Shown here: positions 1-64,000 of the stretch, one piece after another
Layout of the letters: each line of letters starts with the position of its first letter
Numbering within the stretch: the first letter of the stretch is position 1
DNA from: a virus
DNA: 64,000 nt
Virus record (IMG/VR): IMGVR_UViG_3300021057_000011
Location: 35,726-99,725 of that record
Strand: one strand, 5' to 3'
Notes under the pieces: model-generated
What the model saw: only the letters and a program-made list of their open reading frames with translations
Database searches by the model: none
Told to the model about the DNA's origin: nothing
Made by a program: the position numbers and the translations under genes

Positions 1-351
1 AACCACGTCTGCCCGGGTCAGGGGTTCCCAGTGAACCGGAAGAAAGCTTTGGCAGCGGTAAGACTGCTGCCGCCCGATGAGGAGGGAGTCGGTAAACACA
101 TCGGGCACGGCAGGGTTTCGCAGATGCAGGTCCATCATCCCCCTCAGCTGGAAGGGTCCGCTCCGTGGGTAGCGGAAGTACCAGCCGAGCAGGGTGTCGT
201 ACAGGGTCCGCTGGGTGATGCGGACCAAGCGATCGTCGGCATAGAGCAGGTAATGCCGGGGCTCCAGTAACAGGAACACCGGCTTGTAAGGGTTGGGATG
301 GTCGATCAGCACTGCATTCGTACCGGGTCGCACATACCGCCGCTCAGACAT
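1..351 (-). CDS. Hypothetical protein, 3' end truncated by the window edge
   Basis: Open frame from ATG at 351 (MSERRYVRPG...) to base 1 with no stop; the start overlaps the stop of the upstream gene. Not in the ORF track. Confidence 0.65.
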   Translation of the reverse strand, partial: MSERRYVRPGTNAVLIDHPNPYKPVFLLLEPRHYLLYADDRLVRITQRTLYDTLLGWYFRYPRSGPFQLRGMMDLHLRNPAVPDVFTDSLLIGRQQSYRCQSFLPVHWEPLTRADVV

Positions 352-844
352 TTTCCATCCCCCGGCGTGACATGTCCCGCGATAAGTGCGCCGCCAGTTT
401 TTCAACTGAGGCATACTTGCGTTTGAGGCTGTTGTAGAGGATCTCGTACTCGAGCTCGAGCTCCTTGATCTGCAGCAGGGTGGGATTGTCCTGGACATAA
501 TCCTTGGCATAGGTGGGCTTCACCTCGCCGCGGTCGACGGCGGCCTTGGCCAGCTGGCGCTCGTACTGCTTGACGGTCGCTGAGACGGTCATCAGGCGCC
601 CTTCCGCACGCGACAGGGAATCCGAGAGCCAAACCCCATAGGCGACCACTTGCGAGGCGTACTGGCCCAATTCCGGCAGCGTCAGCTCGGTCACGTCGAG
701 CTTGACCGGCAGCTGGAAGCTGCCCGCGAAATCGACGTCCTCGTAATTGAACTGGGGCAGCTGGTACGCGACCTCGGCCACGAAGCGGTCGACCTGCTCG
801 GCGGTGTAAAAGGACAGGGGACTGTAGGCAGCGGGTTCAGGCAT
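344..844 (-). CDS. UvsY-like recombination mediator (helical)
   Basis: Start set at MPEPAAY. All-helical, with the C-terminal pattern KDYVQDNPTLLQIKELELEYEILYNSLK...LSR resembling T4 UvsY. Lies in the RecA/exonuclease cluster. Confidence 0.5.
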   Translation of the reverse strand: MPEPAAYSPLSFYTAEQVDRFVAEVAYQLPQFNYEDVDFAGSFQLPVKLDVTELTLPELGQYASQVVAYGVWLSDSLSRAEGRLMTVSATVKQYERQLAKAAVDRGEVKPTYAKDYVQDNPTLLQIKELELEYEILYNSLKRKYASVEKLAAHLSRDMSRRGMENV

Positions 845-998
845 CGTCGTCCTCCTCGGGCTCGCAGGTCTCGATTTCGATGTGGCCACACAGCGGACAG
901 TCGATCGTGTAAACCTGACGCTCGCTGACGTAGGTCAGGGTGGCCAGCAGCCCCATGGCGCAGTGACCACAGTAGACCTGGACGCTTCGGTTTTTCAT
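837..998 (-). CDS. Small zinc-ribbon protein (53 aa)
   Basis: MKNRSVQVYCGHC...CPLCGHIE has two CxxC pairs and an acidic tail; ATGA overlap with the upstream gene. Confidence 0.7.
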   Translation of the reverse strand: MKNRSVQVYCGHCAMGLLATLTYVSERQVYTIDCPLCGHIEIETCEPEEDDDA

Positions 999-1849
999 GC
1001 ACGTGTCTCCTTGTCGTAGGCTTTGCAGGTGTCTTTCATCCAGCACCAGTCTTTGTAGCGCCCGTTGGCGCAGAGAATATGCTCCGTCGGCAGCGCAGGG
1101 TGTTCCTTCGCCGCCCACAGATAGGCCGCTTTCTCGCGGATGTAGTCGATGATCGCCGGCTGGTAAGGAATACGGAATTCCTTGTAGCGGGGGAAGGCCT
1201 TGCAGGCATAGAGCAGCACGGCGGACCGGGTATAACCGGTGATCCACATGTAAATGTGAACCTGGAGGACGTGCTCGGGCAGAGGCTCGCGCAGCCCGTC
1301 GAAGTAATCGATCCGGAGGGTCTTGATCTCGAAGATCTCCGGGTAATCCATCAGTTGGATCTTTCCGTCGCGGCTGCCGGAGAGCACGAGCCGAATGGTG
1401 CCGTTCATCGCAGCAGCCCAGTCGGTAAAGGAGGCCAGCACTCCGGCAGTTGCCGTGGCTTTGTCGAGATAAATGTCCCCAAGCTGAGCCACGTCCTCGG
1501 TGGTGGAAAAGAACCAGGCCTGATACCCCGTGCCCGTGGCAACCACGGCGGCCCGGAGCACATACCGGCCCCGAGGAGTATCGACTTCCATCCCACAAAG
1601 CCAGGTTTCCTCCCCGGTCAGTTTGCCGGTCTTGCGGAGCAGGCCCTGCAGCTGGGCATGCTTGCTGTGGCCGTCCTCGAAAATCTGCAGGGTCTGGGTA
1701 TCGGGAACCGGTCCATCCTGGCCGCGGGCATGCTGGTGCAAAATTCGCGCGCAGCGATAAAACTGCGAGGCGTGAAAGGCCCCGTCCCAGACCCGGTGCT
1801 CGTACTGGGCCTCCAGCTGCTGGCTGAGCAGGTCAATCACACTAGACAT
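995..1849 (-). CDS. Cas4-like / PD-(D/E)xK exonuclease
   Basis: FHASQFYRC, GHSKH, SGSRDG...FEIK, QVHIYM and C-terminal C..C..C ligands match the Fe-S Cas4/AddB-type nuclease layout. Confidence 0.85.
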   Translation of the reverse strand: MSSVIDLLSQQLEAQYEHRVWDGAFHASQFYRCARILHQHARGQDGPVPDTQTLQIFEDGHSKHAQLQGLLRKTGKLTGEETWLCGMEVDTPRGRYVLRAAVVATGTGYQAWFFSTTEDVAQLGDIYLDKATATAGVLASFTDWAAAMNGTIRLVLSGSRDGKIQLMDYPEIFEIKTLRIDYFDGLREPLPEHVLQVHIYMWITGYTRSAVLLYACKAFPRYKEFRIPYQPAIIDYIREKAAYLWAAKEHPALPTEHILCANGRYKDWCWMKDTCKAYDKETRA

Positions 1850-2654
1850 GGTCGAGGGCCTCCGTATGGGCCACCACAGCCGAGTAGAGCGGCATGTCGA
1901 TCCGCTGGGCCGCCGGCAGGCTGTTGAAGGTCACCCGGTCGTACTCGAGTCCGCAGCGCGCAAGCCAGGCCAGGGTCTCGTGCAGGAACTCGATCGGGCG
2001 CTGGGCATCAACCACCAGCTGCCGCTGGTGCAGTTTTTTTGCGGCGTTGAGTTCGGCGATCAGCAGATGATCCGGTTCTGCCGCGGCGTACTGCGTGGCC
2101 GTGAAGCGCTGACTCAACCGGGGACTGTCCGGGTGCAGGGCCAGGGTGTGGTCCAGCAGCACGGCGATCACGGGGGCTTCATACGGCGCGCGCAGCTGGC
2201 GGTTGAGCTCGTAGTAATCGATCCCAAAGGGCTGTAGCACGGCCTCGCCGAACTTTTTCAGGTGCGCGTAGAGCTTGACCGTGGCAAAGTAAAACTGACT
2301 CAACAACTGGTCGTTCGGGTTGAAGTCCACCAGCCGCGCCGTGATGGGATCGGAGGTATAGACCTCGCGCCAGCTGTGTGTGGGCCGGCGGTCGAAGAAG
2401 CGGGAGTCGTCGATCTCGAAGAGAATCCGGTCCTGATTAGGGCCGATCAGGCGCAGGCGCAGCTTGGCGAAGTGCCGGTGCAGCACACTGGTCCCGTTGA
2501 GCTGGGCCACCACGGCGGTCAGATCGAGCAGGGCCTCGGCCCCGTCGAGCTGGGCGATCAGGGGCACGATCGCCACGGCCGGGCTGAGGTAGGGGTAGTC
2601 CTGCTTCCAGGTGGTCACCCACTTGCTGACGAAACTGTGAAAGACTCTATCCAC
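1842..2654 (-). CDS. Protein with a degenerate HAD (PNKP-phosphatase-like) C-terminal domain
   Basis: VIAVLLDHTLA, EPDHLLIAELN, LVVDAQRP and ETLAWLARCGLEYDRV track HAD motifs, but the nucleophile Asp is missing. GTG start with GGAGG. Confidence 0.5.
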   Translation of the reverse strand: MDRVFHSFVSKWVTTWKQDYPYLSPAVAIVPLIAQLDGAEALLDLTAVVAQLNGTSVLHRHFAKLRLRLIGPNQDRILFEIDDSRFFDRRPTHSWREVYTSDPITARLVDFNPNDQLLSQFYFATVKLYAHLKKFGEAVLQPFGIDYYELNRQLRAPYEAPVIAVLLDHTLALHPDSPRLSQRFTATQYAAAEPDHLLIAELNAAKKLHQRQLVVDAQRPIEFLHETLAWLARCGLEYDRVTFNSLPAAQRIDMPLYSAVVAHTEALDHV

Positions 2655-2985
2655 GCTGCGCCTCCAGCATCTGTTTGAAATAGTCGTAATCGTGCCGCGT
2701 CAAGGCATACAGCTCCAGCCCGCTCCCAAAAGTAATGACAAGCACCGGGGTCTTGGAGACTTGGCTGGCTTCCTGAATGACCTTGGTGAACCAGGCCTCA
2801 TGCAGGGTGATGGATTTGCCGCCGCAGTCTTTATGCTCAAGCAGCACCAGATCGTCCTGCATGTCCCCCTTTTTTCGCAGCGCCCCGCTTTGCTTTGTCA
2901 GATGCATGTTGAGGCTTTTTGCGAGCTTTTTTTCCTGCGTCTGGCTTTCCTGCTTCGTCGTCCGTATACTCTGATACCGTTTCAT
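2647..2985 (-). CDS. Holliday junction resolvase (Hjc-like PD-(D/E)xK)
   Basis: QEKKLAK...SGALRKKGD...LLEHK motif; GAGGA 5 nt before the ATG at 2985. Confidence 0.75.
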   Translation of the reverse strand: MKRYQSIRTTKQESQTQEKKLAKSLNMHLTKQSGALRKKGDMQDDLVLLEHKDCGGKSITLHEAWFTKVIQEASQVSKTPVLVITFGSGLELYALTRHDYDYFKQMLEAQRG

Positions 2986-4159
2986 CCGGGTCCTCACTGG
3001 GGGGAAAATTATAGGTCACGCCGTCCTTGTAAACCATCTCGTCCATCTTGTCGTACAGGTACGTGAGGAACTTAGCATCCTGTCGCACCCGCTCCATGAG
3101 CTGTACATCGCCCTGTACCTTCAGACCGTCGATGGTGTACCAGGTCCCGGTCTTTTGGATCAGACCCAGATCCTTGCCCGCGGTGACAAGCGACTCTTCG
3201 CGATCAAAACCGAAACCCATGAAGGCATTGGGGGAAGGGTATTTCAACGCGGTGGTGTACAGGTCGGCATAGGTTGTCCGCCCTTCGTAGGGGCTGCGAA
3301 CCTTCTGCATCTCGTAAGCGATCCGCTTGCCGATGCGACCGCCCATGATAAAAGCCCCGGTCTGGTCATTGGGGTCATTGGGGTCGTACCAGCCCTTGTC
3401 AAACTGGTATGTGAGCTCCTTTTCCACCGACAAAATGATCGAGGTGTCCACAAAGAAATTCACCGACTTGGCGCTGGCAGGTTCCCGCCGGGTAAAGGTC
3501 ATGCCCCCAGGCCCTTTGTACATGCCCGTCCGCAGCTGGTTGATGAACACCACCGCGGTCCGGTTGGGCATCACTTTCTTTTTCACCGGGTCATAGTACG
3601 TCTGCAGGCTGACCATCAGCTGCCGGCAAAAACGCTCGAGCAAGGCCGCCCGCTCCGACATTTTGGCGGAGGCCGCCAGGGACTTCTCGGTTTCCTTTTC
3701 ACCGATCAAGCTGGCAATGTCGTCCACCACGATCAGGTCAACCAGATTGGCCTTGGCAAACGCAGCCGCCTGGTCCAAACCCAGCTCATGGGTTTCGGCA
3801 TTGATCAGGTGAATCCGGTTCAGATCAACTTTGTACTTCTTCATCAGCTCGACCTGGGCGGTCCATGCATTCTGAATATTCACCACCACGGCGAAAAAAT
3901 CGGCATTGATCGCATGGTTAAAGCCGATGGTCTGCATCACGGTACCGGTTTTTCCAGTGGCATACTCCCCCGAAATCATCGACGCCTGGCTTCGCAACAG
4001 ACCACCGTTGAGGTAGAGATCCAAGCTGGGAATCCCGGTCGGAATGTACCCGGGCTGGATCCCGATCAGCTCACTGCCGCGGACGACCGACCCGGGTTTC
4101 TTACTGTGAAAATTGGCAATCAAGGCATCAATTTCATTGGCTTTGGAACTCATGTCCAT
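2837..4159 (-). CDS. recA: RecA/UvsX-like recombinase
   Basis: IPTGIPSLDLYLNGG, Walker A GEYATGKT, Walker B LIVVDDIASL, FINQLR and C-terminal LIQKTGTWY. The catalytic Glu position is Gln. Confidence 0.93.
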   Translation of the reverse strand: MDMSSKANEIDALIANFHSKKPGSVVRGSELIGIQPGYIPTGIPSLDLYLNGGLLRSQASMISGEYATGKTGTVMQTIGFNHAINADFFAVVVNIQNAWTAQVELMKKYKVDLNRIHLINAETHELGLDQAAAFAKANLVDLIVVDDIASLIGEKETEKSLAASAKMSERAALLERFCRQLMVSLQTYYDPVKKKVMPNRTAVVFINQLRTGMYKGPGGMTFTRREPASAKSVNFFVDTSIILSVEKELTYQFDKGWYDPNDPNDQTGAFIMGGRIGKRIAYEMQKVRSPYEGRTTYADLYTTALKYPSPNAFMGFGFDREESLVTAGKDLGLIQKTGTWYTIDGLKVQGDVQLMERVRQDAKFLTYLYDKMDEMVYKDGVTYNFPPSEDPDETVSEYTDDEAGKPDAGKKARKKPQHASDKAKRGAAKKGGHAGRSGAA

Positions 4160-4170
4160 CCTTCTTTCTG

Positions 4171-6216
4171 TTAGTTCTTGTCGGCCCAGGAGCGGCCGAT
4201 GGTCGGAATGGCTTCGAGCGGAACCCGCAGTTTGTATGAAGATTCCAGGATCTGCTGCATCACGGGCGCGATGGTTTCAGCGTCGTGTTCCCAACACTCG
4301 ACGATCAGTTCGTCGTGCACCTGGAGGACAATCCCGGCACCCGGATGATGGGTCTCGAGATAGGCATCCAGACGGATCATGGCCAGTTTCATGATGTCGG
4401 CCTCTGAGCCCTGAATATGACAGGCAAACAGGGAGCGTTCCGCTGCCGCCCGGCGCCATTTCAGCTTGTCGTCGTGCCCTTTGTAGGTGGCATCAAGATC
4501 GGTGATATACCGGCCGGCCAGGGTCTGCGTCGTGCCGTGCTTGTTCATGGTCCGGTTATGTGCCGCAACATAGTTGGCGGCCACCGGATGCACCACGCGC
4601 CAGCCTTTGATGAAATACTCCGGCACGCCCAGCGTTTCCGCGCCTCCTTGAAATAATACGCCGAAGTTCACGTTTTTCATCGCTTTTCGCCATTTTTGAA
4701 ACTGACCCAGCGGAGCGATTTCACCCATCTGCTGCAGCTTCTCCGCGTGCTCTTTCTCGGCCTTAAGGCCAGCGAGAAAGTCGTCAATCGGAATGCGATG
4801 AATCTGGGCGGCCCCAATACTGTGCAGGTCCTTGCCGGTGTTGAAGGCATCGACCATCACCGGATCCTGGCTGAAATGGGCCATGATGCGCAGCTGCAAC
4901 TGACCATAGTCCGCCATCACGAAAACCTTTCCCGGAGCTGGCACAAAGGCCGCGCGGAAGCGAGGATCCCCAGGGATGTTCTGTAGATTCGGTTTGTCAC
5001 TGGACAAACGGCCTGAATCGGTGCCTACGTTGTTGTAGCTGGTATGAATCCGGGACTCGTGATCTACCAGGTAAGGCAACTTGCTGGTGAACATTTTGAT
5101 GAAGGTCGCCGCCCGAGAAAATTCCGCCAGATGTTTAGCGATCTCATGGCCTTGTTTGGCGAGCTGATCGAGCGTTTTCAGATTGGTGGCTTTCTTGCCC
5201 CCATCCGTGTAGTTATCCGTGTGCAGTTTCAATTTGTCGTAGAGGATGTAGCGGAGCTGATCGCCGGAGGTAATTTTGAAACTCTCGCCGGCGATCTCGA
5301 AAACCTTCTCCATCCGCTCGCGCTTAATGGCTTGGGAAATTGCTTCGAGCTCATGGATCATGTCAGGACGAAGGCGAATTCCCCGATGCTCCATCCTCGC
5401 CAGCACACTGATGTAGGGCAGCTCAATCCGTGTGTAATGCTCAAGCAGGTTCCGCTGCTTGAGCTTGGGGATAAAAGTCTGATACATCTTGGGCGGCAGC
5501 TGAACGTCCTGGACGGTGTACTCGACAAACTCCGGCGCCCAGATATCCGCCGGGCATTTTTTTCCGAAGCTCTTGAGAGAAATGGTGTCCTTTGTTAGCC
5601 GCTCGTGAACCGCCCGGGTCTTCAGACCCTTGGGGGCTTTCACATCCACCAGGTAACCTGCCACCTGGGTATCTTCAATGTTCGCCAGGTTGATCCCCAG
5701 CCGCCACATCGCCCGCTGGTCAAACCCGATGTTGTGTCCAAGGAAGGTCTTGGCTGGGTCCTCGAAGAAGGGCTTCAGATCCCGCGCTATGCACTCGCGC
5801 GGGATGTTGACATCAAAGAGTGTCCGGTGTCCGATCGAGACATAGAACCCGTGGGTGACACATGGTGCAATCGGCAGAATCGACAGACCCACGACCTTGG
5901 CCCAGGCCTCGAGCCCCTCGGTCTCTGTGTCAAAGCTGAAGAAGGTGTACATCGACAGCATCAGCAGCATGACGTGAAGCATCTCCTCGGTCTGCACGAG
6001 CACTTTGTCGATGAAATCGGGCTTGTTGTACTTCTGCTGGTACAGCGAGACACAGCCGGCACAGCGGATCTGGTTCTCTTCCGAGGCCGCTTCAAAGACG
6101 GATTTGGTCTGGCTCAGGTCATCTTTGGCCGCGCCACAAAGATTTCGGCGCTCAGAGGCCGAGTACAAATGGCGCGCGCGGATCGTGGTTAAGTAGCTGG
6201 GAGCCGTAACGGACAT
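4171..6216 (-). CDS. polA: Family A DNA polymerase with a 3'-5' exonuclease domain
   Basis: Exo motifs DTET, GHNIGFD and YTVQDV; polymerase motifs SGRLSSDKPNLQNIP, ADYGQLQLR, RKAMKNVNFG and QVHDEL. Start at MSVTAP after GAAAGGAG. Confidence 0.95.
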   Translation of the reverse strand: MSVTAPSYLTTIRARHLYSASERRNLCGAAKDDLSQTKSVFEAASEENQIRCAGCVSLYQQKYNKPDFIDKVLVQTEEMLHVMLLMLSMYTFFSFDTETEGLEAWAKVVGLSILPIAPCVTHGFYVSIGHRTLFDVNIPRECIARDLKPFFEDPAKTFLGHNIGFDQRAMWRLGINLANIEDTQVAGYLVDVKAPKGLKTRAVHERLTKDTISLKSFGKKCPADIWAPEFVEYTVQDVQLPPKMYQTFIPKLKQRNLLEHYTRIELPYISVLARMEHRGIRLRPDMIHELEAISQAIKRERMEKVFEIAGESFKITSGDQLRYILYDKLKLHTDNYTDGGKKATNLKTLDQLAKQGHEIAKHLAEFSRAATFIKMFTSKLPYLVDHESRIHTSYNNVGTDSGRLSSDKPNLQNIPGDPRFRAAFVPAPGKVFVMADYGQLQLRIMAHFSQDPVMVDAFNTGKDLHSIGAAQIHRIPIDDFLAGLKAEKEHAEKLQQMGEIAPLGQFQKWRKAMKNVNFGVLFQGGAETLGVPEYFIKGWRVVHPVAANYVAAHNRTMNKHGTTQTLAGRYITDLDATYKGHDDKLKWRRAAAERSLFACHIQGSEADIMKLAMIRLDAYLETHHPGAGIVLQVHDELIVECWEHDAETIAPVMQQILESSYKLRVPLEAIPTIGRSWADKN

Positions 6217-6293
6217 GGGACACTCCTTTCGATAACTGGGATCCGCTTGAGGGAAGCGGCATGTGAACCGGTCACCACCTCCGTGAAGCGGAC

Positions 6294-6320
6294 AAAAACC
6301 GGGGGCCCAGAGGCCCCCGG
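6294..6320 (-). terminator. Intrinsic terminator upstream of polA
   Basis: 9-bp stem CCGGGGGCC/GGCCCCCGG, 4-nt loop, then TTTTT on the minus strand. Confidence 0.7.
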
Positions 6321-6377
6321 GACGTATCTGTAGCAAACAGGTGAATCAGAATGGGCTAGTCGATAACCTCGGCCTCC

Positions 6378-6665
6378 TTACAGCGTGATATACAGGGAGT
6401 GCTCGGAATCGCGCGCGTCACCCGTAAAGTGCTGAACGGTGTATCCGACCTCTCGGAGCCACTCCGCGACATCGACCATGGCCTGGGCATTCCAGGCTTT
6501 TTGCGGAACAAAAAGGGTCGTTTGTCCCCGCCGCTTGGCGTCGATCATCCAGTCCTGGACCGCGGTCTTGAGCTGAACGAAGTCGGAGTCCTTCGACTTC
6601 CGGTACTCTTCACTCGCCGCCGCCATGCGGGCGCGAAACTCGTCGTTGGATAACATGACCGGCAT
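6378..6665 (-). CDS. Hypothetical protein
   Basis: AGGAGG before MPVML; coherent ORF in operon orientation. Confidence 0.7.
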   Translation of the reverse strand: MPVMLSNDEFRARMAAASEEYRKSKDSDFVQLKTAVQDWMIDAKRRGQTTLFVPQKAWNAQAMVDVAEWLREVGYTVQHFTGDARDSEHSLYITL

Positions 6666-6675
6666 CCCGCCCCTC

Positions 6676-7698
6676 CTAGACATACTTCGAGGCCGGTTGA
6701 TAGGCCGGATCGATCGGCTGCGCTGGAGGAGTCATGATGGTGACCGGCGGCCCCTGCACAGGGGGCACCGGGGCACCCACCGGGGCCTGGCCGGGCTGGA
6801 TGAAGGCTCCACCCTGCGACGGCGACACATAGCCCTGCTGTGTACCAGTCTGTGGCCAGGGCGGCACGCTGCCGGGGGCCGGCACCGGAATCTGCACGCC
6901 AAGGACCACCGAGGGCTGTGTCGGTCCCTGCGGCTGGGTCAGATCGGTCTGGGTGCCCAAGCTGTTGCTGGCCTTGGCAGCTTCCTGCTCGCGCTGGCGG
7001 CGCAGCATCACACAGAAGGCCTCCATTTCCTCGGCCGTGGGGGTGCCGAAATCCATCTCGGCGTCCCAGTTGATGGTCTGCAGCTTGGCCAGCAGCTCGT
7101 GGTCGATCGGCTGCAGCTGGCCGGGCACGACCCCGTCCATCAGCTTGGGCAGGAAGGAGTATTCCTTGCTGTTGGAGTTGTCAGCGATCCGGGTGACGGA
7201 CAGGGGAAACTGCATCATCGAGCCGTAGTTCTTGATGACTTCGAGCATCTTGTTGAGGCAGAGCATGCTGATGCCACGCCAGATCAGAATCTGATTGTCC
7301 TGGCTGTACTGCTTGCCGGATTTTTTGGAGGTGTAGACTCCGCCGATGTGGCGCCCTGCAATAAAGCCGACCGTGCGCGGGGTATCGTGCTCCTCGTCGC
7401 AGGCCCGGCAGGGTCCGACATAGACGACCTTGGAAGGATCGCTGGGGTCCGACTGGGCAGACTTGGTGCAGGTCACCTTGTCCTTGCCGTTGTTGGTTTC
7501 GTGCTGACGGTACTTGCCAAAGCACGGCATCAGGAACTGCATAATCTTGGTTTCGCCAGGATTGAACCAGGTGTAGCGGAAGTTCTTGTTTTCGTTTTCT
7601 GCCCGCTCGGCCTGGCGCTTGGCCTGCTCTTCGGCCTGCATCTGGGCTTCCGCCTGGACTTCGGCGATCACGTTCATTCCGAATGAAAGACTGGACAT
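6676..7698 (-). CDS. Phage single-stranded DNA-binding protein, gp32-like, with a Pro/Gln-rich tail
   Basis: Aromatic OB-like core with H/C/C/C Zn ligands (QHET...TCT...CRAC), LSVTRI...KEYSF; located in the replication module. Confidence 0.6.
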   Translation of the reverse strand: MSSLSFGMNVIAEVQAEAQMQAEEQAKRQAERAENENKNFRYTWFNPGETKIMQFLMPCFGKYRQHETNNGKDKVTCTKSAQSDPSDPSKVVYVGPCRACDEEHDTPRTVGFIAGRHIGGVYTSKKSGKQYSQDNQILIWRGISMLCLNKMLEVIKNYGSMMQFPLSVTRIADNSNSKEYSFLPKLMDGVVPGQLQPIDHELLAKLQTINWDAEMDFGTPTAEEMEAFCVMLRRQREQEAAKASNSLGTQTDLTQPQGPTQPSVVLGVQIPVPAPGSVPPWPQTGTQQGYVSPSQGGAFIQPGQAPVGAPVPPVQGPPVTIMTPPAQPIDPAYQPASKYV

Positions 7699-7725
7699 AT
7701 TAAAGGGTCTCCTTGGAAGGAAAGG

Positions 7726-8127
7726 TTAAAGTTTTTGAAGCTGGGACTTGAATTCCGGCAGCAGGGTCTCGCACAGCCGCTCGAAGTTTTCCTTGAGCTT
7801 GCGGTGCTGGAACGCGCTGTGTTCGGCTTCCGGGGTTCCGACGTCGCGGGCGCGGCGCTCGGAGAGCTCGAAGCTGACATAGTGATGCTTGCGCGGATCC
7901 GGGGTGTCGATCGCGAAGGTGCATTTCATCACGGCGGTGGACTCGATCAGATTGCTCTTGCCCGCCTCGTCGTAAATGCGGTTGGCGTCCACCAGCCGAA
8001 TTTCCTTCGGTGTGGTGGTCACGGTCTCTTGTAAAATCGCCAGCTGCTCTCCCAGGGTTTGCACCTGGGCGTGGAGTTGCTGCAGCAGGGCGAGCTCTTC
8101 GGTATGGGGAACGGTCTCTGGGTTCAT
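7726..8127 (-). CDS. Hypothetical coiled-coil protein
   Basis: GGAG before MNPETV; helical heptads. Confidence 0.65.
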   Translation of the reverse strand: MNPETVPHTEELALLQQLHAQVQTLGEQLAILQETVTTTPKEIRLVDANRIYDEAGKSNLIESTAVMKCTFAIDTPDPRKHHYVSFELSERRARDVGTPEAEHSAFQHRKLKENFERLCETLLPEFKSQLQKL

Positions 8128-8131
8128 GGGG

Positions 8132-8608
8132 TCACTCCGTAAAGGGATGGCTTTGGTACAGGGCACGGTTGGTTTCGAGGTAGGTGCGAATATCCTCCTT
8201 GAGCGTGGTCCAGGATTTGTCTTCGAGCTCGGCGTCCTCCAGCGCCGCTTCAATCGCATCGCAAATCAGGTGGTAGTCCGCATCGCCGTAGCCGTACTGG
8301 TAGCGGCGGAACTTGGTCGGAGCTGGAAGAATCCCCACCCGCTTGAGCTGCTCGACCTGCTCGAGGCTCAGGCCGGTGGTGGCGGAAATGGCAGCCAGGG
8401 TGAACACGTCGTAGGAGAGCGTCACCTTGTCCGCCGCGGCCTTGAGCTTGCGCGAAAAATAGGGGTAGCTGATCGGCACCTCGACCGGTTCGGTATGCTC
8501 GCCGGCGGTGGGGTGGACATGCCCGTTCTTGCGCGTGCCGATCGGTTTCCCCAGGGCGGTAGCGCGGGCTTTCTGCTTTTTCCAGGCATTCCTTAGCGGG
8601 ACTGACAT
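8132..8608 (-). CDS. MerR-like helix-turn-helix protein
   Basis: FTLAAISATTGLSLEQVEQLKRVGILPAP...YGYGDAD matches the MerR wHTH pattern; basic N-terminus. Confidence 0.6.
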   Translation of the reverse strand: MSVPLRNAWKKQKARATALGKPIGTRKNGHVHPTAGEHTEPVEVPISYPYFSRKLKAAADKVTLSYDVFTLAAISATTGLSLEQVEQLKRVGILPAPTKFRRYQYGYGDADYHLICDAIEAALEDAELEDKSWTTLKEDIRTYLETNRALYQSHPFTE

Positions 8609-9933
8609 CCGAGCCTCGCATAGACCTGTTTGCGCTTGGCGCCCATCTTGATCAGCATGATGTTGCCGGTGTCGGTCAGATCCACCACCAGCGGCGTTTT
8701 CTTGTTGGGCGCGACCCGAGACACGCGGCCGAGAACCTGCTCGACCAGGCCGTGCGAGGAAAAGGGTGAACCGAAAATCGCGGTGTCGAGCTCGGGCAAA
8801 TCCAGTCCCTGCTTCACAATTTGCAGCTGACCGAAAATCAGGGGCTTCTCATAGGCCTCCTCATACTCCCAGGGCTTCATCCCGCCGCGAAGAAACCCAT
8901 AATCCACGGGACCCCAGGCGGCTTCCACGAGCTCCACGAGACGCTCGACATGGGCATGGCGCTCGACAATCACCAGAATCTTTCGCCCGGCCAGCAGACA
9001 TTTCCGAATCACATCCGCCAGAACATCATTGCGACCCGCATCCAGAGCCATTTCGGTTTTGGTCTTGACCAGGTCCAACTCGCCGCCGCGTTTGGTTTTG
9101 AGATAGGCCGTGCTGCGGTGGGAGAGATGGACCACCTCCGGCACAAGAATAATGCCGGCATCGACAAGCTCCTGGTGGCTGATGCGGTAGCTGATCTCAC
9201 CCGTACCATAGACCATCACGGGCTCGAGGCCGTCATCGCGTGGCGTGGCGGTCAACCCCGTCCGGCGCGCAGCCGGCAAAGGCCACAGAGCCTTTTGCCA
9301 TTCCATCGCGGCGATGCCGTGGCACTCGTCGGTGATGACATGGCCGACATCCTGCAGCTCGGGATACTCCTCCGGGGGTTTACCAGACAGGGTCTGAACC
9401 ATTGCCAGGGTGATGTCCCGCACGTCCCGCTTTTTGCCCTTGATCAGGCCCGGATCGTAGTCCATGAACTTCTGCATCCGCCGGCGCCACTGGTCGAGCA
9501 GCTGCTCGGTCTGGGTCAGAATCAGGGTCTTGACCGGAATCCGCTCGATCAGACCCAACCCCATGGTGGTCTTGCCCGAGCCGCAGGGCGAGCAGAGAAT
9601 CTGGTCGCCGGGGTTCCAGACGACATGGTTGATGCCCGAAAGCTGGAAGGCATGAAAGGTGATGTCCAGTCGCGGGGGCGCAATGGGAGCTCCCACGACC
9701 GTCCGGTCCTCAAGCCGGGCATAGGGGAGCAGGGACCGGATCGGGTAGTTTCGGGGCAGCCAGTACTCGTCCCCCATGCGGTGGATGTAGCTGAGCGTGG
9801 GCGGCGCGGTTCGTTGATGCGCCGCGGCCTTGTTCTCGACTTCGAAATGCGAGAGCATGCTGTCGGGCAACAGCTCGCAAGGGATACGGAGCACAGAATC
9901 CCGAAGAATCGTGTTAGAAAGGGTTCCAAGCAC
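8593..9933 (-). CDS. Superfamily 2 DNA helicase (UvsW/XPB-like)
   Basis: SPCGSGKT, ITDECH, GLTATP, QGLDLPELD and QVLGRVSR; GTG start after GGAGG. Confidence 0.92.
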   Translation of the reverse strand: MLGTLSNTILRDSVLRIPCELLPDSMLSHFEVENKAAAHQRTAPPTLSYIHRMGDEYWLPRNYPIRSLLPYARLEDRTVVGAPIAPPRLDITFHAFQLSGINHVVWNPGDQILCSPCGSGKTTMGLGLIERIPVKTLILTQTEQLLDQWRRRMQKFMDYDPGLIKGKKRDVRDITLAMVQTLSGKPPEEYPELQDVGHVITDECHGIAAMEWQKALWPLPAARRTGLTATPRDDGLEPVMVYGTGEISYRISHQELVDAGIILVPEVVHLSHRSTAYLKTKRGGELDLVKTKTEMALDAGRNDVLADVIRKCLLAGRKILVIVERHAHVERLVELVEAAWGPVDYGFLRGGMKPWEYEEAYEKPLIFGQLQIVKQGLDLPELDTAIFGSPFSSHGLVEQVLGRVSRVAPNKKTPLVVDLTDTGNIMLIKMGAKRKQVYARLGCQSR

Positions 9934-10900
9934 AAAGAGCCTCCAGTTGATGCATGCGGACATCCGCGATGTTGATCGCCAAATCCAGTTGGGCCCGGAT
10001 CTGGTAGTAGGGAGTTTCCCCGAAGTCTTTTTTGCCCGCCGCCATCGGCACGAAAAAGAGACGCAGGTTTTCGCTCTCGAGCGTGCGCAAGGCCGGACCG
10101 AAGGTGCAGTCGTAATAGTCCCCAGCGGGTTTCAGTTGCAGGCTGGCCCGCTGTCCTGCCAGGTCGTTGTCGAAGGCCAGGTACAGGGTGGTCACGCCCA
10201 TCTCACGCAAATCTCGCAACTTCAGCGGCGTGATCGAGAGGCCCAGCGCAGCAGCTGCAGGAAAGCCTGCATAGTGCACTGCCAGATAATCAAACGGACC
10301 TTCCACCAGCACGAGCGTGTCGGTGGCGGTGTGGTGGGTGAAGAGATGGGCATCTCCAAAGGTGCGGCCTTTGCCGGTGAGGTATTTTTGGACATAGTTC
10401 TTGCCGCTCCAAAACATCAGGGATTCGGATTCCGCGTGGTAGCGACAATCCATTGGCAACCGGCCGACCTCTCCCAGTCGCCGCGTGAGATAGTCGACGG
10501 CCGCCGGGTATTTGGAAATCGGCTCGCAAGCATCGAACAGGCGCTCGCCCATTTCCAGGGTTTCCTGCTCGGGCACGAGAAACTCGTTGAAGGGAATGTA
10601 GGAGGTCTCCGTCACATGCACGGCGGTCTCGGCAAAGCCCGTGTCCCGGACGCCGAGCTTCTTCCAGAACTCCCTGCCCGAAAGCCCGTGCCGGGGACGC
10701 CCCGCACTGTCGTGACCGAAGACACAGCCCCCGAAGCAGTAGAACAGGTGCTTGTGCACCGAGTACCGGGCGGACAGCCGGCGGCCGGAGTTGGCATGAA
10801 ACGGACAGGGAAAGGCGTACTGGGGATTGCTGCTGCCCTGGCCCTCCAGCTTCACGTTTAAGATGCCGGCGGCCGTCAGACGACTCAGGATATCATTCAC
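9914..10900 (-). CDS. dnaG: DnaG-type primase (CHC2 Zn finger + TOPRIM)
   Basis: CPFH...FYCFGGC Zn finger; LVEGPFD and AFDND TOPRIM motifs. Confidence 0.9.
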   Translation of the reverse strand: MNDILSRLTAAGILNVKLEGQGSSNPQYAFPCPFHANSGRRLSARYSVHKHLFYCFGGCVFGHDSAGRPRHGLSGREFWKKLGVRDTGFAETAVHVTETSYIPFNEFLVPEQETLEMGERLFDACEPISKYPAAVDYLTRRLGEVGRLPMDCRYHAESESLMFWSGKNYVQKYLTGKGRTFGDAHLFTHHTATDTLVLVEGPFDYLAVHYAGFPAAAALGLSITPLKLRDLREMGVTTLYLAFDNDLAGQRASLQLKPAGDYYDCTFGPALRTLESENLRLFFVPMAAGKKDFGETPYYQIRAQLDLAINIADVRMHQLEALCAWNPF

Positions 10901-11234
10901 GGTCCTTGAACCTCTCTAAGGCCAATTTGCGGATGCGTGGGGGGCATTCCCGCGGGCAGAAAATCACATCCGGCTTTTTCTTCATCCGCCCGACGCGATC
11001 GGGAATCCTGGCCGGGTGGCCCCCCATGTACAAAAACACGTTGTTGCGCAGCTGCAGCACGTAACACTCCGGGTGCGCGACCCGGGTCGGGAATAAATCC
11101 AGATCCACCAGGCGGTGGATGATGGTGCGGAACATGGTCTTGTTCCGACACACCACGACGATATTGAAACTGGCCGGGTCGGAGTACTTCCGGCAGATCC
11201 AGTACAAATCGTCGAGGGTGTCGGCCAGGGCCAT
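10893..11234 (-). CDS. Hypothetical protein
   Basis: Fills the gap between helicase and primase with tight junctions. Confidence 0.7.
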   Translation of the reverse strand: MALADTLDDLYWICRKYSDPASFNIVVVCRNKTMFRTIIHRLVDLDLFPTRVAHPECYVLQLRNNVFLYMGGHPARIPDRVGRMKKKPDVIFCPRECPPRIRKLALERFKDRE

Positions 11235-11236
11235 CG

Positions 11237-12571
11237 TCAGGACTGGTCCTCCCGCGACACGGCGAACAGGGGCATCCCATGCCCGTCGGTTTGCTCCATC
11301 CGTGCCTGCGTCTGCGACAGATCCGCCCGGTAGCCGAAGGCCATGCGCTCAAAGTCCCAGTCGCAGGTCCATTTCACCCGTCGCTGAAAGCCGTCGCGCA
11401 GCTTGATCGCCTCGATGCCCATAAAGGGCAGGTCCCCACCATCAGACACCAGACGCAAAACCACCGAAGCATCGTTGACATAGGTCGGGGAATTGGCCGC
11501 GGCGGTGGAGGAGCCCTTGGACCCTTCCTGGTTGGTGACGATGCCGGGGATGTTATTGAGCATCAGCGCGTCCTTGAACCCGCCGGTGAGCTCCCCTTGC
11601 TTCTCCCATTTGTAACCGCCGGCAAAGAGATAGCCCCCGTCGAGGCCGACGATGTCGGGCTTGATCGCCCGGATCTTGGCCTGCATCAGCTGGATGCCCC
11701 CGCTGTCGGAGCCCTGGTCGATATAGAAGGGAGACAGGTTGCCCGATGCCCGCTTGTGGGCCAGGTCCTGCAGGAAGGCGAAATACTCCGCTTCCTGGAT
11801 CGGATCGAGCTCGCTGCGGGCCAGGGCCCGGTACGGTAGGCCCGACATCAGAGCATCGAGGCGCAGACCCAGCTGCCGGATCGTCATTTCCTTGGTGAAG
11901 AGCAGGACCTTCTTCCCCATGCGGCTGGCGTGGACCAGGCACAGCAGCATCAGCCAGGTTTTTCCCAGGCCGGATTTGCCGAGAATCGTCACAAGATCGC
12001 CGCCCTGAAAACCGATGATCTGCTCGTTGAGCGGTTCCCAGGGTGTGGGGATGAAGGTCTTGCGGATGTACTCGGGATCCTTGCGCCGCTGGTAATCCTG
12101 GTCTCGGACCTGGATATTGGCCGTGACGTCATCCGTCTCGGACTTCGCCAGCGACAAGGCATACTGGCTGGTGAAGTCCATTACGAGCTTCTCGAGATCC
12201 GCGACCAGCATCTGCTGCTGCGGAATCGGAGCCGCCTTTGCCGCCTCATTTTTGTCGATGATTTCCTTGGCCAGCCCAAGAAGGGATTCCTTGCGCTTGC
12301 GATCCTTGACCCGGTCGCAGTAGAAGCGCAGGGTTTCTTTCGGCGCGGCATAGAAAAACCCGAAGCGGGCCTGAACGGTTTCCGGGTCCGGGACCTTACC
12401 GAACTGAACGTAGAAATTCTTGAGGAAGGTGAAAATATCGTCGTAGGGCTCCTTCAGCCAATTGGGCTCGATCTTTTCCTTAAGCGCGAGCGCGATATCG
12501 TTCTCGGCGATCAGGCTGCAGACGAAGCCCTTGTCGATATCAAGGGGTTGGACAGGCAGTTGCAGAGACAT
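11237..12571 (-). CDS. dnaB: DnaB-like (SF4) replicative helicase
   Basis: GKSGLGKT, FTKEMT, IVGLDG, NQE, DASVVL and IKLRDG. True start is MSLQL (TGATG overlap). Confidence 0.9.
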   Translation of the reverse strand: MSLQLPVQPLDIDKGFVCSLIAENDIALALKEKIEPNWLKEPYDDIFTFLKNFYVQFGKVPDPETVQARFGFFYAAPKETLRFYCDRVKDRKRKESLLGLAKEIIDKNEAAKAAPIPQQQMLVADLEKLVMDFTSQYALSLAKSETDDVTANIQVRDQDYQRRKDPEYIRKTFIPTPWEPLNEQIIGFQGGDLVTILGKSGLGKTWLMLLCLVHASRMGKKVLLFTKEMTIRQLGLRLDALMSGLPYRALARSELDPIQEAEYFAFLQDLAHKRASGNLSPFYIDQGSDSGGIQLMQAKIRAIKPDIVGLDGGYLFAGGYKWEKQGELTGGFKDALMLNNIPGIVTNQEGSKGSSTAAANSPTYVNDASVVLRLVSDGGDLPFMGIEAIKLRDGFQRRVKWTCDWDFERMAFGYRADLSQTQARMEQTDGHGMPLFAVSREDQS

Positions 12572-13005
12572 CAGTGCAGTAACTCCTCGAAAAGTGCTAG
12601 GGCCCGGGCCCATTTCGGGCTGGGCTTTTTGATTTTGGCCTTGACCTTGGTCACCAGCCGGCCGGCCCGGTGGGCGGCGGCCCAAACCGGATCGGCGGTA
12701 AAAAACACCACGCACTCGACCCGGCCGAGGTGGTAGCGCTCGCACACGAGAACCGTCGGTGCGATGTCCTCGAACAGCGTGGCGAGCTCGTAGGAGGTCA
12801 CCACGACAGTGTTCTGGTCGTAGAGCTTCGCCGCGTGCTCGAGGTTGTTGAGAGTGATCGGGTTCCAGCGGAAGGCATAGGGAGCGAGCCGGGGACATCT
12901 CCGCAGCAGCCAGCGCAGCAGCTTGGGGGTGTCCGTGTCGATGAAGAGACGGTAGTCCCAGGCCGCAGTGTGGCCGAAGTCGTTGGAGATGTCCCCGTGC
13001 TGCAT
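12571..13005 (-). CDS. Hypothetical protein (MQHGDISN...), coupled to the helicase
   Basis: TGATG overlaps at both ends. Confidence 0.75.
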   Translation of the reverse strand: MQHGDISNDFGHTAAWDYRLFIDTDTPKLLRWLLRRCPRLAPYAFRWNPITLNNLEHAAKLYDQNTVVVTSYELATLFEDIAPTVLVCERYHLGRVECVVFFTADPVWAAAHRAGRLVTKVKAKIKKPSPKWARALALFEELLH

Positions 13006-14345
13006 CAGGCGATGGCCGTCGCGCGGGTACGCTTGCCCTTCTTGTCCTGGCCCAGCAACCAACCGGCGACGTTTTCCTCGACATCGACCCGGAACTTGGG
13101 ATTGAGGTTCTGGGCGAGCTCGGTGACGTCGTAGACCAGGTCGTAGGCCCCGATCCGCTTTTCGTCCTCGAGCCCCTGCGGCACCCGCTTTTCGTAGATC
13201 GGCTCTTCGATGCTGCGGGCGAGGTCCTTGGGAATCCGGCCCAGGAACTGGTTGAGCACGGCCTGGGCTTCGTTCTTGTTGTAGAGCACCTCTTCGGTGA
13301 TCAGGGCGTGCATCCGGTCGATGATTTCGCCGCTGCCACCGTTGGCGAACCAACGGATGGCTTTGGCGATCAGGATGTGAATAGCGTCCTCGGGCACGTT
13401 GATGTTCTTCTGGTTGAAGAGCTCGACCGCGCCGATCAGATCGACCACCCCGTTGAGACACTGCACGCACGTCCAGCTCGGTGAGAACTTGGACTTGCAG
13501 TAGTCGTTCTCGGAGTTCTGGAAAAAGATGCCCGGCCGGTAGACATGCCGGTTGGGCAGAATTTTTTCCTCGGCGCCGCCGAGAATCAGACGGAAGCTCA
13601 TCATGTCGGCGGTGAGGTGGGCCTTGAGAACCTCATAACTACCGCCGCGCTCGGCCAGCTCCGACTTGAGGGCCTTGAGCAGCTGCAGCTGGGTCATCTG
13701 CTTTTTGTTGTGGGTCGTGATGCCCCGGACGATGTTTTCCCCGCCGACAGAAATCGTGCGCAGCGTCAGCGTCGGATTTTCCTTGAGCTTGTTCTCAAGG
13801 ATGTACTGGCGCATGAAGGCCTTCTGCTCGCTGTACCAGCCGGCGGGAATGTTGCCGGCGGACGTCAGCAGCTTGCTCTGCCCGAAGCTCGACAGCTTGT
13901 AGCCTTCGCCCCTGCAGATCAGCAGATCCACCGGCTGGCCATCGATGTCCCGGCTTTCGACCCGGACATCGTCGACATCGAAGGTCCGCTCGCGGGTATT
14001 GGCGTTGAGCTCCTCGGCCACGAGGATCATGTCGTCGAGGGTGGGATTCTGCCGCCCGTTGCCGTAGTAGGTCTGCAGCAGGTTGTTGCCGGTGAGAATA
14101 TCCACGGGCTTCAGGCCCGGTCGTACACTGGATGCCGGGGCCGGCACAGTATCGAGGAAGGCCGCGGACACCGGATCGAGAGCCGGGGCATCGAACGTGT
14201 CCGCCTCGATGACGACGTCGCCGCCCTCGAAGCTGCCGGCATCGAAATCGGCCGGGGCCTCGGTCGGTTCGGCGTAGCCCGTCTCGGGTGCGTCCAGGGT
14301 CGCGGTGGTATCGGTGAAGTGATCGGGATTGAAGGTAAAGGTCAT
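13005..14345 (-). CDS. DUF932-like protein with an acidic N-terminal arm
   Basis: GIFFQNSEND...CVQCLNG resembles DUF932/LGT-family phage proteins. Confidence 0.55.
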   Translation of the reverse strand: MTFTFNPDHFTDTTATLDAPETGYAEPTEAPADFDAGSFEGGDVVIEADTFDAPALDPVSAAFLDTVPAPASSVRPGLKPVDILTGNNLLQTYYGNGRQNPTLDDMILVAEELNANTRERTFDVDDVRVESRDIDGQPVDLLICRGEGYKLSSFGQSKLLTSAGNIPAGWYSEQKAFMRQYILENKLKENPTLTLRTISVGGENIVRGITTHNKKQMTQLQLLKALKSELAERGGSYEVLKAHLTADMMSFRLILGGAEEKILPNRHVYRPGIFFQNSENDYCKSKFSPSWTCVQCLNGVVDLIGAVELFNQKNINVPEDAIHILIAKAIRWFANGGSGEIIDRMHALITEEVLYNKNEAQAVLNQFLGRIPKDLARSIEEPIYEKRVPQGLEDEKRIGAYDLVYDVTELAQNLNPKFRVDVEENVAGWLLGQDKKGKRTRATAIA

Positions 14346-14400
14346 GGGCAAAGATTCCTTTTCAATGTTTTTTTGTGTGGGTCAGGGTAAAAGCCAGAGA

Positions 14401-15054
14401 CTAGCGACTGTGACCACCTCCCATCAGTTTTTTCATCACGGCTTCTTTGGCCCGCGGCCGGTAATCGACCTCGGGCAGTTCCACCGTCACGTTCAACGCA
14501 AGGATCTCGTCCAGAAGAGAAGCGCCCAGCGCACTCTCGAGCTCGGCGTGGGTGGCGGAGGTGACGAAGAAGGTGATTTTTCCGTTTTGACGCCGGCGCT
14601 TGAGCACATAGGCGACCAGCTCCGAAAGCGGCCGGGCCTTGGCTCGTGAGGCATCGAGCAGCCGGGGAAAATCGTCCAGGATCAGGACCGAGCAGGTCAG
14701 CAGATGCTGCACCCGTTCTGTCTGTGCCTCGGAGCTGTACTGAAAAACGGTTTCCGCCACGGCATCGAGATCGACGCATTCCGGCTGCAGCGCGTAGGTC
14801 GCGCACAGATGCTTGGCGATGATCGACACCAGGGTGGTTTTCCCCGATCCCGGGATGCCCGTGATGGTCAGGCCCGTCTGCGTTGGGATCATGTCGGTGA
14901 AATTCTGGACGTAGGCCCGCGCGACACGCTGGGTCAGTTTATCCTCCAAGCTCTCGAAATCGAACTTCAACAGATCGAGCCGAAAGCCGTGCTGAGTCAG
15001 GGCGTTGTACACCCACGGGGGCGTTGGGTCGGTCATGGTTTCCTCCGTAGTCAT
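14401..15054 (-). CDS. DnaC/IstB-like AAA+ helicase loader
   Basis: GIPGSGKTT, VLILDD and RRQNGKITFFVT; directly downstream of the initiator. Confidence 0.88.
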   Translation of the reverse strand: MTTEETMTDPTPPWVYNALTQHGFRLDLLKFDFESLEDKLTQRVARAYVQNFTDMIPTQTGLTITGIPGSGKTTLVSIIAKHLCATYALQPECVDLDAVAETVFQYSSEAQTERVQHLLTCSVLILDDFPRLLDASRAKARPLSELVAYVLKRRRQNGKITFFVTSATHAELESALGASLLDEILALNVTVELPEVDYRPRAKEAVMKKLMGGGHSR

Positions 15055-16112
15055 GGGGTTTCAAAATCCTCCAACGAAAAATCCGCTCGCAACACGCGAA
15101 CCGGTCCCCTCGTCCCCGTCCGCGTCGGGTGACGGGTTTCCAGTTCCGCGGCGACATGGGTGACCATCTGCACCAGGCCACCCAGGGTCGGCAAATCCCA
15201 GCTCAGCCGCTCCATGCACTTGAGGGTCTTGAACTGGGTGATCCAGAACGTCACCAGAGCCCGGGAACGGACCACATCGCCCTGGTAGGCGGCCAGAAGG
15301 ACTTTGGCCTTACCGACCTCAGCCCCGCGGCTGGAAGCGGCCTTTACGGGCAAATGGGGGTAAGTCTCGAGAAAGACCTGGTAATAATGCTGAACCAGCT
15401 CGGCCGCCGGGCTGGGGGGGCGGCCGGTTCGGGGGGGCTTTTTAGCGGCCGCATTCGAATGCTTGACCAGAGCGGCTTCTTCCGCCTGTTTGATTCGGGC
15501 CAATTTATCAGCGGCGGAGGGTTTTTGACCAGACGGAGAGGGAGAGTAGCCAGGTGAGTCTTCAGCCGCTCTTTTTTGCTCTTCTTCCAAAGGGAGAGGA
15601 TACCGAAACCCTTCTCCCTCTTCCTGGTTTTTCTCCTGGTCCGACTTTTCTGCTGCAGAAGAAGAATACGTAGTATTCTTCTTCTTTTCTTTTAGTAATT
15701 GTTTATTAGACTGTGTATGGTCTGCCGACAGTCGGTTTTTCCCGCGTGTGGGTAAATCATACACACGGCTCGACCCGCATGAATCCTGGGGTTTAGGCTT
15801 CGGGGGTTTCAAAACCCATTTTTTTCCGCAAAACTGCTTTGTTTCCGGGTGTAGCTTGTTCTTGATTTCGAGCAAGTCGGCGTCTTTGAGTTCCTTGGTG
15901 GCCTTCCGCACCAGATGGTCGCTGCCTAAAAAGCTCTCGAGCACCTTCCGCTTGATTTCCCAACGGGAAATATTGGAGTTGAGATAGCCATACAGGGCTC
16001 TGGCTGCCAGGCTCAAATCATCTCGCATAAAGATGACGCGAGGCGTCATGACGAAACCTTCAGAGCCGCAGCCGGATTCGTTTTCTAGTTCAATGCTTTC
16101 GTCATTCGCCAT
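15051..16112 (-). CDS. Phage replication initiator (lambda O/DnaD-like layout)
   Basis: N-terminal wHTH (DDLSLAARALYGYLNS), disordered linker and helical C-terminal domain; paired with DnaC. Confidence 0.75.
   Translation of the reverse strand: MANDESIELENESGCGSEGFVMTPRVIFMRDDLSLAARALYGYLNSNISRWEIKRKVLESFLGSDHLVRKATKELKDADLLEIKNKLHPETKQFCGKKWVLKPPKPKPQDSCGSSRVYDLPTRGKNRLSADHTQSNKQLLKEKKKNTTYSSSAAEKSDQEKNQEEGEGFRYPLPLEEEQKRAAEDSPGYSPSPSGQKPSAADKLARIKQAEEAALVKHSNAAAKKPPRTGRPPSPAAELVQHYYQVFLETYPHLPVKAASSRGAEVGKAKVLLAAYQGDVVRSRALVTFWITQFKTLKCMERLSWDLPTLGGLVQMVTHVAAELETRHPTRTGTRGPVRVLRADFSLEDFETP
15657..15720. other. Candidate replication origin inside the initiator gene
   Basis: Perfect 13-bp inverted repeat AGAAGAAGAATAC-gta-GTATTCTTCTTCT (15657-15685) followed by an AT-rich tract. 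Confidence 0.4.
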
Positions 16113-16114
16113 CG

Positions 16115-17332
16115 TTATGTCTCCATCAGGGTTTTAAAAGTGATTTGCTCGGTCTGTCGATCGCTGGTCGAGGGCTGGACCCTATAGATCCGCAGCGGCG
16201 TGTGCGGCGCGAGGGTATCCGCCAGCACAGCGACCCTCGCCACGTCGCGCCAGATAGGCCTAGAAGCGTCTTTGACCACCCGGGAGGGGACAGATATCTT
16301 CGGGGTGAACGGCACCCCTTCTGAGCCCTCCCAGAGGCCCAATTGAAGGCGGCAGGTTTCGCCCTGGTTTTCGAAGTGCAGCAGCAGGAAGGTGTACCAG
16401 CGGGTGCCGGGGGAAAGGGCGGCCCCGTGGGAGTAGATGTAGGGCTTCTGATCGCAGTGGCGAAAGACCAGGGTCTGGCCCGGAGCCCCTTCCTTGGGGC
16501 ACTCCGTCGCCGGCCGCAGGCCGATGGATTCGGCAATCGCCGGCAGGAGCTTCTTGCGGGCGCTCCAGCGGTGGCGGGAGTAGTCCTGCCCCCAGTACAG
16601 GACATCGGCCAGGGTCCAGGCCGGGGTGTCGGTGTAGGGGTCTGTCGAGTGGACAGTAAAGACCAGGCCGAAGTCCCGTTTGACCTTGCGCAGCTGGCTC
16701 AAAAAGGCGGCATGGCGAACGCTGGGTAATTCTGTCTTGATCCACTGCTTGCGGCTGTGGGGAACCTGCTTGAGGCTGTAGCCGTAGAAGGTGTTGTTGA
16801 GCTTGTAGAGCAGCCAGATCGTAAAGGGCCCGCTGTGGCGGTAGACCAGGTCGAAGTCCTTGCTGGTCAGCAATTTGTACTGGGCGGCAGTGGAAGCTCG
16901 CCAGAGTGGCCGGAGCCAGGGGACCGGCAGGCATTTCAAATACTTCTCGAGCAGGGTGTAGAGCCCGGTGAGGTCGGTGGCGAACTTGGGCCCGCCGTTG
17001 CGGAGGTTGAAGGAGTAGGGAAAACTTTCGTTCACCGGCATCACCCAGCTGGTGTGCGCGCTGTAGTGCTCATTATGCGGGTCGGTGGTGTAGCGGTAGT
17101 TCCGCAGGGAGGTGGGGTGGGTATGGATCTTGGTGAAGCAGAGCTCGGCGATGGCGAGCAGGTTCTTCAGGGGCAGCTGCTTCCAAAAAGCGGCGGGAAG
17201 GTGGCAGGGGGTTCCCCCGGATTTGAACAGGACCGTGGCCAGGCCCCAATCGGTCAAGGCCCGCTTGGCTTGAACCATGCCAGCGGCACAAAAGGTGTGA
17301 AATTTCCAGATACGTCGGTCGCGCGCGCCCAT
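16115..17332 (-). CDS. Hypothetical basic protein (405 aa)
   Basis: Long ORF in operon orientation; no recognised motif. Confidence 0.75.
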   Translation of the reverse strand: MGARDRRIWKFHTFCAAGMVQAKRALTDWGLATVLFKSGGTPCHLPAAFWKQLPLKNLLAIAELCFTKIHTHPTSLRNYRYTTDPHNEHYSAHTSWVMPVNESFPYSFNLRNGGPKFATDLTGLYTLLEKYLKCLPVPWLRPLWRASTAAQYKLLTSKDFDLVYRHSGPFTIWLLYKLNNTFYGYSLKQVPHSRKQWIKTELPSVRHAAFLSQLRKVKRDFGLVFTVHSTDPYTDTPAWTLADVLYWGQDYSRHRWSARKKLLPAIAESIGLRPATECPKEGAPGQTLVFRHCDQKPYIYSHGAALSPGTRWYTFLLLHFENQGETCRLQLGLWEGSEGVPFTPKISVPSRVVKDASRPIWRDVARVAVLADTLAPHTPLRIYRVQPSTSDRQTEQITFKTLMET

Positions 17333-17337
17333 GAGAA

Positions 17338-17436
17338 GGTGACCATGCCAGAGAGGATGGTGAGACCTGTGATAGCTAAGTAGCTACGGGGTAGACCGAT
17401 GTGACCTGCAAGCAGATCTGAGACCAGAGGGTGACC
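17338..17436. repeat. Six copies of a 7-bp motif ending in GACC (GGTGACC/TGAGACC/GTAGACC/TGTGACC)
   Basis: GACC cores at 17341, 17364, 17394, 17403, 17422 and 17433, in the intergenic region upstream of the replication operon. Confidence 0.45.
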
Positions 17437-17499
17437 CAATCAGCAAAGCATGCCCTTTAGGCTAAGTCAATACCCTCGTTCAACCCTATAGGGTGGAGC

Positions 17500-18150
17500 C
17501 TATGCTTTACGATTTGCGGCAGCCTCCGGTGACACAAATGTGTATCCTTCGAGCTCCTGGTCTGTGTCGAGGTATGTTTTAGCCAGTATCCTATGGCTCG
17601 TAAATCCCAAATATTTTTTGGCAGCTTTAAATGTGTGGAAGGCGCCTACGAGTTCAGAACCTTTATACACAACAACTGGCTTGAAATTTTTTGAATAGTT
17701 TCCGTACCATGTGGTTACCCGAATGTTATCTAGACTATATCCTTTGGAATCATCTAGGCGATCTAGGCTAGGTTTGAAATTTCTGTTTTTATCTCCATCT
17801 AGCCAAGTCGTGTAGATCTTCAGATATACCGGATCGTTCAGGTACCGGTCTATTAGTTCTGCCAAGGTATATGTTGGTGGAGGATGTCCCCTTCTTTTAC
17901 TATTTATTACTTGAGCGCTGAACAACATATGCAAGATTCCTTTCGGAGTCTCCTCCCACTTTTCACCATAGCCCAGCTCCTTAACCGTGTTACCAAGGGG
18001 AAGTTCGTTGGTGCACGTCGGGGGGTATTTGACTGAGGGGTCCTCGCCGTACCTTGCTACTTGCCTCAGCCAAGCATTTCTTCGTCGTGTCTCATTTCGT
18101 TTGATTTGTGCTGCTATGACTAGTTGATCGCGACCCTTATCATCCGACAT
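17500..18150 (-). CDS. His-Me finger (HNH-like) free-standing endonuclease with a NUMOD-like C-terminus
   Basis: PSLDRLDDSKGYSLDNIRVTTWYGN motif; C-terminal KPVVVY...FHTFKAAKKYLG; markedly AT-richer than its flanks. Confidence 0.75.
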   Translation of the reverse strand: MSDDKGRDQLVIAAQIKRNETRRRNAWLRQVARYGEDPSVKYPPTCTNELPLGNTVKELGYGEKWEETPKGILHMLFSAQVINSKRRGHPPPTYTLAELIDRYLNDPVYLKIYTTWLDGDKNRNFKPSLDRLDDSKGYSLDNIRVTTWYGNYSKNFKPVVVYKGSELVGAFHTFKAAKKYLGFTSHRILAKTYLDTDQELEGYTFVSPEAAANRKA

Positions 18151-18225
18151 AAGTTTCACCTTTCTGGTTTTAGCTATTCTTCGTCAAGATCCATTACTTT
18201 AAGGGGGTCGGATGGTTTGCATGGG

Positions 18226-18435
18226 TTAACTCTCTCCTTCGGTAGTCATGAGTTGTCGGTACATCTGCCAGCGTTTTTCAACGTCGGCCAAGTAGCGGTT
18301 GAGCTGGTCGAAGCTGTGGGGTTTGGTTTCATCGCCTTGATCCAGCAGCTCGTCCAAAAAGGCGGCAGCAGAGGACAGGGCATAGTAGAGCTGCTCCGCG
18401 ATCGGGTAGACGGAAACGGCGTTAGGTTTCATCAC
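18226..18435 (-). CDS. Small early hypothetical protein
   Basis: AAGGAG SD; overlap-coupled. Confidence 0.65.
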   Translation of the reverse strand: MMKPNAVSVYPIAEQLYYALSSAAAFLDELLDQGDETKPHSFDQLNRYLADVEKRWQMYRQLMTTEGES

Positions 18436-18778
18436 AGTGGGGCTCCTTATTCAAGATCATGTGGATGTAGCGGAGCTCCTCTTCGAAATCAAGGGTGAGG
18501 AGTTTAGTGAGGCCGTGCTGTGCCGCCTCCAGGGTGGGGTACGTTTCGAAATCACCCAGCTCATACCGCCCATCTGGTTCGGCGTTGTAGAGCCGGGCCT
18601 GGACGTTGTAGTACCAGCCAGGATCAAACACCGGGTCGGTTTCTTTCATCAGGGTGCAGATGTCGAACACCCTGCCGGGTTTAGTTGGGTGTGGAATATG
18701 GGCCCGCCATTCCGTCCCTGGTGAGGACTCAGTCCAGATAAGTCCCATGTAGCGACGCGGAGAATCAACCTGTGACAT
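18422..18778 (-). CDS. Early hypothetical protein
   Basis: Start MSQVD after GGGAG. Confidence 0.65.
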   Translation of the reverse strand: MSQVDSPRRYMGLIWTESSPGTEWRAHIPHPTKPGRVFDICTLMKETDPVFDPGWYYNVQARLYNAEPDGRYELGDFETYPTLEAAQHGLTKLLTLDFEEELRYIHMILNKEPHCDET

Positions 18779-19358
18779 GGAAGATCTCCCACTGCTTGGC
18801 TTCCTGCCGCTCTTTTTTAACTGCTTCAACGACCTCGGCCAGCTCTTCTTTCAGCCGCTCCTCGGCATACTCCTGCCCGACATAGCCCCAGCAGGAATCC
18901 CGGTCCTCGCCATCGACTTCGATCACCCAGCCCCAGCAGTTGCCATTGCACCAGTCGCTGTACTCCTGCAGGCAGTGGGTGATTTGCTTTTGCAGCCGCT
19001 CCTCGGGGGTGACGGTATCCCAGGGGTCTTGCTTGTAGGCCGCGTGGTCCTCGATCAGATTGGGGCCGAGGATGAAGTAGCCGGCGAAGGAAACGTCCCA
19101 TTCCCGGTCCGGGTAATCGCCCTGATCGCGCAGTCCGTAATGCACCAGCCCGTGCTCGTAGCGTTCGATCGGGAAGGCCAACGGATCATCCTGGTACTGC
19201 TCCAAAAGGCTGTGGTTGTAGTTCATCCGGCCGCGCTCGAAGAGCTTCAGCTCTCCGTCGTCACCCAAGGGGCAGGAGCAATCTGGGTCCTGCTCGAGCC
19301 AGCCTCGGATGGCAACCCCTTCGACAATGATCGTTTGTTCGCATTCACGGTGTACCAT
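18765..19358 (-). CDS. Acidic early protein with W-C-N-G...DSCWGY motif
   Basis: About 43 D/E in 197 aa; the motif pattern resembles a recurrent phage early-protein family of unknown function. Confidence 0.7.
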   Translation of the reverse strand: MVHRECEQTIIVEGVAIRGWLEQDPDCSCPLGDDGELKLFERGRMNYNHSLLEQYQDDPLAFPIERYEHGLVHYGLRDQGDYPDREWDVSFAGYFILGPNLIEDHAAYKQDPWDTVTPEERLQKQITHCLQEYSDWCNGNCWGWVIEVDGEDRDSCWGYVGQEYAEERLKEELAEVVEAVKKERQEAKQWEIFHVTG

Positions 19359-19848
19359 CTTCCCAAATCAGTCCTTTCGCAAAGTAATAGCCGTCCCGGA
19401 TCGGCGGGCCGTGGAAATCCGTCTGAATGTTCGGAGCCCGGTCCCCGCTGTAGGTTTTTGTCTTGCTCTCCGGGTGCTTGGCGAAGAGACAGTAGTAATA
19501 GACCTCATAGCCGGAGGCCCGGTTGACATAGCCCGTGACGCGGAACCCGGTCCAGACCAGCTCATTGGAGGCTTTGAGCAGATCCTTCAGGTAGGCCAAA
19601 ATGGCGAGTGGGTCCGCGTCCCGTAGCCAGTTCAGGTAGTTTTTGGCCTTAGGTAGATGCCTATCCCCGGCGGCCTTGCGCTGCTCATAGGGGAGCCGGT
19701 CGCCGTAAGCGTTCCAGAATTTGTCCCGTTCCTCATAGATGTCGGGGAACTCGAACTGGCGGATCAGCATGTTGTTCGCCGGCCGCGGGTTAGAGTAATG
19801 CATCGCCCCAAACCGATACGGTTCAGCATGGCTAACTCGACGTTCCAT
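19345..19848 (-). CDS. Early hypothetical protein (WTGFRV...NRASGY...LFAK)
   Basis: AAGGAGGT SD before MERRV. Confidence 0.7.
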   Translation of the reverse strand: MERRVSHAEPYRFGAMHYSNPRPANNMLIRQFEFPDIYEERDKFWNAYGDRLPYEQRKAAGDRHLPKAKNYLNWLRDADPLAILAYLKDLLKASNELVWTGFRVTGYVNRASGYEVYYYCLFAKHPESKTKTYSGDRAPNIQTDFHGPPIRDGYYFAKGLIWEDGTP

Positions 19849-20317
19849 CTCCCACCTCCTTTTCGCACAGATCTTGCAGGGTGTGAAGAATCCGCTCGGC
19901 CCAGTCATAGGCGCAATCGGCCTCTTCCTGGTTGCGGGCATCGCGTTCCCATATCGCCAGAATGCGCTGAAACCGTTCCAGCGGCGGCAGAGGAATCCGC
20001 CCATCCGCCAATTGCTCCAACTCGAGCTTGATGCACAGCCACTCAAACTCCTCTTCGACGGGCGAGTAGGTCTGCTCCAGCCCGGGCTTGGTGATATAGG
20101 TCCGGCCGTAGCCATCGAGATGCGTGAAGTGTTCCCCCCGCTCGGTCTGGCTGGTTAGGTGGTAATGGAAGCGCAGGGTCGGCATGGGCGGGGCCAAATG
20201 GGTCGGTCCCCCGGGCGTGAGGGTGTACTTTTTCTGCGCGACGGGTTGAATGTTGTCGACTGTGGCGCGCACCAGAAGCTGCCCCACCTGTCGTTCATAG
20301 TAAATGGTCTCGGCCAT
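19832..20317 (-). CDS. Early hypothetical protein
   Basis: AAGGAGG SD; overlap-coupled. Confidence 0.7.
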   Translation of the reverse strand: MAETIYYERQVGQLLVRATVDNIQPVAQKKYTLTPGGPTHLAPPMPTLRFHYHLTSQTERGEHFTHLDGYGRTYITKPGLEQTYSPVEEEFEWLCIKLELEQLADGRIPLPPLERFQRILAIWERDARNQEEADCAYDWAERILHTLQDLCEKEVGDGTSS

Positions 20318-20843
20318 AGGGATCCTCCTTGGTGAGTTCGGTTTCGATCAGGGTGCGGATGTCTTCGAGCCTTTCTGCCTTCAGATTGAGCAGCTGAATA
20401 GGCGTGAGGGAGGAACACATTTGCGGCGGCATCAGGATTTGAATCTGCCGCGCCAGGGGGGGCTCTTTCAGCCGCCGCTGGTATTCCTCCCAGATGAGAT
20501 CGCTGACAGTCTGGATAGCGTCAACGAAATCCGTAGAGAGGTCTTCCGGCCCTTCGTCTTCCAGGGTGCTGTTGAGCCGCAGGCGGGCTTCACAGAGCAT
20601 CTGGAACCAGCTTTTGGGCCGGTACAGAGCCAATGTTTCGGTGAAGCGTTGTTCAGCGAGTTCCCGATCCTGGCGGCAGTACCGGCCCTCGAAATACTCC
20701 GAGGACTGACAATTGAACTTGTAGACGTGGTAGTCCCGGCTTCCGTCTTGTGCTTCCCAGTAGAGCAGCACCAGCCAGATTTCCGGCCGGGTTTCGATCT
20801 GCGCCTTTCGGAGGATATTGGGCTGGTTAAGGAGTGGGTGCAT
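20295..20843 (-). CDS. Early hypothetical protein
   Basis: AAGGAG SD; TGATG overlap. Confidence 0.7.
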   Translation of the reverse strand: MHPLLNQPNILRKAQIETRPEIWLVLLYWEAQDGSRDYHVYKFNCQSSEYFEGRYCRQDRELAEQRFTETLALYRPKSWFQMLCEARLRLNSTLEDEGPEDLSTDFVDAIQTVSDLIWEEYQRRLKEPPLARQIQILMPPQMCSSLTPIQLLNLKAERLEDIRTLIETELTKEDPYGRDHLL

Positions 20844-21244
20844 CAGATGTCTCCTTCGTCAAACAGATTCATGGGATCCTCGCACCACAGAACCGGGGGA
20901 TCCGGTAGCGGAACCCGCGTGGCCTGGTGGTGGATTTTCAGCTCCGTGTAGGCCGGGCCCATCGGGTCGAGCATAGAGCCGTACTCACAGGTCGAGACCT
21001 GGAAGTTGCCTTCGCGGATGGCGAAGGACATTTGCAGCTTCTCGTTGTAATTGATGGGCCGCAGGGTTTTGTCGCGGGGAAAGGTGCGCCAGAGGGCTCC
21101 GTCTTTCCAGACGAATTCCCCGATGCCGCCGACGATTCCAAACACTGCTTGGAGGCGGTGCTGAGGCTGCTCGGCCAGCATCCGCCAGGCCTCCAGAATG
21201 GTTGTGACATCCGAGCCGAGCGAGGGAAGAGTTGGCTTAGTCAT
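20843..21244 (-). CDS. Early hypothetical protein
   Basis: GAGGAGG SD. Confidence 0.7.
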   Translation of the reverse strand: MTKPTLPSLGSDVTTILEAWRMLAEQPQHRLQAVFGIVGGIGEFVWKDGALWRTFPRDKTLRPINYNEKLQMSFAIREGNFQVSTCEYGSMLDPMGPAYTELKIHHQATRVPLPDPPVLWCEDPMNLFDEGDI

Positions 21245-21407
21245 CCCAGCCCTCCTCTGCCCGGATCACCGGGTCATCGAAATAAAACCGCTCCATGTCC
21301 ATGTAGCACAGCTCCGTGGCGAGGTTGTAAGGCAGCACGGGCCGCTGCGGGGCGTTGTTGTCGGGCAGAATCAGAGCGAAGCGGGAAAAAGTTTTAGCTC
21401 TGGGCAT
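21237..21407 (-). CDS. Small early hypothetical protein (56 aa)
   Basis: AGGAGG SD before MPRAK. Confidence 0.6.
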   Translation of the reverse strand: MPRAKTFSRFALILPDNNAPQRPVLPYNLATELCYMDMERFYFDDPVIRAEEGWDD

Positions 21408-21603
21408 TCGTTTCCTCCTGTAAGGCCAGAGCGGCCAGTTCATTGCGGTACGTGTGCAGCAGTTTCGTGCCCCGCGCTTTTTGTCTTTGGCGGGCAGTAA
21501 GCTTCCTGTCCTCGGTTTGTGTGAGGAGGTAGGCATCGAGCTTGGTGAGGGTGTCTTCGAGAGCCCAAACCATTTCTTCAAGCGTTTGGCGGCGAGACAT
21601 CAA
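21394..21603 (-). CDS. Small helical early protein
   Basis: AAAGGAG SD; overlap-coupled. Confidence 0.65.
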   Translation of the reverse strand: MMSRRQTLEEMVWALEDTLTKLDAYLLTQTEDRKLTARQRQKARGTKLLHTYRNELAALALQEETNAQS

Positions 21604-21881
21604 CTGTCTCCTTTCAGTGCCGCCAGCGCCGCTGTCAGCTCGGGGTTTTCAATCAGCCCATAGAACTCCTGGCGGCGCAGAAGTTCCGCATCGAACTCCG
21701 CCTGGGATCCTGCGAACCAATGGCTCGTATCCCCCTCACAGTAGGAGAAGAACTCCAGCGTGGTGGGGTTGTACATGTCCCGCAGCAGACCTGGGCATTC
21801 GCCGGTCTCGAGGTCGATAAACCCGGGCAGATCGAAATCGTGCCCGGTGAGCTGAAGCGTGAAGCCGGTTTTGCGAATCAT
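21600..21881 (-). CDS. Small acidic early protein
   Basis: GGAGGT SD; ATGA overlap. Confidence 0.65.
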   Translation of the reverse strand: MIRKTGFTLQLTGHDFDLPGFIDLETGECPGLLRDMYNPTTLEFFSYCEGDTSHWFAGSQAEFDAELLRRQEFYGLIENPELTAALAALKGDS

Positions 21882-22213
21882 ACAGAAACCTCCGTTTCAA
21901 CTTTGATTTCAGCGCCGAAGGCATGGCAGACAATCGGCCCGCCTAGTTTCTCCGGCACCAGATTCCAGTCGTTCGGGTAGGGGATCAGCGGAAACTCGTC
22001 CCGCTTGGCTTGCTGGATCCGCCAGGCCGGCGGATCGTCCAGCAGGACACACACGCCCAGGTAGCCGTCCTCGGTGAAGTAGCCCACCGCCGTCCCGCTG
22101 CCCAGGCCGTTGAAGCAGACCCGAACCCGGCTCCCGATGGCGGGAATCCCGGCGGGATTCGACCACTTCAGCGGCGGCACAGGTTCGCTATGCGCAAAGT
22201 ACTGGGTGCTCAT
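21878..22213 (-). CDS. Early hypothetical protein (SH3/Tudor-like beta pattern)
   Basis: AGGAGG SD before MSTQY; IGSRVRV...GTAVGY pattern. Confidence 0.65.
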   Translation of the reverse strand: MSTQYFAHSEPVPPLKWSNPAGIPAIGSRVRVCFNGLGSGTAVGYFTEDGYLGVCVLLDDPPAWRIQQAKRDEFPLIPYPNDWNLVPEKLGGPIVCHAFGAEIKVETEVSV

Positions 22214-22578
22214 GCCAGCGCCTCCTGAATGAACTCGGGCAAGGTATCGCCTTTGCGGCGGCCCAAAAATTCGAACTGCGTGGCCCTGACATAGACCTTC
22301 TGGCGGCGCTGGCCGTCGTTTTCCCAGCTGTCGATGCGCAGGCTGCCCATCACCGACAGCAGCATGCCTTTGGCGGCATACTGTGCCAGGACTTCGGCCT
22401 GGCGATCCCAGAACTGGCAGCCGACCCAATCCGTAATCTGCTCGCCGTCGCGGGCATTGCCCGGGCGAGGAACGGCCAGGCGCAGCTCCACCACGGCCGA
22501 GCCCTCGACATAGCGCAGAGTGTCACGGACCTCATTTCCGACGTAGCCGATCAAGACAACTTGATTGTTTGTACTCAT
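22210..22578 (-). CDS. ssb: Bacterial-type single-stranded DNA-binding protein (OB fold only)
   Basis: NNQVVLIGYVG, LRLAV, TDWVGCQFWDRQAE, KGMLLSVMGSLRIDSWE and FEFLG; no acidic DDDIPF tail. Confidence 0.9.
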   Translation of the reverse strand: MSTNNQVVLIGYVGNEVRDTLRYVEGSAVVELRLAVPRPGNARDGEQITDWVGCQFWDRQAEVLAQYAAKGMLLSVMGSLRIDSWENDGQRRQKVYVRATQFEFLGRRKGDTLPEFIQEALA

Positions 22579-22591
22579 GCTGGCTTCCTCC

Positions 22592-23182
22592 TCAGGGCAC
22601 CGCATGCGCGGCAGCGTAATTGCTGATCTCGTCCATCGACGGCATCCGTGGCCGCACTTTGTCGTCTCCGATTTCGACCTGGTCGAGCCGGTAGCGGCGC
22701 ACGACATCGAAGAAGACCCGGTAATCGTCCGGGTGGGCATCTTCGAGACATTCAATGAAGTAATTTTCAGATGCCTCATCGTGGTCGATGGTGCCGCCGA
22801 GATGGTGCCAGGCCAGGGCGTATAGCGCCTTGATCAGGCAATCGTAACTTTTGCGGGCGGTTTTGGTGAAGGTGAAGGGTTCTTCATTTTCACGGTAGTC
22901 AGGGTTTTGAATCAGCAGATCTTCGTGCGGACCCATGACGTGGATGCGCTCAAGAGGATCGCCGTCCTCCGCCGGCCACAGCTTCCAGCGGCAGCACTCC
23001 CTCACGGCCTGCCCGTCCTGGTAGGCATCGTAGAGAGGATCGCCTTCTTCGCGGAGGGCCATGAAGGTCTCGTCGGCTTCGGGCACCTGAAAGGCTTTCA
23101 GTATGTCCAAGGCGGCGGCATTGAAAGCCGCCATTGTCTCCGGGGTCTCGGTCCAATTACTGTAGTACGCGGTGTATCCCAT
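22592..23182 (-). CDS. First gene of the early cluster, hypothetical (MGYT...FTKTARKSYD)
   Basis: AAAGGAG SD; motif resembles a recurrent phage hypothetical family. Confidence 0.75.
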   Translation of the reverse strand: MGYTAYYSNWTETPETMAAFNAAALDILKAFQVPEADETFMALREEGDPLYDAYQDGQAVRECCRWKLWPAEDGDPLERIHVMGPHEDLLIQNPDYRENEEPFTFTKTARKSYDCLIKALYALAWHHLGGTIDHDEASENYFIECLEDAHPDDYRVFFDVVRRYRLDQVEIGDDKVRPRMPSMDEISNYAAAHAVP

Positions 23183-23207
23183 AATCGTCTCCTTTTTCAG
23201 TGGGCTC

Positions 23208-23249
23208 AAAAAACGGCAAAAGCCCGGAAGGGAATCCCTTCCGGGCTTT
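23208..23249 (-). terminator. Terminator-like hairpin T3 in the early-operon leader
   Basis: 15-bp perfect arms (23219-23233/23235-23249) followed by TTTTGCCGTTTTTT. Confidence 0.6.
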
Positions 23250-23325
23250 GTCCGGGTCATAAGCGCCAGCGACATAACCAACGATACAAAGCGATGTTCA
23301 CAGTTCCTCCTGCAAATCGACAGAT

Positions 23326-23362
23326 AAAAAAAGGGCCCGGAGCTCACTCAAGCTCCGGGCCC
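23326..23362 (-). terminator. Intrinsic terminator T2
   Basis: 12-bp stem GGGCCCGGAGCT/AGCTCCGGGCCC plus T7. Confidence 0.8.
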
Positions 23363-23435
23363 GAAAGGTTTACATAGGAATATTTTTTCTAAGGGGATCC
23401 GATAGACAGTTCTTGGGAAACGGAATGGCGGCTCA

Positions 23436-23453
23436 AATAACGTACACGTTATT
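23436..23453. promoter_or_regulatory. Palindromic operator-like site
   Basis: AATAACGT-ac-ACGTTATT, perfect 8-bp arms. Confidence 0.4.
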
Positions 23454-23496
23454 CAGATTTTTTTCCGAGCCACTCTTTTTTCTACAGGCTCCCTAT

Positions 23497-23534
23497 AAAA
23501 ATCAGCCGCTGCATATAACAGCGGCTGATTTTTT
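23497..23534. terminator. Bidirectional intrinsic terminator T1
   Basis: 15-bp arms AAAAATCAGCCGCTG/CAGCGGCTGATTTTT, giving a T-run on both strands. Confidence 0.8.
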
Positions 23535-23672
23535 CTGCCACGGGACCGCCCTGTGGCCTAGAGAATTCAAGCACTTTCAGATTAAGAGCCGTTTATGATA
23601 GGGTTATCAAGGTTAAGGTTTAGGGTTAAACTTTGGTTAACAAAACCCATGGCCTCTAGGTTATGCGGCTTT

Positions 23673-24074
23673 TTAGGCGGCGACCAGGAAATCGGTTTTC
23701 AGCTGCCGCTGCAGCGCGGATTTTTTATTGGGGGCCGGGATGAAGCTGTAGCCCGTGCACTTTTCCAGAAAGGCCAGGTCCATGTCCACCGGCCGGTTGA
23801 TCAGCAGCCAGGTCTGCATTCCAGGGTGCCGGCGAACCAGCTGATCGGCCAGGGTCTTGCCGGTGAGCTCGTCCCCGGAGATGTAGAGATCGCTGATCAG
23901 CAGGCTCAGGTGCTCTTCAAAGTCGGGCGAGGACAGCGTAAACAAGGCCGCCTGCGCCGAGGTAAACGCCAAGACCTTTATCCCTTTGCGTTCAAACCAG
24001 GTGCGAATCAGCCCCCGGGTTTCCGAGCTCGTGTCAATCACGGCGACCAGGGCATTTTTGTCCAAATGCATCAT
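23673..24074 (-). CDS. Stand-alone CheY-like (pseudo-)receiver domain protein
   Basis: VAVIDTSSETRGLIRTWF..KG.KVLAFTSAQAAL, LLISDLY, TGKTLADQL: clear REC fold. Keeps the phospho-acceptor Asp but lacks the conserved Thr/Ser and Lys. Confidence 0.8.
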   Translation of the reverse strand: MMHLDKNALVAVIDTSSETRGLIRTWFERKGIKVLAFTSAQAALFTLSSPDFEEHLSLLISDLYISGDELTGKTLADQLVRRHPGMQTWLLINRPVDMDLAFLEKCTGYSFIPAPNKKSALQRQLKTDFLVAA

Positions 24075-24430
24075 CCGTTGGGGCTCCTTTTCTCCGGATG
24101 CTTGAGTTCCCAAATGCGATCATCGAGCGTCTTGAGGCGCAGATCGGTTTCCAGTTTTTCCGCCTTGTGGTTCCAAAGGTTGTGCTGTTCCATTTCGAGT
24201 CGCGACAGCCGTTCGTCGGTCTTGGTCTTGTACTCGCTGGTGCTGGTCGCGGAGGCCTTGCCTTCGAGGTCCTTGATCAGATCCATCTCGAGTTTGTCGA
24301 TCGCGGTCTTGAGATCCGACAGCGGCTCGACGATTTCTTTCTTGATCCACCAGCCGATCAAGGTTGCAAGGGCCCCCAGAATCACCAGTGCCACCGGCCA
24401 AAAGGTCCGGATCAACTCGAGCCAACTCAT
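24071..24430 (-). CDS. Single-TM coiled-coil protein (XhlA/holin-like architecture)
   Basis: Hydrophobic N-terminal helix, then KK, then a coiled coil; stop overlaps the receiver start. Confidence 0.7.
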   Translation of the reverse strand: MSWLELIRTFWPVALVILGALATLIGWWIKKEIVEPLSDLKTAIDKLEMDLIKDLEGKASATSTSEYKTKTDERLSRLEMEQHNLWNHKAEKLETDLRLKTLDDRIWELKHPEKRSPNG

Positions 24431-24451
24431 GGATTAATCTTTCTATTTTTT

Positions 24452-24480
24452 AGTATAACCACTTGTTTTAACATTCTCAA
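24452..24480 (-). promoter_or_regulatory. Sigma70-type promoter for the TM/receiver unit
   Basis: TTGAGA-17 bp-TATACT with AT-rich upstream DNA. Confidence 0.7.
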
Positions 24481-24545
24481 GACTCGCTCTGTCTATTTTT
24501 TAAGACGTTCTTTACGCTTTCGTTTTATTACATCTTTTTTCTTAT

Positions 24546-24575
24546 AAAAAAGGCCAGGAGCGGAGGCCCCCGGCC
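24546..24575 (-). terminator. Terminator ending the tail-fibre operon
   Basis: 9-bp GC-rich stem (2 G-U pairs) plus T6. Confidence 0.65.
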
Positions 24576-24594
24576 AGTGGATGGAAACACCCGG

Positions 24595-24981
24595 TTACGA
24601 GGTCAAGGCCTGCACGACCTCTTCCTCGGTCAGGTATTGCTTTTCAATCAGCAGGTCGATCAGTTTGGGGGCATTGTCCGACGTGATCTTGAGGGCCTGC
24701 GCCAGCTGCCAGGCCGCCTCAAGGGCCACTTCGTCAGCCACGGTGTCCAGCGCGAGCTGCTCCATTGCTGCCCGGTCTTCGGCCGAGGCCCATTTGTCCG
24801 CCGGCAGTAGGGGCTCCCCGGCATCGTCGACGAGCTCGGGCCCGTGAAACAGGATCCGGATCTGACTCAGGGGATCGGGGTGCGTGTGCAGGCCGTTGTT
24901 GCAGCCCACGCCCCCGTACCGGGTACCATAGCCGGCGGCATCGAAGGCCTTGGAAATTTCATGGGCCAGACTGAAGCGCAT
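24595..24981 (-). CDS. Tail fibre assembly/chaperone-like protein
   Basis: Follows the last fibre gene (TGATG overlap); helical C-terminus. Confidence 0.55.
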   Translation of the reverse strand: MRFSLAHEISKAFDAAGYGTRYGGVGCNNGLHTHPDPLSQIRILFHGPELVDDAGEPLLPADKWASAEDRAAMEQLALDTVADEVALEAAWQLAQALKITSDNAPKLIDLLIEKQYLTEEEVVQALTS

Positions 24982-26606
24982 CAGAACCACCCCTCTATGT
25001 GAAGTCCGGTTTGAAGGTAGGCCACGTTGTTGTCTCCGTAAAACGTCGCTGTGCCGCCGCTGGAGTAGTCCAGCGCGCTGATGAAATGGCTCCCCGCGGC
25101 CAACTGCCCCTTCCACCAGGCGTGCTGGGTCTGGGTCGCGCTCTGGGGGTTGTAGGTGTTGTAGCCCGAGCGGGCGGACGTGGAATCCACCCCGATCCCC
25201 GGAGCTCCGGCCGTGCTGGCCGGGGTCGTTACCTGGAGCAGGAAGCGGGCCTTGAACTGCTCGAGGCCTTCCCCCACCATGAACGTCGCACGGTAGTTCG
25301 TGCTGCCGCCATTCGGCGCAGCCCAGGTCGAGTTGTTGGCATGGGTCCAGGAATTGGCGGAATCCCAGACGCTGAAGCCGACCTCCACGCGGTTGAACTG
25401 GTTCCAGATCGACCAGAAGCCGGCGGTGGCATCGCCGCCAAAGCTCGTGGCCACTTCCCCGTCGGTCGCGGTGATCAGGATCGCGCCCACACGCTTGTAG
25501 CGGGCATCGCCATCCTTGATCCCGAAGCCGAGGGAAGTGTCGATCGCCGTGCTGCGGGTCGTGGCATTGGTCCAGGCGGCGGAGAAGGTCAGCCGCGGCA
25601 CCCCGGTGATGGCGTCGAGGAACAGGTCGTATTGGGCATTCGCCGGGCACTTAAACGTCAGCGACACGCTGCCGGTGCCGGTGGCGGCATTGTTGAGGGT
25701 GATGCTTGAGGTCGTTGGAATCGTGGCGATCGTGGTGTTGGCCGGGATGTTCGTCCCCGTCACCTTCATGCCGACCACCAGCTGATCCGTGTCGAGTCCG
25801 GTGACCGTGGTTGAGGTATTGGTGGTGCTGCCGGTCTGGGTGTCGGTGGTTTTGATGCTGGGGCTGGTGATCGTGTACTCGCGCCAGAAGATGCCCTGGG
25901 TGTCGTCTGAGAGGGACACGCGATGCCCTTTGTCCGAGGGCAGCAGGTAGATCTGGGTCTTGGCCGTCTGGCTGGTCTGAACATACGCCACTGTGCTCGA
26001 GAGTGACAGATAGCCCTCGCACAGACTCGGAGAGACCCCACGGCCGAGGTTGACCAGCTCCGGCACCGTTGTTCCTGCGCGGATCTCGGAATCGCGCAAC
26101 AGCAAGCGGGCTGAGGCATTGGTGTCCCCGGAGCCGTCGGTGAAGGTCACTTCGTCCTCGAAGACACAGTCCACGGCCAGCAGATCGGCCGCGGTGTCGT
26201 TGCCGGTGACGTTGATGTCCGCCGAGATGCCGGAGCTCCCCGGCACGCGGATCCCATCGAGAATCACATAGTGCCCGGAGGACGATACGATGTTGATCCG
26301 GTTGATTGCCACCCCGTAATTTTCCGGGCCCAGGGTGACCCCGCCGGCGAGCCCTTCGTTGGCGCTGCGGGTGAGGGCCTGGAGCGTCAGGTTCTTGTCG
26401 GTAACGGTGACGGTTTCGCTGTACGTGCCCGGGGCGATCAGGATCGAGGCGCCGCTAGCCGCGGCGTTGACAGCCGATTGGACGGTCGTGAAGGGGGTGG
26501 ATGTATTCGTGGTGTCGTCGCCGGGGTGGGACGGATCGACGACCAGGACGGCCCCGCCCGTGCCCAGGCCCCAGTTGGCGGCAGCGTTGATGGTTTTCGT
26601 GGCCAT
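24981..26606 (-). CDS. Tail fibre/spike with a beta-helix-type N-cap
   Basis: PFTTVQSAVNAAASGASILIAPGTYSE cap; fibre domain QIYLLP...AWTNATTRS...WNQFNRV; inserted T/S-rich module. Confidence 0.75.
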   Translation of the reverse strand: MATKTINAAANWGLGTGGAVLVVDPSHPGDDTTNTSTPFTTVQSAVNAAASGASILIAPGTYSETVTVTDKNLTLQALTRSANEGLAGGVTLGPENYGVAINRINIVSSSGHYVILDGIRVPGSSGISADINVTGNDTAADLLAVDCVFEDEVTFTDGSGDTNASARLLLRDSEIRAGTTVPELVNLGRGVSPSLCEGYLSLSSTVAYVQTSQTAKTQIYLLPSDKGHRVSLSDDTQGIFWREYTITSPSIKTTDTQTGSTTNTSTTVTGLDTDQLVVGMKVTGTNIPANTTIATIPTTSSITLNNAATGTGSVSLTFKCPANAQYDLFLDAITGVPRLTFSAAWTNATTRSTAIDTSLGFGIKDGDARYKRVGAILITATDGEVATSFGGDATAGFWSIWNQFNRVEVGFSVWDSANSWTHANNSTWAAPNGGSTNYRATFMVGEGLEQFKARFLLQVTTPASTAGAPGIGVDSTSARSGYNTYNPQSATQTQHAWWKGQLAAGSHFISALDYSSGGTATFYGDNNVAYLQTGLHIEGWF

Positions 26607-27484
26607 TATTGATTCACCGTTAAGCTGCCGATGCTATGCACCAGCAGGAAATCCGTGTTCGCCGCGATGCAGCGCAGGCGCGCGCAGTCATAGCGGTGCG
26701 TGCTCTCGAGGTAGCCTCCCGTGCCCGTGGCGCTGTCGCCCATCGTGGTGTGAATGACCTGGTTGGCGTTTTGGGCGATCTTCCAGCCGCCGGCCCCTTT
26801 GCCGTCGACCTCGAACTCGTCGCCAAGGGCGGCCGTGGTCGGCAGGGTGTAGGTGACCCGCGAGGCGTTGTTGGCAAAGTAGCCGTTGCCTTTGACCAGG
26901 CTTGCCGAGGTGCCAGTGGTTTCGTTCCAGATCAGTCCGCCGCCGATTTGGCCCGGCTGAAGCAGAGCGATCGTGACCGAGGTGTACTCATCGGCGCTGA
27001 GGTCCGTGACCGCGTTGCCATAGTGGACCCAGACCTTGGTGCCGGCCGTGAGGTAGGCCATCGTATCGATGTTGGTGACGAACTGGACATTTGGAACGGT
27101 GGCCCCGGCCAGGATGTTCGCTTCGGTGAACGTGTTCGTGGCGGCCGAAGCGTGGGCCATGATCGTGACGTTGGCACCGGCAACGTCGCCGCAGACCGTC
27201 GTGCTGAGGGTGTAGTAGCCGGCGATCCCAATGGTGAAGATGGAGCCGTCCGTGGCGGCGGAAGCATCGTTGTGGGTGATGGTGCCCACCGAGTACCGGG
27301 CCGTGGCGAAGCGCACGATGTTGGTGTTCGTGCTGCCTTTGGAGTTGGCCCCGATCCGGCGGATCGCATGCAAGGCGGCCGCACCGGAAAATTCCGCGCC
27401 GCCGGCATCGCGCAGGGTCGCCCCTGCCGGCAAGGTGAGGGTCTTGCCGGCCGCGTCGATGACCAGAGGAGGGTACGCGACCAT
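26606..27484 (-). CDS. Tail fibre protein (C1q-like domain + GNGYFANN...YTLP domain)
   Basis: FTIGIAGYYTLS...YLTAGTKVWV C1q-like jelly roll; C-terminal fibre motif. Confidence 0.65.
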   Translation of the reverse strand: MVAYPPLVIDAAGKTLTLPAGATLRDAGGAEFSGAAALHAIRRIGANSKGSTNTNIVRFATARYSVGTITHNDASAATDGSIFTIGIAGYYTLSTTVCGDVAGANVTIMAHASAATNTFTEANILAGATVPNVQFVTNIDTMAYLTAGTKVWVHYGNAVTDLSADEYTSVTIALLQPGQIGGGLIWNETTGTSASLVKGNGYFANNASRVTYTLPTTAALGDEFEVDGKGAGGWKIAQNANQVIHTTMGDSATGTGGYLESTHRYDCARLRCIAANTDFLLVHSIGSLTVNQ

Positions 27485-27485
27485 G

Positions 27486-28319
27486 TTAGCCGTCGTTCGG
27501 TTCGAGCTGCAGCATCAGGTAGCCGACCGTGTCCAGCGGCGCGAAGGAGCTGGTCGTGACCTGCATTCCGATCACGTCCCCGGCGGCCACGGCGTAGTTG
27601 CTGTGCAGGCCGTAGGCGACCGTGGCGGAATCCTTCTGGGTATCCGTCCCGTCGATGACCAGATTCAAGCCCGTCTGCGTCAAGGCCGTACCGTTGACCG
27701 TGGGCTTGACCGTGATCGAGCCGGCGGTCCGAGCGTTTTTCATCCGGATGCTCGCCCCGACGAGATAGCCCGCGCGGGGGGCGGTGAATTCCATCACCTG
27801 CGCATCGGTGAGCTGGTTCTGACCGTCGAGATAAAACGTCTGCAAAAACTGCTCGCGGCGGCGGGTGGTTTTCTGCTCGACGAAGTTGATGTTGCTGCTG
27901 CCGACGGTCAGGCCGCCCATGGAATCGAGCAGCCAGACCGTGTTGCCAAACCGGGTCCCCTCGGTGATGCCGACGAGCACCGTGGCGTTGACTTCGGCCG
28001 AGGTGTCCATGTCGCTGTGGCGGACCCAGGTGCCGTTGGCCCCCGTCCCCAGGGTCTGGATCGTGTAGAGGCCGTTTTCGGTCGCATCGGTGTTGCCGGC
28101 GACCAGCACGGTGTCGGAGCCCGTCAGGGAGATCCCATCGTAGGTGTCCGGGGCGCTGCCGGCGAGGGTGATGTTGGTGGTCGTGACCACGCGGGCCTTG
28201 TGGGTGATTTTGTTGGTGTTGCCACCGACGCCATTGCCGCCAACGTCCTGCAGGGTATCGCCGCTGGGCAGCGGTGCCGGTTTGCCGTCAACCAGGACCA
28301 AAGGGGTGCGAGGTGCCAT
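27486..28319 (-). CDS. Tail fibre/whisker structural protein
   Basis: KARVVTTTNITLAG...DGISL...VLVAGNTDATENGLY motif common in phage fibre proteins. Confidence 0.7.
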   Translation of the reverse strand: MAPRTPLVLVDGKPAPLPSGDTLQDVGGNGVGGNTNKITHKARVVTTTNITLAGSAPDTYDGISLTGSDTVLVAGNTDATENGLYTIQTLGTGANGTWVRHSDMDTSAEVNATVLVGITEGTRFGNTVWLLDSMGGLTVGSSNINFVEQKTTRRREQFLQTFYLDGQNQLTDAQVMEFTAPRAGYLVGASIRMKNARTAGSITVKPTVNGTALTQTGLNLVIDGTDTQKDSATVAYGLHSNYAVAAGDVIGMQVTTSSFAPLDTVGYLMLQLEPNDG

Positions 28320-28329
28320 GGGGGTCTCC

Positions 28330-28725
28330 TTAACTCATCAACAGGGTTATTTTGCCGGCATTGGTAGCCGGGGCGTAGCCGGTATTCGTCATGTGGACCG
28401 TCAGCCGGTCGTTGTCCACACAGGCGACGTCCGCAGCGATTTCCGCTCGGGTCGGGTTGCTGTTGTTGATCGTGACGACAATCCCAGCGACCGCCACGCC
28501 GTTTTTTTTCAGCTGGAAGGTCAGGGTTCCCGCCGTTCGGGGGCTGACCAGTTCCACCCCCAGGTTCCGGACCCGACCAGGGGCCTGGCAGGTATAAAAA
28601 AAGACCTGGGTATCGCTGGCGGGATTGGCGCCGTCGACAAAGACTTCGCCCACGAGGGGATAGTTGCCGAACGTGGTGCGATCCCCGCTGGCGCCTCCTT
28701 CTCGTGGGCGAAAGTTCTGCAGCAT
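28330..28725 (-). CDS. Small beta-sandwich virion protein
   Basis: Resembles the C-terminal domain of the neighbouring gene (AGTLTFQLKKNG vs AGSITVKPTVNG). Confidence 0.6.
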   Translation of the reverse strand: MLQNFRPREGGASGDRTTFGNYPLVGEVFVDGANPASDTQVFFYTCQAPGRVRNLGVELVSPRTAGTLTFQLKKNGVAVAGIVVTINNSNPTRAEIAADVACVDNDRLTVHMTNTGYAPATNAGKITLLMS

Positions 28726-28733
28726 TCAGGGCC

Positions 28734-29075
28734 TCAAAAAATATTCGAGGTTTCGGTCTTGTGCCCGTAGGCGCGCAGACCGGTGGCCGAGCCGGTGATG
28801 ATTAGGGCCTTGCCCAGCTCGACCGGGACGTTTTCCAGCAGGGCTTTGGTGGTCTTGGGCGGGACTTCCACCACCAGCGTCGGGTTCGCCGCTCCCAGCT
28901 GCACAGTGGCATCCAGGGTGGTGCTGCCGGAGTTGTTGACCATCACGTTCACCACGTCGATGCGCGGCGGGGTGCTGGCACCGATGTGCACGGTCGTGGC
29001 CGAGTTGGCAATCGTGATCGGCACAAAGGTCGGCGAAACGCTCAGGGGCATGTAAGGCTTGTCAGGCTGGGTCAT
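28734..29075 (-). CDS. Small beta-rich virion protein
   Basis: Operon position and composition. Confidence 0.6.
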   Translation of the reverse strand: MTQPDKPYMPLSVSPTFVPITIANSATTVHIGASTPPRIDVVNVMVNNSGSTTLDATVQLGAANPTLVVEVPPKTTKALLENVPVELGKALIITGSATGLRAYGHKTETSNIF

Positions 29076-29090
29076 GGGGATAGACTCCTT

Positions 29091-29504
29091 CTATTGTCCT
29101 AAAGTGAAAAAGATTTTCCCGGTGGACCCGGGGGTCCGGGTACGCATGTAAAGGGTGTCCTTTCGCGTGCGCAACCGAATGTCTGCGCCCCGACGCGCGT
29201 ACTTGCGCGCGGGGGAATACAGTTCCGACGCCAGCTCCCCAACACCGGGCGCCGGGGGATCGTCGGTCCCGTTTTCTTGGAACGACCAGTAGACCCCGTC
29301 GGCAACGTCCTCACAGTCGAAGACGATGAACGCGGTCTTGACCGGCAGATCCACCACGAACTCGTCTCCGGCACTCAGGCTTTGATCGGCGAGGATTTCG
29401 GCGATGTCGACCTCCCAGCCTTGGGGATCGGCGGGCGTGGTCAACGCGGCCAGCTCATCCATGGACACGCCCGTGCTGGGCAGCTCGAGCTCGAGGTCAG
29501 CCAT
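29091..29504 (-). CDS. Small acidic beta-rich virion protein
   Basis: Operon position. Confidence 0.6.
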   Translation of the reverse strand: MADLELELPSTGVSMDELAALTTPADPQGWEVDIAEILADQSLSAGDEFVVDLPVKTAFIVFDCEDVADGVYWSFQENGTDDPPAPGVGELASELYSPARKYARRGADIRLRTRKDTLYMRTRTPGSTGKIFFTLGQ

Positions 29505-29883
29505 TGCGGACCTCCCGCTCTGGATGGATGTGGTGCACGGCGGCGTCGATTGCGGCTTCGATCCGGGACGGGGTCATCGCCGGGAACTCCATGCCGAGCT
29601 TGCCCATCACTGCGTCCTTGAGCTGCGTGCCCTCCAAGGTCGGGACCCTGGGGTCGTTGCGCGACCGACGCTGGGCTTCTTGGGCCGCCGCGACATATTG
29701 CAGCGCGAGGCTTTCGAGCATGCGCTGCTGTTCGGCGTTGATCTGAAGGTCTTTGGTGGCCGCGTTGCGCTGCAGGGCCGCGTTGAGCTGGTAGACCAGA
29801 TAGGGGGTCAGCACCGACACGACGATCGGAGAGAGATCGACGATCAGCTGCGATACCGCGTGGGTGAGGGGGGTCAGGTCCAT
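29497..29883 (-). CDS. Holin-like protein (LL-H type architecture)
   Basis: N-terminal hydrophobic helix, VAAAQE..., LKDAVMGKL...IEAAIDAAV pattern. Confidence 0.6.
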   Translation of the reverse strand: MDLTPLTHAVSQLIVDLSPIVVSVLTPYLVYQLNAALQRNAATKDLQINAEQQRMLESLALQYVAAAQEAQRRSRNDPRVPTLEGTQLKDAVMGKLGMEFPAMTPSRIEAAIDAAVHHIHPEREVRNG

Positions 29884-29956
29884 ACAATGCTCCCGGTCAG
29901 ATTCGAGCGAAGAGGGTTTACCGGGGAGCGGGGAGGGACCAATCTGTGTTTCCCTG

Positions 29957-29965
29957 ACTATAACA
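29957..29965 (-). promoter_or_regulatory. Extended -10 promoter candidate for holin/fibre genes
   Basis: TG-T-TATAGT inside a 7-bp inverted repeat AATCTGT...ACAGATT; no good -35. Confidence 0.35.
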
Positions 29966-30008
29966 GATTGTACTTTTGGCAGCCAGAAACAGATCCGAAA
30001 AGAGGGGG

Positions 30009-32912
30009 TCACACCTTGAGACCCAGGGTTGGAAACAAAGGCCGGACAAAGATCTTGGCCAGTGTGCCGCCGCCGTATTTGGTGCCCGCGCCGGCATTTT
30101 TGACGTTCTGGGTGTTCATGTTTGTGCCGGCGGGAAACACCTGGGTGGGTTTGGACAGCCCGTACGAGGAGGCCCCGGTGCCAAAGACCTTGTTGATTAC
30201 GGTGCTGTTGGCGTCCCACCAGTCGCGGAAGCCATGCCAAGACGGGCCGTAGACGCTGTCGGAATCAATCGCTCCGGTGCCCATTTCGATCGTGATGTTG
30301 CCGGTTTCGTAGGGGTAGAGCTGGGCCGGGTCTTCCGGGCAGGCCGCCGGCAGGATGCGCATCTCCGTGCCCACGGTCGTGCCCGGGTCGATCACGGTTT
30401 CCGCCCCGTCGATCACCGGCGGCAGCCAGATTTCCACCGGGATCTTGTAGCAGACGATGCTCGAGGAAAAGTCCCGCGCGCCATAGAGGGGGGTGCCGTC
30501 GTAAACCTGGTCCTCGAGCACGGGCCGCAGCTCGTTCTCGAGGAAGTCCTGCTCCTCGGGCGGCAGGGTCGGGTAGAGGGATTCATAGCCGTGCGGGCTG
30601 TACGGGGTGCTTTCCCACCAGTAGTCGAAGGTGTACTGGTCCGGGTCGGGGCCGGTATTGATCGCCGTGCAGCGGGCATTGAGGTGCCAGTACCCCGGCG
30701 GCAGGGCAAACAGCGAGCTCCACAGGCTGAAGGTTTGCACGTACGGTACGCGGGTGACCCCCGTCAGTGTGCTCAGCGGCCCGTACTCCGTGAACGAGGT
30801 CGTGATCAGGTCGTTGTCCAGCCAGGGGGCCTGGGCGGTCACCTCGTTGGCGTAGCTCAGCTCCCAGACCGGGGGATCGTATTCGTGCGCGGTCGGCCGC
30901 GGAATTTCCAGCACCGGTCCGCTGCCGATCTTGACCCAAAACTTCGTGGGCACATTGAAGGCCCCCACGTACAGGCTCTCCCAGCTTTGGTAGGGCAATT
31001 CGCCATCGGGCAGCAGCTGGGCGGGTGTTGGCGAGAGGAAATTGGTGGTGCTGTAGCAGCGCCAGTAGTGCACGTAAAAGGTCAAATGGTGGCAGTAGGG
31101 TTCGAGCTCGGCAAAGGTATCGGGGGTCTCTGCCGGCGCCCGGTTGAGGACATAGGAGGCCTTGGGGCAGAGCTCGTCGGTCTGAAAGTTCCAGCCGTTG
31201 TCGACCTCGTTGGAATAGCCCAGGGTCACGTGCGGCCGCAAATCGTTGGTGATCAGCTCCAGATCATCGGTGTGAGTTTCGAGCACCGAGCTCAGCAGCA
31301 CCGATTTGGCCACGGGCTTTTGGGCCGCCTCGAAGCGCTGGGTGTATTTGAGTTCTTCGACCGCGCGGCCGAAGGGTCCAAAGCGATGGCCCGTGGAATT
31401 TTCCGGAAACTGGATGTGATCGATCACCCCCAATTCGCGAATGCGATGGTCCCCGCTCGAGGTCAGCGGGGGGCCGAAGGAGGTGAACAGATCGCCGGCA
31501 TCGAGTGCGGCATTGTCCGCGCTCAGGGCAAAAGGGAACAGGGCAAACAGCGTCGAACCGTCCTGAGATTCCTGAATGGTTTTCAGGGCCTGGCCCTGAT
31601 AAAAGTGCCGGTCAAACACGGCTTTGGGCCGGTTGTAGGCCGGCAGGTACCAGGCGCTGGTGACGACCTCTGATCCGTTGAGGGTTTCGTTGCTGAGCTG
31701 GAAGTACTGGCTATGCGCCAGCTTGACCCGGATCCAGCGGGTGTCGGTGGTCACCGCATTGGCGTAGCGGTAGCAAAAGGGTCCGTTCTCCAGCGAGACG
31801 AAGTAGCCGGGGTTGGAGACCAGGTAGCTGATCGCGCCGCCGAGCGGCACGCGCTCGCTGAGTCGGTTCATGTCGATCACGAATTCCTGCACCATGCAGT
31901 GCGCGGCGATGAAGTCCGCATCGATGGTTTCGCCGGCCTCGATCGTACTCAGCGGGGCCAGGGAGAGCCAGTCGGTGTAAATCTGGTTCATGATCCGGAT
32001 CCCGTGGACCGGCAGATGGTCGCTGGAGAGCTCGTCGGTCGTGGCGCCGGGGGTCTGGTTGAGCACCGGGTGGCCTTTGACCATCGTGATCGAGTAGGCC
32101 GGGTCGGTGTCGATCTGCTGCTTGGGGGTCAACCCGGAAATCACCTTGCCGATGTCGGTGTTGTAGACATTGAAGGGCGTGTCGAGGGTGTCATCGGCCG
32201 GATTGAGCGAGCCCCACATCTGCTGGCCGACGGCGGTGGCCCCGAGGGAATCCTGGGTGGTGAAGCTGAACGGCCCGTACAGGGCATACGGACCTGGTGG
32301 CAGGATGCTGAGGCGGTTGACTTTCTGTTTGATCGCGGTGCTGAATTCCGGGTAGACATCGAAGGTCACCACGGTGATCGGCGGCGGACTGGCGTTGAGG
32401 TCGAACTGGTTGCTGTCGCAGCTGTAATCGGCGTAGAGATCGCCATAGTCGAAGTCGGAGGCAAACGGGCGGGTGTCGCTGGCGAGAAAGGGCGTGCTCG
32501 CATTCAGCCAGCCGGAATCGAAGCCCACCGGCCAGCACTTCGGGCCGCCATAGAGAAAGACCTCGCTCACGCGGTTCTGGCCCCGGTTGCTGCTGCTGAG
32601 CATAGAGCCGGAGTAAAAATGGGCGTAGACGGTGCAAAAGGAGAGCACATGGATCGGATGCCCAGTCGGGTAGCTGGGAAAGATGCGCGGCGGGGGGTCT
32701 CCCACATCCGAGACCCGGACCTGGCGGCCCGTGGCGCGGTGCACGACCGATCGCCGGGGCTCAAGCGGAGTTACCCGACCGTTCTCGACCCAGACCTGTT
32801 CGCCGGCGCGAATACCGGCAAAGCCCGGGACTCGGATCAGGGTCCGGCCCTGGACGGCCAGATCGACCGTTCGATCGGGGTGAACGTAGCGAACCAGACC
32901 GCGTAGTTTCAT
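30009..32912 (-). CDS. Large tail-tip/baseplate protein (967 aa)
   Basis: ATGA overlap at MKLRG; aromatic/Pro/beta-rich; located in the tail-tip cluster. Confidence 0.65.
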   Translation of the reverse strand: MKLRGLVRYVHPDRTVDLAVQGRTLIRVPGFAGIRAGEQVWVENGRVTPLEPRRSVVHRATGRQVRVSDVGDPPPRIFPSYPTGHPIHVLSFCTVYAHFYSGSMLSSSNRGQNRVSEVFLYGGPKCWPVGFDSGWLNASTPFLASDTRPFASDFDYGDLYADYSCDSNQFDLNASPPPITVVTFDVYPEFSTAIKQKVNRLSILPPGPYALYGPFSFTTQDSLGATAVGQQMWGSLNPADDTLDTPFNVYNTDIGKVISGLTPKQQIDTDPAYSITMVKGHPVLNQTPGATTDELSSDHLPVHGIRIMNQIYTDWLSLAPLSTIEAGETIDADFIAAHCMVQEFVIDMNRLSERVPLGGAISYLVSNPGYFVSLENGPFCYRYANAVTTDTRWIRVKLAHSQYFQLSNETLNGSEVVTSAWYLPAYNRPKAVFDRHFYQGQALKTIQESQDGSTLFALFPFALSADNAALDAGDLFTSFGPPLTSSGDHRIRELGVIDHIQFPENSTGHRFGPFGRAVEELKYTQRFEAAQKPVAKSVLLSSVLETHTDDLELITNDLRPHVTLGYSNEVDNGWNFQTDELCPKASYVLNRAPAETPDTFAELEPYCHHLTFYVHYWRCYSTTNFLSPTPAQLLPDGELPYQSWESLYVGAFNVPTKFWVKIGSGPVLEIPRPTAHEYDPPVWELSYANEVTAQAPWLDNDLITTSFTEYGPLSTLTGVTRVPYVQTFSLWSSLFALPPGYWHLNARCTAINTGPDPDQYTFDYWWESTPYSPHGYESLYPTLPPEEQDFLENELRPVLEDQVYDGTPLYGARDFSSSIVCYKIPVEIWLPPVIDGAETVIDPGTTVGTEMRILPAACPEDPAQLYPYETGNITIEMGTGAIDSDSVYGPSWHGFRDWWDANSTVINKVFGTGASSYGLSKPTQVFPAGTNMNTQNVKNAGAGTKYGGGTLAKIFVRPLFPTLGLKV

Positions 32913-35386
32913 AATACCGGCAGGGCTCCGGCCTCGTAAGTCCACAGAAAGCCGCGGCGGCTGAGGGAAAACGACGCCCCGATCAGCTGACTTTGAACCC
33001 CATCGACCGTAATTTCGCCTCCCAGCGGCGGGGCGTGAAAGGTTTCCCCGACGGCGGTGACCGAAAAGCGGGTGTAGGGTTCGGTGACATAGGCAAAGAT
33101 TTTCTGAGCCAGCTGTTCAAGGTGAGACCCCCTGTCCAAAAAATCGGTGATCAGATCGCTCGTGACGTCCTTGGTGTTGCGGTTGCCGAAGGCCTTGAGT
33201 CCCTGCGCCACATCGATGTCAGCCTCTTCGGAAATCCCGCTGTAGTAGGTGAAGGGTCCCAGCACCTTGCTGATGGCGCAGATACCGGGGTAGCATTTCC
33301 GGCGCAGGCCGTACAAGGCCCAGCTGCAGCTAATGGTTTCGTTGTTCTCCTCACACAGGCCGGAATCCTGAAAGGGCAGCAGTTTGCCCGTGCTCGAGAT
33401 TTTTTGCCGCAGCGGGACGGCGGTGCTGATCCGGCCGCGGGCAAAGGAGTAGTTTCCGGTATGGGCAATGGCCGAAGCGGTGTTGGTATACACCCGCGCG
33501 TAATCCGGCCGCCGGGTGCCGTCGGTGTCCGGATGCTCCTCGATCCGGTTGATGTACAGGGCATTGGCCAGCTGCTTGTTCTCCCGGTTGAACGCTTCCA
33601 GGGCATTGGTGTCCTCTACAAAATTGTTGTCCGTGACCACGGGGCCCCCGGTGACATCGATATTGGAGGCATAGTCCCGGGTCGGCAGAATGCACTGGCT
33701 GTTGGTGCGCTCTCCCCAGATTTCGCGTAAATGAAAGGCCAAGGTCGGGCAGTTGCTGGGGCGGTCGGGGTGGTCCTCGTAACCGTCCATGTGAATGTCG
33801 ACATAGTCCTTGCCTTCCACGAAGGTGGCGGTCCCAAACAGATCGGTGTAGAAGCTGTCGGTGGGATTGATCTTCGTGACGATGATGGGCTTGTCGAGGT
33901 ATTTTTTCGTTTGCCGCACGGGGGTGAAGCGGGCATCCACCGGGATGGATCCGTCCGGGTTGAAGCTGGCAGTGAAGCCGTAGCCACTGGGAGTAATCCC
34001 TTCGTAATCGGCCGGCATCGAAAAGGTATAGGCCGACAGGCCAGGGTTCATGTTCAGTTCCGTCATCACCGTCTGACTGGTTTGTCCCGGGCCGACCAGG
34101 GTCATCTGCTGCCCGTCGGGGATGAAGCCCTGCATGCCAAGCTCATCCGGGGCCAGATCCGAGGGAATCACGTAAATGAAGGGATGAATATCCCCCGGCG
34201 CCGGCAGGAGGGTCTGCGCATGGTTCCAGCGGATCAGGACCCGGTAGTTTGTTTTTGCCAGTGTGTATTCCTCGAGCAAGGTGTTGAGGTCCAGCTTCTT
34301 GGCCTTGAGCTGCTGGGCGTTGATGAACTTGAACATCCGCTTGTAATCGACGGTCTCCGCGCGTAGTAACTCGTAGTCCCAGACCGACACCACTTCCGCC
34401 GTCGATTTGATGTAGCTCGTGATCGGGTGGGCGGCCGAGTCTTTTTCCTGGTTGTACAGGATGCGGATTTCGTACCAAGCGTTGTCGTTGACGGCAGCCT
34501 TGGCGGTTTCAATGTTCGTGTAGAGGGTCGTGAGCGGAAACTGCCAGATTTTGTCCGGCTGGACCACGCCTTCGCCAAAGGAGATGTCCTTGACCGAGGT
34601 GGGCCCGGCCTCGAAGGTGAGGGTGGTGATCTTTTCCGGCAGGCCGGCGTAGACCGAGTTGTAGGGGGTCATCTCCGAGCTCGCCCGGACCACGACCTGG
34701 TCGAACTCGCTGGTGGCGACGGTGTAATCGAAATCACTCGTCAGCCGGTCGCAGGACACCTGGACCGATCCATGGGGGTTGCGCCCACCCCAGGGGATGA
34801 AGAGCAGCTGGTTGTTGTAAAGCACCAGGTTCATTCCGGCTGGCTGCGCCAGGGCCTGGAGCTCCTCATACAGCGGCCGGCTGCCGGAGATGTCCCGCTT
34901 GAAGATGCGGTAGTCGATAAAGGGACCGCAGAACTGGAACACCAGCCCGTGCTCGGTGCAGAGTTTGTTCACCAGGGTGGAGAATTTCAGATCGGCGACG
35001 AGCTCGACAGTGGGGTCTTTGGCGTAAATGCTGCGGTCGTTGAGGTGGAGCGGGGCCGTCCCGTCCGGGAGCAGCCAGTCGTACGTGGCGAGATAGGTCT
35101 TGGGCCGGATGTGGTTGAGTGCTGGGGGAAAGATGCGGCCGACCACCCGGACCGTTTTGCCGGCGGACCCCTTGCCGTAGGTGACGTCGTCGATCACGCC
35201 CTGCAGGCTGTCGTAGACCGTGCAGATCGTTTTCGAGGCGAAGCTCGGCACGCCCGGTTCGTTGGCAAAGACGAAGGAAAAGGTCCCGCCGTCGAGGCGA
35301 AAGCTGCACTCGGCCGAGACCAGGTAGTCGGCCGACACCCCCAAAAAGGCGGGCACATGGATCTGCAGCTCACGGGGCGCACTCAT
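32909..35386 (-). CDS. Tail hub/Tal-like protein (825 aa)
   Basis: Late-control-D-like layout (size, GLVF...LQALAQPAGMNLVLYNNQLLF; C-terminal PLGGEITVDG). Confidence 0.6.
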   Translation of the reverse strand: MSAPRELQIHVPAFLGVSADYLVSAECSFRLDGGTFSFVFANEPGVPSFASKTICTVYDSLQGVIDDVTYGKGSAGKTVRVVGRIFPPALNHIRPKTYLATYDWLLPDGTAPLHLNDRSIYAKDPTVELVADLKFSTLVNKLCTEHGLVFQFCGPFIDYRIFKRDISGSRPLYEELQALAQPAGMNLVLYNNQLLFIPWGGRNPHGSVQVSCDRLTSDFDYTVATSEFDQVVVRASSEMTPYNSVYAGLPEKITTLTFEAGPTSVKDISFGEGVVQPDKIWQFPLTTLYTNIETAKAAVNDNAWYEIRILYNQEKDSAAHPITSYIKSTAEVVSVWDYELLRAETVDYKRMFKFINAQQLKAKKLDLNTLLEEYTLAKTNYRVLIRWNHAQTLLPAPGDIHPFIYVIPSDLAPDELGMQGFIPDGQQMTLVGPGQTSQTVMTELNMNPGLSAYTFSMPADYEGITPSGYGFTASFNPDGSIPVDARFTPVRQTKKYLDKPIIVTKINPTDSFYTDLFGTATFVEGKDYVDIHMDGYEDHPDRPSNCPTLAFHLREIWGERTNSQCILPTRDYASNIDVTGGPVVTDNNFVEDTNALEAFNRENKQLANALYINRIEEHPDTDGTRRPDYARVYTNTASAIAHTGNYSFARGRISTAVPLRQKISSTGKLLPFQDSGLCEENNETISCSWALYGLRRKCYPGICAISKVLGPFTYYSGISEEADIDVAQGLKAFGNRNTKDVTSDLITDFLDRGSHLEQLAQKIFAYVTEPYTRFSVTAVGETFHAPPLGGEITVDGVQSQLIGASFSLSRRGFLWTYEAGALPVL

Positions 35387-37263
35387 GCCGGCAAATAATC
35401 CGACGGCAGAATCGGCAGCTCGAGGGATTCGGGCGTGGCCCAGCCGTCCGCCGGCAGCACATCGGAATCCTTCACCAGCTGGTTGTAGACCTGGACATTG
35501 ATCGCCCAGCTCCACATCCGCTCGGTCCCGTCGATCCACTGCACGTTGAAGCCGTTTTGAGGTCCAAACACACAGCCCAGGGCAAAGGTCTCACCAAAGA
35601 CCTCGAGCCCGATCCGATCGAGGACCGGGCCCGCGCGCAGCTCCTCGTTGTTGTTGCCGCTGAACAGGCGGAGCGAATCGGCATGCAGCTTCTGCTTGGT
35701 CGCAATGCTGAGCCGATCCCCCAGGGCCAGCTGCTGCTCGAGCAGCTCGAGCAGGGCCCAGGCCTTTTGGTGCTCGAAGTTTTTCGTCTGCAGCTTTTGC
35801 ACCAGCGAGTTCTCCAGCAGCTCGCCGGAGAAATCGTACTCGAGCGAAAAGCGGCCGTGCACGATGTTTTCCAGCAGCTCGTCCTCGTAGGCCTCTTTGA
35901 CCTTTTCGATCATGCTGACGGTGGTGTGCAGAATATAGCGGTAGACCTTTTCCTCGCGGCGGGTGTTGCCATCGGCCTGCGCGGTCTCCTTGGTCAGGGT
36001 GATCGTCTTGGTGCCCTGGTCGTAATCGACGGCATCCGTGCGGGAGGTGGTGATCACTTCCGTGCTGCGCTCGGTGCGCTCGGTCTCGGTGATCACCTCA
36101 ACCCCGTTGCTGTCGAGCTCGCGTGTGCTCGTGCGGGTCGTGGTCGTGCCGTCGGAGCTCTGTTCGGTGAATTCGGTGGTCTGGCTCGTGGGGGTGCGCT
36201 CCGTGCTCGAGGTTGTGGTGCGCAGCCAGTTGCCGTTTTTGTCGTAGACCTTGGTTTCGTTGGTTTCGTTTAAGGGGCTGATGACGGTGCTGACGGTTTC
36301 CTGGCGGGCTTCTTGAAACTCCTGCTCGAGCTTGGCCAGCGGGTCGAGGTAGGGCTCTTCGCGCACCGTGGCCTCGACAAACTGATTGCCGTCGGGGTCG
36401 GTCTTGGTGGTGTAGACGTGGGTGATCTTGAGGTTGCTGTCGGGGTCGATCGTGACCTCTTCGACACTTTCGTCGGCACTCCCCTGGCTCAGAACCGTGT
36501 CGGTCTCGTTCGGCGGGGCCGGCTCCACGGTCGATTTCATTTCGTCGTTCCAGTAGGCCAGGTCTTGCTCGACGGTGCTGGGTCCGATGTACTGAACGAA
36601 GCGCATGCCGGTGATGGTGGTTAGCTCGATCGGCTTGCCGAAGACCTTGGGGTTGGTGGTGTAGACCTGCCGCCGGGTTTTGCTGCGGCGGGTAGCGGTC
36701 CCGGTCGGGCCCACCAGATCCTCGGGATCCGCCAGGGTGGTTTCGACCACCACCGTTTCGGTCTGGCTGCTCGGCGGCAGGGTCCGGGTCGTGCGCGTGG
36801 AGGTGCGCGGGAACTGCTTGGGGCTGACCTCGGAAATCGAGGTGGTGTGGGAGCCGCGGTTCTGCTGCGGCCCGATGGCTTCGTAAAAGGCCTGCAGCGA
36901 GCCGTAGGGGTTGGTCCCGTTGATCAGGTGGTATTCGTTGTTGGGATCGAAGACCGTCTCGTAGGTTTCCTTGACCCGGGTGCCGTCGGACTCGGTGTAG
37001 GTCTTTTCCCGGATCGTGGTGATCGAGCCGTCACGGTTGACCCGCTCGGTGGTGGATTCACGGGCCTTGCCCAGGGCCTCGCCCGTGAGCCAGCTGCGGG
37101 TGCGGATCTCGAAGCGGGGCTGCTTGGCGGAAATGGCCTTGACCGGCAAGATAATGCCGCCGAGGGAGACCACGCAGCCGTTGTACTGGGCCAGCAGCTC
37201 CGCGTTGCGGGCCTGCTCCTCGGACGTGAGGTCGAAGTAGTACTTGCCGTCGATCAGGGCCAT
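35383..37263 (-). CDS. Thr/Glu-rich tail protein with beta-hairpin-like repeats
   Basis: Recurrent T-x-T...DG/DPDG turns; tail-tip cluster. Confidence 0.6.
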   Translation of the reverse strand: MALIDGKYYFDLTSEEQARNAELLAQYNGCVVSLGGIILPVKAISAKQPRFEIRTRSWLTGEALGKARESTTERVNRDGSITTIREKTYTESDGTRVKETYETVFDPNNEYHLINGTNPYGSLQAFYEAIGPQQNRGSHTTSISEVSPKQFPRTSTRTTRTLPPSSQTETVVVETTLADPEDLVGPTGTATRRSKTRRQVYTTNPKVFGKPIELTTITGMRFVQYIGPSTVEQDLAYWNDEMKSTVEPAPPNETDTVLSQGSADESVEEVTIDPDSNLKITHVYTTKTDPDGNQFVEATVREEPYLDPLAKLEQEFQEARQETVSTVISPLNETNETKVYDKNGNWLRTTTSSTERTPTSQTTEFTEQSSDGTTTTRTSTRELDSNGVEVITETERTERSTEVITTSRTDAVDYDQGTKTITLTKETAQADGNTRREEKVYRYILHTTVSMIEKVKEAYEDELLENIVHGRFSLEYDFSGELLENSLVQKLQTKNFEHQKAWALLELLEQQLALGDRLSIATKQKLHADSLRLFSGNNNEELRAGPVLDRIGLEVFGETFALGCVFGPQNGFNVQWIDGTERMWSWAINVQVYNQLVKDSDVLPADGWATPESLELPILPSDYLPA

Positions 37264-37812
37264 TTAAAAACCTGCTTCCGGATGCCAGGAACGGAACATC
37301 TTGTTGTAGGTGCTGTCCGGTTCCGCCACGGTGGTCGCGGTCAGCCCCGCAGCCGCCTGTTTGCGCTCTTGAATCAAGGTGGCCGTCAGCCCCGCAGCTG
37401 CCGCCGGTGTGATGGTCCGGATGTAGGTGGCCGTCAGGCCTGAAACCGGTGGGGCGTCTTCAGCGATCCGGGTGGCCGTCAGGCCCGCTGCTGCCTCGGT
37501 TTGGAGGACCGTGGTCTTGCTCAGGCCCGCCACCGAGCCCGGGGACATGACCTGGGTCACGGTCAGGCCCGCCGGGACACTGCTGGGCTCTTTGACCAGC
37601 AGGGTGCGGCTCAGGCCCTGGGAGGAGGTGCTGACGATCGTGGCGATCAGGGCGGCGGTGAGGGCATTCACCACCCCGCTGTCGGGAATGCGGGTGGCCG
37701 TCAGACCGGCTTCTTCGCTGCCGCCATAGATTCGCGTGGCGGTGACACCGGCTTCGTTGGTCTCGAAGGCAATGCGGGTCGCTGTCAGGCCCGATTCGTT
37801 GCTGTCAGGCAT
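37264..37812 (-). CDS. Repeat protein with 11 x [AS]GLTATxI units
   Basis: Eleven 14-16-aa repeats visible in both protein and DNA. Confidence 0.75.
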   Translation of the reverse strand: MPDSNESGLTATRIAFETNEAGVTATRIYGGSEEAGLTATRIPDSGVVNALTAALIATIVSTSSQGLSRTLLVKEPSSVPAGLTVTQVMSPGSVAGLSKTTVLQTEAAAGLTATRIAEDAPPVSGLTATYIRTITPAAAAGLTATLIQERKQAAAGLTATTVAEPDSTYNKMFRSWHPEAGF

Positions 37813-38173
37813 ACTTGAAGACCTTGTCACTCATGGTTTGCTGCAAATGCGCCAGGCTGATCGGGGTCTCCTCGATCATCTGCGGGTGCACGATGAAGCC
37901 TTTGGCCTGGACCCCGTCGAAGACCCCCACCAGCGTGGTGACCATCTTCCCTAAGCCCGGGACCACGATCGCGTCGTTGAAGAGGACATAGGTGCTGCCG
38001 ATCAGGGTGATGATGTCGTGGCGGGCGGGGTGGTCGATCACGACCTTCTCTACGGCCCCGTCGACGGCCGGGCCCTTGAAGGGCACGCCCCCGGACACGG
38101 TCCGGCCGTCTTTGAGATAGAAGGTGATCAGCTCCCCGGGTTTTTCCCCGGGGGTGCGCGGCAGGAAAAGCAT
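37805..38173 (-). CDS. Hypothetical tail-region protein
   Basis: TGATG overlap; start MLFLP. Confidence 0.65.
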   Translation of the reverse strand: MLFLPRTPGEKPGELITFYLKDGRTVSGGVPFKGPAVDGAVEKVVIDHPARHDIITLIGSTYVLFNDAIVVPGLGKMVTTLVGVFDGVQAKGFIVHPQMIEETPISLAHLQQTMSDKVFKYA

Positions 38174-38952
38174 CAGGACGCTGTCGCAACCGCCTTGTCG
38201 CTGTACTTGAACCCACTGGTGGGGAGGGTCATGTACGGCAGCGAGTTCGAGGCCGCGGTGTCGGCATGCCGGATCACCCGATCCCCGCCGGCGGCAGCCA
38301 GGGCCGCGTCGTCGCCGAAGATGCTGTGCATGTGGGTGTGGTTCAGAGAGGTGATGCCCGTGGCGCTGGGCTCGCCCGACTGGTTGGTGTTGCCCCGGAC
38401 CGAGCAGGTCGGGTCCTGGTCGACGAAGGCGTAGTGCACCGCCAGGTAGGCCTGCAGCACGCCGGCGGTGGTGGAGGTGGCGCTGTGGACGGCCATCGCC
38501 AGGTTGAACAGGCAGCGGTTGACCAGGCCGGTGTTGTTGTCGCCGAGGAAGTTCTGCGAGCTCGGCAGCAGGGGCAGGTAATCCGTGTTGCCGCGCAGGC
38601 AGCGGCCGAGGCCTGCGGAGGGGTCGCCTGTGCCGCCGGTCTGGTTGGCATTGGCGGCCCAATTGGACCCGGACGACGCGCTGTGGGTGGCAATCGCGCG
38701 CAACGCGCTGCCGGGCACGGCGGTCCCGGCATCGTAGGTCGGGCTCGTGCTCCAGAACATCTTGGCATCGCCCGTCCCGGCGGTGATGTTGCTGAGGCCC
38801 GAATCCGACCAGGCCTTGAGGATCGGGTGCGAGGCCAGGGCGTAGGTGGCCGAGATGGCAGTGGCGATCAGGGGAAAAATGACGTCGTAGGCACAGGTGA
38901 AGTTCTGGTTCCCGGCCCCGTTGATTTTGGTGTTGAGGGCAATTGCGGTCAC
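38173..38952 (-). CDS. Ala/Gly/Thr-rich virion protein
   Basis: GTG start after AGGGAG; structural-protein composition. Confidence 0.65.
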   Translation of the reverse strand: MTAIALNTKINGAGNQNFTCAYDVIFPLIATAISATYALASHPILKAWSDSGLSNITAGTGDAKMFWSTSPTYDAGTAVPGSALRAIATHSASSGSNWAANANQTGGTGDPSAGLGRCLRGNTDYLPLLPSSQNFLGDNNTGLVNRCLFNLAMAVHSATSTTAGVLQAYLAVHYAFVDQDPTCSVRGNTNQSGEPSATGITSLNHTHMHSIFGDDAALAAAGGDRVIRHADTAASNSLPYMTLPTSGFKYSDKAVATAS

Positions 38953-39060
38953 AAGCGGGCGCTCCCTTGTCAGGTGGTGGATGGAACCTGATCGGTGAGC
39001 CAAAAAGGGGGCCGGCGGGGTGATCGGTCAGGGTGGCAAGACGGCCAAAACCCTGATGCG

Positions 39061-39089
39061 AGTATGCGCTATTGTGAGGGGAAGTTCAA
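39061..39089 (-). promoter_or_regulatory. Sigma70-type promoter candidate for the tail-tip genes
   Basis: TTGAAC-17 bp-CATACT. Confidence 0.5.
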
Positions 39090-39246
39090 GGTAGAGGCGG
39101 TGAAGTTCCGGATCACGCCTGTGTATTCAAAAGATCTATTCATTTCTTTCGGTTTTTGAATAAATTCGCCTTAATCTATTCTTAGTTGATCCCTATGCTA
39201 CGATGGAATCGAAATTTCTAGCTTGTGTTGAATAGACGAGGTGCTT

Positions 39247-39585
39247 ATGTCAAAATCCAACCAGTCTGTTGACTGGACTGCGCGTGATGCGCGAGTCGAA
39301 TCGATCCCACTTCTGACAGCCCCCGATCCCGATAAGTCGAAAGACTGGTTTACCCCAGTTAGTAGATATTCACACAGTCCCAGGCATGCCTATCATTTCT
39401 ATCGTCCCGTGAGGGTTTCGAAACCCTATCGAACAAAGGTGTCAACACCACGCAAAGCCTCTCCTGAAGGTAGCTCGGTTGTGTGCTTAACACCTGCGCT
39501 CTGTTGCGTCCATTGTGGGGACCACCCTACCAATCTCAGTGACCATTACGATCACTGCCGCATGAATCCCTTGGCTAGTGGTTAA
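39247..39585 (+). CDS. Opposite-strand small protein with a C-terminal C2HC-like Zn finger
   Basis: GAGGTG SD; CVHC-x9-H-x3-C; AT-richer DNA. Confidence 0.55.
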   Translation: MSKSNQSVDWTARDARVESIPLLTAPDPDKSKDWFTPVSRYSHSPRHAYHFYRPVRVSKPYRTKVSTPRKASPEGSSVVCLTPALCCVHCGDHPTNLSDHYDHCRMNPLASG

Positions 39586-39845
39586 GTCTCTTTAGCCGAA
39601 AGCCTCATCGACCCATAAAGCAGCATCATTATGACAAATGCCCAAGCAACACTTGGCCAAAAGGCTTGGTGTAGGTGGTACACAAGAAAAACAAAGATTA
39701 GCCCACCGATAACGGTCGAAATTTCAGAGTGATATGCTTTTTCGGCTTTACGCTTCTGAACCTGGAGACCGTAACCACATTTAGGGCAGGCCAGGGCCTG
39801 ATCGGACATATGGGTTTTGCACTCTGGGCACGGAATTAGGGTCAT
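39582..39845 (-). CDS. Double zinc-ribbon + 2-TM membrane protein
   Basis: CPECKTHMSDQALACPKCG, then two hydrophobic helices; GAGGAGG SD. Confidence 0.8.
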   Translation of the reverse strand: MTLIPCPECKTHMSDQALACPKCGYGLQVQKRKAEKAYHSEISTVIGGLIFVFLVYHLHQAFWPSVAWAFVIMMLLYGSMRLSAKET

Positions 39846-39899
39846 TGAGGGGCCTCCTCGTCAGTGGGTGCCCCGATCATACCATGGGTCGCCGGATTT

Positions 39900-42800
39900 T
39901 CAGCGGTTCGATTTTTCGGAGCTGAAACCCGGGGACGGCACGGTCCGTGTCGGGGGCTTGTCCACGGCCTGCTGAATCTGGTCCTCCGTCGCGTTCGGGT
40001 TCGACAGCAGGGTGACCAGGGTGTCGAGCGACTGCAGGCCCTTCTCGAGATGGGCCTCATAGTTCTTGGTCGGGGTCGACGGCTTGCCGGCCATCATCGA
40101 GAGGACCTTGAACATCTGCTGCATCAGCTGGACCTGGGTCCGGACATCGGATTTGACCTGGTTATCTGAGGCCGACTGGACCTGACGCTGGGTGGCCTTG
40201 TCGTGTTCTTTGGTGCGGCGGTTGGTGGCGGCGAGCTCCATGGCCGGCTGGTGATTGACCGTCGCCATGCTGTAGTCGAGGTCGTCGCTGACGACCCGCT
40301 TGCTGGCGGCCGAGCGGCGGGGGATGCCCGAGCTTTGTGTCCCACGCAGAGCGGCTGCACCCAGGGTGGTGTTGCGCGGGTCGCTGTACAATTCGCGCTG
40401 TTTTCCGACGATTTCGGTGATTTTCTGGGTGTCCTTGAAGCCCACCGCGGCCGCGAATTTTTCCACGGCTTTGGTGAAGAGATCCGCTCCCTTGAGGAAG
40501 AGGGTTTCGGGCTTGAGGCCGGCATTCTTGAGATCCGGGCGCAGCAGATCGGCCTTGGCATCGGCGTCGGCCTGGATCCGGGCCAAGGTCCCGCTGTCGA
40601 GCGATTTGCGGAACTGCTCGAAGCTGAGATGCGCCCGTTCTTTATCCGGTGCGAGGGTCCGCAGGTTCTCGATTTCGGCCTTGACCAGGTCATCGACAAT
40701 TCCCCGGCGGGTCTGAATTTTCGCTTGCTGATCCTCAAGCTCAGTGTCGGGGGCGGTCTTTTGGAGGCGGCGGATAAAGCTTGCAAACGATTTGGCGTGT
40801 TCTTTGACGAAGGGCTTTTCCTTTTCTGAAATCCCGCCAGCCTTGATGTCGCCTAAGGCATTGCCGAAATCCGTGACTTCCTTGAGGATGTCGTCCCGCT
40901 TCGCACCGGAGGCAAACAGCGTATTGATTTTGCGCGTCGTTTCAAACAGCTCCCCGATTTGGATTGCCTTGTTGACCGGTTCAGGCAAATTGTCCGCGCC
41001 AGTCTGGGCCCGGTAAATCGCCCGGAAAAGGTTGTTACGAGATTTGATCCGGAACTCGTCCCGATCCGCAATAGCCTTGGCGAGCTCGCGCTCTTCTTTT
41101 TTGAGCTCAACAGCCTGCTTGGCCAACTCGTTGATTTTGCGACGGGAATTGACCTCGTCGTTGAGCAGGAACTGGTATTGGCGTTGCGCGTTGCTCAGCC
41201 CCTCAGCCAGGTCCTCGGCATTCTGCCGCTCGATCTCTGCCTGTTCGTCGGGATTGACCGCAACCAGATCTCCAATCTGGTACTCCCGGGCCAGGGTGCT
41301 GCGCAGGCCGGCTTTGCGCCGGGCGGTCTCGTTGCGATCGGCGATCCGATCGAGGATCCCCTGCTGCTGCTGTTCGAACTGCAGCCGGCGGAGCTCGGCG
41401 TCCCCCTGTTCCTGGATGATGCTCACCCGGGTCAGGTCCCGGTCCGCGGCGCGCAATTCCGCCCGTGAGGTGGGGACCGCACTCGTGCTACGAATGAGGG
41501 GAACTTGCTCAATCGCGATTTGGGTCCGGATCTGGACCGCATTCTGCTCCTGCAGATTGGCGACCTGGCGCAGCAGGTCGATGTCTTTCTGCCGCAGCTG
41601 CAGGAGCTTGTCGTAGGATCCCAAGGCCTGCCCGACGGCCTGGTTGAACTCGTTCACCAGCTGGGTGTACTGGTCTGTCCCAGGCAGGGCGGCATCCACC
41701 AGGCGGCTGAGGGCCCGGACCTGCTGGATTGTCCCTTCGAAAGCGCGGCCGCTGTCGAGGCTGTCGAGCTGCTGCAATGAACGGGTCACCGCATCGATCG
41801 CCGTGAGGGTGTCCGACAGGACCGCGGTCATTTCCCGGGCCAGTTCCGTGCGGCCGCGCAGGGCCTGCTCAGCGGCGATGTCCGCCTGCTCTTGCCGTAG
41901 CTTGGCCTCCTTAGCCTCGGGACTGTCGGCCAGCAGGGGGTTGGAAAAGACGTTGGCGTTGATCTTCCGGATTTCGCTGGCGGCATCCAGTGGGGTGATT
42001 CGCTTCTGGGCCAGGTCGGTCTGGATTTCCTCGAGCTGCTTCTGGGCATCGTCGATCTGCTGCTGGGTCAGGTTCGAAATCTGGATGCCGGCATTTTTGG
42101 ATTTTTCACCCACGTCGTTGATGACCACACCGAGGGCCTCGAGGTTCTTGCGCAGCTGGTTGGATTCCCCCGCGGCCTGGCGCAAGGTGTTGATGAACTT
42201 GCTGATCGTCGTCGCACCGCTGGCGCCTTTGACATTGTCCTCCGGCCGCAGGGCCTTGAGCAGCCGGTCGAGATCCTTGAAGCCGGCCTCTCGGCCTTCT
42301 TCGGAATCGGAAGTGATAGCGCGCGAGATGATGGTCTGAAACTCTTTCAGGGTTTCAGGGTTTTCGATTTTGAAGCGCGATTGCAGATCTCCCAGGGCCT
42401 TGATCTCGCCCTTTTTGTTGGTGTCCTGCAGCTGCTTTTTCAGCTTGGCCTGAGTGTCCTGATTTTCAATCAGGATGGTCTGGAAGGTGTTCTGCTCGCT
42501 CAGCAGGCGCTCGACCCGGCCCAGGACGATGGGTCCGCGGGCCCGACGGTCTTCCTTTTTCTTTTCGCGCAGCAGCTCAGCGCCCTGCCGGTCTCCGCGA
42601 GAGGCTGTGAGCAGAATTTGTGTGTCGATGTTGTCACTGATCTGCTTGTCGCGAGCGGCTTCCTCTTCGATGACCGTGACCCGTTCATGGCCCTTCTTGG
42701 CGGTTTCGGTCTGGGCTTTGAGCTTGGCGACCAGGGCCTCTTCCGGGGCCAAGGCATCGCTGATCAGCTTGAGGTCCTTGAGCACGGCTTCCAGTCGTTT

Positions 42801-45800
42801 GGCTTGGGCTGTGGCGGCTTCGTAGTAGCCCTTTTCAATCGCCTGGTTTTTCTGCAGGGCGTTGATGCGCTCCTGCTCCTCTTTTTTCAACCGCTCGACG
42901 GCGAAGTAATACTGATCAACATCGGACGCGCGGTCGGCGGCCCGCCCTTTTTCGGCATCTGGTCCGATGAACGTCGGCACTTCGGCCAGGTCCTCACCCA
43001 ACTGCTCGGTAGCTTTCTTGACCCCGCGGCGGGTCAGGAACTGGGCGGTTTGAATCTCGGGTGCCAGGCTCCGTTCTGCTGCAGCCTTGGCTCGGGCTTC
43101 CTCTGCACGGGTCTTTTCAAGCAGCTTTTCGAAAACGGGGATGGTCTTGCGCAGCTCTGCGGGGGTTTTGGCTCCGGCCACGAGATCTCCCAGGTCAGAC
43201 TCGCCCGTGATTTTCTTGATCTGTTCAAACAACTGCGGCGAAACATTCCCGGTCAGCCGACGCAGGCGCCGTTCGTCCACGTTGGGGAACAAGGTTTTGT
43301 CCAGATCACCTAGAACTTTCCTGGATGTGACTTCTGCTAAAATCAGTCCACCGAATCCGCCAATGGGTCCTAGACCGGGAATAGCAGATCCCGCGATAGC
43401 ACCACCAACCCCGGCCACATTTGAAAGGGTGCCTATGGGTATAATCGGGGATTTACGAGTCAGCTGGGCAAACTGTTGCAGATAGGGATTTGAAATCTGG
43501 GGTTCCCCTACCAGTTCCCCTGTGGAGGCGATGACATCTTCCGCCACACCGGCAGCCAGGGCTAAAGGACCTGCCCCCCGAAGTTTCGAAAGACCGGCAA
43601 AAGCAGCTTCGCCCCCGGCCTGCAGAAAACCGCCCAACCCCCTCAGCGCAGCTCTTGGGTTTCGAATCAGCTGGTTGGCTTGCTGAACACGGGCACTGAA
43701 GGGGACACGGGGTTTGGGGGCTGTCAGCAGGTCATCGTACAGTCCCAGTCCGCGCAAGCTGTCCGCCCCCGCGACCGCGCGTCCTACCCGTTGCACCGTT
43801 GTCGGGGTTTGGGTTTTAAGGGCATCGATGAGCTGCAACCCTTTTGCGCCGACAAAGGCTCCTCCGGCGATACTAGCCGCGCGCAGCCCCAGTCCCCCGA
43901 TCTTTTGGAGCCCTTCCCCGGCAAAACGAGCGGAATCGATCGCAGCATTTCCGGTGCGATCGGTGAACAGTCGGTTGCCGGCAAAGAGCCGGGCGACATT
44001 TTCCGCCGAGGTGCGGGAGTAGGAATCCGCTTCGTCCGTCAGGTACTGGTCCTTGCCGGCGGAATCGGCCGACAGGGCGGCCAGAAGAGAGACCAGGCCC
44101 AGGGCTCCGCCTTTGGAGAAGACCGTGCTGGCGACCTTGGGATTGGCGAACAGCGCGGGAATTCCCAGCGCCAGGCCGCCGATCGACAGGGCCGTGCCTG
44201 TGCCGTCGGGCAGACCGCCACCCTTGAGAAAGGCATCCAGCCCCTTGCGCAGCTCATTGAGCGCACTCAGCGGCTTGAAAATAGCCGTTGCGAAGACCGC
44301 AAAGCCGCTGGTGAGTTTTTCGAGAACAGAAAAGCCCGTGTTGCCGACGCTGACGAAGGCATTGGTCAGACCCAGGAAGGGCCCTTCCTGGGCACTTTCG
44401 CCGAAGGTCTGACCAAAGGCCTTGCCGATGTTGTTGAGAATGCCCAGCGTCAGCTGCTCGGTTTCGCGCAAGTTCTCCCCGAGCTCCTTGAGCCGGAGCA
44501 CCCGCCCGGTGGTCTGAATTCCTTTGCGCAGGTCGTCAAAGGCCCCGATCCCTTCAAAGACCGAGTTGACCAGCGAGAACTTGAACACGCCGGCGGCCAC
44601 CGAGCCAAAGGCGACCACTTCTGCACTCAGCTGGCGCACAATGCCAATGCCGTCCTGGAGCTTGTCGAGCCCCGGCCCGAAATTTTTCAGGATCGCCTCG
44701 CCGATGTTGAGTCCCGCGCGCAAGGACGAGGCGGCCTTGAAGGTTTCCCCGCCAGCGAGGCCCTTGGCGATGTTGCGGTTTTCAAAGGGCAGGGCATGCA
44801 GGGCCGACAGGCCCTTGGGAATGCCTGCGGCGGCCTTGGCGCTGATCAGGCGAGCAGCCAGCGAGCGCTCGAGCGAAAAGCCCTTTTCGACCGCCCCTTT
44901 GGCAGTGAAATTGTCCAGCACGCCGCCGAAGTTTTCCACATCTCCCAGCAGAGCCCGCTTGGCCTTCTTGCCAATCGCGGAATCGATCCCGATCCGAGCG
45001 ACGTTTCCGACCAGGCCGGTGGCGAAGTCGCCAGCCCGTTTGAGCACAAAAGGGGCGATGCCAATCGCGAAGACTGCGGCGATTTGGGCCTTGAACTTGA
45101 CCATGAACTGGAGGAACTCGAGGGCGCGCTTCGTCAGCCCGCCGAACAGGCCGCCGACGTCCTCTTTGAGGTAGCTGGCGAAGGCCTTCGAGGCGGCCGA
45201 GGCGGATTGGTCCGCTTCGCCGAAGGCCCCAGCAAGGGTATTGGCTCCTTCGGCGGCCTGGACAAGGAAATTCGTGACTTCCTGGAACGAGCTCTCGGTG
45301 GACAGCCGGATGATGGTCTGGAGGAAGTCCTGGACGTTGGACGAAGCGCCTTTGAAGGTTTTTCCCAGCCGCTCGACGGTGCCGGCAAAACGCAGCTGGA
45401 TGACTTTCTGGAGGGCCGAGACGGCTCCCTCGGAATCCTGGGCCGAGCCGGAAAAGCCGAAGGTCTTGAGATCCTCGCGGGAAATACCGTACTGGCGCAG
45501 GCGGACGAAGCGATTCTGGGTGGCGGCGATGAAGGCGTCCGTGGCCTGGTCGGGGGTCGTCCCAAAGGCGGCGGCGAGATCGACGATTGATTTGACCACC
45601 GAGCCCTGGTACTTCGGTCCCTTGGTGATGTCCAGATTGCCGGTCAGCGATTGCTGGGTGAAGCCTTCGGCTGCCAGTTTGTTGATCGTTGAAATCAGGT
45701 CCTTGCTCTCGAAAAAGGGCACTTCCAACGCAAAGGGCTGGGCGAAGCCTTCGAAAACCTTCTTGGCTTTTTCGGCTGTACCCAGCGTCGAGCTCAAGGT

Positions 45801-48512
45801 GGTGAGGAAGACTTCCAGCTGGGCGTTGGCTTCGATAAAGACCCCGGAAATGGCCGCGCCGATCTGCGACAGGGCATAGGAAACTTCCCCGATCAGGAAC
45901 AGATCGCCCACAAAGGTCGAAAACAGCGAGGCCGGTTCCGAGGCCCCCATAAGGGCATGCAGGGGTCCGCGGCCTTCGGGTGATCGTCCACCCCCACCGC
46001 CTCCGCCCCTGGGTGTCTTGGGCCCGCCAGGGCCACCAGACGAGGGGACAGTACGCCGGCGACCCGGCACAGGCAACCCGTGGGCTTCGCGTGCGGCGAG
46101 ATTTTCCGCGGCAATGGCGGCATCGAGAATCTGCTTTTCTTCAATCCGCCGCTGCTGCAGTTCCGCCAGGCGGGATTCCAGCCGGGATTTGTGGATCGGA
46201 TCGGTGACTTTGTCCTGGACCTCTTTGACCGAGCGGATATCTCGTTCCGTCAGTGCCAGTTTGCGCGCGGCCGCATGGAATTTCGGGCTGTTGGCCGAGG
46301 CCGCCACCGCGGCCGCCATGCCTTCCTCAAAGCCTTCCTTGACCTGTTTGCGCAGGTCCTTTTTCAGGTGCGCGGTGTACTTCGAGACATCGATCTGGCT
46401 GAGCTCGAGCAGCGCGGATTGCTTGTCCCGGACTTTGGAGATATCCCCCTGACCAAAGCGGGCGAACAGGCGCTCGAGAGAGGAGCGATTTGTGTCACTC
46501 AAGGAGCCACTCGGGGCTCGGAGAAGACCGTTGACGACCGGTTCCAGGCCTGCCAGTTCCGGAAGTTGGCTGGCAACCCCTAACCGAACGGACAGAGCGG
46601 AAGGACTGCCTTTTCCTTGCAGCTTCGCTTGTGCTTGGGCAAGTGGTCCAGAAGCACTCGGTGATGTCGCCAGTCCTTGTTCGAGTTCATCCAGAAAATC
46701 GTCAGAAAGCTCATTGATTAAACCACCAATGTCGGAAACACCCTGGACTTCGCGTTTGGCGATACCGTAAAACGAATTCAGTTTGCCCCGCAGGGTTTCG
46801 CGATTGACTTCAATGCTCTCATCCGGTGCCTGTGTTTTGAGGAGGTTTCTGAATTCACGGTATTGACCCACAACTTCTGCGGCATGGGTTTTGGTGAGCT
46901 CATCGTCCGAAAAGCGCCCCATCAAGCCCGCAATTTGGGTTTTGTACCGCATCGAGGTGTCAGTGGTCGTATCTTCTTTAAGACCGTAGTACTTGAGGGT
47001 CGGAGCAGTGAGGGTTTGGAAGAGCTCAGACAGTGCAGCGACCCGTGATGTGACATGGGGAAAATTGGGATCGGCATCGGGTTCGATTTTTGCCCAGGGG
47101 CGTCCAAAGGAGCGCATCAATCCCAGGAACGCACTCTGATCTTCGGGGCTCAGGGTATTGTCCGGGCGCGCAACCAGCTGTTTGAGGAAGGCATCGACGC
47201 CCGTCAGCAATTCTGCAATATTTTTACGCGGCGGGCGATTGCCGCGCCCACCCCCAGGCCCTACAACCCCCCCAGACGCAAAATGGCCTCGCTTGAGCAA
47301 TTCCTGGACCTGTCCCTGGTTGAGGACCACCTCCCCGGGATGCAGAATTCCCAGCAGACCCGGACCCTGGGAGCGTTTTCCCGGTCCCAGAATCCGGTTG
47401 ATCCCACTGTGCGGGCCCAGGTTGCTGGCAAAGCCCCCGATTCCCCCTACCCCGCCACCGCTAGCGAAGCGGCCAAATCGTTTCTTGAAGTTCGGGTGCT
47501 CGATCGCCTGCTTGACGATGCGCAGGCCGCTGTAGTCATCCAGTGACGAGACGAGCTCCGGGGCCCGGTTCACCATTGCCTGGAGGGCGAAGCGGGACAG
47601 GGATTTCTGTAGCTCGGCGTTGCCGGTGAACGGTTCGTTGTTGGTCAGGATCAGGGGGTTGGACTTGTCCCGGAAGAACTGGTTCAGGGACTGGGCATTG
47701 CCGCTCGAGAGCACATGGTAGGCATCGCGGACGAGATCGACCTTGCGGGCCGGGTCGTCAGTGAGGTCCCGGTAGTATTCGTTCAGGGCCTTGTGGTATT
47801 CCTTCGACATCGCGACGAACTTGCCCTGGGCCTGCTTGGCGACCGCGGCATTGTAGCTCGGGGCATTGGCCTTGAAGTGTTCCGCGACGTTGTCGGCAAA
47901 GCGGTTGCGCAGCGCGCCGTAGTAGGCGACCCGGAAGCCCGGGTCGGACCCGACCTTGGTGCCCAGCTCCCGCAGCGAGGCCGGCATGGGGGTAAACTCC
48001 CCGGTGGGTTTGGGTGTAGGTTTGGGCGCCGGCCGAATGTCCGGACCATAGGTCTGCTGAACTTGGCGGCTAAGGGCTTGTTTTTCTTCAGAGCTCAGAC
48101 GCTGGATCGCTGCATCCCGCTTTTGGGTGTAGAGTGGCGATGGGGTCTCGCGCGAAGGCAGAGGCGTGCTGGTGCGAGGCCGGCCAATGTTGGGAGCTCC
48201 GGAGTCCGGGATAATGTTGAAATCCCGTCGCAGGTTCGTTTTTTTGGCTCGACGAGCAAGTTCAGCCTGAATGCGTTGCTCTTCTGCTTCTTTGCGAAGT
48301 GCATGCTGACGTAAGAGTTCCTCTTTTTCAACACGCCGCATATCACGGCCTGTCCAGGCTGTGTAGTCTTTTCCGGTCAGGCGCTGAAACTCTGCCCGCA
48401 AATCTCGGTGGATTTTGTGGGCCGGGTCGTCCGGGATATTACGTGCAAACTCCAAATTGTACTCAAGCGCTTTGAGCTCGGTCCACAGATAGTCGATACG
48501 GGCGATGTCCAT
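39900..48512 (-). CDS. Tape measure protein (2870 aa)
   Basis: Follows the chaperone pair; tape-measure domain EANAQLEVFLTTL...AAAFG...RLRQYGI near aa 890; long Ala/Gly-rich helical body. Confidence 0.92.
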   Translation of the reverse strand: MDIARIDYLWTELKALEYNLEFARNIPDDPAHKIHRDLRAEFQRLTGKDYTAWTGRDMRRVEKEELLRQHALRKEAEEQRIQAELARRAKKTNLRRDFNIIPDSGAPNIGRPRTSTPLPSRETPSPLYTQKRDAAIQRLSSEEKQALSRQVQQTYGPDIRPAPKPTPKPTGEFTPMPASLRELGTKVGSDPGFRVAYYGALRNRFADNVAEHFKANAPSYNAAVAKQAQGKFVAMSKEYHKALNEYYRDLTDDPARKVDLVRDAYHVLSSGNAQSLNQFFRDKSNPLILTNNEPFTGNAELQKSLSRFALQAMVNRAPELVSSLDDYSGLRIVKQAIEHPNFKKRFGRFASGGGVGGIGGFASNLGPHSGINRILGPGKRSQGPGLLGILHPGEVVLNQGQVQELLKRGHFASGGVVGPGGGRGNRPPRKNIAELLTGVDAFLKQLVARPDNTLSPEDQSAFLGLMRSFGRPWAKIEPDADPNFPHVTSRVAALSELFQTLTAPTLKYYGLKEDTTTDTSMRYKTQIAGLMGRFSDDELTKTHAAEVVGQYREFRNLLKTQAPDESIEVNRETLRGKLNSFYGIAKREVQGVSDIGGLINELSDDFLDELEQGLATSPSASGPLAQAQAKLQGKGSPSALSVRLGVASQLPELAGLEPVVNGLLRAPSGSLSDTNRSSLERLFARFGQGDISKVRDKQSALLELSQIDVSKYTAHLKKDLRKQVKEGFEEGMAAAVAASANSPKFHAAARKLALTERDIRSVKEVQDKVTDPIHKSRLESRLAELQQRRIEEKQILDAAIAAENLAAREAHGLPVPGRRRTVPSSGGPGGPKTPRGGGGGGGRSPEGRGPLHALMGASEPASLFSTFVGDLFLIGEVSYALSQIGAAISGVFIEANAQLEVFLTTLSSTLGTAEKAKKVFEGFAQPFALEVPFFESKDLISTINKLAAEGFTQQSLTGNLDITKGPKYQGSVVKSIVDLAAAFGTTPDQATDAFIAATQNRFVRLRQYGISREDLKTFGFSGSAQDSEGAVSALQKVIQLRFAGTVERLGKTFKGASSNVQDFLQTIIRLSTESSFQEVTNFLVQAAEGANTLAGAFGEADQSASAASKAFASYLKEDVGGLFGGLTKRALEFLQFMVKFKAQIAAVFAIGIAPFVLKRAGDFATGLVGNVARIGIDSAIGKKAKRALLGDVENFGGVLDNFTAKGAVEKGFSLERSLAARLISAKAAAGIPKGLSALHALPFENRNIAKGLAGGETFKAASSLRAGLNIGEAILKNFGPGLDKLQDGIGIVRQLSAEVVAFGSVAAGVFKFSLVNSVFEGIGAFDDLRKGIQTTGRVLRLKELGENLRETEQLTLGILNNIGKAFGQTFGESAQEGPFLGLTNAFVSVGNTGFSVLEKLTSGFAVFATAIFKPLSALNELRKGLDAFLKGGGLPDGTGTALSIGGLALGIPALFANPKVASTVFSKGGALGLVSLLAALSADSAGKDQYLTDEADSYSRTSAENVARLFAGNRLFTDRTGNAAIDSARFAGEGLQKIGGLGLRAASIAGGAFVGAKGLQLIDALKTQTPTTVQRVGRAVAGADSLRGLGLYDDLLTAPKPRVPFSARVQQANQLIRNPRAALRGLGGFLQAGGEAAFAGLSKLRGAGPLALAAGVAEDVIASTGELVGEPQISNPYLQQFAQLTRKSPIIPIGTLSNVAGVGGAIAGSAIPGLGPIGGFGGLILAEVTSRKVLGDLDKTLFPNVDERRLRRLTGNVSPQLFEQIKKITGESDLGDLVAGAKTPAELRKTIPVFEKLLEKTRAEEARAKAAAERSLAPEIQTAQFLTRRGVKKATEQLGEDLAEVPTFIGPDAEKGRAADRASDVDQYYFAVERLKKEEQERINALQKNQAIEKGYYEAATAQAKRLEAVLKDLKLISDALAPEEALVAKLKAQTETAKKGHERVTVIEEEAARDKQISDNIDTQILLTASRGDRQGAELLREKKKEDRRARGPIVLGRVERLLSEQNTFQTILIENQDTQAKLKKQLQDTNKKGEIKALGDLQSRFKIENPETLKEFQTIISRAITSDSEEGREAGFKDLDRLLKALRPEDNVKGASGATTISKFINTLRQAAGESNQLRKNLEALGVVINDVGEKSKNAGIQISNLTQQQIDDAQKQLEEIQTDLAQKRITPLDAASEIRKINANVFSNPLLADSPEAKEAKLRQEQADIAAEQALRGRTELAREMTAVLSDTLTAIDAVTRSLQQLDSLDSGRAFEGTIQQVRALSRLVDAALPGTDQYTQLVNEFNQAVGQALGSYDKLLQLRQKDIDLLRQVANLQEQNAVQIRTQIAIEQVPLIRSTSAVPTSRAELRAADRDLTRVSIIQEQGDAELRRLQFEQQQQGILDRIADRNETARRKAGLRSTLAREYQIGDLVAVNPDEQAEIERQNAEDLAEGLSNAQRQYQFLLNDEVNSRRKINELAKQAVELKKEERELAKAIADRDEFRIKSRNNLFRAIYRAQTGADNLPEPVNKAIQIGELFETTRKINTLFASGAKRDDILKEVTDFGNALGDIKAGGISEKEKPFVKEHAKSFASFIRRLQKTAPDTELEDQQAKIQTRRGIVDDLVKAEIENLRTLAPDKERAHLSFEQFRKSLDSGTLARIQADADAKADLLRPDLKNAGLKPETLFLKGADLFTKAVEKFAAAVGFKDTQKITEIVGKQRELYSDPRNTTLGAAALRGTQSSGIPRRSAASKRVVSDDLDYSMATVNHQPAMELAATNRRTKEHDKATQRQVQSASDNQVKSDVRTQVQLMQQMFKVLSMMAGKPSTPTKNYEAHLEKGLQSLDTLVTLLSNPNATEDQIQQAVDKPPTRTVPSPGFSSEKSNR

Positions 48513-48902
48513 TTAGCCCCCTTTCAGCATCCGCACGAGATCCATCGGCGAGACCGCGTTCTGCTGCTTGGCATCGAAGGGCGTGAGGTTGGCCAGCAAG
48601 GGCTTGATGTCGTCGGCATGGTAGGCCGCGCGGGTGAAGAGCATGAGATCAGCATCGCGTCTGCGCACATGTTTCCAGGTTTCCTCGAAGATCAGCAGGA
48701 TTTGCCTGGGAGACAGGTTGTCCGCGATTTCATCGGCCCGACCATGCCCGTGCATGGCCAGAAACGCGATTATATGTTCCCAGGTAAGGGCAGGTCCGTC
48801 GCCGGCGGGTTGGGCAGCGGGCTTTCGGGCGGGCTTTGCGGAGCGGCCGCGAGCGGGAAGAACCTGCCGACCTGATCCATCACCCGCGGCCCGGTAAAAT
48901 TT
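48513..48902 (-). CDS. -1 frameshift extension of the tail assembly chaperone (gpGT-like)
   Basis: The -1 frame overlaps the end of the chaperone ORF and ends adjacent to the TMP start. Confidence 0.75.
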   Translation of the reverse strand, partial: KFYRAAGDGSGRQVLPARGRSAKPARKPAAQPAGDGPALTWEHIIAFLAMHGHGRADEIADNLSPRQILLIFEETWKHVRRRDADLMLFTRAAYHADDIKPLLANLTPFDAKQQNAVSPMDLVRMLKGG

Positions 48903-49279
48903 TGGCGCCAGATCACATCCAGGGCACAGATGGCGAGCGCGTGGTCCATGTGGTCGAGCCAGTCCGCCCCTCGGTCCACGCTTTTGCACAAAATCTCACA
49001 CAACGGGTCGATGAACTGCAGGTAGAACTTTTCCAGGTGCAGAACGAAGAAGACGTTCATGTCCGAAATCTTGCGGCCGTCCTCGGTGTAGTGGATCTCG
49101 TCCCCGTTGATGGTCTTGATGTCTTCGTACATCTTGCCCACCAAGGGCCCTAAGACCTTGGTCTTCGTCAGGCTCCAGGGCTTGATTTTCACCACGTTGC
49201 CGGCGAGGTCGTTGAAGCTGAATTCACGAAAGACAGCGTCGTACTTCGTTTCGTCGATGCCTTGGATCGGTTCGGTCAT
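48770..49279 (-). CDS. Tail assembly chaperone (gpG-like)
   Basis: Between tail tube and TMP, with the frameshift signal. Confidence 0.8.
   Translation of the reverse strand: MTEPIQGIDETKYDAVFREFSFNDLAGNVVKIKPWSLTKTKVLGPLVGKMYEDIKTINGDEIHYTEDGRKISDMNVFFVLHLEKFYLQFIDPLCEILCKSVDRGADWLDHMDHALAICALDVIWRQNFTGPRVMDQVGRFFPLAAAPQSPPESPLPNPPATDLPLPGNI
48896..48902 (-). other. Slippery heptamer A AAT TTT
   Basis: In-frame X XXY YYZ (codons CAA AAT TTT, residues Q-N-F); shifting gives ...YRAAGDGSG.... Confidence 0.7.
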
Positions 49280-49305
49280 ACACAGGTCTCCAATGGGTTG
49301 ATCTG

Positions 49306-49335
49306 AAAAAATCCCAGCCCCGCACTGGGGCTGGG
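49306..49335 (-). terminator. Terminator after the tail tube gene
   Basis: CCCAGCCCC/GGGGCTGGG stem plus ATTTTTT. Confidence 0.7.
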
Positions 49336-49357
49336 GGTCATCCTATGCTAGAAGCTC

Positions 49358-50593
49358 TTAGGCCGGATTCAGGACCATGTAGCCGAGGGGGTAGACCACA
49401 TCGGCCAGGGTCAGCGGAGCGTCCGGGGCCTCGGAAATCTCGACCACGGTGTTGAAGGGCAGGAAGCCCGAGGCCACGTCGACAACGTTGCCGTCAAACA
49501 GCAGCGCGACGTTCTCGGCGGTGACTTCCTCGATCGTGGTCGTCAGCGTCATCTGCTTGCGGACCAGAATCTTCTTGTCCAGGGTCTGCGGGATGCCGGC
49601 GAGATGCTCAAGGTACTGCTGCGGGCTCTGCATGCCACCCAGGCGGACGTTGCCAACGTCGTAGCGTGTCACCGGCAGGCCACGGCTGAGGGCCAGGGCG
49701 GTGTTGTTCGGCGTCAGGTAGAGCTTGTAAACCCCGGCCGTCAGGGTGTCCTGACGGACCGTAACCGGGGCCAGGGTGATCGGGTCGTTGTCGATCCGGA
49801 TGTAGCAGAGCGGGTTTTCCGCGTGCGCGGGATTGCTCGAGAACAGGACGTCCAGGCGCAGCTCGGAGCCGACCCAGTCGGTGGGCTGGAACTGGAAGTC
49901 GACGGTCTCGGGCGTGGCCGTGCAGCGGTGGAAGCGGGCCTTGAACCAGCGATCATCCGGCATCTGGTGCTCGAGCTCGGCGGTCCACTCCATGGTCGCC
50001 TGCTTTTTGCCCAGGTTGATCTGCTTGGCCGAATCGGACTTGTAGGAGCCGAACACGGACACGGTCATGCCGGTGTTGACCTTGAAGTTGTTCGAGCCGG
50101 TGGCACCGGTGTTGACGAACATGATGTTGCCGGTGGCGAACTGGAGGTAGTAGTCGTCCAGAGTCGCGCCGGCACTGGTGTTGCGCAGCAGGGCGTTGGT
50201 GTTGATGTTCTCGATCGTGGAGCCGGCGGCGAAGGCGTAGTTCGTCGCCGGGGTCGCGGTGATGTCCACCGTGCCGGTGCCGGAATTGTAGGCCCAGGTG
50301 CCGGAGACTTCCGCCGGTGAGCCGGTGAAGCCGCTGTCGGTGCGGTCGACGGTCATGACCAGGGTCGTGCCGACGGTGCTCACCGCCGTGACCTGCATCA
50401 CTTCGGCGATGTAGGTGCCGGCATTGTCCGGATCCGGGGTGAGCAGGCGAATGAAATCGTTCACCCCGATGGCTTCGTTGGCGCCCGCGCCGGAATTGCC
50501 TTCGAGGTTGTTTTTGGAGGTCGCGGTGACGGTCGAGCTGGACGTGGAAATGGAATCGGCCAGGGTCGAGGCATACCTTGCTTTGGGGATCAT
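49358..50593 (-). CDS. Major tail tube protein, apparently circularly permuted
   Basis: Contains both canonical halves (KLYL..RYDVGN..LEH..EEVTAENVALLFDG and INLG..ELEH..TDW..LDVL) but in reversed order. Confidence 0.8.
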   Translation of the reverse strand: MIPKARYASTLADSISTSSSTVTATSKNNLEGNSGAGANEAIGVNDFIRLLTPDPDNAGTYIAEVMQVTAVSTVGTTLVMTVDRTDSGFTGSPAEVSGTWAYNSGTGTVDITATPATNYAFAAGSTIENINTNALLRNTSAGATLDDYYLQFATGNIMFVNTGATGSNNFKVNTGMTVSVFGSYKSDSAKQINLGKKQATMEWTAELEHQMPDDRWFKARFHRCTATPETVDFQFQPTDWVGSELRLDVLFSSNPAHAENPLCYIRIDNDPITLAPVTVRQDTLTAGVYKLYLTPNNTALALSRGLPVTRYDVGNVRLGGMQSPQQYLEHLAGIPQTLDKKILVRKQMTLTTTIEEVTAENVALLFDGNVVDVASGFLPFNTVVEISEAPDAPLTLADVVYPLGYMVLNPA

Positions 50594-50599
50594 CGGTTA

Positions 50600-51094
50600 C
50601 TACTCCTTGAATGCACAGAGGATGGAGTACTCGGTTTGAATCAGCCAGATTTGCTTGTCGGCGTCCCGGAACGGGGTAAGGGACACCAGCTGGATGGATC
50701 CAATCGCGAGCGTGTCGGGCTTGAGGGCTCGGGGGAACGTGCCGACACGGTGACCAGGGGGGACCAGTAGGGTGCGAATGCGGTTGGCGATAGCCTCAGA
50801 AAGACTATACGACTTTGCATAAGCGTGTACAAGCAAGCGGAGTTCCGCTTTGCCCTCAAAGGCTTGCGCCACGCGGCACAGGTAGGTGATCCGAGGGAGT
50901 AAATCACTGTCCCCGAAGGTCTGATCCTCCAGCGCGCAGAAGCGGTCCAAATTCGAGGCTGTCCCCACGCCGCTCAGGGGGGTGGTGTCATAGTATTTCG
51001 CCCCGACCACGGAGCGGAGCGACTCGGGGTCGCCGGCGTCGTTGTCCTCCCGGACCAGGGTGCGAAAGGCGGTCATGAGATCGGTGGTGGACAT
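50600..51094 (-). CDS. Tail terminator (gpU-like)
   Basis: Position; PRITY, LLVHAYAKSYSLSEAIANRIRTLL and IQTEYSI pattern. Confidence 0.65.
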   Translation of the reverse strand: MSTTDLMTAFRTLVREDNDAGDPESLRSVVGAKYYDTTPLSGVGTASNLDRFCALEDQTFGDSDLLPRITYLCRVAQAFEGKAELRLLVHAYAKSYSLSEAIANRIRTLLVPPGHRVGTFPRALKPDTLAIGSIQLVSLTPFRDADKQIWLIQTEYSILCAFKE

Positions 51095-52180
51095 CTATAA
51101 GCCTCCGGGGAGCTGAAGCTGGGCCTTGGCGAGCCAGGCCGGATCGAGAGCAAAGCCGTAGAGGTTGTTGCGGGGGGTTTTGCGCAAGGCCTGCAACTTG
51201 GTGAGCATGGGTTTGTCGAGGTACTTCAGCGTGGCCGCGTTTTTGGGCAAAATCTGCTCGAGCTGACGCACCAGCTGCAGCTGGGCATTGCTGGTGATCG
51301 TTTTGCGCAGCTGCAGGGGGTTGGCTTTGGCCTTGAGGTGGGCTTGAACGTCGGCTTTGAGCTCGGCCTCGATCTGGTCGGCGACCAGCTGCTTGAGCAG
51401 CACCGGCAAAGTCCATTTGCGCCCCTTGTAGGTGATCAGGGCCTCCGTGCGCAGGATTTTTTTTAATGAGGCAGCGTAGATGCGGGTGGCCTGGGCCCAG
51501 TTGCGCTTGATCGCGCCCTCGAAGGGGTGAAAGCCTACGGTGTAGGTTCGGCCGTCGAGGCCCTGGAAGGGCGTGACCAGCTTGCGGGTGAAGCGGTTAC
51601 CGTACTCGATGTCCGAGGCGATTCGGAAGCGGCGGGTTGGGATCCCCAGCTGGTGGAAGGGTTGCAGCGGCCAGCCGCGGAAGGCCAGCGTGTTGTTGCC
51701 GTCGCGTGGCGCGCGGTAGGGCTGCGGGATCGTGCTCTCGAGATCCACCGCGCCGGGACCGAGCTGCAGCTTGAAGCGCGACGGGACGGCCAGGGTGCTC
51801 GAAAGGGAGGTGGTGCTGCTGCGAAAGGCCGCGGTCACCGCTTCGTGGGGCCGGAACAGGCGAGGACCGGCCTTGGTGAGGTTGCCATCGGGACCGATCT
51901 GCAGGGCATTGCGCGCGCGCAGGCCCGAAGTCATGCCGCCGGAGGCCAGGGCCTGCCGCACACTTTTGGCCAGGGCCTCGGCCAGGTTTTTCTCGAGTTC
52001 GGTCACCAGCCGGCCTACCAGGTCCTCGATAAAGGCCGGCATTTTTTGGATCCCCGTCTCCCGGCGAATGACAGCAAGCTCGGCCTTGATCAGGTGGCGG
52101 GGGAAGCTGTAGACAAAACTGCTGGAGCCCCCGTCGGCGGATTGGGGGCTGTAAAAGCGATAGCCCTTCGGCTCGGCCAT
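51095..52180 (-). CDS. Oversized tail-completion/neck protein (HK97 gp10-like)
   Basis: Position; IEYG...HPF motif; very basic. Confidence 0.5.
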   Translation of the reverse strand: MAEPKGYRFYSPQSADGGSSSFVYSFPRHLIKAELAVIRRETGIQKMPAFIEDLVGRLVTELEKNLAEALAKSVRQALASGGMTSGLRARNALQIGPDGNLTKAGPRLFRPHEAVTAAFRSSTTSLSSTLAVPSRFKLQLGPGAVDLESTIPQPYRAPRDGNNTLAFRGWPLQPFHQLGIPTRRFRIASDIEYGNRFTRKLVTPFQGLDGRTYTVGFHPFEGAIKRNWAQATRIYAASLKKILRTEALITYKGRKWTLPVLLKQLVADQIEAELKADVQAHLKAKANPLQLRKTITSNAQLQLVRQLEQILPKNAATLKYLDKPMLTKLQALRKTPRNNLYGFALDPAWLAKAQLQLPGGL

Positions 52181-52181
52181 G

Positions 52182-52601
52182 TCAGCTCCGCACCCGCAGC
52201 GCGGTCACCCCGGCACAGCCGCGGGCGTAGGTCTGGTTCGGCGGGGCATCGGGCGGGATGCAGAGGACTTCCAGGTGCGTGCGCAAATTGTTGATCGCTT
52301 CGATTCGCCAGAGCTCGACCGGCTGGGTGTGCGTCCAAAGGTAATCGCCTTGGACCACCGGCCAGTCCGGCGGCAGAAAGTAGCGGGCTTCGAGACGGTA
52401 GGTCTGGCCCCGTTTTTCTTCCTTGACCGGCTCGTCCGGCTCGTACCAGCTGCCGCGGCCGTGGGCGATCTGGGTCATGACCGTACCGTCGACCTCACCC
52501 AGGGGACTGATCACCTGGACTTGCCGGTAGACCGTGATGCGGAAGGACTCTTCCAGATCCGTCAGGGTGTCGAGGAAATCGTCTTCCACGCCGGCGTACA
52601 T
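52182..52601 (-). CDS. Head-closure protein
   Basis: Position and size; beta-barrel pattern (VVQGDYLW...WRIEAI...HLEV). Confidence 0.65.
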   Translation of the reverse strand: MYAGVEDDFLDTLTDLEESFRITVYRQVQVISPLGEVDGTVMTQIAHGRGSWYEPDEPVKEEKRGQTYRLEARYFLPPDWPVVQGDYLWTHTQPVELWRIEAINNLRTHLEVLCIPPDAPPNQTYARGCAGVTALRVRS

Positions 52602-52602
52602 G

Positions 52603-53223
52603 TCAGACCACCTCGCCGGTGTCGGGATCCACCCCGTAGACCTTGCCGTGAGCCCGGCGGGTCATGGTCACTTCCTCCACCACGGCCCCGGCTCCGGCCC
52701 CGGAGCTCTGGCGCTCGGCCAAAATGCCGGCGTAGCCTTTGCGCTTGATCGTGATGTTGCCGCGGGTGGTCTCGGTGATCTGGTCGGTGAGCGCCAGCTG
52801 GGAGAGCAGCCGGTCGGTGACGGCCTCGGTGTCGACCACGCCCACCAGCAGGGCGAGAAACTCTGTGTCAGGGTCGAAGGGGGTTTTGAAGCGCAGGGTG
52901 GCCTTGGCGTAATCGACCTGCAGATCCTCTGTTGCCGCGACCAGCGGAGTGGTATCGCAGTCGAACTCCTCGAGCACGAGCTGGTTGGCCGTATCGACCA
53001 GGCCGTCGGCACTGCTGGCACGAAAGGCGCGCAGGGAATAGTCCCGAAACGGCAGGGTCCCGAGCTCGAACATGTCATCGGTCGTCGTCGGCAGCAAATC
53101 GGCATAGGAAAACTGCAGCGGGGTCGTGCTCGCGCGGATCGCGCTGCGCAGGATTTCGTCCTCGACCCGCTTGAGGCCGACGATGTCCCGCAGGTAGGTT
53201 TTGAGGTACTCGAAGGTTTGCAT
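52603..53223 (-). CDS. Head-tail adaptor
   Basis: YLRDIVG helical N-terminus; position after the capsid block. Confidence 0.6.
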   Translation of the reverse strand: MQTFEYLKTYLRDIVGLKRVEDEILRSAIRASTTPLQFSYADLLPTTTDDMFELGTLPFRDYSLRAFRASSADGLVDTANQLVLEEFDCDTTPLVAATEDLQVDYAKATLRFKTPFDPDTEFLALLVGVVDTEAVTDRLLSQLALTDQITETTRGNITIKRKGYAGILAERQSSGAGAGAVVEEVTMTRRAHGKVYGVDPDTGEVV

Positions 53224-53236
53224 GGCTCACTCCTTG

Positions 53237-53269
53237 AAAAAACGGCCCGGGGGGCAGAGTCCCGGGCCG
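53237..53269 (-). terminator. Terminator after the capsid block
   Basis: CGGCCCGGG/CCCGGGCCG stem plus T6. Confidence 0.7.
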
Positions 53270-53299
53270 AGCTGTGAAAAAAAGGGCTGAAAAGGAGAC

Positions 53300-53818
53300 T
53301 TACACCGTTTGCAGCGACTGCACCGCGCCCGAGCGGATCAGCCGGCGGGCAAAGGGCTTGCGCAGCGAGACGATCTCACCGGCGGAACGGAAGGCGTGTT
53401 TTTCGGTCCCGTCGGTGTAGCGGCCGGTGCGCTTGACCAGGACTTCCACTCGGGTTTCGTCCATCACGTCGTTGACGATCTGGCTCATGCGGAACTTTTG
53501 GTAGGCTTTGGGGTTGGACACGTACTGCAGCTGCTGGGAGAGCTCGGCATTCTGCTTGACCAAACCTTGCAGCAGCTTGACCAGACCAGGCTTGTCCTTG
53601 ATCTCTGCCTGAACGTCCGGATCGTTCAGCAGCGGATCGCCGAGGTCTTCGACGGGCTGGTCGACAAAGGCCATCGGGCCCTCGTCGACATGGTTCGGGA
53701 TGTGCAGCTTGGCGAGGTCGTCGGGGCCGTTGATGGTTTGCACCGGCAGGCCCTCGAAGGGCTTGAGGGATTTGTCCGGGAGGTTCGAGACGGGTTTCTT
53801 GAGGGAGTCTTTGGCCAT
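53300..53818 (-). CDS. Capsid-associated hypothetical protein
   Basis: Immediately after the MCP; small C-terminal domain VEVLV...GEIVSL...ARRLIRSGAV. Confidence 0.65.
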   Translation of the reverse strand: MAKDSLKKPVSNLPDKSLKPFEGLPVQTINGPDDLAKLHIPNHVDEGPMAFVDQPVEDLGDPLLNDPDVQAEIKDKPGLVKLLQGLVKQNAELSQQLQYVSNPKAYQKFRMSQIVNDVMDETRVEVLVKRTGRYTDGTEKHAFRSAGEIVSLRKPFARRLIRSGAVQSLQTV

Positions 53819-53866
53819 TGGGTTTACTCACTTTTGGATTGAGATAGATCGGTAGCGAGGGGCCCG

Positions 53867-53893
53867 CCGGGAGGCCTGCCTTAGGCCTCCCGG
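53867..53893. other. 11-bp stem-loop 3' of the capsid gene (no U-tract)
   Basis: CCGGGAGGCCT/AGGCCTCCCGG; probably an mRNA-stabilising hairpin. Confidence 0.5.
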
Positions 53894-53902
53894 GGGTGTC
53901 TG

Positions 53903-54967
53903 TTAGCGGGTGCCGCGGGTCTCGAGGATCGTGATGCGATCGTCGTTGAGCAGACCGCAGCCGCGGTAGGCCAGCCAGGCGATTTCCTGCCGGCGGCCGA
54001 AGTCCAGGATGCCGTTGTGCCGGAGCTCGGCCTTCATGGACTCAGCAAGCGCCAGGGCACGGTCCCCGAAGAACGCGCTCTGGTAGATGATCTGACCCGC
54101 GACAATCGTCTGGGCCGGGAACTGCAGCGGCAGCAGGTCGGTGACGTTGTAATCGCCGATGAAGGTGTGTCCGACGGTGGCCGCCGGGGTGACGGGAGCA
54201 CCGCCCGCGGCCGGGGTGTAGGTGCCGGGGTGCTTGATCACGGGCAGGGCGGTGGTTTTGATGAAACGTACGTTGTCGTACATTCCCTCTTCGCCGTTGA
54301 ACAGCGCGGTCGAGCCCGCGTAATTGTGCGCCTTTTCCCAGTTGGGATCGTTCTTGAGCTGGCGCAGGGTGTGCGGATGGGCCGCGCACACGAAGTTGGC
54401 TGCTCCGCCGGCGATGGCATCGCGCCGCTCGGGCACGTTGCGGGTGGCGAAATCCTCGGTGATGTCCTTGATGATCTCCGTATCGAGCACATCCCCCGGG
54501 GTCAGCTGCGCGCGGCCGCTGCGGCCGTGGCCGTAGATGAACGTCGGCGTGTCCTGGAAGATCTTCTCGACGAAGTGCAGGTTGCTGGTGTTGGCGTAGT
54601 TCACCGCCAGCTCCCGGTCGATGATCGACATCATGTCATAGGCCGACATCTGGAGCAGCCACTCGGACAGGGCGATGGCCTTGCCCCACTGGCGGATGGT
54701 CAGATCGACATGGGACATGCTGAAATCATCGACAGTCATGTCCGCACCTTCGGTCAGCTCGGAGCCAAAGGACAGGTCATTGACCTTGGGAAATCGGATG
54801 GTCTGGCCGGGCTGCTTGTCCGGCTCGCTGCGGCGCTCGGCCAGCTGCTCGAGGAAGAGGAAGGGCTGCGCGGCGAACAGGATTTCGCGCGAGTGGATCA
54901 CCAGATCGACTTCGCTAAGCGTCGAGCTCACACCCGACGCAGAGGTAATGCCAAGAAGTTTGGGCAT
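53903..54967 (-). CDS. Major capsid protein, N4-gp56-like family
   Basis: GQTIRFPK...LTEG, QWGKAI, HPHTLRQLKNDPNW...GEEG...VRF and DFGR...IAW. Confidence 0.9.
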   Translation of the reverse strand: MPKLLGITSASGVSSTLSEVDLVIHSREILFAAQPFLFLEQLAERRSEPDKQPGQTIRFPKVNDLSFGSELTEGADMTVDDFSMSHVDLTIRQWGKAIALSEWLLQMSAYDMMSIIDRELAVNYANTSNLHFVEKIFQDTPTFIYGHGRSGRAQLTPGDVLDTEIIKDITEDFATRNVPERRDAIAGGAANFVCAAHPHTLRQLKNDPNWEKAHNYAGSTALFNGEEGMYDNVRFIKTTALPVIKHPGTYTPAAGGAPVTPAATVGHTFIGDYNVTDLLPLQFPAQTIVAGQIIYQSAFFGDRALALAESMKAELRHNGILDFGRRQEIAWLAYRGCGLLNDDRITILETRGTR

Positions 54968-54985
54968 GAGTTACATCCTCACGGT

Positions 54986-55804
54986 CTAGTTTTTCGGAAT
55001 CAGGGGGGCATGGAGGCGCTGGCGGGAGCTGCTGAGGAGGGCTTTGCGGTGTTCGGTGAACTCCTCGTCGCTCATCGCCGCGACCTGTTCAGCGGTGATG
55101 TCTGACAGTTGACCGGGAGGGGAACCAATAGCGGGGTCGGTTACGACGAGATTATCATAGGGCTTTGCTGCCAGCGCATCAATAGCGGGGGCAGCGGGAG
55201 CCGCGGCCGGTGCGGGTTCCGGCGTCGGGGCGGGCGCCGGAGGCGGGGCATTTTTGAGCGCGACCAGGCTTTCGAAGTCGTGTTCGGCCTTGAAGGCGTT
55301 GACCCGCTCCTCGGCCTGGGCGTTAAAGGACTCGAGAATCTCCGTGGCCTGGGTCCGAATCTCCTCTTCGGTCTCACCGCCGACGAATTTCTGAAAGGCC
55401 TTGGGCACCTTGATGTCGGCGAAGACTTCCGCGCGCAGAGCCCGCAAATTGGCGGCGCGAGCGGTTTCCTGGGTCTGTTTGAGCGCGTCTTCCAGCTGCT
55501 GCATGCGCTCGGCGGTTTTGTCATCCATTGGCATAGCGGGGGAGTCCTTTTCTGTTTTTTCGGGAGCGGTTTCGAAGGCCGCGAGCTTTTGTTTGAGCTC
55601 GGCGTTGGCGTTTTCCATGGCGATCAGGGCGTTTTTCGAGGTGTCGATCTGGCTGTAGAGCTTGTCTTTTTCCTTTTGCCGGATCGACGATTCGAATTCG
55701 ACCCACTCGGTGGAGCGGCTCTTCTTGACGCGATCGAGAAAAAACAGTCTGTCGTCGGGGGTGAGTTGACCAAAGTAGTCCAGTAGTTCTTGGGGGGTTG
55801 GCAT
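54986..55804 (-). CDS. Capsid scaffolding protein
   Basis: Coiled coil with E/A-rich and Pro-Ala linkers; directly upstream of the MCP; no protease gene seen. Confidence 0.8.
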   Translation of the reverse strand: MPTPQELLDYFGQLTPDDRLFFLDRVKKSRSTEWVEFESSIRQKEKDKLYSQIDTSKNALIAMENANAELKQKLAAFETAPEKTEKDSPAMPMDDKTAERMQQLEDALKQTQETARAANLRALRAEVFADIKVPKAFQKFVGGETEEEIRTQATEILESFNAQAEERVNAFKAEHDFESLVALKNAPPPAPAPTPEPAPAAAPAAPAIDALAAKPYDNLVVTDPAIGSPPGQLSDITAEQVAAMSDEEFTEHRKALLSSSRQRLHAPLIPKN

Positions 55805-55823
55805 GTAGTGTCAGGCGCCGTCC

Positions 55824-56006
55824 TTACTGCCGGGGCTGCTTGGCGATCGGCAACGAGGCCGGGCGCTGCTGAGTGACGTCGCTGCCAGTGGGCGCGTTGA
55901 CCGGCTTCTCGCGGAACGGGGCCGGGTTTTCGATGTTGGTCCGGGTGTCGTTGGGGCCCACCGGACCGGTGACGGGATGCTGAATCAGGGGGTGCTTGGG
56001 GAGCAT
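55824..56006 (-). CDS. Small Pro-rich protein (60 aa)
   Basis: GAGGT SD; between portal and scaffold. Confidence 0.55.
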   Translation of the reverse strand: MLPKHPLIQHPVTGPVGPNDTRTNIENPAPFREKPVNAPTGSDVTQQRPASLPIAKQPRQ

Positions 56007-56015
56007 CGTGTTACC

Positions 56016-57539
56016 TCACGCAGTGTGTTGGGATAAGACATTGCCGGGGCCGTTCCCCAACGCCTGATCGGAAACCTGCCGGACGGTCGCGCCGTTGCGA
56101 GCGACCCCTCCGAAATTGGCCGGTGAGCCGCTGACGGGAATCTGGGACGCGAGCTGGGCGAGCATCTGCGCCATGTAGATGTTGCGCCCGGTGTCCCGGT
56201 CCTCCATCAGCTGATCGATGTATTGCTTCACGTTCGCCACTCCGAGCTGGCTCAGGGCGTCGGCGACGGTAATCAGCCCCATCTGGAGCCGGTTCATGAT
56301 GATGTTGGTCTGAATCAGCTGGTCCATCGGCAGCGGGTCGGGCCAGCAGATGTCGGTGGTGTAGTACTCCTCGAGCTCGTACCAGGTCGAAAAGCTCGGG
56401 CGGGAAAGATGACCGTACTGGATGCCGTATTTGACCAGCAGGCGGTTGACCTGGCTCAGGGCCTGACCATAGGTGAATTGCTTGGTGCGGGTCACTTCCA
56501 GCAGCGGCTGGAACAGGACCTGGAGGGCGGCCCCGGAGGTGTTGGAGATCGCCTGGTCGCCGCCAAAGCCCGCTTTGGGCATTTCCGACAGCATGAACAT
56601 GGTGTCGATCAGGAACTTCAGGTGGTCGTTGGCAGCCTTGAGATCGCCCTTCATCTCGAGGTTCTCGATCTTGACGTCCTTGGGGCCCTTGTTGCCGATC
56701 ACCCACATCTTGCGCGCGCCGCGCTGCATCTGCTTGATCGTGACCCCGTAGGCGACCGTCACCGGCGAGCCGTAGTAGTCGATGATCTCGCTGATGTTGG
56801 TGCTTTTCTCGTTGATGAGCTTGTTGATGGGGATGATGGAAGCCAGGTCACTGGTGCCAAAGGAGGCTCCGGCCTCCGGGCGGTTGCGGAACATGACCAA
56901 CGGCACTTCGCCCAGATTGTGCGGCTGGGAGGAAATCAGGGTCCCGTCGATGTACTGCTGGATGTTCAGGGAATCCAGCCACATCGTCAGGGTGCGCTTT
57001 TTAGTCCGCTGGGTCAGGCCGGAGTCTTCGTTGAGGGGGAATTCAATCTTGGCCGCCAGCAATTGGGAGCGATCGGCCGGGTGGTAGACCGGGGTGACGA
57101 ACATCGGGGGGATGAGCTTGGGAACCGCCCCGCCGGCGTTGTTGGGAAGGACGGCAATCGCGCCGTCGCCGAAAATGCCGCCGAGCTGGGCCATTTCGTA
57201 AGTGAAAATGGATTTGTTGCTCACGCGCCAGACGCGCTCGAGGTACTCGAGCTGCTCGCGGGAGTAGGGCTCTTCGCGGTCCTTGATCGTCCAGCCTTTG
57301 CCCGTGAGAAAGGCGGCCCCTTTGTTGACCAGCAGCCGGGCAAAGTTCAGGGTGATGTTCTCTTCGCCGTCGGTGCGCTCGTGGGCCCAGTGCCGGCCCT
57401 GGTAGAAGTTCCACAGGGTCGCGTAGCGGCCCAGGCGCTGCATGTCTTCGTGCGAGGGGCGCATGGTGAAGGGCTTCCCCAGATCGTTTTCGGGGAAGTA
57501 GGTGCTGACGGTGCTGCCGCGGCCAAAATCGGTGCCCAT
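56016..57539 (-). CDS. Portal protein, SPP1 gp6-like
   Basis: NFARLLVNKGAAFLTG, GIFGDG, HNLGEVPLVMFRN..GTSDL, SNTSGAAL and WPDPLP; TGAGGA SD. Confidence 0.9.
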   Translation of the reverse strand: MGTDFGRGSTVSTYFPENDLGKPFTMRPSHEDMQRLGRYATLWNFYQGRHWAHERTDGEENITLNFARLLVNKGAAFLTGKGWTIKDREEPYSREQLEYLERVWRVSNKSIFTYEMAQLGGIFGDGAIAVLPNNAGGAVPKLIPPMFVTPVYHPADRSQLLAAKIEFPLNEDSGLTQRTKKRTLTMWLDSLNIQQYIDGTLISSQPHNLGEVPLVMFRNRPEAGASFGTSDLASIIPINKLINEKSTNISEIIDYYGSPVTVAYGVTIKQMQRGARKMWVIGNKGPKDVKIENLEMKGDLKAANDHLKFLIDTMFMLSEMPKAGFGGDQAISNTSGAALQVLFQPLLEVTRTKQFTYGQALSQVNRLLVKYGIQYGHLSRPSFSTWYELEEYYTTDICWPDPLPMDQLIQTNIIMNRLQMGLITVADALSQLGVANVKQYIDQLMEDRDTGRNIYMAQMLAQLASQIPVSGSPANFGGVARNGATVRQVSDQALGNGPGNVLSQHTA

Positions 57540-57642
57540 GCCGGTCCTCAACAGGAAGGATGCGAGACCGGTAAGGAATCAGTGGCGGGCGAGAGGGGGA
57601 CCAGAGGGTGTATCGGGGTGTGTCAATGGCTATACTAACGGT

Positions 57643-58458
57643 ATGCATCCGAAATTACAAACGAGGCCCGTGATGACCCCACCCCCTGTGATCGATGAAG
57701 ACCGCGTCAGCTCTGCGTTTCCGATAGACACACCCTGCTCGCTGGGGGACAAAGTTTCCCTGTTGCTGCTGCAGGAAGCGGTGGTGGCCCTGCTGGGGGA
57801 CTACCAGTACTTCGAAATCGGCAGCGGCCAGGGAGGATCGCTCTACCCTCACCTGGTGCAGGCGCGCTGCACGCGGGCCTACAGCCTCGACCCGCGCCCC
57901 TGGATCCATACCGGCACCGACCAGATGGAATTCCCAGGGCCCACCAGCAGCAAGGAAATGGCCAAGACCCTGTTCATGACCCTGTGCGGGGACACCCAGC
58001 TCAAAAAGCTGACGGCGATCGAGGCGACCTCCGATGCGCCGCACGAAACCTTCCGCGAAGCGGGCCGGTCCATCAAGGCCCATTTTTTCTTTTGGGATGG
58101 GGACCCGACCTGGTTTCGGAGTGATTTCGAGCTCTGCCTGCGCCTGAGCCCGCCGCAGGCGGTCTATGTGGTTCAGGGAGCCCCCGGCCTGGCGTCTGAG
58201 CTGCGCGAGATGATCGGACATGTGCTGCATTTGACCGATCAGGTCATGGCCTACCCGCTGGTGGACACCCTGTTCGTGATCACCAAGAACCTGCCGCTGC
58301 ACCGCTACACGCCGCTGCAGGCGCATCTGCTGGAGTACGGACATCTGCCCTACCTGACCGCCCTGCAGGCGCAGGAAAAATACCAGGCCTTTTACCGCCG
58401 GCCTTTGTTTCGGTGGTGGCGGGGGCTGGTGGCGATGCTGAGTGGCAAACGGGCATAA
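57643..58458 (+). CDS. Class I SAM-dependent methyltransferase-like protein (Methyltransf_24-like), opposite-strand moron
   Basis: YFEIGSGQGGSL, SLDP and FFFWDGD; TATACT at 57631-57636 just upstream. An alternative start at 57674 has a GAGG SD. Confidence 0.7.
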   Translation: MHPKLQTRPVMTPPPVIDEDRVSSAFPIDTPCSLGDKVSLLLLQEAVVALLGDYQYFEIGSGQGGSLYPHLVQARCTRAYSLDPRPWIHTGTDQMEFPGPTSSKEMAKTLFMTLCGDTQLKKLTAIEATSDAPHETFREAGRSIKAHFFFWDGDPTWFRSDFELCLRLSPPQAVYVVQGAPGLASELREMIGHVLHLTDQVMAYPLVDTLFVITKNLPLHRYTPLQAHLLEYGHLPYLTALQAQEKYQAFYRRPLFRWWRGLVAMLSGKRA

Positions 58459-58482
58459 AAAAACGGTCCCCGTAGGGACCGT
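58457..58482 (-). terminator. Terminator after the endolysin
   Basis: ACGGTCCC/GGGACCGT stem plus T-run on the minus strand. Confidence 0.7.
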
Positions 58483-58538
58483 CGAACCCAAATGATAACA
58501 ATCGAAACTATCTACTACCCTATCAAATTGCAGCGCGC

Positions 58539-59543
58539 CTACAGCTTCGCCCGGGTGTAGTTCACGCCCCCGCCACTGCTGCGGGCGATCAGGTACTCCT
58601 TGCGGGGCACGGATCCCGCTTCGGCAATCCCGACATGGACCCACGAGCCGAACTCCTCGATCACCTGATCCACCGGCAGATTCAGGGAGTGGATGAAGCG
58701 CATCAGGGCGTCGTTGGTCATGCCCGGGACATGGATGTCCGCCGCCCGGCCGTACATGTGGGCGGAGTACTTTGCTCCTCCGATGGCGCGGTTGAGCTCC
58801 GGGCCGCGGTAGCCGGAGGTCACGACCACAGGCTTGCCGAGGGCTACACGCAGGGGCTCGAGCACGGTGTCGCACAGCCGCTCGAGATTGGCGATCTCCT
58901 TCGGGCCCGGGGTGTTGGGAATGCCCTTGCGCGCGGCGGTTTGAGAGACGGTGAGCTCGGTGAGGGTGAAGTGGGCTGACAGCTGGCCCGGAGGCCCATT
59001 TTTGGCGGGCTTTTCAGGCGGGTGGGACGCTGCGACGGGCAAGGGGGTGGTGCCTTTGACGGAGTTTTGCCGGACCCCTTCCTCCCAGAGATCCGCTTCC
59101 GCCGCCCGCCGCTTTTTGAGCCCTTCGGTGACATTTGTGCCGGGGTTGACGTAGAGCATGAAGGCCTGACGCATCGTGCCCCAGTCCTTGGTGCTGAGCT
59201 TGCGGCTGATGGTCTCGAAGCCCTTGGCATTGTAAAAGCCGGCGCCGAGGTTGTAGGCGAAGCTTTCGAGTGCGGCGATCTGGAGCGGGTGCATCTGATC
59301 GAAATAGGGCAGATTTTTGAGGGCCGGGGTGACCGTGGTGAGGACGTGTGAGGTGAGCTCAGCCTCGGCTTTGTCCTCGGTGATGGTATCCCCGCGGCGG
59401 ACGCGGAGCCCGTCGGCATAGACAGTGGTCCCGTAGCCGATGGTGGCGACATTCCAGCCGTGCAACGGATCGGGGTAGGCCTCGCGGCGGAAGCCTTCGA
59501 AACGTTTGATCAGGGCAATGCCCTCGGGGGTCGGTAGGTTCAT
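58539..59543 (-). CDS. Endolysin: GH24 lysozyme fused to an M15 (D-Ala-D-Ala-type) peptidase
   Basis: IKRFEG..AYPD...TIGYG and GLKKRRAAEADLW; SGYR..LN..GGA..SAH..G.AAD...WVH. Confidence 0.92.
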   Translation of the reverse strand: MNLPTPEGIALIKRFEGFRREAYPDPLHGWNVATIGYGTTVYADGLRVRRGDTITEDKAEAELTSHVLTTVTPALKNLPYFDQMHPLQIAALESFAYNLGAGFYNAKGFETISRKLSTKDWGTMRQAFMLYVNPGTNVTEGLKKRRAAEADLWEEGVRQNSVKGTTPLPVAASHPPEKPAKNGPPGQLSAHFTLTELTVSQTAARKGIPNTPGPKEIANLERLCDTVLEPLRVALGKPVVVTSGYRGPELNRAIGGAKYSAHMYGRAADIHVPGMTNDALMRFIHSLNLPVDQVIEEFGSWVHVGIAEAGSVPRKEYLIARSSGGGVNYTRAKL

Positions 59544-60475
59544 GGGGTGACTCCTTGAGGTTCTGGGATTTCGAGAAAATCGGGCGGCACGGGCAGTAGC
59601 TGAGACAGCGCGGTCGAAAGACGGTCTACCGAGACTTCGTGCACCTGGTTGTAATGCCCGTAGTACAGGCTGTTCTCATGCTTGGAGAGGTACTTGATCC
59701 CAGCATGCTCCACAAACACGAGCTCCTGGCTGAAAAGGAGATGCAGCAGCTCATGGGCCACTGTTTTTCGCATTTCCCGCCAGCCGCGCGTGAAGAAGGA
59801 CGCCCCGACCTGCAGCGCGGTGTGCTGCCGGCCCCGTAGGGGCTGAATCGCGGCATTGGCCTTGTCATCACACATCTCCGCGCGCAGGCACAGGCTGAAA
59901 TCGAACATCCCCAGGGCCGGCATGCAGTCCTGCACGATGTAAGATCCCAGCTTCTCGCCGACCGATTCGGGCAGTTCTTTCTCTGGCACGGGCAGGCGGG
60001 TTGGCGCCAGCTTGGGTTCCTGGGCAATCGGAAACGCCGGGTCCGGCGGCAGCTTAAAGCCCGGCCCGAAAAAAACGGGGACCTCGGGCAGCAACTCAAT
60101 CAGGATCTGGGCCAAGCGCTCGACGGCCACATCGTGCAGGCGCTCGTACTGGCACTTCCAGAAGTCCCATTCCATGGGGCGTAGAAAGGTTTCCAGATCC
60201 AGGGCGGCGTATTTCTGCGGCTGGAAATGGACGTCGGCGAGCAGTTCCGCGAAGATCAGTTTCTGTACGCGCACGGGCTTGATGAACAGGTCCCGGTGGA
60301 AGGACAGATCGAACCAGCGGGAGCCCGGCCCGTAAGCCTTCAGCTCCCGATAAACGCCGCCCTCGAGGGGTTTGGCGTCGACAAAGAGCTCGCAATCGTC
60401 CATGCGCAAACAGCCCAGGCAGGCATCCACATACTGCTGCAGCCGGTCGACTTCGTAGGGGCGAAACTCAGCCAC
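59540..60475 (-). CDS. Tandem zincin-like protein (one intact HExxH, one degenerate)
   Basis: Two similar ~145-aa halves: AELLAD...HDVAVERLA and HELLH...HEVSVDRLS; GTG start after GGAGGA. Confidence 0.7.
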   Translation of the reverse strand: MAEFRPYEVDRLQQYVDACLGCLRMDDCELFVDAKPLEGGVYRELKAYGPGSRWFDLSFHRDLFIKPVRVQKLIFAELLADVHFQPQKYAALDLETFLRPMEWDFWKCQYERLHDVAVERLAQILIELLPEVPVFFGPGFKLPPDPAFPIAQEPKLAPTRLPVPEKELPESVGEKLGSYIVQDCMPALGMFDFSLCLRAEMCDDKANAAIQPLRGRQHTALQVGASFFTRGWREMRKTVAHELLHLLFSQELVFVEHAGIKYLSKHENSLYYGHYNQVHEVSVDRLSTALSQLLPVPPDFLEIPEPQGVTP

Positions 60476-60629
60476 GCTTCCTCCACAGCCGCTCGAGCTG
60501 CTGACGGGTGCGCGCGAGCTCGGGGACCTCGTGCTCCCTGCAGGCGGCGGTATAGCCCCGGTAGAAGCCATACACCGCACTGAGGAAGGCACACAGGGCC
60601 ACGAAGAGGTAAAAGAGTACAGACGGCAT
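60468..60629 (-). CDS. Small single-TM protein (53 aa; holin/spanin-like candidate)
   Basis: MPSVLFYLFVALCAFLSAVYGFYRGY...RTRQQLERLWRKRG; not in the ORF track. Confidence 0.55.
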   Translation of the reverse strand: MPSVLFYLFVALCAFLSAVYGFYRGYTAACREHEVPELARTRQQLERLWRKRG

Positions 60630-60631
60630 CG

Positions 60632-60916
60632 TTAGCCTCCCCCTGTTTCAGGGTGAACAGGCTCGACCAGACAACCCTGAACCCATTCAAGGACAGCATC
60701 TCCGAAGGTCTGTTCACCCAGTTGCTGCATGGCGAGGTCCATGGAGTCCATTGTCACATTCATCGCCGTATCCAGAGCCTCTTCCGTGGCCGCATAAATG
60801 GGGGCCGAGCGAGACACCAGCATCTGGGGTATTCCCACGCAGATTCCGACATAGGGTTGCTTGCCTGGCTCGTGGATGAGGACGACAGCGAATAGAGGAA
60901 GCTCACAGTGCGACAT
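60632..60916 (-). CDS. Hypothetical protein
   Basis: GGAGGA SD before MSHCE. Confidence 0.6.
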   Translation of the reverse strand: MSHCELPLFAVVLIHEPGKQPYVGICVGIPQMLVSRSAPIYAATEEALDTAMNVTMDSMDLAMQQLGEQTFGDAVLEWVQGCLVEPVHPETGGG

Positions 60917-61502
60917 CGTAGATCCTCCGCATCTCTGCCAGATCCGCATCGGTTTCGGGGGCGGTCAGACGTCGGTTTTCCATGACCCAGGCCATGGCTT
61001 TCCGGTAATGCGCCAGTTCGTGCTGGGCATCTGCCAGGGCATGGTGCGGCAGCGGATTCGGCGGCTGGATTTCGAGCGGCACATGGTTGTCATCTAGGTA
61101 CTGCTTCAAATCCCAGCAGTACATCGGCCAATTCGGCGGCAAATCGCTCATCGACCCCTGCAGCCAGCAGAACAGCACCCAGTCGTAGTCACAAAAATAG
61201 CCGCAAAATTGCGGGCTATCAGTCTGTTCGGCGACCCAGGCCCGGATTTCCTTCCCCAGCAGCGCGGGATAGAGCTTGCGGACCGGCTGATCGTCCAGCG
61301 AGGTCATTAGCTGGGGCATGACGTTGTCGTTGAGCCATTTCGTGGTCTCCTCGGGGCACTTCCACACCGCGCGGGAGTAATCCCCGTTGGTCCAGTCCCG
61401 GACGGCATAGAAGGTCTGTCCGTTCTCCGCAGCCAAACCGATGGACAGGAGCTCGAGGGTGCCGGGGTACTCGATGAATTCGCAGTCGATGAAGATCTTC
61501 AT
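60903..61502 (-). CDS. DEDDh 3'-5' exoribonuclease (RNase AS/Rv2179c-like)
   Basis: IFIDCEF, LLSIGL, YDWVLF, YCWDLKQ and HHALADA. Confidence 0.88.
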   Translation of the reverse strand: MKIFIDCEFIEYPGTLELLSIGLAAENGQTFYAVRDWTNGDYSRAVWKCPEETTKWLNDNVMPQLMTSLDDQPVRKLYPALLGKEIRAWVAEQTDSPQFCGYFCDYDWVLFCWLQGSMSDLPPNWPMYCWDLKQYLDDNHVPLEIQPPNPLPHHALADAQHELAHYRKAMAWVMENRRLTAPETDADLAEMRRIYDVAL

Positions 61503-61735
61503 GCAGGAATTTCCACCTTCGCACGGGCCTGTTTGGCGCTTTCCAAACAGGTTTCCAGCGCGAGGATCCAGTCTTCGGGGGTTGTGTCCTCGTCTTCGAA
61601 GGCAAAGGTGAGGTAGTCGAGCTGGGCTTGTGGGGTCGCGAGCTCTTTGTAGATCATCGGCAGCACAGGGACCCCGATAATCGTGCCGTCGTTGTCGAGA
61701 AGGTTTCCGTCGTTGTCGAACACAGGAGCTGTCAT
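61499..61735 (-). CDS. Small acidic hypothetical protein
   Basis: Coupled ORF with overlapping stop/start. Confidence 0.6.
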   Translation of the reverse strand: MTAPVFDNDGNLLDNDGTIIGVPVLPMIYKELATPQAQLDYLTFAFEDEDTTPEDWILALETCLESAKQARAKVEIPA

Positions 61736-61750
61736 AGGGTTACTGTCCTC

Positions 61751-62287
61751 TTACATCTTTTGGAATAGTTCACTGTGCTTGTCAACGGCCGCGAGATAGG
61801 CCGGATGAATCACAGCGTAGAAATCCGCGTCGGAAATATGATCCCAGCTGAACCAGCCCCTCTCGTTCACCAGGCGGGTGTCTCGCCGCAGGAGAGACTG
61901 AATGAGCGGGCCGCTGAGACTGTACTCCTGCACCCCATCCCAGACGCCCAAAAGCCGGCCGAAATCTTTCGGAGCAAAGACCAGATACTTCGGGGTCTCC
62001 CCATCGAAGGCCAGGCGATGCTGCGGGGCGGGCTCGAGAATGTCTTTGATCTCGTAATGGGCGTCGAATTCTTCGTAGGTGATCAGGTGCCGGTGGGGAG
62101 ACTCGTGTTCCCGGGCACTGAACATGAAGGTGTACAGCACGGGCTGATGATTTTCCCACACAAGCCGAAACACCCGGTGGTCCCAGTGGCGGGCGGGGTC
62201 TTTCGGGACTGCGGAAAACCCGGTATCGACCGGAAGATCATGGAAATGGGACCGGACTCGGCGCAGGAGATCGATCGGGGGTGTCAT
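61751..62287 (-). CDS. Hypothetical protein
   Basis: GAGAGGA SD before MTPPI. Confidence 0.65.
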   Translation of the reverse strand: MTPPIDLLRRVRSHFHDLPVDTGFSAVPKDPARHWDHRVFRLVWENHQPVLYTFMFSAREHESPHRHLITYEEFDAHYEIKDILEPAPQHRLAFDGETPKYLVFAPKDFGRLLGVWDGVQEYSLSGPLIQSLLRRDTRLVNERGWFSWDHISDADFYAVIHPAYLAAVDKHSELFQKM

Positions 62288-62292
62288 AAGGA

Positions 62293-64000
62293 TTAGCGTC
62301 CTCTCAAAAAATCGTTGCGGCCGCGCTCGTGGAGGATGTTCTCCACCGGCTCGGCCAGGTACGTGGCTTCGTCTTTGGCCCCCCAATTGGCCAAGGCCAG
62401 GGAATCGGGGTAGTCGTCATGGGGGTCGACCCCATCCACCTTGTCCGCCGGGGCATGGCAGGACAAATAGCCGGAGCGATCCGAGCCGGCTTTGTATTCC
62501 TTGATCAGGGTGCGCATCTGGAAGCAGAAGCGCTTGTGCTGGGGGCTGAGCATCGCCAGCGGGGAGCCCGGGACGATGATGCGGCCGGACTGGACATCGT
62601 GAATCAGGGCCTTGTAGAGCTCGCTCTTGCTTGGCAGCGAGAAGGTGTAGGGCAGGATCAAAATATCCCCAAGAGCGGCGTCGAGGTAGTCGTAGACCAC
62701 GGCACCCAAGCTCGTGGTATCGACCACCACCGTCGAGCCCTGCATCTCCTTGATGAAGCGGACCATGGCGGGAATCTGCTCGGTGTAATTGTCCCCGACC
62801 ATCTCCAGCCAGCCGAGCAGCCGCTTGCGGTAGGCGGTGGTGTAAGCCAGCTCGATCGGCTGCTGCATGTCGATTTCCAGCGCCGTCAGAATGGTGCTGT
62901 CCTTGGCCTTGCCGACGTCGACGCCGATGCTGACGGGGTTGAAGCCCCGGTAAAAGGTCAGCAGCTCGAGCTTCGGGTGCAGGATCCCATGGGGATTTTC
63001 CGGCGTGCGGTGGGACAATTGGGCCTCGGTGAAGGCCATGCCGCGCTCGAAGCACCACTCGTTGAGGTAGGACATCCGAAACTCGTCGGAGTCTTCGCCG
63101 AGCTTTTCCTTTTCCTTCTCGATGTACTTCTTGTAGCGGGGGACATGACGCTCGACCTCGCGGTGGTCGACCTCGAAGTGGTTGATTTTGCCGCCTTTTT
63201 TCGCCGCCCGGGTGTTCTTGTCGACCTGCTCGTAGAGGTCGTTGAGCTGGGTGTTGGCCGTACCGATCATGACCACCGTTCCGGCGGTCGAGGCCGCCAT
63301 GGGGGAGATGGAGTTGGAGCTGACCAGGCCATTGGCAATGAAATTGCGACCAGGAAGCGTCAGGCAGTAGGTCTCCCCCAGCCCGATTTGATGGATTCGC
63401 TCTAGCTGATGCCAGCTCAACTCGGCAGAAGCCGTCCCCCGGCTGGCTAAAAAAACGACGGACTCTTGAAGCAGCCGCGACACCGTATAGTAGTCCGGCT
63501 CCGCCTCCAAGGATCCCAATTTCGCCCACATCTGGTGATTGAGGGTGGCATCGATGTACCAGCCAAGCTGACGATCCCCCACCAACCGGTACAGGGGCTG
63601 AATGCCGTTGACGTGCCGTTCCGTCGGCTGCTGCCACCCGTCTTTGGTCAGGACATCGTAGGTGAAACCGGCTTCGATGTAGTCCCTGAGCTTGATCGTC
63701 CACGCTCCATTTTGGACGGGGGTGGGCCGGTCATCGACCTTGATGAAAATCTCGGTATCCCCAGCCAGGCACTTCCTGATCTTCTTCGGGCTGACGTCCT
63801 GGGCTTCTTCGATGATGATCAGGTGGTAGGTTTTCGACTCGATCATGGCCGATTCCGAGGCCGTCTGGCAGCGGGTCAGGGAGCCGTTGGACATCCGGAT
63901 CGTATCGCCGCGGTTGACTTCGAAGGAAATGCCATATTCGCGCATGATGCGACGGCCTTCGTCGTTGGCCAGGCGGGTGCGCATGCGGTCGTAGGTGGTC
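62293..64000 (-). CDS. terL: Terminase large subunit (5'-truncated), intein-containing
   Basis: Walker B LIIIEEAQD, coupling motif IGTAN, nuclease GVDVGK...DST and HDDYPDSLALA; frame open to the window edge. Confidence 0.93.
   Translation of the reverse strand, partial: TTYDRMRTRLANDEGRRIMREYGISFEVNRGDTIRMSNGSLTRCQTASESAMIESKTYHLIIIEEAQDVSPKKIRKCLAGDTEIFIKVDDRPTPVQNGAWTIKLRDYIEAGFTYDVLTKDGWQQPTERHVNGIQPLYRLVGDRQLGWYIDATLNHQMWAKLGSLEAEPDYYTVSRLLQESVVFLASRGTASAELSWHQLERIHQIGLGETYCLTLPGRNFIANGLVSSNSISPMAASTAGTVVMIGTANTQLNDLYEQVDKNTRAAKKGGKINHFEVDHREVERHVPRYKKYIEKEKEKLGEDSDEFRMSYLNEWCFERGMAFTEAQLSHRTPENPHGILHPKLELLTFYRGFNPVSIGVDVGKAKDSTILTALEIDMQQPIELAYTTAYRKRLLGWLEMVGDNYTEQIPAMVRFIKEMQGSTVVVDTTSLGAVVYDYLDAALGDILILPYTFSLPSKSELYKALIHDVQSGRIIVPGSPLAMLSPQHKRFCFQMRTLIKEYKAGSDRSGYLSCHAPADKVDGVDPHDDYPDSLALANWGAKDEATYLAEPVENILHERGRNDFLRGR
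63313..63771 (-). mobile_element. Mini-intein (153 aa, no endonuclease)
   Basis: N-terminal CLAGDT, block B ATLNH, C-terminal NFIANGLVSSN followed by Ser(+1). Removing it restores KKIRK-SISPM. Confidence 0.92.

Follow-up and report, generated by a model that had tools for sequence, protein, structure and literature searches.

In DNA polymerases of family A, Glu710 (Klenow numbering) normally lies under the sugar of the incoming nucleotide, hydrogen-bonded to Tyr766. Both residues are regarded as fixed features of the family, and engineers change both for sugar and analogue selectivity. Single substitutions in this pocket have been studied in Klenow: E710Q is a slow mutator with an overall dNTP binding about 280-fold weaker, Y766F differs little from wild type, and N845A makes the enzyme less accurate (PMC3715850, PMC10520511). 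Among phage enzymes, Phe766 is the only substitution common to both clades of DpoZ, the polymerases of Z-genome phages (PMC8599892, PMC10201439). Our search of the literature found no natural family A enzyme with a Gln gate, nothing on residue 852 and no report of A852E being tested.

The window analysed here, a stretch of 64,000 nucleotides of viral DNA, carries on its minus strand (4171..6336) a family A polymerase gene, PolA, encoding 721 amino acids from a TTG start at 6336 or 681 from an alternative ATG at 6216 (P0002). The domains of P0002 are a 3'-5' exonuclease and a polymerase (Pfam PF01612 and PF00476); the PF00476 score of 261.6 bits, against a cut-off of 34.3, places the protein in family A, and it matches Klenow with E = 5.5e-74 at ~30% identity. 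The AF2 model (pLDDT 90, pTM 0.88) predicts a Klenow-like fold, with an exonuclease domain followed by palm, fingers and thumb, and a disordered segment at residues 1-64 of the ATG form. Foldseek ranks Klenow and Bst highest for this model (query TM 0.73-0.79, target TM 0.85-0.88; 0.79/0.88 for Klenow 8oo6_A). The 5' nuclease domain (PF02739/PF01367), for which bacterial matches carry both profiles, is not in the Pfam list of P0002, and an assignment of PolA as a bacterial full-length DNA polymerase I was rejected for lack of it. PolA is the sole DNA polymerase found in the 101-kb viral record, where a profile search matched PF00476 once and neither PolB nor Pol III alpha was found; the record is an estimated 80% complete, and the absence of genes within it is not absolute. 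The gene belongs to a complete replication module that also comprises a DnaB-like helicase, a primase, an SF2 helicase and an AAA+ ATPase, in a genome of 60% GC that also carries a serine-recombinase (integrase-like) gene, which suggests a temperate phage.

Catalytic residues and the altered pocket

As an earlier note on this DNA had held, the catalytic residues and exonuclease motifs of PolA are intact in alignment with its relatives. All 44 family-invariant columns are conserved, among them the catalytic and dNTP-binding residues D436 (D705), D635 (D882), E636 (E883), R510 (R754), K514 (K758) and R403 (R668), and F518 (F762) and Q602 (Q849) are also kept. Motif C (QVHDE, 4309..4323, minus strand) retains the equivalents of H881, D882 and E883, and its Q632, H634, D635 and E636 are invariant among the relatives. 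The exonuclease domain (5452..6009, minus strand; PF01612) presents Exo I as FDTETEG (D96, E98), Exo II as GHNIGFDQ (N162, D166) and Exo III as YTVQD (Y233, D237). In the alignment with 13 relatives D96, E98, Y233 and D237 are invariant and N162 nearly so, and D166 is invariant in a four-sequence alignment. With DxE, Nx2-3(F/Y)D and Yx3D all present, PolA appears by motif to be proficient in proofreading.

The canonical Glu710/Tyr766/Asn845 pocket, whose residues are highly conserved though they take no part in catalysis, is not found. PolA has Gln441, Phe522 and Ala598 at these positions, assigned by alignment to Klenow and to the 13 relatives, and both the codons and the alignments bear out the reading of Q, F and A in the earlier note. 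In motif A (DYGQLQLR, 4888..4911, minus strand), D436 is kept as D705 and Glu710 is replaced by Gln441 (CAG, 4894-4896; the motif reads gac tat ggt cag ttg CAG ctg cgc). In motif B, on helix O (RKAMKNVNFGVLFQG, 4645..4689, minus strand), the equivalents of R754, K758 and F762 are kept and Tyr766 has become Phe522 (TTT, 4651-4653, in aac ttc ggc gta tta TTT caa gga). In motif 6, on helix Q (RSLFACHIQGSEAD, 4396..4437, minus strand), Ala598 occupies the N845 position (GCC, 4423-4425, in gaa cgc tcc ctg ttt GCC tgt cat att cag ggc), Gln602 (4411-4413) is Q849, and Glu605 (GAG, 4402-4404) takes the position of A852. This fourth change, A852E, is read as IQGS-E-ADI, where the relatives read F-S-A-H-IQGS-A-(A/S)-D; it was missing from the earlier note, its codon falling just outside the range of 4411-5120 considered there. 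Since the catalytic residues and the fold are those of family A, the pocket constitutes a variant and membership in the family stands. The conserved Q708 and Q849 are likewise written as CAG, which excludes codon reassignment. Chance or sequencing error is an unlikely source of the substitutions, because each of the four codons was altered by a different base substitution and the combination turns up again in sequences of no close kinship.

The interval between the H734 and R754 equivalents comprises 45 residues, as against 20 in Pol I, confirming the insertion of about 25 residues noticed earlier. It is located by alignment and AF2 at 4705..4788 (minus strand) and is modelled as a confident helix (residues 477-496) and a loop directly before helix O. 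Neither this insertion nor the non-canonical thumb segment turned out to be special to the gene: both vary across the clade, in which the insertion ranges from 0 to 27 residues. In P0122, one of the relatives, motif B is interrupted by several hundred residues, an insert the size of an intein.

The nearest relatives (P0122-P0127 and P0003), an uncharacterised metagenomic phage PolA clade from contigs L225-L227 and L238, are 38-46% identical to PolA, and no relative above 46% identity was found in 5.8 billion clusters, 1.84 billion representatives, IMG/VR or cultured phages. All of them have Glu710, Tyr766, Ser845 and Ala852. Gln710 and Phe766 are thus private to the lineage of PolA, since its nearest relatives keep E and Y. 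The alanine at 845 seems, from the same alignment, a small, conservative step from the clade-wide serine, the loss of Asn845 in the clade being older than the Q/F change.

A lineage that alone in its clade bears Q and F and lacks close relatives might be thought to hold a decaying polymerase, an enzyme no longer needed and under relaxed constraint, or an assembly artefact. PolA does differ on its own at six columns that are otherwise invariant, compared with 0-4 such changes in the other sequences; in the adjacent RecA-like gene the catalytic Glu, kept in the RecA-like proteins of the relatives, has been replaced by Gln, again privately; and the phage, from its serine recombinase, may be temperate. 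Yet the open reading frame, of 681-721 aa, is intact and lacks none of the catalytic residues, it encodes the sole polymerase found and lies within a complete replication module, and its four different substitutions produce a combination seen in many unrelated enzymes. A genome-wide E-to-Q bias, considered on account of the RecA-like change, was rejected (6/623 vs 3/334 and 2/341), and recoding is excluded, so that decay or artefact must be deemed extremely improbable.

Recurrence of the glutamine gate and its coupled residues

The distribution of the Gln gate was analysed over 167 aligned polymerase cores, with 59 Gln-gate sequences, sampled through the motif A pattern DYxQxQLRxxAH, and 106 Glu-gate sequences. 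Glu852 is present in 57 of the 59 Gln-gate polymerases and in a single one of the 106 Glu-gate polymerases. P0233 combines Glu710 with Phe766 and Glu852 and may represent an intermediate. With sequences more than 70% identical removed, the association persists (32/2 vs 1/86, Fisher p = 1e-25), and independent paired contrasts over supported branches give 5.6 concordant cases, none opposite and 1.4 with no difference (median p = 0.031). In these sequences E710Q is coupled to A852E almost perfectly. The Gln-gate sequences are spread over about 14 tree clades, including full-length bacterial Pol I with Tyr766 kept, and the swap is fixed in the Pol I of many genomes, from bacteria known only as metagenome-assembled genomes (Rickettsiales-like Alphaproteobacteria, Saccharibacteria and other Patescibacteria).

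The pocket of PolA thus looks rewired rather than broken, as a glutamate is lost at the gate and gained on a neighbouring helix, and the swap recurs in unrelated polymerases. The explanation that we favour, and consider reasonably likely, is that the carboxylate has been relocated, with a compensating Tyr-to-Phe change, in the working replicase of a phage of about 100-110 kb. Replacement of Glu710 by Gln preserves bulk and removes charge; the new Glu at the A852 position, on helix Q and one helical turn past Gln849, would supply the pocket with its carboxylate from a different structural element; and Tyr766, its partner gone, would have become Phe. Residue 852 would then reach into the space vacated at 710, and in Bst the equivalents of Q849, R668, E710 and D882 (Q797, R615, E658 and D830) lie close together according to a review (PMC10520511). 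Single-molecule data on Klenow, in which K2 for fingers closing on the correct dNTP is 6.1 for wild type, 0.52 for E710Q and 9.6 for Y766F (PMC3715850), suggest that Phe766 could offset the closing defect of E710Q. Activity and dNTP selectivity would be largely preserved in PolA, and any phenotype would probably consist of altered insertion kinetics or fidelity, with the intact exonuclease as a safeguard.

The loss of the steric-gate Glu could instead be taken to relax sugar selectivity, so that ribonucleotides are tolerated. Glu710 is the classic steric gate and E710A raises rNTP use (PMC3715850), and the Tyr766-equivalent position has been described as aiding discrimination of dNTPs from NTPs (PMC8599892, PMC10201439). 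Glutamine, however, has the bulk of glutamate, and E710Q does not improve the closing of Klenow on rUTP over wild type (K2 of 0.056 and 0.083, respectively, with 0.16 for E710A; PMC3715850). The swap has, moreover, become fixed in full-length Pol I of bacteria, an enzyme in which incorporating rNTPs would be costly. Ribonucleotide tolerance is hence highly unlikely, and the altered sugar or base selectivity proposed in the earlier note finds no support in a pocket whose carboxylate has moved and whose Gln matches Glu in size.

Phe766 occurs in all 28 phage-type Gln-gate sequences of the core set, as against none of the 31 bacterial ones, and in L235, a phage-type Gln-gate sequence outside that set. 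When a scan was constrained by motif A alone, 7/7 viral matches had Phe766, as did an eighth match from a second pattern; among viral Glu-gate controls the figure is 8/91. Paired contrasts for the Q/F coupling alone are underpowered (p about 0.1-0.4), and lineage-level Fisher tests vary with the clustering threshold, being significant at 40-50% identity and not at 35%. By these counts Phe766 is coupled to the Gln gate in phage-type enzymes. The claim that the changes had co-evolved and did not reflect decay holds, and on stronger grounds than the earlier note had, for E710Q, coupled to A852E and, in phage-type enzymes, to Y766F, in an intact gene for the sole polymerase found in the record. 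N845A falls outside the coupled set: Ser is clade-wide, and private changes from S to A are common in this GC-rich genome.

Position 845 bears on a further possibility, namely that the swap compensates only in part and that the phage tolerates, or gains from, looser base-pair checking while leaning on proofreading. Residues other than Asn are found there in 11/28 Q/F sequences and in 0/31 Q/Y sequences, PolA retains its exonuclease motifs, and in Klenow the single change E710Q gives a slow mutator and N845A an enzyme of reduced fidelity, so that some residual loss of fidelity is possible in PolA. Nonetheless, the near-perfect retention of Glu852 among Gln-gate polymerases argues for selection on the function of the carboxylate, and Asn845 was lost in the clade before the Q/F change. 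A replicase leaning towards mutation is thus unlikely as an explanation of the pocket, for which a relocated carboxylate remains our preferred reading. More generally, and only tentatively, one may suppose that Gln710/Glu852, with Phe766 in phages, constitutes an alternative family A active site that has evolved repeatedly, changing nucleotide selection (fidelity, fingers-closing kinetics or tolerance of sugar and base analogues), and has been selected in certain phages and MAG-only bacteria.

PolA is the only gene consistently shared between the genome studied here and 27 Q/F loci, among which a RecA-like gene beside L090 is the only other replication-gene match. Q/F loci range from 39% to 66% GC, as do controls, and no link to GC was found. 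The Q/F enzyme is also the sole family A polymerase in seven other viral records, in which neither PolB nor Pol III alpha was found; two of these seven are complete genomes with terminal repeats. For the Q/F polymerases L011 and L004, no cultured relative exceeds 25% identity.

Modification genes and non-canonical DNA

A gene 7.3 kb from polA resembles DpdA (phrog_887, E = 2e-26), and its homologues in Streptomyces phages are annotated as dpdA-like (tblastn). The protein had no match in NCBIfam, Pfam or PDB sequence searches, and the putative name comes only from PHROGs, tblastn to annotated phages and gene context. In the relative L238 the DpdA-like gene lies beside QueC, QueD and radical-SAM genes. 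These neighbours suggest that the pocket might be adapted to non-canonical DNA, incorporating or copying modified bases such as 7-deazaguanine derivatives or 2-aminoadenine, and the Phe766 common to both DpoZ clades, together with Gly548 at position 845 of phiVC8 DpoZ, could be read in the same sense. The DpdA-like gene, however, occurs in L226, L227 and L238, whose PolA is E/Y, and was not found in the seven other Q/F viral records. Base exchange by DpdA enzymes follows replication, and a 7-deaza change is located in the major groove, at a distance from residues E710, Y766 and N845. No candidate for PurZ (PF00709) was found in the 101-kb record (estimated 80% complete) or in the seven other Q/F records, nor did the record of PolA yield Pfam TGT, thymidylate-synthase-family, QueC, QueD or FolE genes. 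Finally, phiVC8 DpoZ has Glu710 and is 23% identical to PolA, and those who described DpoZ judged the Y-to-F change unlikely to decide the choice between A and Z (PMC8599892). The scan for modification genes suggested earlier thus gave one candidate, the DpdA-like gene, which E/Y relatives share; nothing links the pocket change to modified DNA, and an adaptation of this kind is quite unlikely. A ThyX-like gene between PolA and RecA in L226 was rejected as a correlate, as it is not conserved in L227.

Comparison with known polymerases

Nature appears to have replaced the Glu710/Tyr766 pair repeatedly, through a move of the carboxylate to helix Q. Gln-gate enzymes hence offer a direct test of the charge of the glutamate versus its bulk, with the prediction that E710Q combined with A852E, with or without Y766F, should be rescued in Klenow or Taq, and they may provide polymerase engineering with scaffolds that have a different pocket. 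For phage biology, the pocket change seems separate from DNA modification, the 7-deazaguanine-type genes of the clade occurring with ordinary E/Y polymerases.

Features common to PolA and its clade are Ser or Ala at 845, an insertion of variable length ahead of helix O, a thumb segment that likewise varies, and a replication module arranged as AAA+ ATPase, DnaB-like helicase, primase, SF2 helicase, PolA and RecA-like, followed by a Cas4-like nuclease, SpoVS-like and DpdA-like genes. PolA departs from the clade in that the relatives have Glu710, Tyr766 and Ala852, and their GC is 29-48%, against 60% in its own genome. With the DpoZ enzymes (phiVC8-like and Wayne-like), PolA has in common that they are phage family A replicases with Phe766 (F522 in PolA); this comparison covered phiVC8 DpoZ directly and the Wayne-like cluster by description. 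The small residue at 845 in phiVC8 DpoZ is a further likeness, but that enzyme keeps Glu710 and its identity to PolA is below that between PolA and Klenow. An assignment of PolA to DpoZ was rejected, given the lack of PurZ, this low identity and nearest relatives in a different clade; a group of E/F viral sequences was likewise rejected as DpoZ, its best solved-structure matches being ordinary Pol I. Klenow and PolA are alike in two-domain architecture, fold, the catalytic Asp/Asp/Glu, R668, R754, K758, F762, Q849, H881 and the three exonuclease motifs, whereas PolA differs in Gln710, Phe766, Ala845 and Glu852, in the 25-residue helical insertion before helix O and, with respect to Klenow-type Pol I, in its divergent thumb segment and the absence of a 5' nuclease domain. 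The engineered Klenow mutants E710Q, Y766F and N845A carry, at the same positions, single substitutions identical to those of PolA; they were studied singly, whereas PolA combines all three with A852E.

The polymerase, its gene neighbourhood and its pocket

The polA ORF (4171-6336, minus strand; 2,166 nt) encodes 721 residues from a TTG codon, or 681 (P0002) from an ATG at 6216, and the window containing it is part of a 101,449-bp viral record (IMG/VR) estimated to be 80% complete; an identical PolA protein is also encoded by a 111.5-kb contig. The product is a DNA polymerase of family A that also has a 3'-5' exonuclease domain (Pfam PF00476, at 261.6 bits, and PF01612), with no 5' nuclease among its Pfam domains. 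The Klenow fragment aligns to nearly its full length (E = 5.5e-74), and an AlphaFold2 model from 70 homologues is confident (pLDDT 90, pTM 0.88), with disorder in the first 64 residues. A structure search returned the Klenow and Bst large fragments as the closest folds (TM 0.79/0.88). PolA belongs to family A, and its pocket is a variant of the family's.

The pocket substitutions that an earlier note had singled out are borne out by the DNA, which gives DYGQLQLR in motif A (CAG at 4894-4896), NFGVLFQGG in motif B (TTT at 4651-4653) and ERSLFACHIQG in helix Q (GCC at 4423-4425), aligning Gln, Phe and Ala to Klenow E710, Y766 and N845. Recoding of CAG is excluded, because the conserved Q708 and Q849 are also encoded by it. 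The catalytic, dNTP-binding and exonuclease residues described as intact all fall in invariant alignment columns. An insertion of about 25 residues had also been reported together with an odd thumb segment; both are present, the H734-R754 interval spanning 45 residues vs 20 in Pol I and the insertion being modelled as a confident helix (residues 477-496) ahead of helix O, but neither is peculiar to this enzyme. Insertion length varies from 0 to 27 residues among its relatives, and the "K..STY" thumb motif is kept nowhere in their clade. In the closest relative (P0122, 953 aa, 46% identical), motif B / helix O is interrupted by several hundred residues, an insert of about the size of an intein.

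The replication module around polA comprises genes for a Cas4-like nuclease (995-1849), a UvsX/RecA-like recombinase next to polA (2837-4159, minus strand), an SF2 helicase (8593-9963), a DnaG-type primase (9914-10900), a DnaB-like helicase (11237-13084) and an AAA+ ATPase (14401-15054). No PolB, Pol III alpha or further family A polymerase was found in the 101,449-bp record. An endonuclease VII / HNH-like ORF within the module (17500-18159, minus strand) has a third-codon-position GC of 0.44, against 0.7-0.9 in its neighbours, and has the appearance of a homing-type nuclease gained not long ago. Elsewhere in the record, a large serine recombinase with Resolvase, Recombinase and zinc ribbon domains (record positions 18006-19637, minus strand; L105:18006-19637) suggests that the phage is temperate.

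Private and shared changes among the nearest relatives

No relative above 46% identity was found in the collections searched. The nearest ones (P0122-P0127 and P0003, 38-46% identical) are encoded on contigs with the same order of replication genes, and all of them have Glu710, Tyr766 and, at 845, Ser rather than Asn (FSAHIQGS). Gln710 and Phe766 are hence private to the studied lineage, and Asn845 has been lost clade-wide. The studied genome is also richer in GC (59.7%) than its relatives (29-48%; L001 and L225-L227), and its private amino acid changes are mostly K-to-R, I-to-V and S-to-A, as would be expected had the phage moved to a host rich in GC. With Ser845 clade-wide and Ser-to-Ala among the commonest private changes (17/623), Ala845 needs no special explanation.

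A second private Glu-to-Gln change in an active site of the module lies in the RecA-like recombinase, where codon 3872-3874 encodes Gln at the equivalent of the catalytic Glu96 (VVVNIQNAW). The corresponding proteins of the related contigs L226, L227 and L238 keep Glu (VVINLEG, SVINIEG and AVLNLEG, respectively), and no genome-wide excess of E-to-Q changes was found in the studied genome. In L226, a ThyX-type thymidylate synthase (4802-5728, plus strand; phrog_85, E = 7e-59; Pfam Thy1, 31 bits) separates the PolA and RecA-like genes; in L227 the same slot holds an unrelated 281-aa gene, and in the studied genome the two genes abut. This interval is a variable insertion slot in the clade.

Recurrence of the Gln gate and its coupling to Glu852

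Scans of IMG/VR, JGI metagenomes and GTDB genomes used a degenerate DNA pattern encoding D-Y-x-Q-h-Q-L-R-x-x-A-H, which constrains motif A alone, and gave dozens of intact Gln-gate family A polymerases once spurious short ORFs had been removed. Aligning scan matches with sampled viral Glu-gate enzymes, the studied clade and bacterial Pol I gave 167 polymerase cores, with the 710/766 pairs E/Y (100), Q/Y (31), Q/F (28), E/F (6) and D/Y (2). Tyr766 is combined with Asp at the steric gate (DYSQIDLR) in the bacterial Pol I representatives P0065, P0076, P0079, P0083, P0130, P0159 and P0214. The Gln-gate sequences are spread over about 14 separate clades of the tree. About eight are of phage type, lacking a 5' nuclease and with motif A falling at residue 315-497, and have Phe766 throughout. 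Five others keep Tyr766 and consist of bacterial Pol I of full length, encoded in metagenome-assembled genomes that are labelled Saccharibacteria, Patescibacteria and further groups. A mixed clade comprises 23 sequences, for the most part Pol I of Rickettsiales-like and other Alphaproteobacteria, with Tyr766 in nearly all and Phe in at least one. Phe766 is found in all seven genuine viral matches of the motif A scan and in an eighth retrieved with a second pattern, as opposed to 8/91 viral Glu-gate controls, from two lineages. An unrelated enzyme only 27% identical to the studied one (on contig L031) even shares its Gln, Phe and Ala. On a 4.2-kb Saccharibacteria MAG contig (L090), the gene for a PolA 31% identical to the studied one, with Gln710, Phe766 and Glu852, has a canonical RecA-like gene immediately after it, the same pair as in the studied genome; this contig may stem from a phage and have been binned as bacterial.

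A column-by-column comparison of the Q/F and E/Y lineages revealed a third perfectly discriminating position, missed in the earlier note: Klenow A852, on helix Q three residues past Q849. The studied PolA has Glu here (Glu605, GAG at 4402-4404, IQGS-E-ADI), and every relative has Ala. Within the 167-core set, Glu852 occurs in 57/59 Gln-gate enzymes (28/28 Q/F, 29/31 Q/Y), while the 106 Glu-gate enzymes have Ala (77), Gly (23), Ser (3), Cys, Asn and Glu (1 each). The sole Glu-gate exception is P0233, a bacterial-type PolA representative that also has Phe766 and may be an intermediate on the route to the triple state. An extra viral match, L235, likewise carries Glu852 (IQRA-E-VD). Without sequences more than 70% identical, the 710/852 table reads 32/2 vs 1/86 (Fisher p = 1e-25). 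Paired contrasts, drawn on supported branches of an IQ-TREE tree from which the four trait columns were left out, changed the same way in 5.6 cases, the other way in 0 and showed no difference in 1.4 (median p = 0.031). The coupling of Gln710 to Phe766 alone is weaker, with p about 0.1-0.4 in conservative paired contrasts and, at lineage level, p = 7e-6 to 1e-9 at 40-50% clustering but no strong signal at 35%.

The observation is thereby confirmed and extended, and the view that these changes co-evolved is supported by the tracking of Gln710 with Glu852 and by the recurrence of the combination across some 14 clades. By the refuting condition of the earlier note (Glu, Tyr and Asn in close homologues), the case could have been put down to decay in a single lineage; the nearest relatives do have Glu and Tyr, but that reading is wrong, as the same change recurs elsewhere. 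PolA does carry six changes of its own at columns that are otherwise invariant, where the other enzymes have 0-4, though several of the six are conservative; decay looks unlikely in view of the 44 intact family-wide invariant columns and of two complete Q/F phage genomes in which, as in the studied record, the Q/F enzyme is the sole polymerase found.

R841, N845 and Q849 occupy a single face of helix Q, with four-residue spacing. From helix geometry, position 852 would continue this face toward the new base pair, so that a carboxylate would be kept in the pocket, on helix Q instead of the motif A strand; Gln710 retains the bulk that blocks the 2'-OH. According to a review, the equivalents of Q849, R668, E710 and D882 in Bst lie close together (PMC10520511). 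Single-molecule work on Klenow has shown that E710Q weakens binding of the correct dNTP about 280-fold and disfavours closing of the fingers (K2 0.52 vs 6.1), whereas Y766F behaves almost like wild type, with the closed state favoured (K2 9.6) (PMC3715850). Tyr-to-Phe at 766 would then accompany E710Q by favouring the closing that the latter disfavours. The proposal of altered sugar or base selectivity is not supported: with rUTP, Klenow E710Q shows no gain in closing over wild type (K2 0.056 vs 0.083; PMC3715850), which argues against ribonucleotide tolerance, and the pocket showed no supported tie to modification genes.

Modified DNA and comparison with DpoZ

The scan for nucleotide-modification genes that the earlier note had proposed yielded one candidate in the record, a gene for a 517-aa DpdA-like protein (phrog_887, E = 2e-26) 7.3 kb from polA and about 3 kb before the window (record positions 31046-32599, minus strand; L106:11046-12599). 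Among its matches are proteins of the Streptomyces phages BRock and GiJojo that carry a dpdA-like annotation, and a closer homologue (48% identical) lies on the 93.7-kb contig L238 beside QueC, QueD (PTPS) and two radical-SAM genes. Judging from this gene context, the clade probably puts a 7-deazaguanine derivative in its DNA. No PurZ, Pfam TGT, thymidylate-synthase-family, QueC, QueD or FolE gene was found in the 101,449-bp record; lacking the latter three, the phage would need preQ0 from its host, or the DpdA-like gene has another role. Yet L238, L226 and L227, all with a DpdA-like gene, encode E/Y polymerases, and neither this gene nor PurZ is present in seven other Q/F viral records. A connection of the Q/F/E pocket with DNA modification is therefore not supported.

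The literature searched yielded no description of a Q/F/E-type pocket; the family A reclassification of 2023, which was among it, mentions Phe at B4 for DpoZ only. Phe766 is indeed present in the DpoZ of Z-genome phages. The phiVC8 enzyme, only 23% identical to the studied PolA and unlike it in keeping Glu710, shares with it both Phe766 and a small residue at 845.

Follow-up and report, generated by a model that had tools for sequence, protein, structure and literature searches.

The two genes studied here lie on the minus strand of an uncultured long-tailed phage, known from a 101,449-bp record that is about 80% complete. We refer to the stretch of 64,000 nucleotides that was analysed as the window and give all positions in its numbering. 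The pair and the signals around it comprise the following features.

24546..24575, minus strand: upstream intrinsic terminator (dG -20.5 kcal/mol and z -3.2; a T-run follows the 10-bp stem, 24575-24552, which has 8 GC)
24452..24480, minus strand: sigma-70-like promoter, TTGAGA-17-TATACT (10 of 12 consensus matches; predicted start near 24445)
24071..24430, minus strand: gene 1 (P0001, 119 aa), encoding a transmembrane (TM)/coiled-coil protein
23673..24074, minus strand: gene 2 (P0002, 133 aa), encoding a stand-alone pseudo-receiver
23600..23640, minus strand: tract of TTAAC(C) direct repeats in the unit's 3' untranslated region, of uncertain membership in the unit
23497..23534, minus strand: terminator that ends the unit (16-bp stem including A-U pairs; dG -26.2, z -7.1)
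23212..23365, minus strand: another two strong terminators, ahead of the genes of the replication module (dG -29.7 and -26.3)

Genes 1 and 2 overlap by 4 nt through an ATGA. The promoter-like site at 24480-24452 is the only one on the minus strand of the 101,449-bp record with at least 10 of 12 sigma-70 matches, and 3% of shuffles of the 164-nt gap yield a site of that quality, which puts the chance expectation at ~3%. Promoter scans of the loci of AT-rich relatives gave no convincing counterpart and are uninformative, because matches in such DNA sit at background level. At every locus 80 nt or more, in most cases with a hairpin, separate the pair from what lies upstream. The minus strand carries roughly ten clear terminators; four of them are no more than 1.35 kb from the pair. 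The one at 23497-23534 scores on the plus strand too. Upstream of the pair lies a tail-fibre (late) operon, which is closed by the terminator at 24546..24575.

By consensus match and folding, the pair has a predicted promoter and terminator of its own, and it appears to form a cassette in the phage genome, flanked by insulating terminators and transcribed separately from a promoter of the host (sigma-70-like) type. An earlier note on this DNA had described a self-contained unit with a near-consensus promoter and its own terminators, driven by the host polymerase; the consensus match and the terminator folding support an insulated unit whose promoter-like site is of host type, and the upstream terminator, the promoter, the two overlap-coupled genes and the downstream terminator were each recovered at the same positions.

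The proteins encoded by the pair

The AF2 model of P0002 (pLDDT 88.4, pTM 0.84) contains five strands and five helices arranged in the (beta-alpha)5 receiver fold. Almost all of its top 50 PDB matches in Foldseek are receivers (TM 0.6-0.7), and the top matches among viral structures are receiver domains as well. Since the Pfam Response_reg profile (PF00072) scores only 24.5 bits (24.2 in the genome search) against a gathering score of 30.2, the receiver call is based on the fold and on the HMMER neighbours. Residues were assigned by alignment to the NtrC receiver and canonical relatives. In the acid pocket the first acidic residue, D14, is kept and T15 replaces the second; the acceptor Asp, D62, is also kept, while N93 replaces the Thr/Ser and an Ala the invariant Lys (FIPAP). 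The alignment bears out the residues read in the earlier note, namely the retained Asp, the DTS pocket, the Asn and FIPAP. None of the seven family members has the second acidic residue, the Thr/Ser or the Lys. The acceptor Asp is kept in five of them, whereas P0004 and P0019 have Glu there. Canonical neighbours, aligned together with the family, retain DD, D, S/T and K-P-F.

The gene 2 family is further marked by an extra N-terminal strand, by invariant W26, K30 and N93, and by the diagnostic pattern VD[ST]...[ST][DE]...VN[RK], without the Lys. Its proteins have no hydrophobic segment, and no DNA-binding domain could be recognised in either P0001 or P0002. Gene 2 falls within the pseudo-receiver (PsR) class as defined in a review that makes no mention of phages (PMC12632262); from the alignment and the model, it is a pseudo-receiver, predicted to be cytoplasmic and unable to catalyse phosphotransfer. 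Of the five catalytic residues one or more are lost, and regulation would therefore be phosphorylation-independent. In this loss, in its (beta-alpha)5 fold and in standing alone without an output domain, gene 2 resembles bacterial PsRs and single-domain response regulators, of which CheY, DivK and Spo0F are examples. It differs from bacterial PsRs in being phage-encoded and in forming a tiny separate clade (about seven clusters) below the Pfam cut-off, as well as in its constant coupling to a dedicated TM/coiled-coil gene, its extra strand and its three invariant residues.

P0001 consists of an N-terminal transmembrane helix (residues 11-29) followed by two long helices, although its predicted structure is of low confidence (pLDDT 64). 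Aligned with its homologues P0015, P0017, P0018 and P0021, it reveals two conserved motifs, W-[IV]-K-x-E...P and L-W-x-x-K-A-[DE], and the ribosome-binding site of gene 2 lies in the codons for the Gly-rich C-termini of the homologues. All five proteins have zero or one Lys/Arg before the TM helix and two or three in the 15 residues after it. By the positive-inside rule alone, a weak guide for such proteins, gene 1 is probably a bitopic inner-membrane protein with its short N-terminus outside and its helical coiled-coil part of ~90 residues in the cytoplasm.

All family matches of gene 1 lie below curated cut-offs and are typical of a TM plus coiled-coil composition. Four of the five homologues weakly match PHROG 739 (Rz-like spanin; best E 2.4e-4), and P0017 alone matches DUF2730 (PF10805), at 21.9 bits against a cut-off of 24.9. 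The structural matches in the Atlas to HisKA, HAMP and MCP models are generic long helices with TM-scores below 0.5, and the five-member alignment contains no invariant His of the kind that defines a DHp domain. The hhalign comparisons of the gene 1 family with Mu gp25 (probability 0.5%) and with the i-spanin Mu gp23 were negative, as was that of gene 2 with Mu gp26. We also searched for an embedded or overlapped o-spanin, and no plausible lipobox ORF was found in any frame of the pair region at the five loci, either inside or following gene 1; the lone match to the lipobox pattern, in L005, has no hydrophobic signal segment before it.

Relatives of the pair and its residence in phage genomes

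Word-based protein searches with the pair returned the query itself only. The family surfaced only in a full HMMER scan and a profile search of 5.8 billion proteins, with about seven clusters for the gene 2 protein. Among GenBank phages neither blastn with the region nor tblastn with P0001, P0002, P0003, P0006 and P0019 gave a match, and pattern scans of IMG/VR with P0001, P0002, the alignments of both families and three proteins encoded nearby yielded no confirmed relative. We found no published description of the pair's role.

Wherever the upstream DNA is readable, a gene 2 relative is immediately preceded by a coupled gene 1 homologue. This holds for four phage-like lineages (L003; L005, L006 and L007; L008; L009 and L010), in which the genes overlap by 4 nt or lie 4-5 nt apart, and the short contig of P0020 has a gene of matching size at the same place. 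The surroundings of the pair in these lineages are as follows.

L003: between genes for a DHH phosphoesterase and RNR
L005 and L008: directly after endolysin-like and holin-like genes
L009: at the tail-fibre/replication junction, syntenic with the window

Gene order and coupling are strictly kept across the three contexts, which is hard to explain for genes with no functional link. The earlier note had named a pair not conserved together as an outcome that would refute it; this refutation fails, as the two genes occur jointly in other phage-like contigs. Judging by these contigs, a few uncultured phages, only distantly related to one another, carry the pair.

The earlier note had also called the unit a moron. 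Phage morons, a concept from the Hendrix laboratory, are extra genes with their own promoter and terminator between conserved neighbours, and the pair resembles them in its promoter-like site, in its flanking terminators and in a position that varies among related phages. It is unlike them in showing no temperate-lifestyle sign, and neither deviant composition nor absence from the site in related phages was found. The GC3 values of the P0001 and P0002 genes (0.76 and 0.80) are within the range of this genome and the GC3 of the pair tracks that of each host phage genome, while in the distant relative L009/L010 the pair occupies the same junction as in the window. Moreover, the divergence of the pair (24-34% identity) is comparable to that of core genes (23-40%). 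The genome-like GC3, the core-like divergence and the synteny with L009 weaken the notion of a recent add-on, and the pair is best read as a cassette that a small clade of uncultured long-tailed phages would have retained for long. Lysogenic conversion, one of the functions offered in the earlier note, is unlikely because no integrase was found in the ~80%-complete record and because the pair diverged alongside core genes.

Mechanism and alternatives

In the reading that we favour, to which we give a probability of about 0.5, the autonomous cassette specifies a phosphorylation-independent, membrane-tethered pseudo-receiver complex. Translation of gene 2 would be coupled to that of gene 1 and the two proteins would form a complex at the inner membrane face, in which the conserved C-terminal helix of gene 1 may hold the pseudo-receiver, possibly via its conserved helix alpha1. 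The docking would be analogous to that between a kinase DHp helix and a receiver, and the tethered pseudo-receiver would exert its effect on a target near the membrane through protein binding alone. The gene structures, the fold, the lost catalytic residues, the joint conservation of the coupled genes and their insulated layout are observed; how gene 1 sits in the membrane, that the proteins form a complex, when they are made and what they act on are inferred. A precedent is the pseudokinase DivL, which binds DivK. As proposed, the pair would share with sensor-kinase DHp domains and with DivL-DivK a membrane-anchored helical dimerisation stalk that binds alpha1 of a single-domain receiver. Gene 1 differs from a sensor-kinase DHp domain in that it has no conserved His, in that the structural resemblance is generic and in that the record has no HisKA/HATPase_c. 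The conservation of W26 and K30 in alpha1 among phages of 35-60% GC would favour a conserved partner, such as the co-encoded protein, over variable host kinases, and gene 1, adjacent and coupled in translation, probably encodes the partner of the pseudo-receiver.

A bolder form of this idea, which we regard as unlikely, takes the pair to be a relic two-component pair that has become a phosphorylation-independent switch: a DHp-like membrane stalk would permanently dock the dead receiver, and this device, specific to phages, would control an envelope event in a clade of uncultured siphophages. If so, the envelope event would be holin/endolysin timing or superinfection exclusion, a new class of regulator would have arisen from signalling parts, and the conserved TTAAC(C) repeats could be the cassette's own cis-element. 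Pseudo-receivers are common in bacteria, and their switching and binding partners are largely unknown (PMC12632262). At about 250 residues and with about seven clusters, the pair offers a compact, tractable case for how dead receivers are used. For annotation, it provides a name and a diagnostic pattern for a family that current libraries miss.

A role in lysis is the first alternative to be weighed. The pair would be a lysis accessory, with gene 1 a releasin-, antiholin- or i-spanin-like protein that aids or times envelope disruption and gene 2 its cytoplasmic regulator; cytoplasmic antiholins are known, for example RIII of T4 and LydB of P1. In L005 and L008 the pair comes after an endolysin-like and a single-TM holin-like gene, from which one hairpin-containing gap separates it. 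The endolysin-like genes match two different families (PHROG 10051, E 5e-50; PHROG 5867, E 2e-14) in the same position, and the holin-like gene weakly matches PHROG 6918. The gene just upstream of the pair in L009 is weakly YkuD-like (E 0.05). In the window, however, the lysozyme+M15 lysin is 34 kb from the pair and the holin-like homologue (29497-29883) is 5 kb and seven genes away, and in L003 the neighbours are the DHH phosphoesterase and RNR genes. The placement of DUF2730 genes, with an endolysin within five genes upstream, is seen in L005 and L008 and possibly in L009, but not in the window or in L003. The 128-aa gene just upstream of the pair in the window (24598-24981) was also considered as a hidden lysin, a role unsupported by Pfam, PHROGs, PDB sequences and the Atlas.

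Known lysis proteins offer partial likenesses. Mu gp25, the DUF2730 releasin, is N-out and C-in with a cytoplasmic helical domain, and DUF2730 has been reported in transposable Mu-like phages only (PMC9239132). Gene 1 is similar in its length of ~100 aa, its N-terminal TM helix and its predicted cytoplasmic, anionic helical domain. The gp25 gene likewise precedes a small gene overlapping it by 4 nt (ATGA) that encodes a small cytoplasmic protein, and the pair in L005 and L008 lies, as DUF2730 genes do, just downstream of an endolysin or endolysin-like gene. Yet no homology to gp25 or gp26 was detected, gp26 is not a receiver and the pair in the window is far from the lysin. The lambda Rz/Rz1 spanins (PHROG 739) share with gene 1 the i-spanin architecture, in which a coiled coil comes after a TM helix at the N-terminus, and with the pair an overlapped or adjacent second gene, but the gene 2 product is a cytoplasmic receiver fold without signal peptide or lipobox, and the charge distribution of gene 1 suggests the opposite topology. 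The weak PHROG 739 matches of four homologues and the 21.9 bits to DUF2730 in one are consistent with a lysis role; the negative hhalign results, the sub-cut-off level of all family matches and the lack of a lipobox ORF inside or after gene 1 at any locus argue against it, and an own constitutive or early promoter would be unusual for a lysis effector. We consider this alternative rather unlikely. The earlier note had named a typical holin, expressed late by read-through, as an outcome that would refute it; with endolysin-like and holin-like genes directly before the pair in L005 and L008, a holin-like lysis protein keeps a modest probability. The list of non-canonical lysis proteins is growing and includes the Mu releasin and Lcc6 of LambdaSo; should the proximity to lysis genes seen in two lineages reflect function, the pair would add a new kind of accessory to them.

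The earlier note had suggested that the unit may tether a receiver to the membrane as a decoy or phosphate sink and alter the host's two-component signalling, with lysogenic conversion, exclusion or lysis timing as the result; we weighed this model for host takeover, exclusion of superinfecting phage and lysogenic conversion. The note had seen no kinase in the window, and this extends to the 101-kb record, where HATPase_c and HisKA are unmatched throughout; no second receiver was found either. The receiver fold, the acceptor Asp kept by most members, a membrane site that would put the receiver near host sensor kinases and a layout that suggests expression by the host polymerase all fit such a role, and, according to a published report (PMC10714779), PIT4, an early protein of a lytic Pseudomonas phage, affects several two-component systems of its host. 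A sink, however, needs the catalytic set, and it is unlikely given that every member lacks three of the five catalytic residues and that two of the seven have Glu as acceptor. The pseudo-receiver may conceivably act as a decoy for host kinases; against this, alpha1 is the kinase-specificity helix, and W26 and K30 would not be expected to stay invariant among phages of 35-60% GC if the targets were host-specific kinases. Lysogenic conversion meets the objections given above. As a whole, rewiring of host signalling is decidedly unlikely; if the pair does act on the host, a virulent-type phage would carry a takeover device derived from signalling.

A last reading, very unlikely as an explanation of the pair, takes the genes to be merely two small co-transcribed ones whose products do not interact, gene 1 being a periplasmic coiled coil for exclusion or an envelope function and gene 2 an independent cytoplasmic pseudo-receiver, or lets the cassette serve the adjacent replication module through gene 1 as an anchor beside an iteron-like repeat array, as p16.7 of phi29 is a membrane anchor in replication. 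Were the coiled coil periplasmic, the two products could not meet through it, and the topology of gene 1 is drawn from charge counts; the strict order and coupling across three genomic contexts speak against independence. In favour of replication are the TTAAC(C) array that follows the pair and heads the replication genes both in the window and in the syntenic L009, where it is a CTTAAC array matching the window's tract, and a weak replication-initiator match at 15054-16112. Against it, no DNA-binding domain is recognisable in either protein, and a 12-mer that is shared exactly, TTAACCTTGATA, and adjoins the pair in L005 and L006, accompanies the pair in L005 into the tail/lysis region, away from replication genes. 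The 12-mer occurs once only in the window and was rejected as a general phage promoter. The tract at 23600..23640 is the densest TTAACC cluster in the genome.

Layout of the gene pair and its transcription signals

Nearly all genes of the parent virus record (101,449 bp, ~80% complete, GC 0.60) lie on the minus strand. There, gene 1 (P0001, a TM/coiled-coil protein) and gene 2 (P0002, receiver-like) are arranged as follows.

24598 (-): end of the final tail-fibre-module gene, upstream of the pair
24575-24546 (-): upstream terminator, GC-rich hairpin and T-run (dG -20.5 kcal/mol, z -3.2)
24480-24452 (-): promoter-like TTGAGA-17-TATACT, within an AT-rich gap
24430-24071 (-): gene 1 (119 aa)
24074-23673 (-): gene 2 (133 aa)
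23534-23497 (-): terminator ending the unit, 16-bp stem (dG -26.2, z -7.1)
~23362-23333 and 23249-23219 (-): two further strong terminators (span 23212-23365; dG -29.7 and -26.3)
23182: next gene, the first of the replication module

The terminators, promoter-like site and overlapping genes that the earlier note had observed are confirmed here at 24575-23497; the gene overlap is ATGA. At GC 0.43 the gap 5′ of gene 1 ranks with the most GC-poor stretches of the genome. Its promoter-like site is the only one that reaches 10/12 matches anywhere on the record's coding strand; 3% of shuffles of this gap yield such a site. No sigma-70-like site of at least 9/12 occurs from the pair's own terminator to the first replication-module gene, and four of the roughly ten clean minus-strand terminators fall within 1.35 kb of the pair. 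With its own promoter-like site and flanking terminators, and as a block that appears to have moved relative to its neighbours, the pair is fairly labelled a self-contained unit.

The pseudo-receiver and its family

P0002 matches Pfam Response_reg (PF00072) over residues 10–120 at 24.5 bits, under the 30.2 cut-off, and its closest sequences in the PDB, at weak E-values, are receivers of the NtrC and NtrX types. Computed from 14 aligned sequences, the AlphaFold2 model is confident (pLDDT 88.4, pTM 0.84) and has the receiver order of five strands and five helices, with short additional strands at both ends. In Foldseek searches its PDB matches were almost exclusively receivers, and its BFVD matches were receivers from viral kinases or regulators. 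The catalytic residues were mapped by aligning P0002 and six relatives with canonical receivers from the same HMMER scan. The canonical receivers retain [DE]-D, S-D, S-G and K-P-F; the seven family members carry V-D-[ST], [ST]-[DE] and V-N-[RK], and the Lys is absent. P0002 retains the first acidic residue (D14) but has Thr (T15) in place of the metal-binding second acid and Asn (N93) in place of the Thr/Ser, and it has no Lys; the acceptor position (D62) is Asp in 5/7 members and Glu in 2/7. This bears out the degenerate receiver with a kept acceptor Asp that had been read from the sequence. Fold and residues put gene 2 in the pseudo-receiver class as defined in PMC12632262, although it scores below the PF00072 threshold. 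Phosphotransfer by its product would be very unlikely, and a phosphate-sink role is disfavoured because the catalytic residues are missing; a pure binding decoy is possible. The earlier claim that no kinase is present holds for the entire 101,449-bp record, which gave no HisKA or HATPase_c match; searches of the record also found no receiver besides gene 2 and no tyrosine integrase.

Word-based protein searches returned no relatives of P0001 or P0002. An exhaustive HMMER scan, covering 1.84 billion representatives, revealed a small family of gene 2 relatives, P0003 (47% identity), P0004, P0005 and P0006, to which a profile search of 5.8 billion clusters added P0019 and P0020 and nothing more. 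At every locus with readable upstream DNA a P0001 homologue lies immediately 5′ of the gene 2 relative, joined by a 4-nt overlap or 4–5 nt spacing (P0015 and P0003 in contig L003; P0017 and P0005 in L005, L006 and L007; P0018 and P0006 in L008; P0021 and P0019 in L009 and L010). Conservation as a pair, the main test proposed in the earlier note, is thus found in these phage-like contigs. P0020, on a short contig, is preceded by an overlapped 125-aa gene outside the five gene 1 homologues compared below, and the 614-bp contig of P0004 holds only a 32-residue upstream fragment.

As far as we found, a phage cassette that joins a membrane tether to a pseudo-receiver by translational coupling has not been described. 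The pseudo-receiver review (PMC12632262) does not mention phages, and blastn/tblastn searches of GenBank phages gave no homologue of the pair. A jumbo-phage survey describes a "cREC" tied to NAD-processing genes which, unlike gene 2, is catalytically intact. The cassette is of interest as rare, conserved and tractable.

Genomic contexts and age of the cassette

Comparison of all ORFs by blastp placed the pair in three distinct contexts among the relatives. L009 is syntenic with the window, running from a tail-fibre homologue through the pair to replication genes, with identities of 40% for DnaB, 39% for the DEAD helicase, 30% for the primase and 24–34% for the pair. L005 and L008 have the pair within the tail region; two of their large tail proteins have counterparts in the window (26–28% identity). 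In L003 the pair is flanked by nucleotide-metabolism genes, a DHH phosphoesterase and a class II RNR (8570-10858); the latter has a sub-threshold intein-splicing-domain match (E 3e-5, 24.2 vs the 35.8-bit cut-off). At every locus the pair is preceded by a gap of 80 nt or more, which contains a hairpin in the window, L005, L008 and L009.

The relatives have a GC of 0.35–0.41, and the pair's GC3 tracks each genome; the values for gene 1 (0.76) and gene 2 (0.80) match real genes of the window's genome. Taken with a divergence like that of the phages and the three contexts, this indicates that the cassette is old and diverged along with its phages, yet was shifted relative to its neighbours. A "moron", meaning a compositionally foreign, recent insertion, is not supported by the matching GC3 and the syntenic site in L009, and neither is lysogenic conversion.

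A direct-repeat array of TTAAC(C)/CTTAAC follows the pair directly in the window and in the syntenic L009. Nowhere else in the record do TTAACC copies cluster as densely as between gene 2 and its terminator (~23640-23600, -), and the densest CTTAAC cluster of L009 (6210-6370) lies ~200 nt 3′ of the pair, with six copies in 150 nt phased at ~10–11 nt. The window has a single exact copy of the 12-mer TTAACCTTGATA (23605-23616, -); L005 (7612-7641 region) and L006 each have one too, just 5′ of the pair. Their placement suggests a cassette-linked element of regulatory or origin-like type, and the array may represent an operator, a set of origin iterons or an RNA element travelling with the cassette.

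A proposed membrane complex and a possible lysis role

P0001 has a single hydrophobic helix (residues 11–29), and its low-confidence AlphaFold model consists of helices 3–58 and 64–110 with a break at 59–63. It matched no Pfam family, and its PHROG matches are all weak (1009 and 3999, of unknown function, and 739, "Rz-like spanin"); on these comparisons gene 1 is outside any known family. In all five gene 1 homologues the N-terminal part bears the motif [IL]-[KR]-T-x-W-P and the TM helix, followed next to the membrane by W-[IV]-K-x-E-[IV]-x-x-P, then by a helical spacer that varies greatly in length and a C-terminal helix, L-W-x-x-K-[AT]-[DE] ... L-[KQ]-x-[LI]-[ED]; their Gly-rich C-terminal ends encode the gene 2 ribosome-binding site. 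Each has 0–1 Lys/Arg before the TM helix and 2–3 just after, a charge pattern that favours an N-out, C-in topology; the coiled coil would then be cytoplasmic, like the pseudo-receiver, which has no signal sequence.

That the two genes are strictly coupled and conserved together suggests that their products form a complex. Receivers dock on kinase DHp helices through helix α1, and the invariant W26 and K30 of the gene 2 family map to this helix. Because both residues are kept across phages of widely different GC and presumably different hosts, we infer that α1 would bind the conserved, co-encoded gene 1 helix and not variable host kinases.

The strongest rival reading, rather unlikely in our view, is that the pair controls lysis. 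In L005 and L008 it follows an endolysin-like gene (L005 6489-7052, PHROG 10051, E 5e-50; L008 5082-5675, PHROG 5867, E 2e-14, also weakly Amidase_2) and a single-TM holin-like gene (P0022, P0023; P0023 weakly matches PHROG 6918), but in L003 it has no lysis context, and in the window the holin-like homologue (29497-29883) and a two-domain lysin (58542-59543) lie 5 kb and 34 kb away. The gene 5′ of the pair in L009 is weakly YkuD-like. One gene 1 homologue falls just short of the cut-off for DUF2730, the family of the Mu "releasin" gp25, whose membrane-tethered cytoplasmic architecture (PMC9239132) resembles that favoured for gene 1 and which also has a small ATGA-overlapped gene directly 3′; however, hhalign comparisons with Mu gp25, gp23 and gp26 were negative, and a lipobox ORF search at the pair gave no plausible candidate.

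The two endolysin-like genes, of different PHROG families at the same position in related contigs, look like a non-orthologous replacement. The window's holin-like protein (P0024, 29497-29883, -; 128 aa, single TM, weak match to holin PHROG 6918, E 1.5e-4) is encoded inside the tail module, at a distance from the lysin, and its L005 and L008 homologues between the endolysin-like gene and the pair. The window lysin (58542-59543, -) combines Phage_lysozyme and Peptidase_M15_3 (both E ~1e-22) among head/packaging genes, its start overlapped by an upstream 350-aa gene. Within the replication module, the gene at 17503-18159 (-), with a GC3 of 0.44 vs 0.7–0.9 for its neighbours and endonuclease VII/HNH PHROG matches, is likely an inserted homing endonuclease. 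Finally, 3′ of a 2870-aa tape-measure-like gene, the 896 nt at 39004-39899 (GC 0.50) have no convincing minus-strand ORF and hold the sole plus-strand 10/12 promoter-like site (39369-39396).

Follow-up and report, generated by a model that had tools for sequence, protein, structure and literature searches.

Evidence for a circularly permuted major tail tube protein in an uncultured siphophage and its relatives

The window analysed here is a stretch of 64,000 nucleotides (positions 35,726 to 99,725) of the virus record IMGVR_UViG_3300021057_000011, a metagenomic IMG/VR virus contig of 101 kb with a completeness of ~80%, and the tail genes described below are all encoded on its minus strand. The gene assigned to the major tail tube protein (49358..50593, minus strand) is a single frame of 411 amino acids (aa) plus stop, hereafter P0001, whose translation matches PHROG 807, the family named 'major tail protein with Ig-like domain', with an E value of 6.8e-9; no other gene of the record matches that family. 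Its 3' end is separated by 78 nt from an open reading frame (ORF) of 169 aa (48770..49279, minus strand), to which the role of tail assembly chaperone (G-like) was assigned on the basis of its location between the tube and tape measure genes and of the syntenic ORFs of 149-169 aa found in related loci. Chaperone codon 126 holds a candidate -1 frameshift site (48896..48902, minus strand), a slippery heptamer that reads A AAT TTT and has the register X XXY YYZ; from this heptamer the -1 frame remains open to position 48513, abutting the tape measure ATG at 48512, and would encode the T-like extension of a G-T fusion (48513..48895, minus strand). The tape measure gene itself (39900..48512, minus strand) codes for 2870 aa, of which aa 867-1152 are 36% identical to part of a 2612-aa ORF that lies downstream of the permuted tube gene in a related locus (L001). 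This order of tube, G-GT chaperone and tape measure is the classic siphophage arrangement, and the slot before the chaperone and tape measure genes is also held by the tube homologs found in loci L001, L011 and L006.

P0001 starts with an outer insertion module (aa 1-175; 50069..50593, minus strand) that bears the new N-terminus and was delimited through alignments to P0016 and P0017, two relatives with the usual chain order; it comprises a beta-barrel (aa ~1-132) and a D2-like part. There follows the canonical C-terminal tube half (aa 176-268; 49790..50068, minus strand), with neck strands, beta5-beta8 and the invariant pair D239-W240, as located by BLASTP with P0014, P0015, P0016, P0017 and P0020, by PHROG 807 positions 167-251 and by YSD1 residues ~190-266. 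Next comes a junction (aa 269-285; 49739..49789, minus strand), placed by a rotated alignment and by low pLDDT at residues 280-286, where the ancestral C-terminus would meet the ancestral N-arm. Beyond it lies the canonical N-terminal tube half (aa 286-366; 49496..49738, minus strand), containing beta1, beta2, the hairpin, beta4, helix H1 and the invariant triplet L328-E329-H330, and supported by BLASTP matches to residues 13-86 of relatives, by PHROG 807 positions 59-99, by Chi/YSD1 residues 31-101 and by structure models; the long beta-hairpin (aa ~321-350) has low pLDDT in the full-length monomer model. Finally, neck strands and a C-terminal tail (aa 367-411; 49361..49495, minus strand), corresponding to P0017 ~86-120 and modelled with pLDDT 76-90 over aa 371-400, appear to return to the outer module and carry the new C-terminus.

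A sequence-only reading of this gene had proposed a circular permutation relative to the order of Chi/YuA-type tube proteins, and the strings on which it relied were found where that proposal places them. The beta-rich insertion (DDYYLQFATGNIMF...VSVFGSY) occupies aa 146-184, the string INLG..WTAELEH..TDWVGSELRLDVL is second in order at aa 192-250, the presumed linker NDPITLAPVTVRQ spans aa 269-281, and DTLTAGVYKLYL..RYDVGNV..YLEH..TTIEEVTAENVALLFDG lies C-terminally at aa 282-368, with residue 282, taken as the start of the C-terminal half, beginning at nt 49750.

Comparisons with relatives and with known tube families place the two tube halves in exchanged positions. With BLASTP, P0001 residues ~301-375 matched residues ~10-86 of its relatives and residues ~77-269 matched their C-terminal parts, and two matched stretches were likewise obtained by phmmer in each of six relatives of canonical order. 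Over the 256 positions of PHROG 807, P0001 aa 183-266 corresponded to positions 167-251 and aa 338-378 to positions 59-99; this swapped order against PHROG 807 and the relatives was observed in P0001 and all of its close homologs, with family matches as strong as 1e-15 to 7e-18 for P0012 and P0008. A profile of the permuted family reached the PDB chains 8vhx_G (E value of 1.8e-4) and 6xgr_A (2.7e-4), the solved tail tubes of Chi and of YSD1 (YSD1_22), respectively, and here too profile positions 295-363 fell on chain residues 31-101, and positions 91-240 on residues 126-266. PHROG 807, Chi and YSD1 were thus all matched in swapped order rather than collinearly, and the C-terminal part of P0001 corresponds to the canonical N-terminal half rather than to an unrelated domain; both outcomes favour the proposed permutation, which is borne out at the level of sequence.

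Doubling and rotation of the sequences restored continuity. When canonical sequences were doubled, the permuted-family HMM crossed their junction as one domain: in doubled P0017, HMM positions 60-360 aligned to residues 194-468 with 110.6 bits, in comparison with the two domains of 72.5 and 42.0 bits obtained with single P0017. Conversely, P0001 rotated to begin at residue 283 aligned with P0017 in one BLASTP segment (13-380, E value of 3.4e-16), and the rotated family HMM matched P0017 as one domain (30-380 to 22-380, 112.9 bits). Each tube half occurs once in P0001. We estimate at about 90% the probability that P0001 serves an uncultured siphophage as its major tail tube protein and is, relative to the Chi/YSD1-type (PHROG 807) tube, a true circular permutant.

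The rotated alignments also indicate where the chain would have been opened and closed. On P0017, the new termini of P0001 fall near residues 110-125, immediately ahead of the barrel of that protein and within the outer insertion module, in agreement with the proposal that the gene was reopened inside the insertion domain; the region of these termini (tail and barrel start) contributes almost no score to the rotated HMM alignment, and given this weak similarity the cut site is approximate. Consistent with this placement, P0001 aa 77-170 align with the insertion residues 82-165 of P0016, and the whole outer module with P0017 ~120-290, so that the module found mid-chain in the canonical relatives stands at the chain start in P0001. 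At the other site, canonical C-termini map to P0001 ~269-272 and the canonical start methionine to ~271-276, which implies that the old termini were fused almost head to tail and that the 'linker' consists mostly of the old N-arm. The claim that a linker joins the old termini hence stands as to the place of joining (aa ~269-285) and fails as to an added spacer, since the ancestral C-tail and N-arm appear to be fused almost directly. The junction motif IDNDPxTLQPV is kept in close homologs and variable in distant ones.

Structure models of P0001 were generated with AF2 on only 12 sequences, with a pLDDT of 74.8 for the full-length protein; the core (aa 176-385) was modelled as a single domain (pLDDT 78.7, pTM 0.71) with the strand order beta5-8, linker, beta1-4, H1. 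An exhaustive search of ~48,000 PDB chains with sequential aligners returned mostly tube-fold proteins as neighbours of the core model (Dit, tail tubes, Hcp and tail terminators; Z 4.3-5.4, rmsd 4-6 Å, ~100-110 aa), and Foldseek against the PDB returned nothing significant for either the full or the core model. The sequential alignments to tube-fold proteins run in order across both halves of P0001, which indicates that, in broad outline at least, one half could stand in for the other in shape. On these grounds the protein could be read as a collinear tube with an N-terminal decoration domain, the apparent swap reflecting an internal pseudo-symmetry of the four-stranded halves, and model aa 195-375 does match whole tube or Hcp domains in order (6xgr_A 12-272, Z 5.3; Hcp1 8z7k_A, Z 5.2). 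Nevertheless, we consider a collinear chain highly improbable, since the sequence matches are both significant and half-specific: the half with the LEH, DKK and ENxAL motifs matches only canonical N-halves, and the DW-G half matches only canonical C-halves. Moreover, in the permuted and the canonical layouts alike the C-half comes after the insertion module, the doubling and rotation tests each yield one continuous alignment, and the score of YSD1 against the core model (Z 5.0-5.3 with sequential aligners, despite sequence homology) is low for a collinear homolog. Such low scores are what a rewired topology would be expected to give under sequential aligners, and fall short of proof of the permutation.

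Regarding the outer module, the P0001 barrel (aa 6-132 in this comparison) is similar in structure to an inserted domain of the Acinetobacter phage Mystique tail tube (9n71_B 104-179; Z 6.0, rmsd 1.9 Å, 72 aa), and matches spanning model residues 1 to 411 were obtained with 8vjh_A (Chi tail tip, Z 6.8) and 8rk3_o, which in the model suggests that both chain ends share one domain. Structural similarity of the barrel (aa 1-132, window positions 50198-50593) extends to domains in the tail of GP4 and the capsid of VP1, and to the N-terminal barrels of HerA. A homolog search with P0017 gave mostly partial matches to the barrel stretch of that protein (aa ~126-200), with about 20 phage proteins of unrelated length sharing ~70 aa at 45-58% identity; the outer beta-barrel seems to be a mobile module.

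The permuted order is shared by other phages. A word-index search combined with an exhaustive phmmer search over 1.84e9 representatives identified 11 full-length homologs collinear with P0001 (P0002-P0012; 27-50% identity, E values of 1e-28 to 1e-124), as well as two fragments with the permuted order (P0013 and P0019), and an IMG/VR scan added two further loci with relatives; the search for homologs of the same order, suggested by the sequence-only reading, thus recovered these together with relatives of canonical order. A 774-aa candidate, P0018, was rejected as a false match due to chitin-binding and low-complexity sequence. Searches in other collections retrieved no relatives, as tblastn of P0001 against 50,697 GenBank phages gave no match, and none turned up when GTDB genomes and JGI metagenome contigs were scanned for patterns. 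Likewise, P0001 had no Pfam match, and phmmer with P0001 alone against the PDB returned only noise; the permuted order leaves the gene unannotated by collinear tools such as Pfam and Foldseek. Precomputed matches to Pfam PF27730 (UCP028589) are listed for P0012, P0014, P0016, P0017 and P0020.

The start and the whole layout of P0001 are retained in P0002-P0012, which come from independent samples and collections, and this argues that the layout is not an artefact of assembly or gene calling. The possibility of an assembly chimera, or of a recent and non-functional fusion of two damaged tandem tube genes, has nothing direct in its favour beyond the metagenomic origin of the record, and is barely credible considering that the same order and start recur at 27-50% identity in different samples with conserved synteny, that the P0001 frame is intact with its core motifs conserved, and that the record contains no further PHROG 807-like gene. 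The synteny is seen on the contigs encoding P0002 and P0012, where an SPP1-type portal, a ~352-aa capsid protein, five small head-tail genes, the tube, the chaperone and the tape measure follow the order of the window; in L001, the capsid, the tape measure and two other head-tail proteins are detectably homologous to those of the window. Tape measures beside permuted tubes measure 2870 aa in the window, 2852 aa in L011 (12054-20612) and 2612 aa in L001 (10165-18003), these being the three complete loci. By BLASTP, the window tape measure aligns to that of L001 only over aa 867-1152 (644-941 in L001), and its N-terminal ~860 aa displayed no BLASTP similarity to the L001 protein. In a tree of the 12 permuted proteins, included in rotated form, and only six canonical sequences, the permuted proteins constitute one side of a branch with support of 90/86, which as a sequence-based result is consistent with a single permutation event.

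Six relatives with the usual order were identified with phmmer (P0014-P0017, P0020 and P0021; 179-383 aa, whole-library E values of 1e-12 to 1e-3), the strongest over the 1.84e9 representatives being P0014 (1.2e-12), P0015 (2.2e-11), P0016 (8.2e-10) and P0017 (9.5e-9). P0021 matches PHROG 807 in order and over its full length (E value of 8.7e-47), and a profile of the six aligns in order with the Chi/YSD1 tubes (10-262 to 7-262, E value of 5e-19); from both results, the six represent the canonical order, and by sequence comparison they are the closest non-permuted relatives of P0001. Among them, P0017 (383 aa) holds all the modules of P0001, barrel included, and its alignment with rotated P0001 reaches from one end to the other. 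The canonical relatives also occupy the tube slot, with chaperone and tape measure genes following downstream; in contrast to the permuted loci, however, their tape measures are of 959, at least 952 (at a contig edge) and 1505 aa. No similarity was detected by BLASTP between the genes neighbouring the canonical relatives and those of the window, and consequently the permutation event is not datable by synteny.

The retention of residues and of gene position bears on whether P0001 forms the tube. E47 and D249/D250, next to W251, have been reported as conserved residues of YSD1 (PMC7385642). HMM alignment places YSD1 E47 at family position 326, occupied by Q in P0001 and by E in most members, YSD1 L49-D50-H51 at L328-E329-H330, and YSD1 D250-W251 at D239-W240. 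With the record ~80% complete, a further tube gene belonging to some other family could conceivably exist in the rest of the phage genome, and an ORF of 361 aa (51095-52180, minus strand) lies nearby, without Pfam or PHROG match, so that P0001 could in principle be a real yet accessory tube-fold paralog, such as a decoration protein or an initiator, with the tube itself formed by an unrecognized protein. We regard an accessory role as very unlikely: P0001, its permuted homologs and the canonical relatives all sit in the exact slot of the major tail protein, P0001 has kept the residues conserved in the YSD1 tube and, by prediction, its long hairpin, and no second PHROG 807 match occurs in the record. 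As to the 361-aa ORF, it sits two genes upstream of that for the tube, surrounded by small head-tail genes, and its counterparts by position in related loci are of widely different length, with 394 aa in L011, 230 aa in L001 and 259 aa in L006.

Taking P0001 as a permuted major tail tube protein, its architecture can be proposed by reference to the canonical chain, which runs from the N-arm through beta1-beta4, with hairpin and H1, to the inserted outer domain or domains and on to beta5-beta8. The P0001 chain would instead run from the outer module (1-175) to beta5-beta8 (176-268), through the junction (269-285) to beta1-beta4 and H1 (286-366), and end in the tail (367-411), and is expected to build the same eight-stranded sandwich. 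Six copies would form a ring around the tape measure protein, with rings stacking via the hairpin; both chain ends would lie on the tail surface, and the N-arm would be tethered at both ends. As for the origin of this layout, it most likely involved a tandem duplication of the tube gene, followed by in-frame fusion and trimming of both outer ends, and would have been a single event in the forebear of a small clade of very-long-tailed phages. That the old termini are joined almost directly agrees with this route. A duplicated intermediate was not found in the phmmer search of 1.84e9 representatives, where no relative exceeded 470 aa except the false match P0018, and the origin route is thus an inference.

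The N-arm of YSD1 is needed for assembly and polymerization. It may be that the permutation is adaptive and not neutral, surface termini and a doubly tethered N-arm altering the nucleation or locking of rings in connection with the extreme tail length of the clade, an idea that we find doubtful and offer only tentatively. Long tape measures do co-occur with the permuted tube (2612-2870 aa in three loci, against 959-1505 aa in three canonical loci), and their length would translate into a tail of roughly 400 nm if ~1.5 Å per residue holds.

Few building blocks of phage tails, pyocins, type VI secretion systems and other contractile injection systems are as conserved as the tail tube fold. A stable natural permutant acting as a structural tube protein would indicate that both the fold and its assembly tolerate rewiring of the chain, and would offer a natural test of what the free N-arm contributes; additionally, if both termini are exposed on the tail surface, as is possible, they could be useful for phage tail display or tagging. 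The permuted layout is common to a small clade of uncultured phages, and a published description of such a layout was not found for tail tubes: the papers retrieved when the literature was searched for permuted tail tubes dealt only with circularly permuted genomes, and the word 'permut' is absent from a review of major tail proteins (PMC8718954).

Among known systems, the closest resemblance is to the Chi and YSD1 tubes. Domain 1 of YSD1 is made of two four-stranded sheets with a long hairpin. P0001 shares with these tubes significant sequence homology, the LEH and D-W motifs and the gene slot, and, as judged from sequence and models, probably also the same building blocks, namely the eight-strand sandwich, the long hairpin, H1 and the outer domain, which in Chi/YSD1 stands between strands 4 and 5. 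It differs from them in that the collinear order of N-half, domain 2 and C-half is absent and replaced by the swapped one, with termini in the outer module and the N-arm internal; in that the C-terminal Big_1 Ig-like domain (domain 3) is missing, without Pfam match and with the chain ending at aa 411; and in the extra beta-barrel of its outer module. The tandem-duplicated tube proteins of T5 (pb6) and P74-26 (PMC8718954, PMC10034513) show that tube genes can duplicate and fuse in frame, and thus that the intermediate required for a permutation by duplication can occur; these proteins hold two complete tube domains and assemble into trimeric rings, whereas P0001 holds one copy of each half. A further precedent for a permuted topology in a core structural fold of phages is the major capsid protein of BPP-1, which has a topologically permuted HK97 fold (cited in PMC7385642); it concerns another protein, another fold and another assembly, that of the capsid, and the permutation proposed here would affect the tail.
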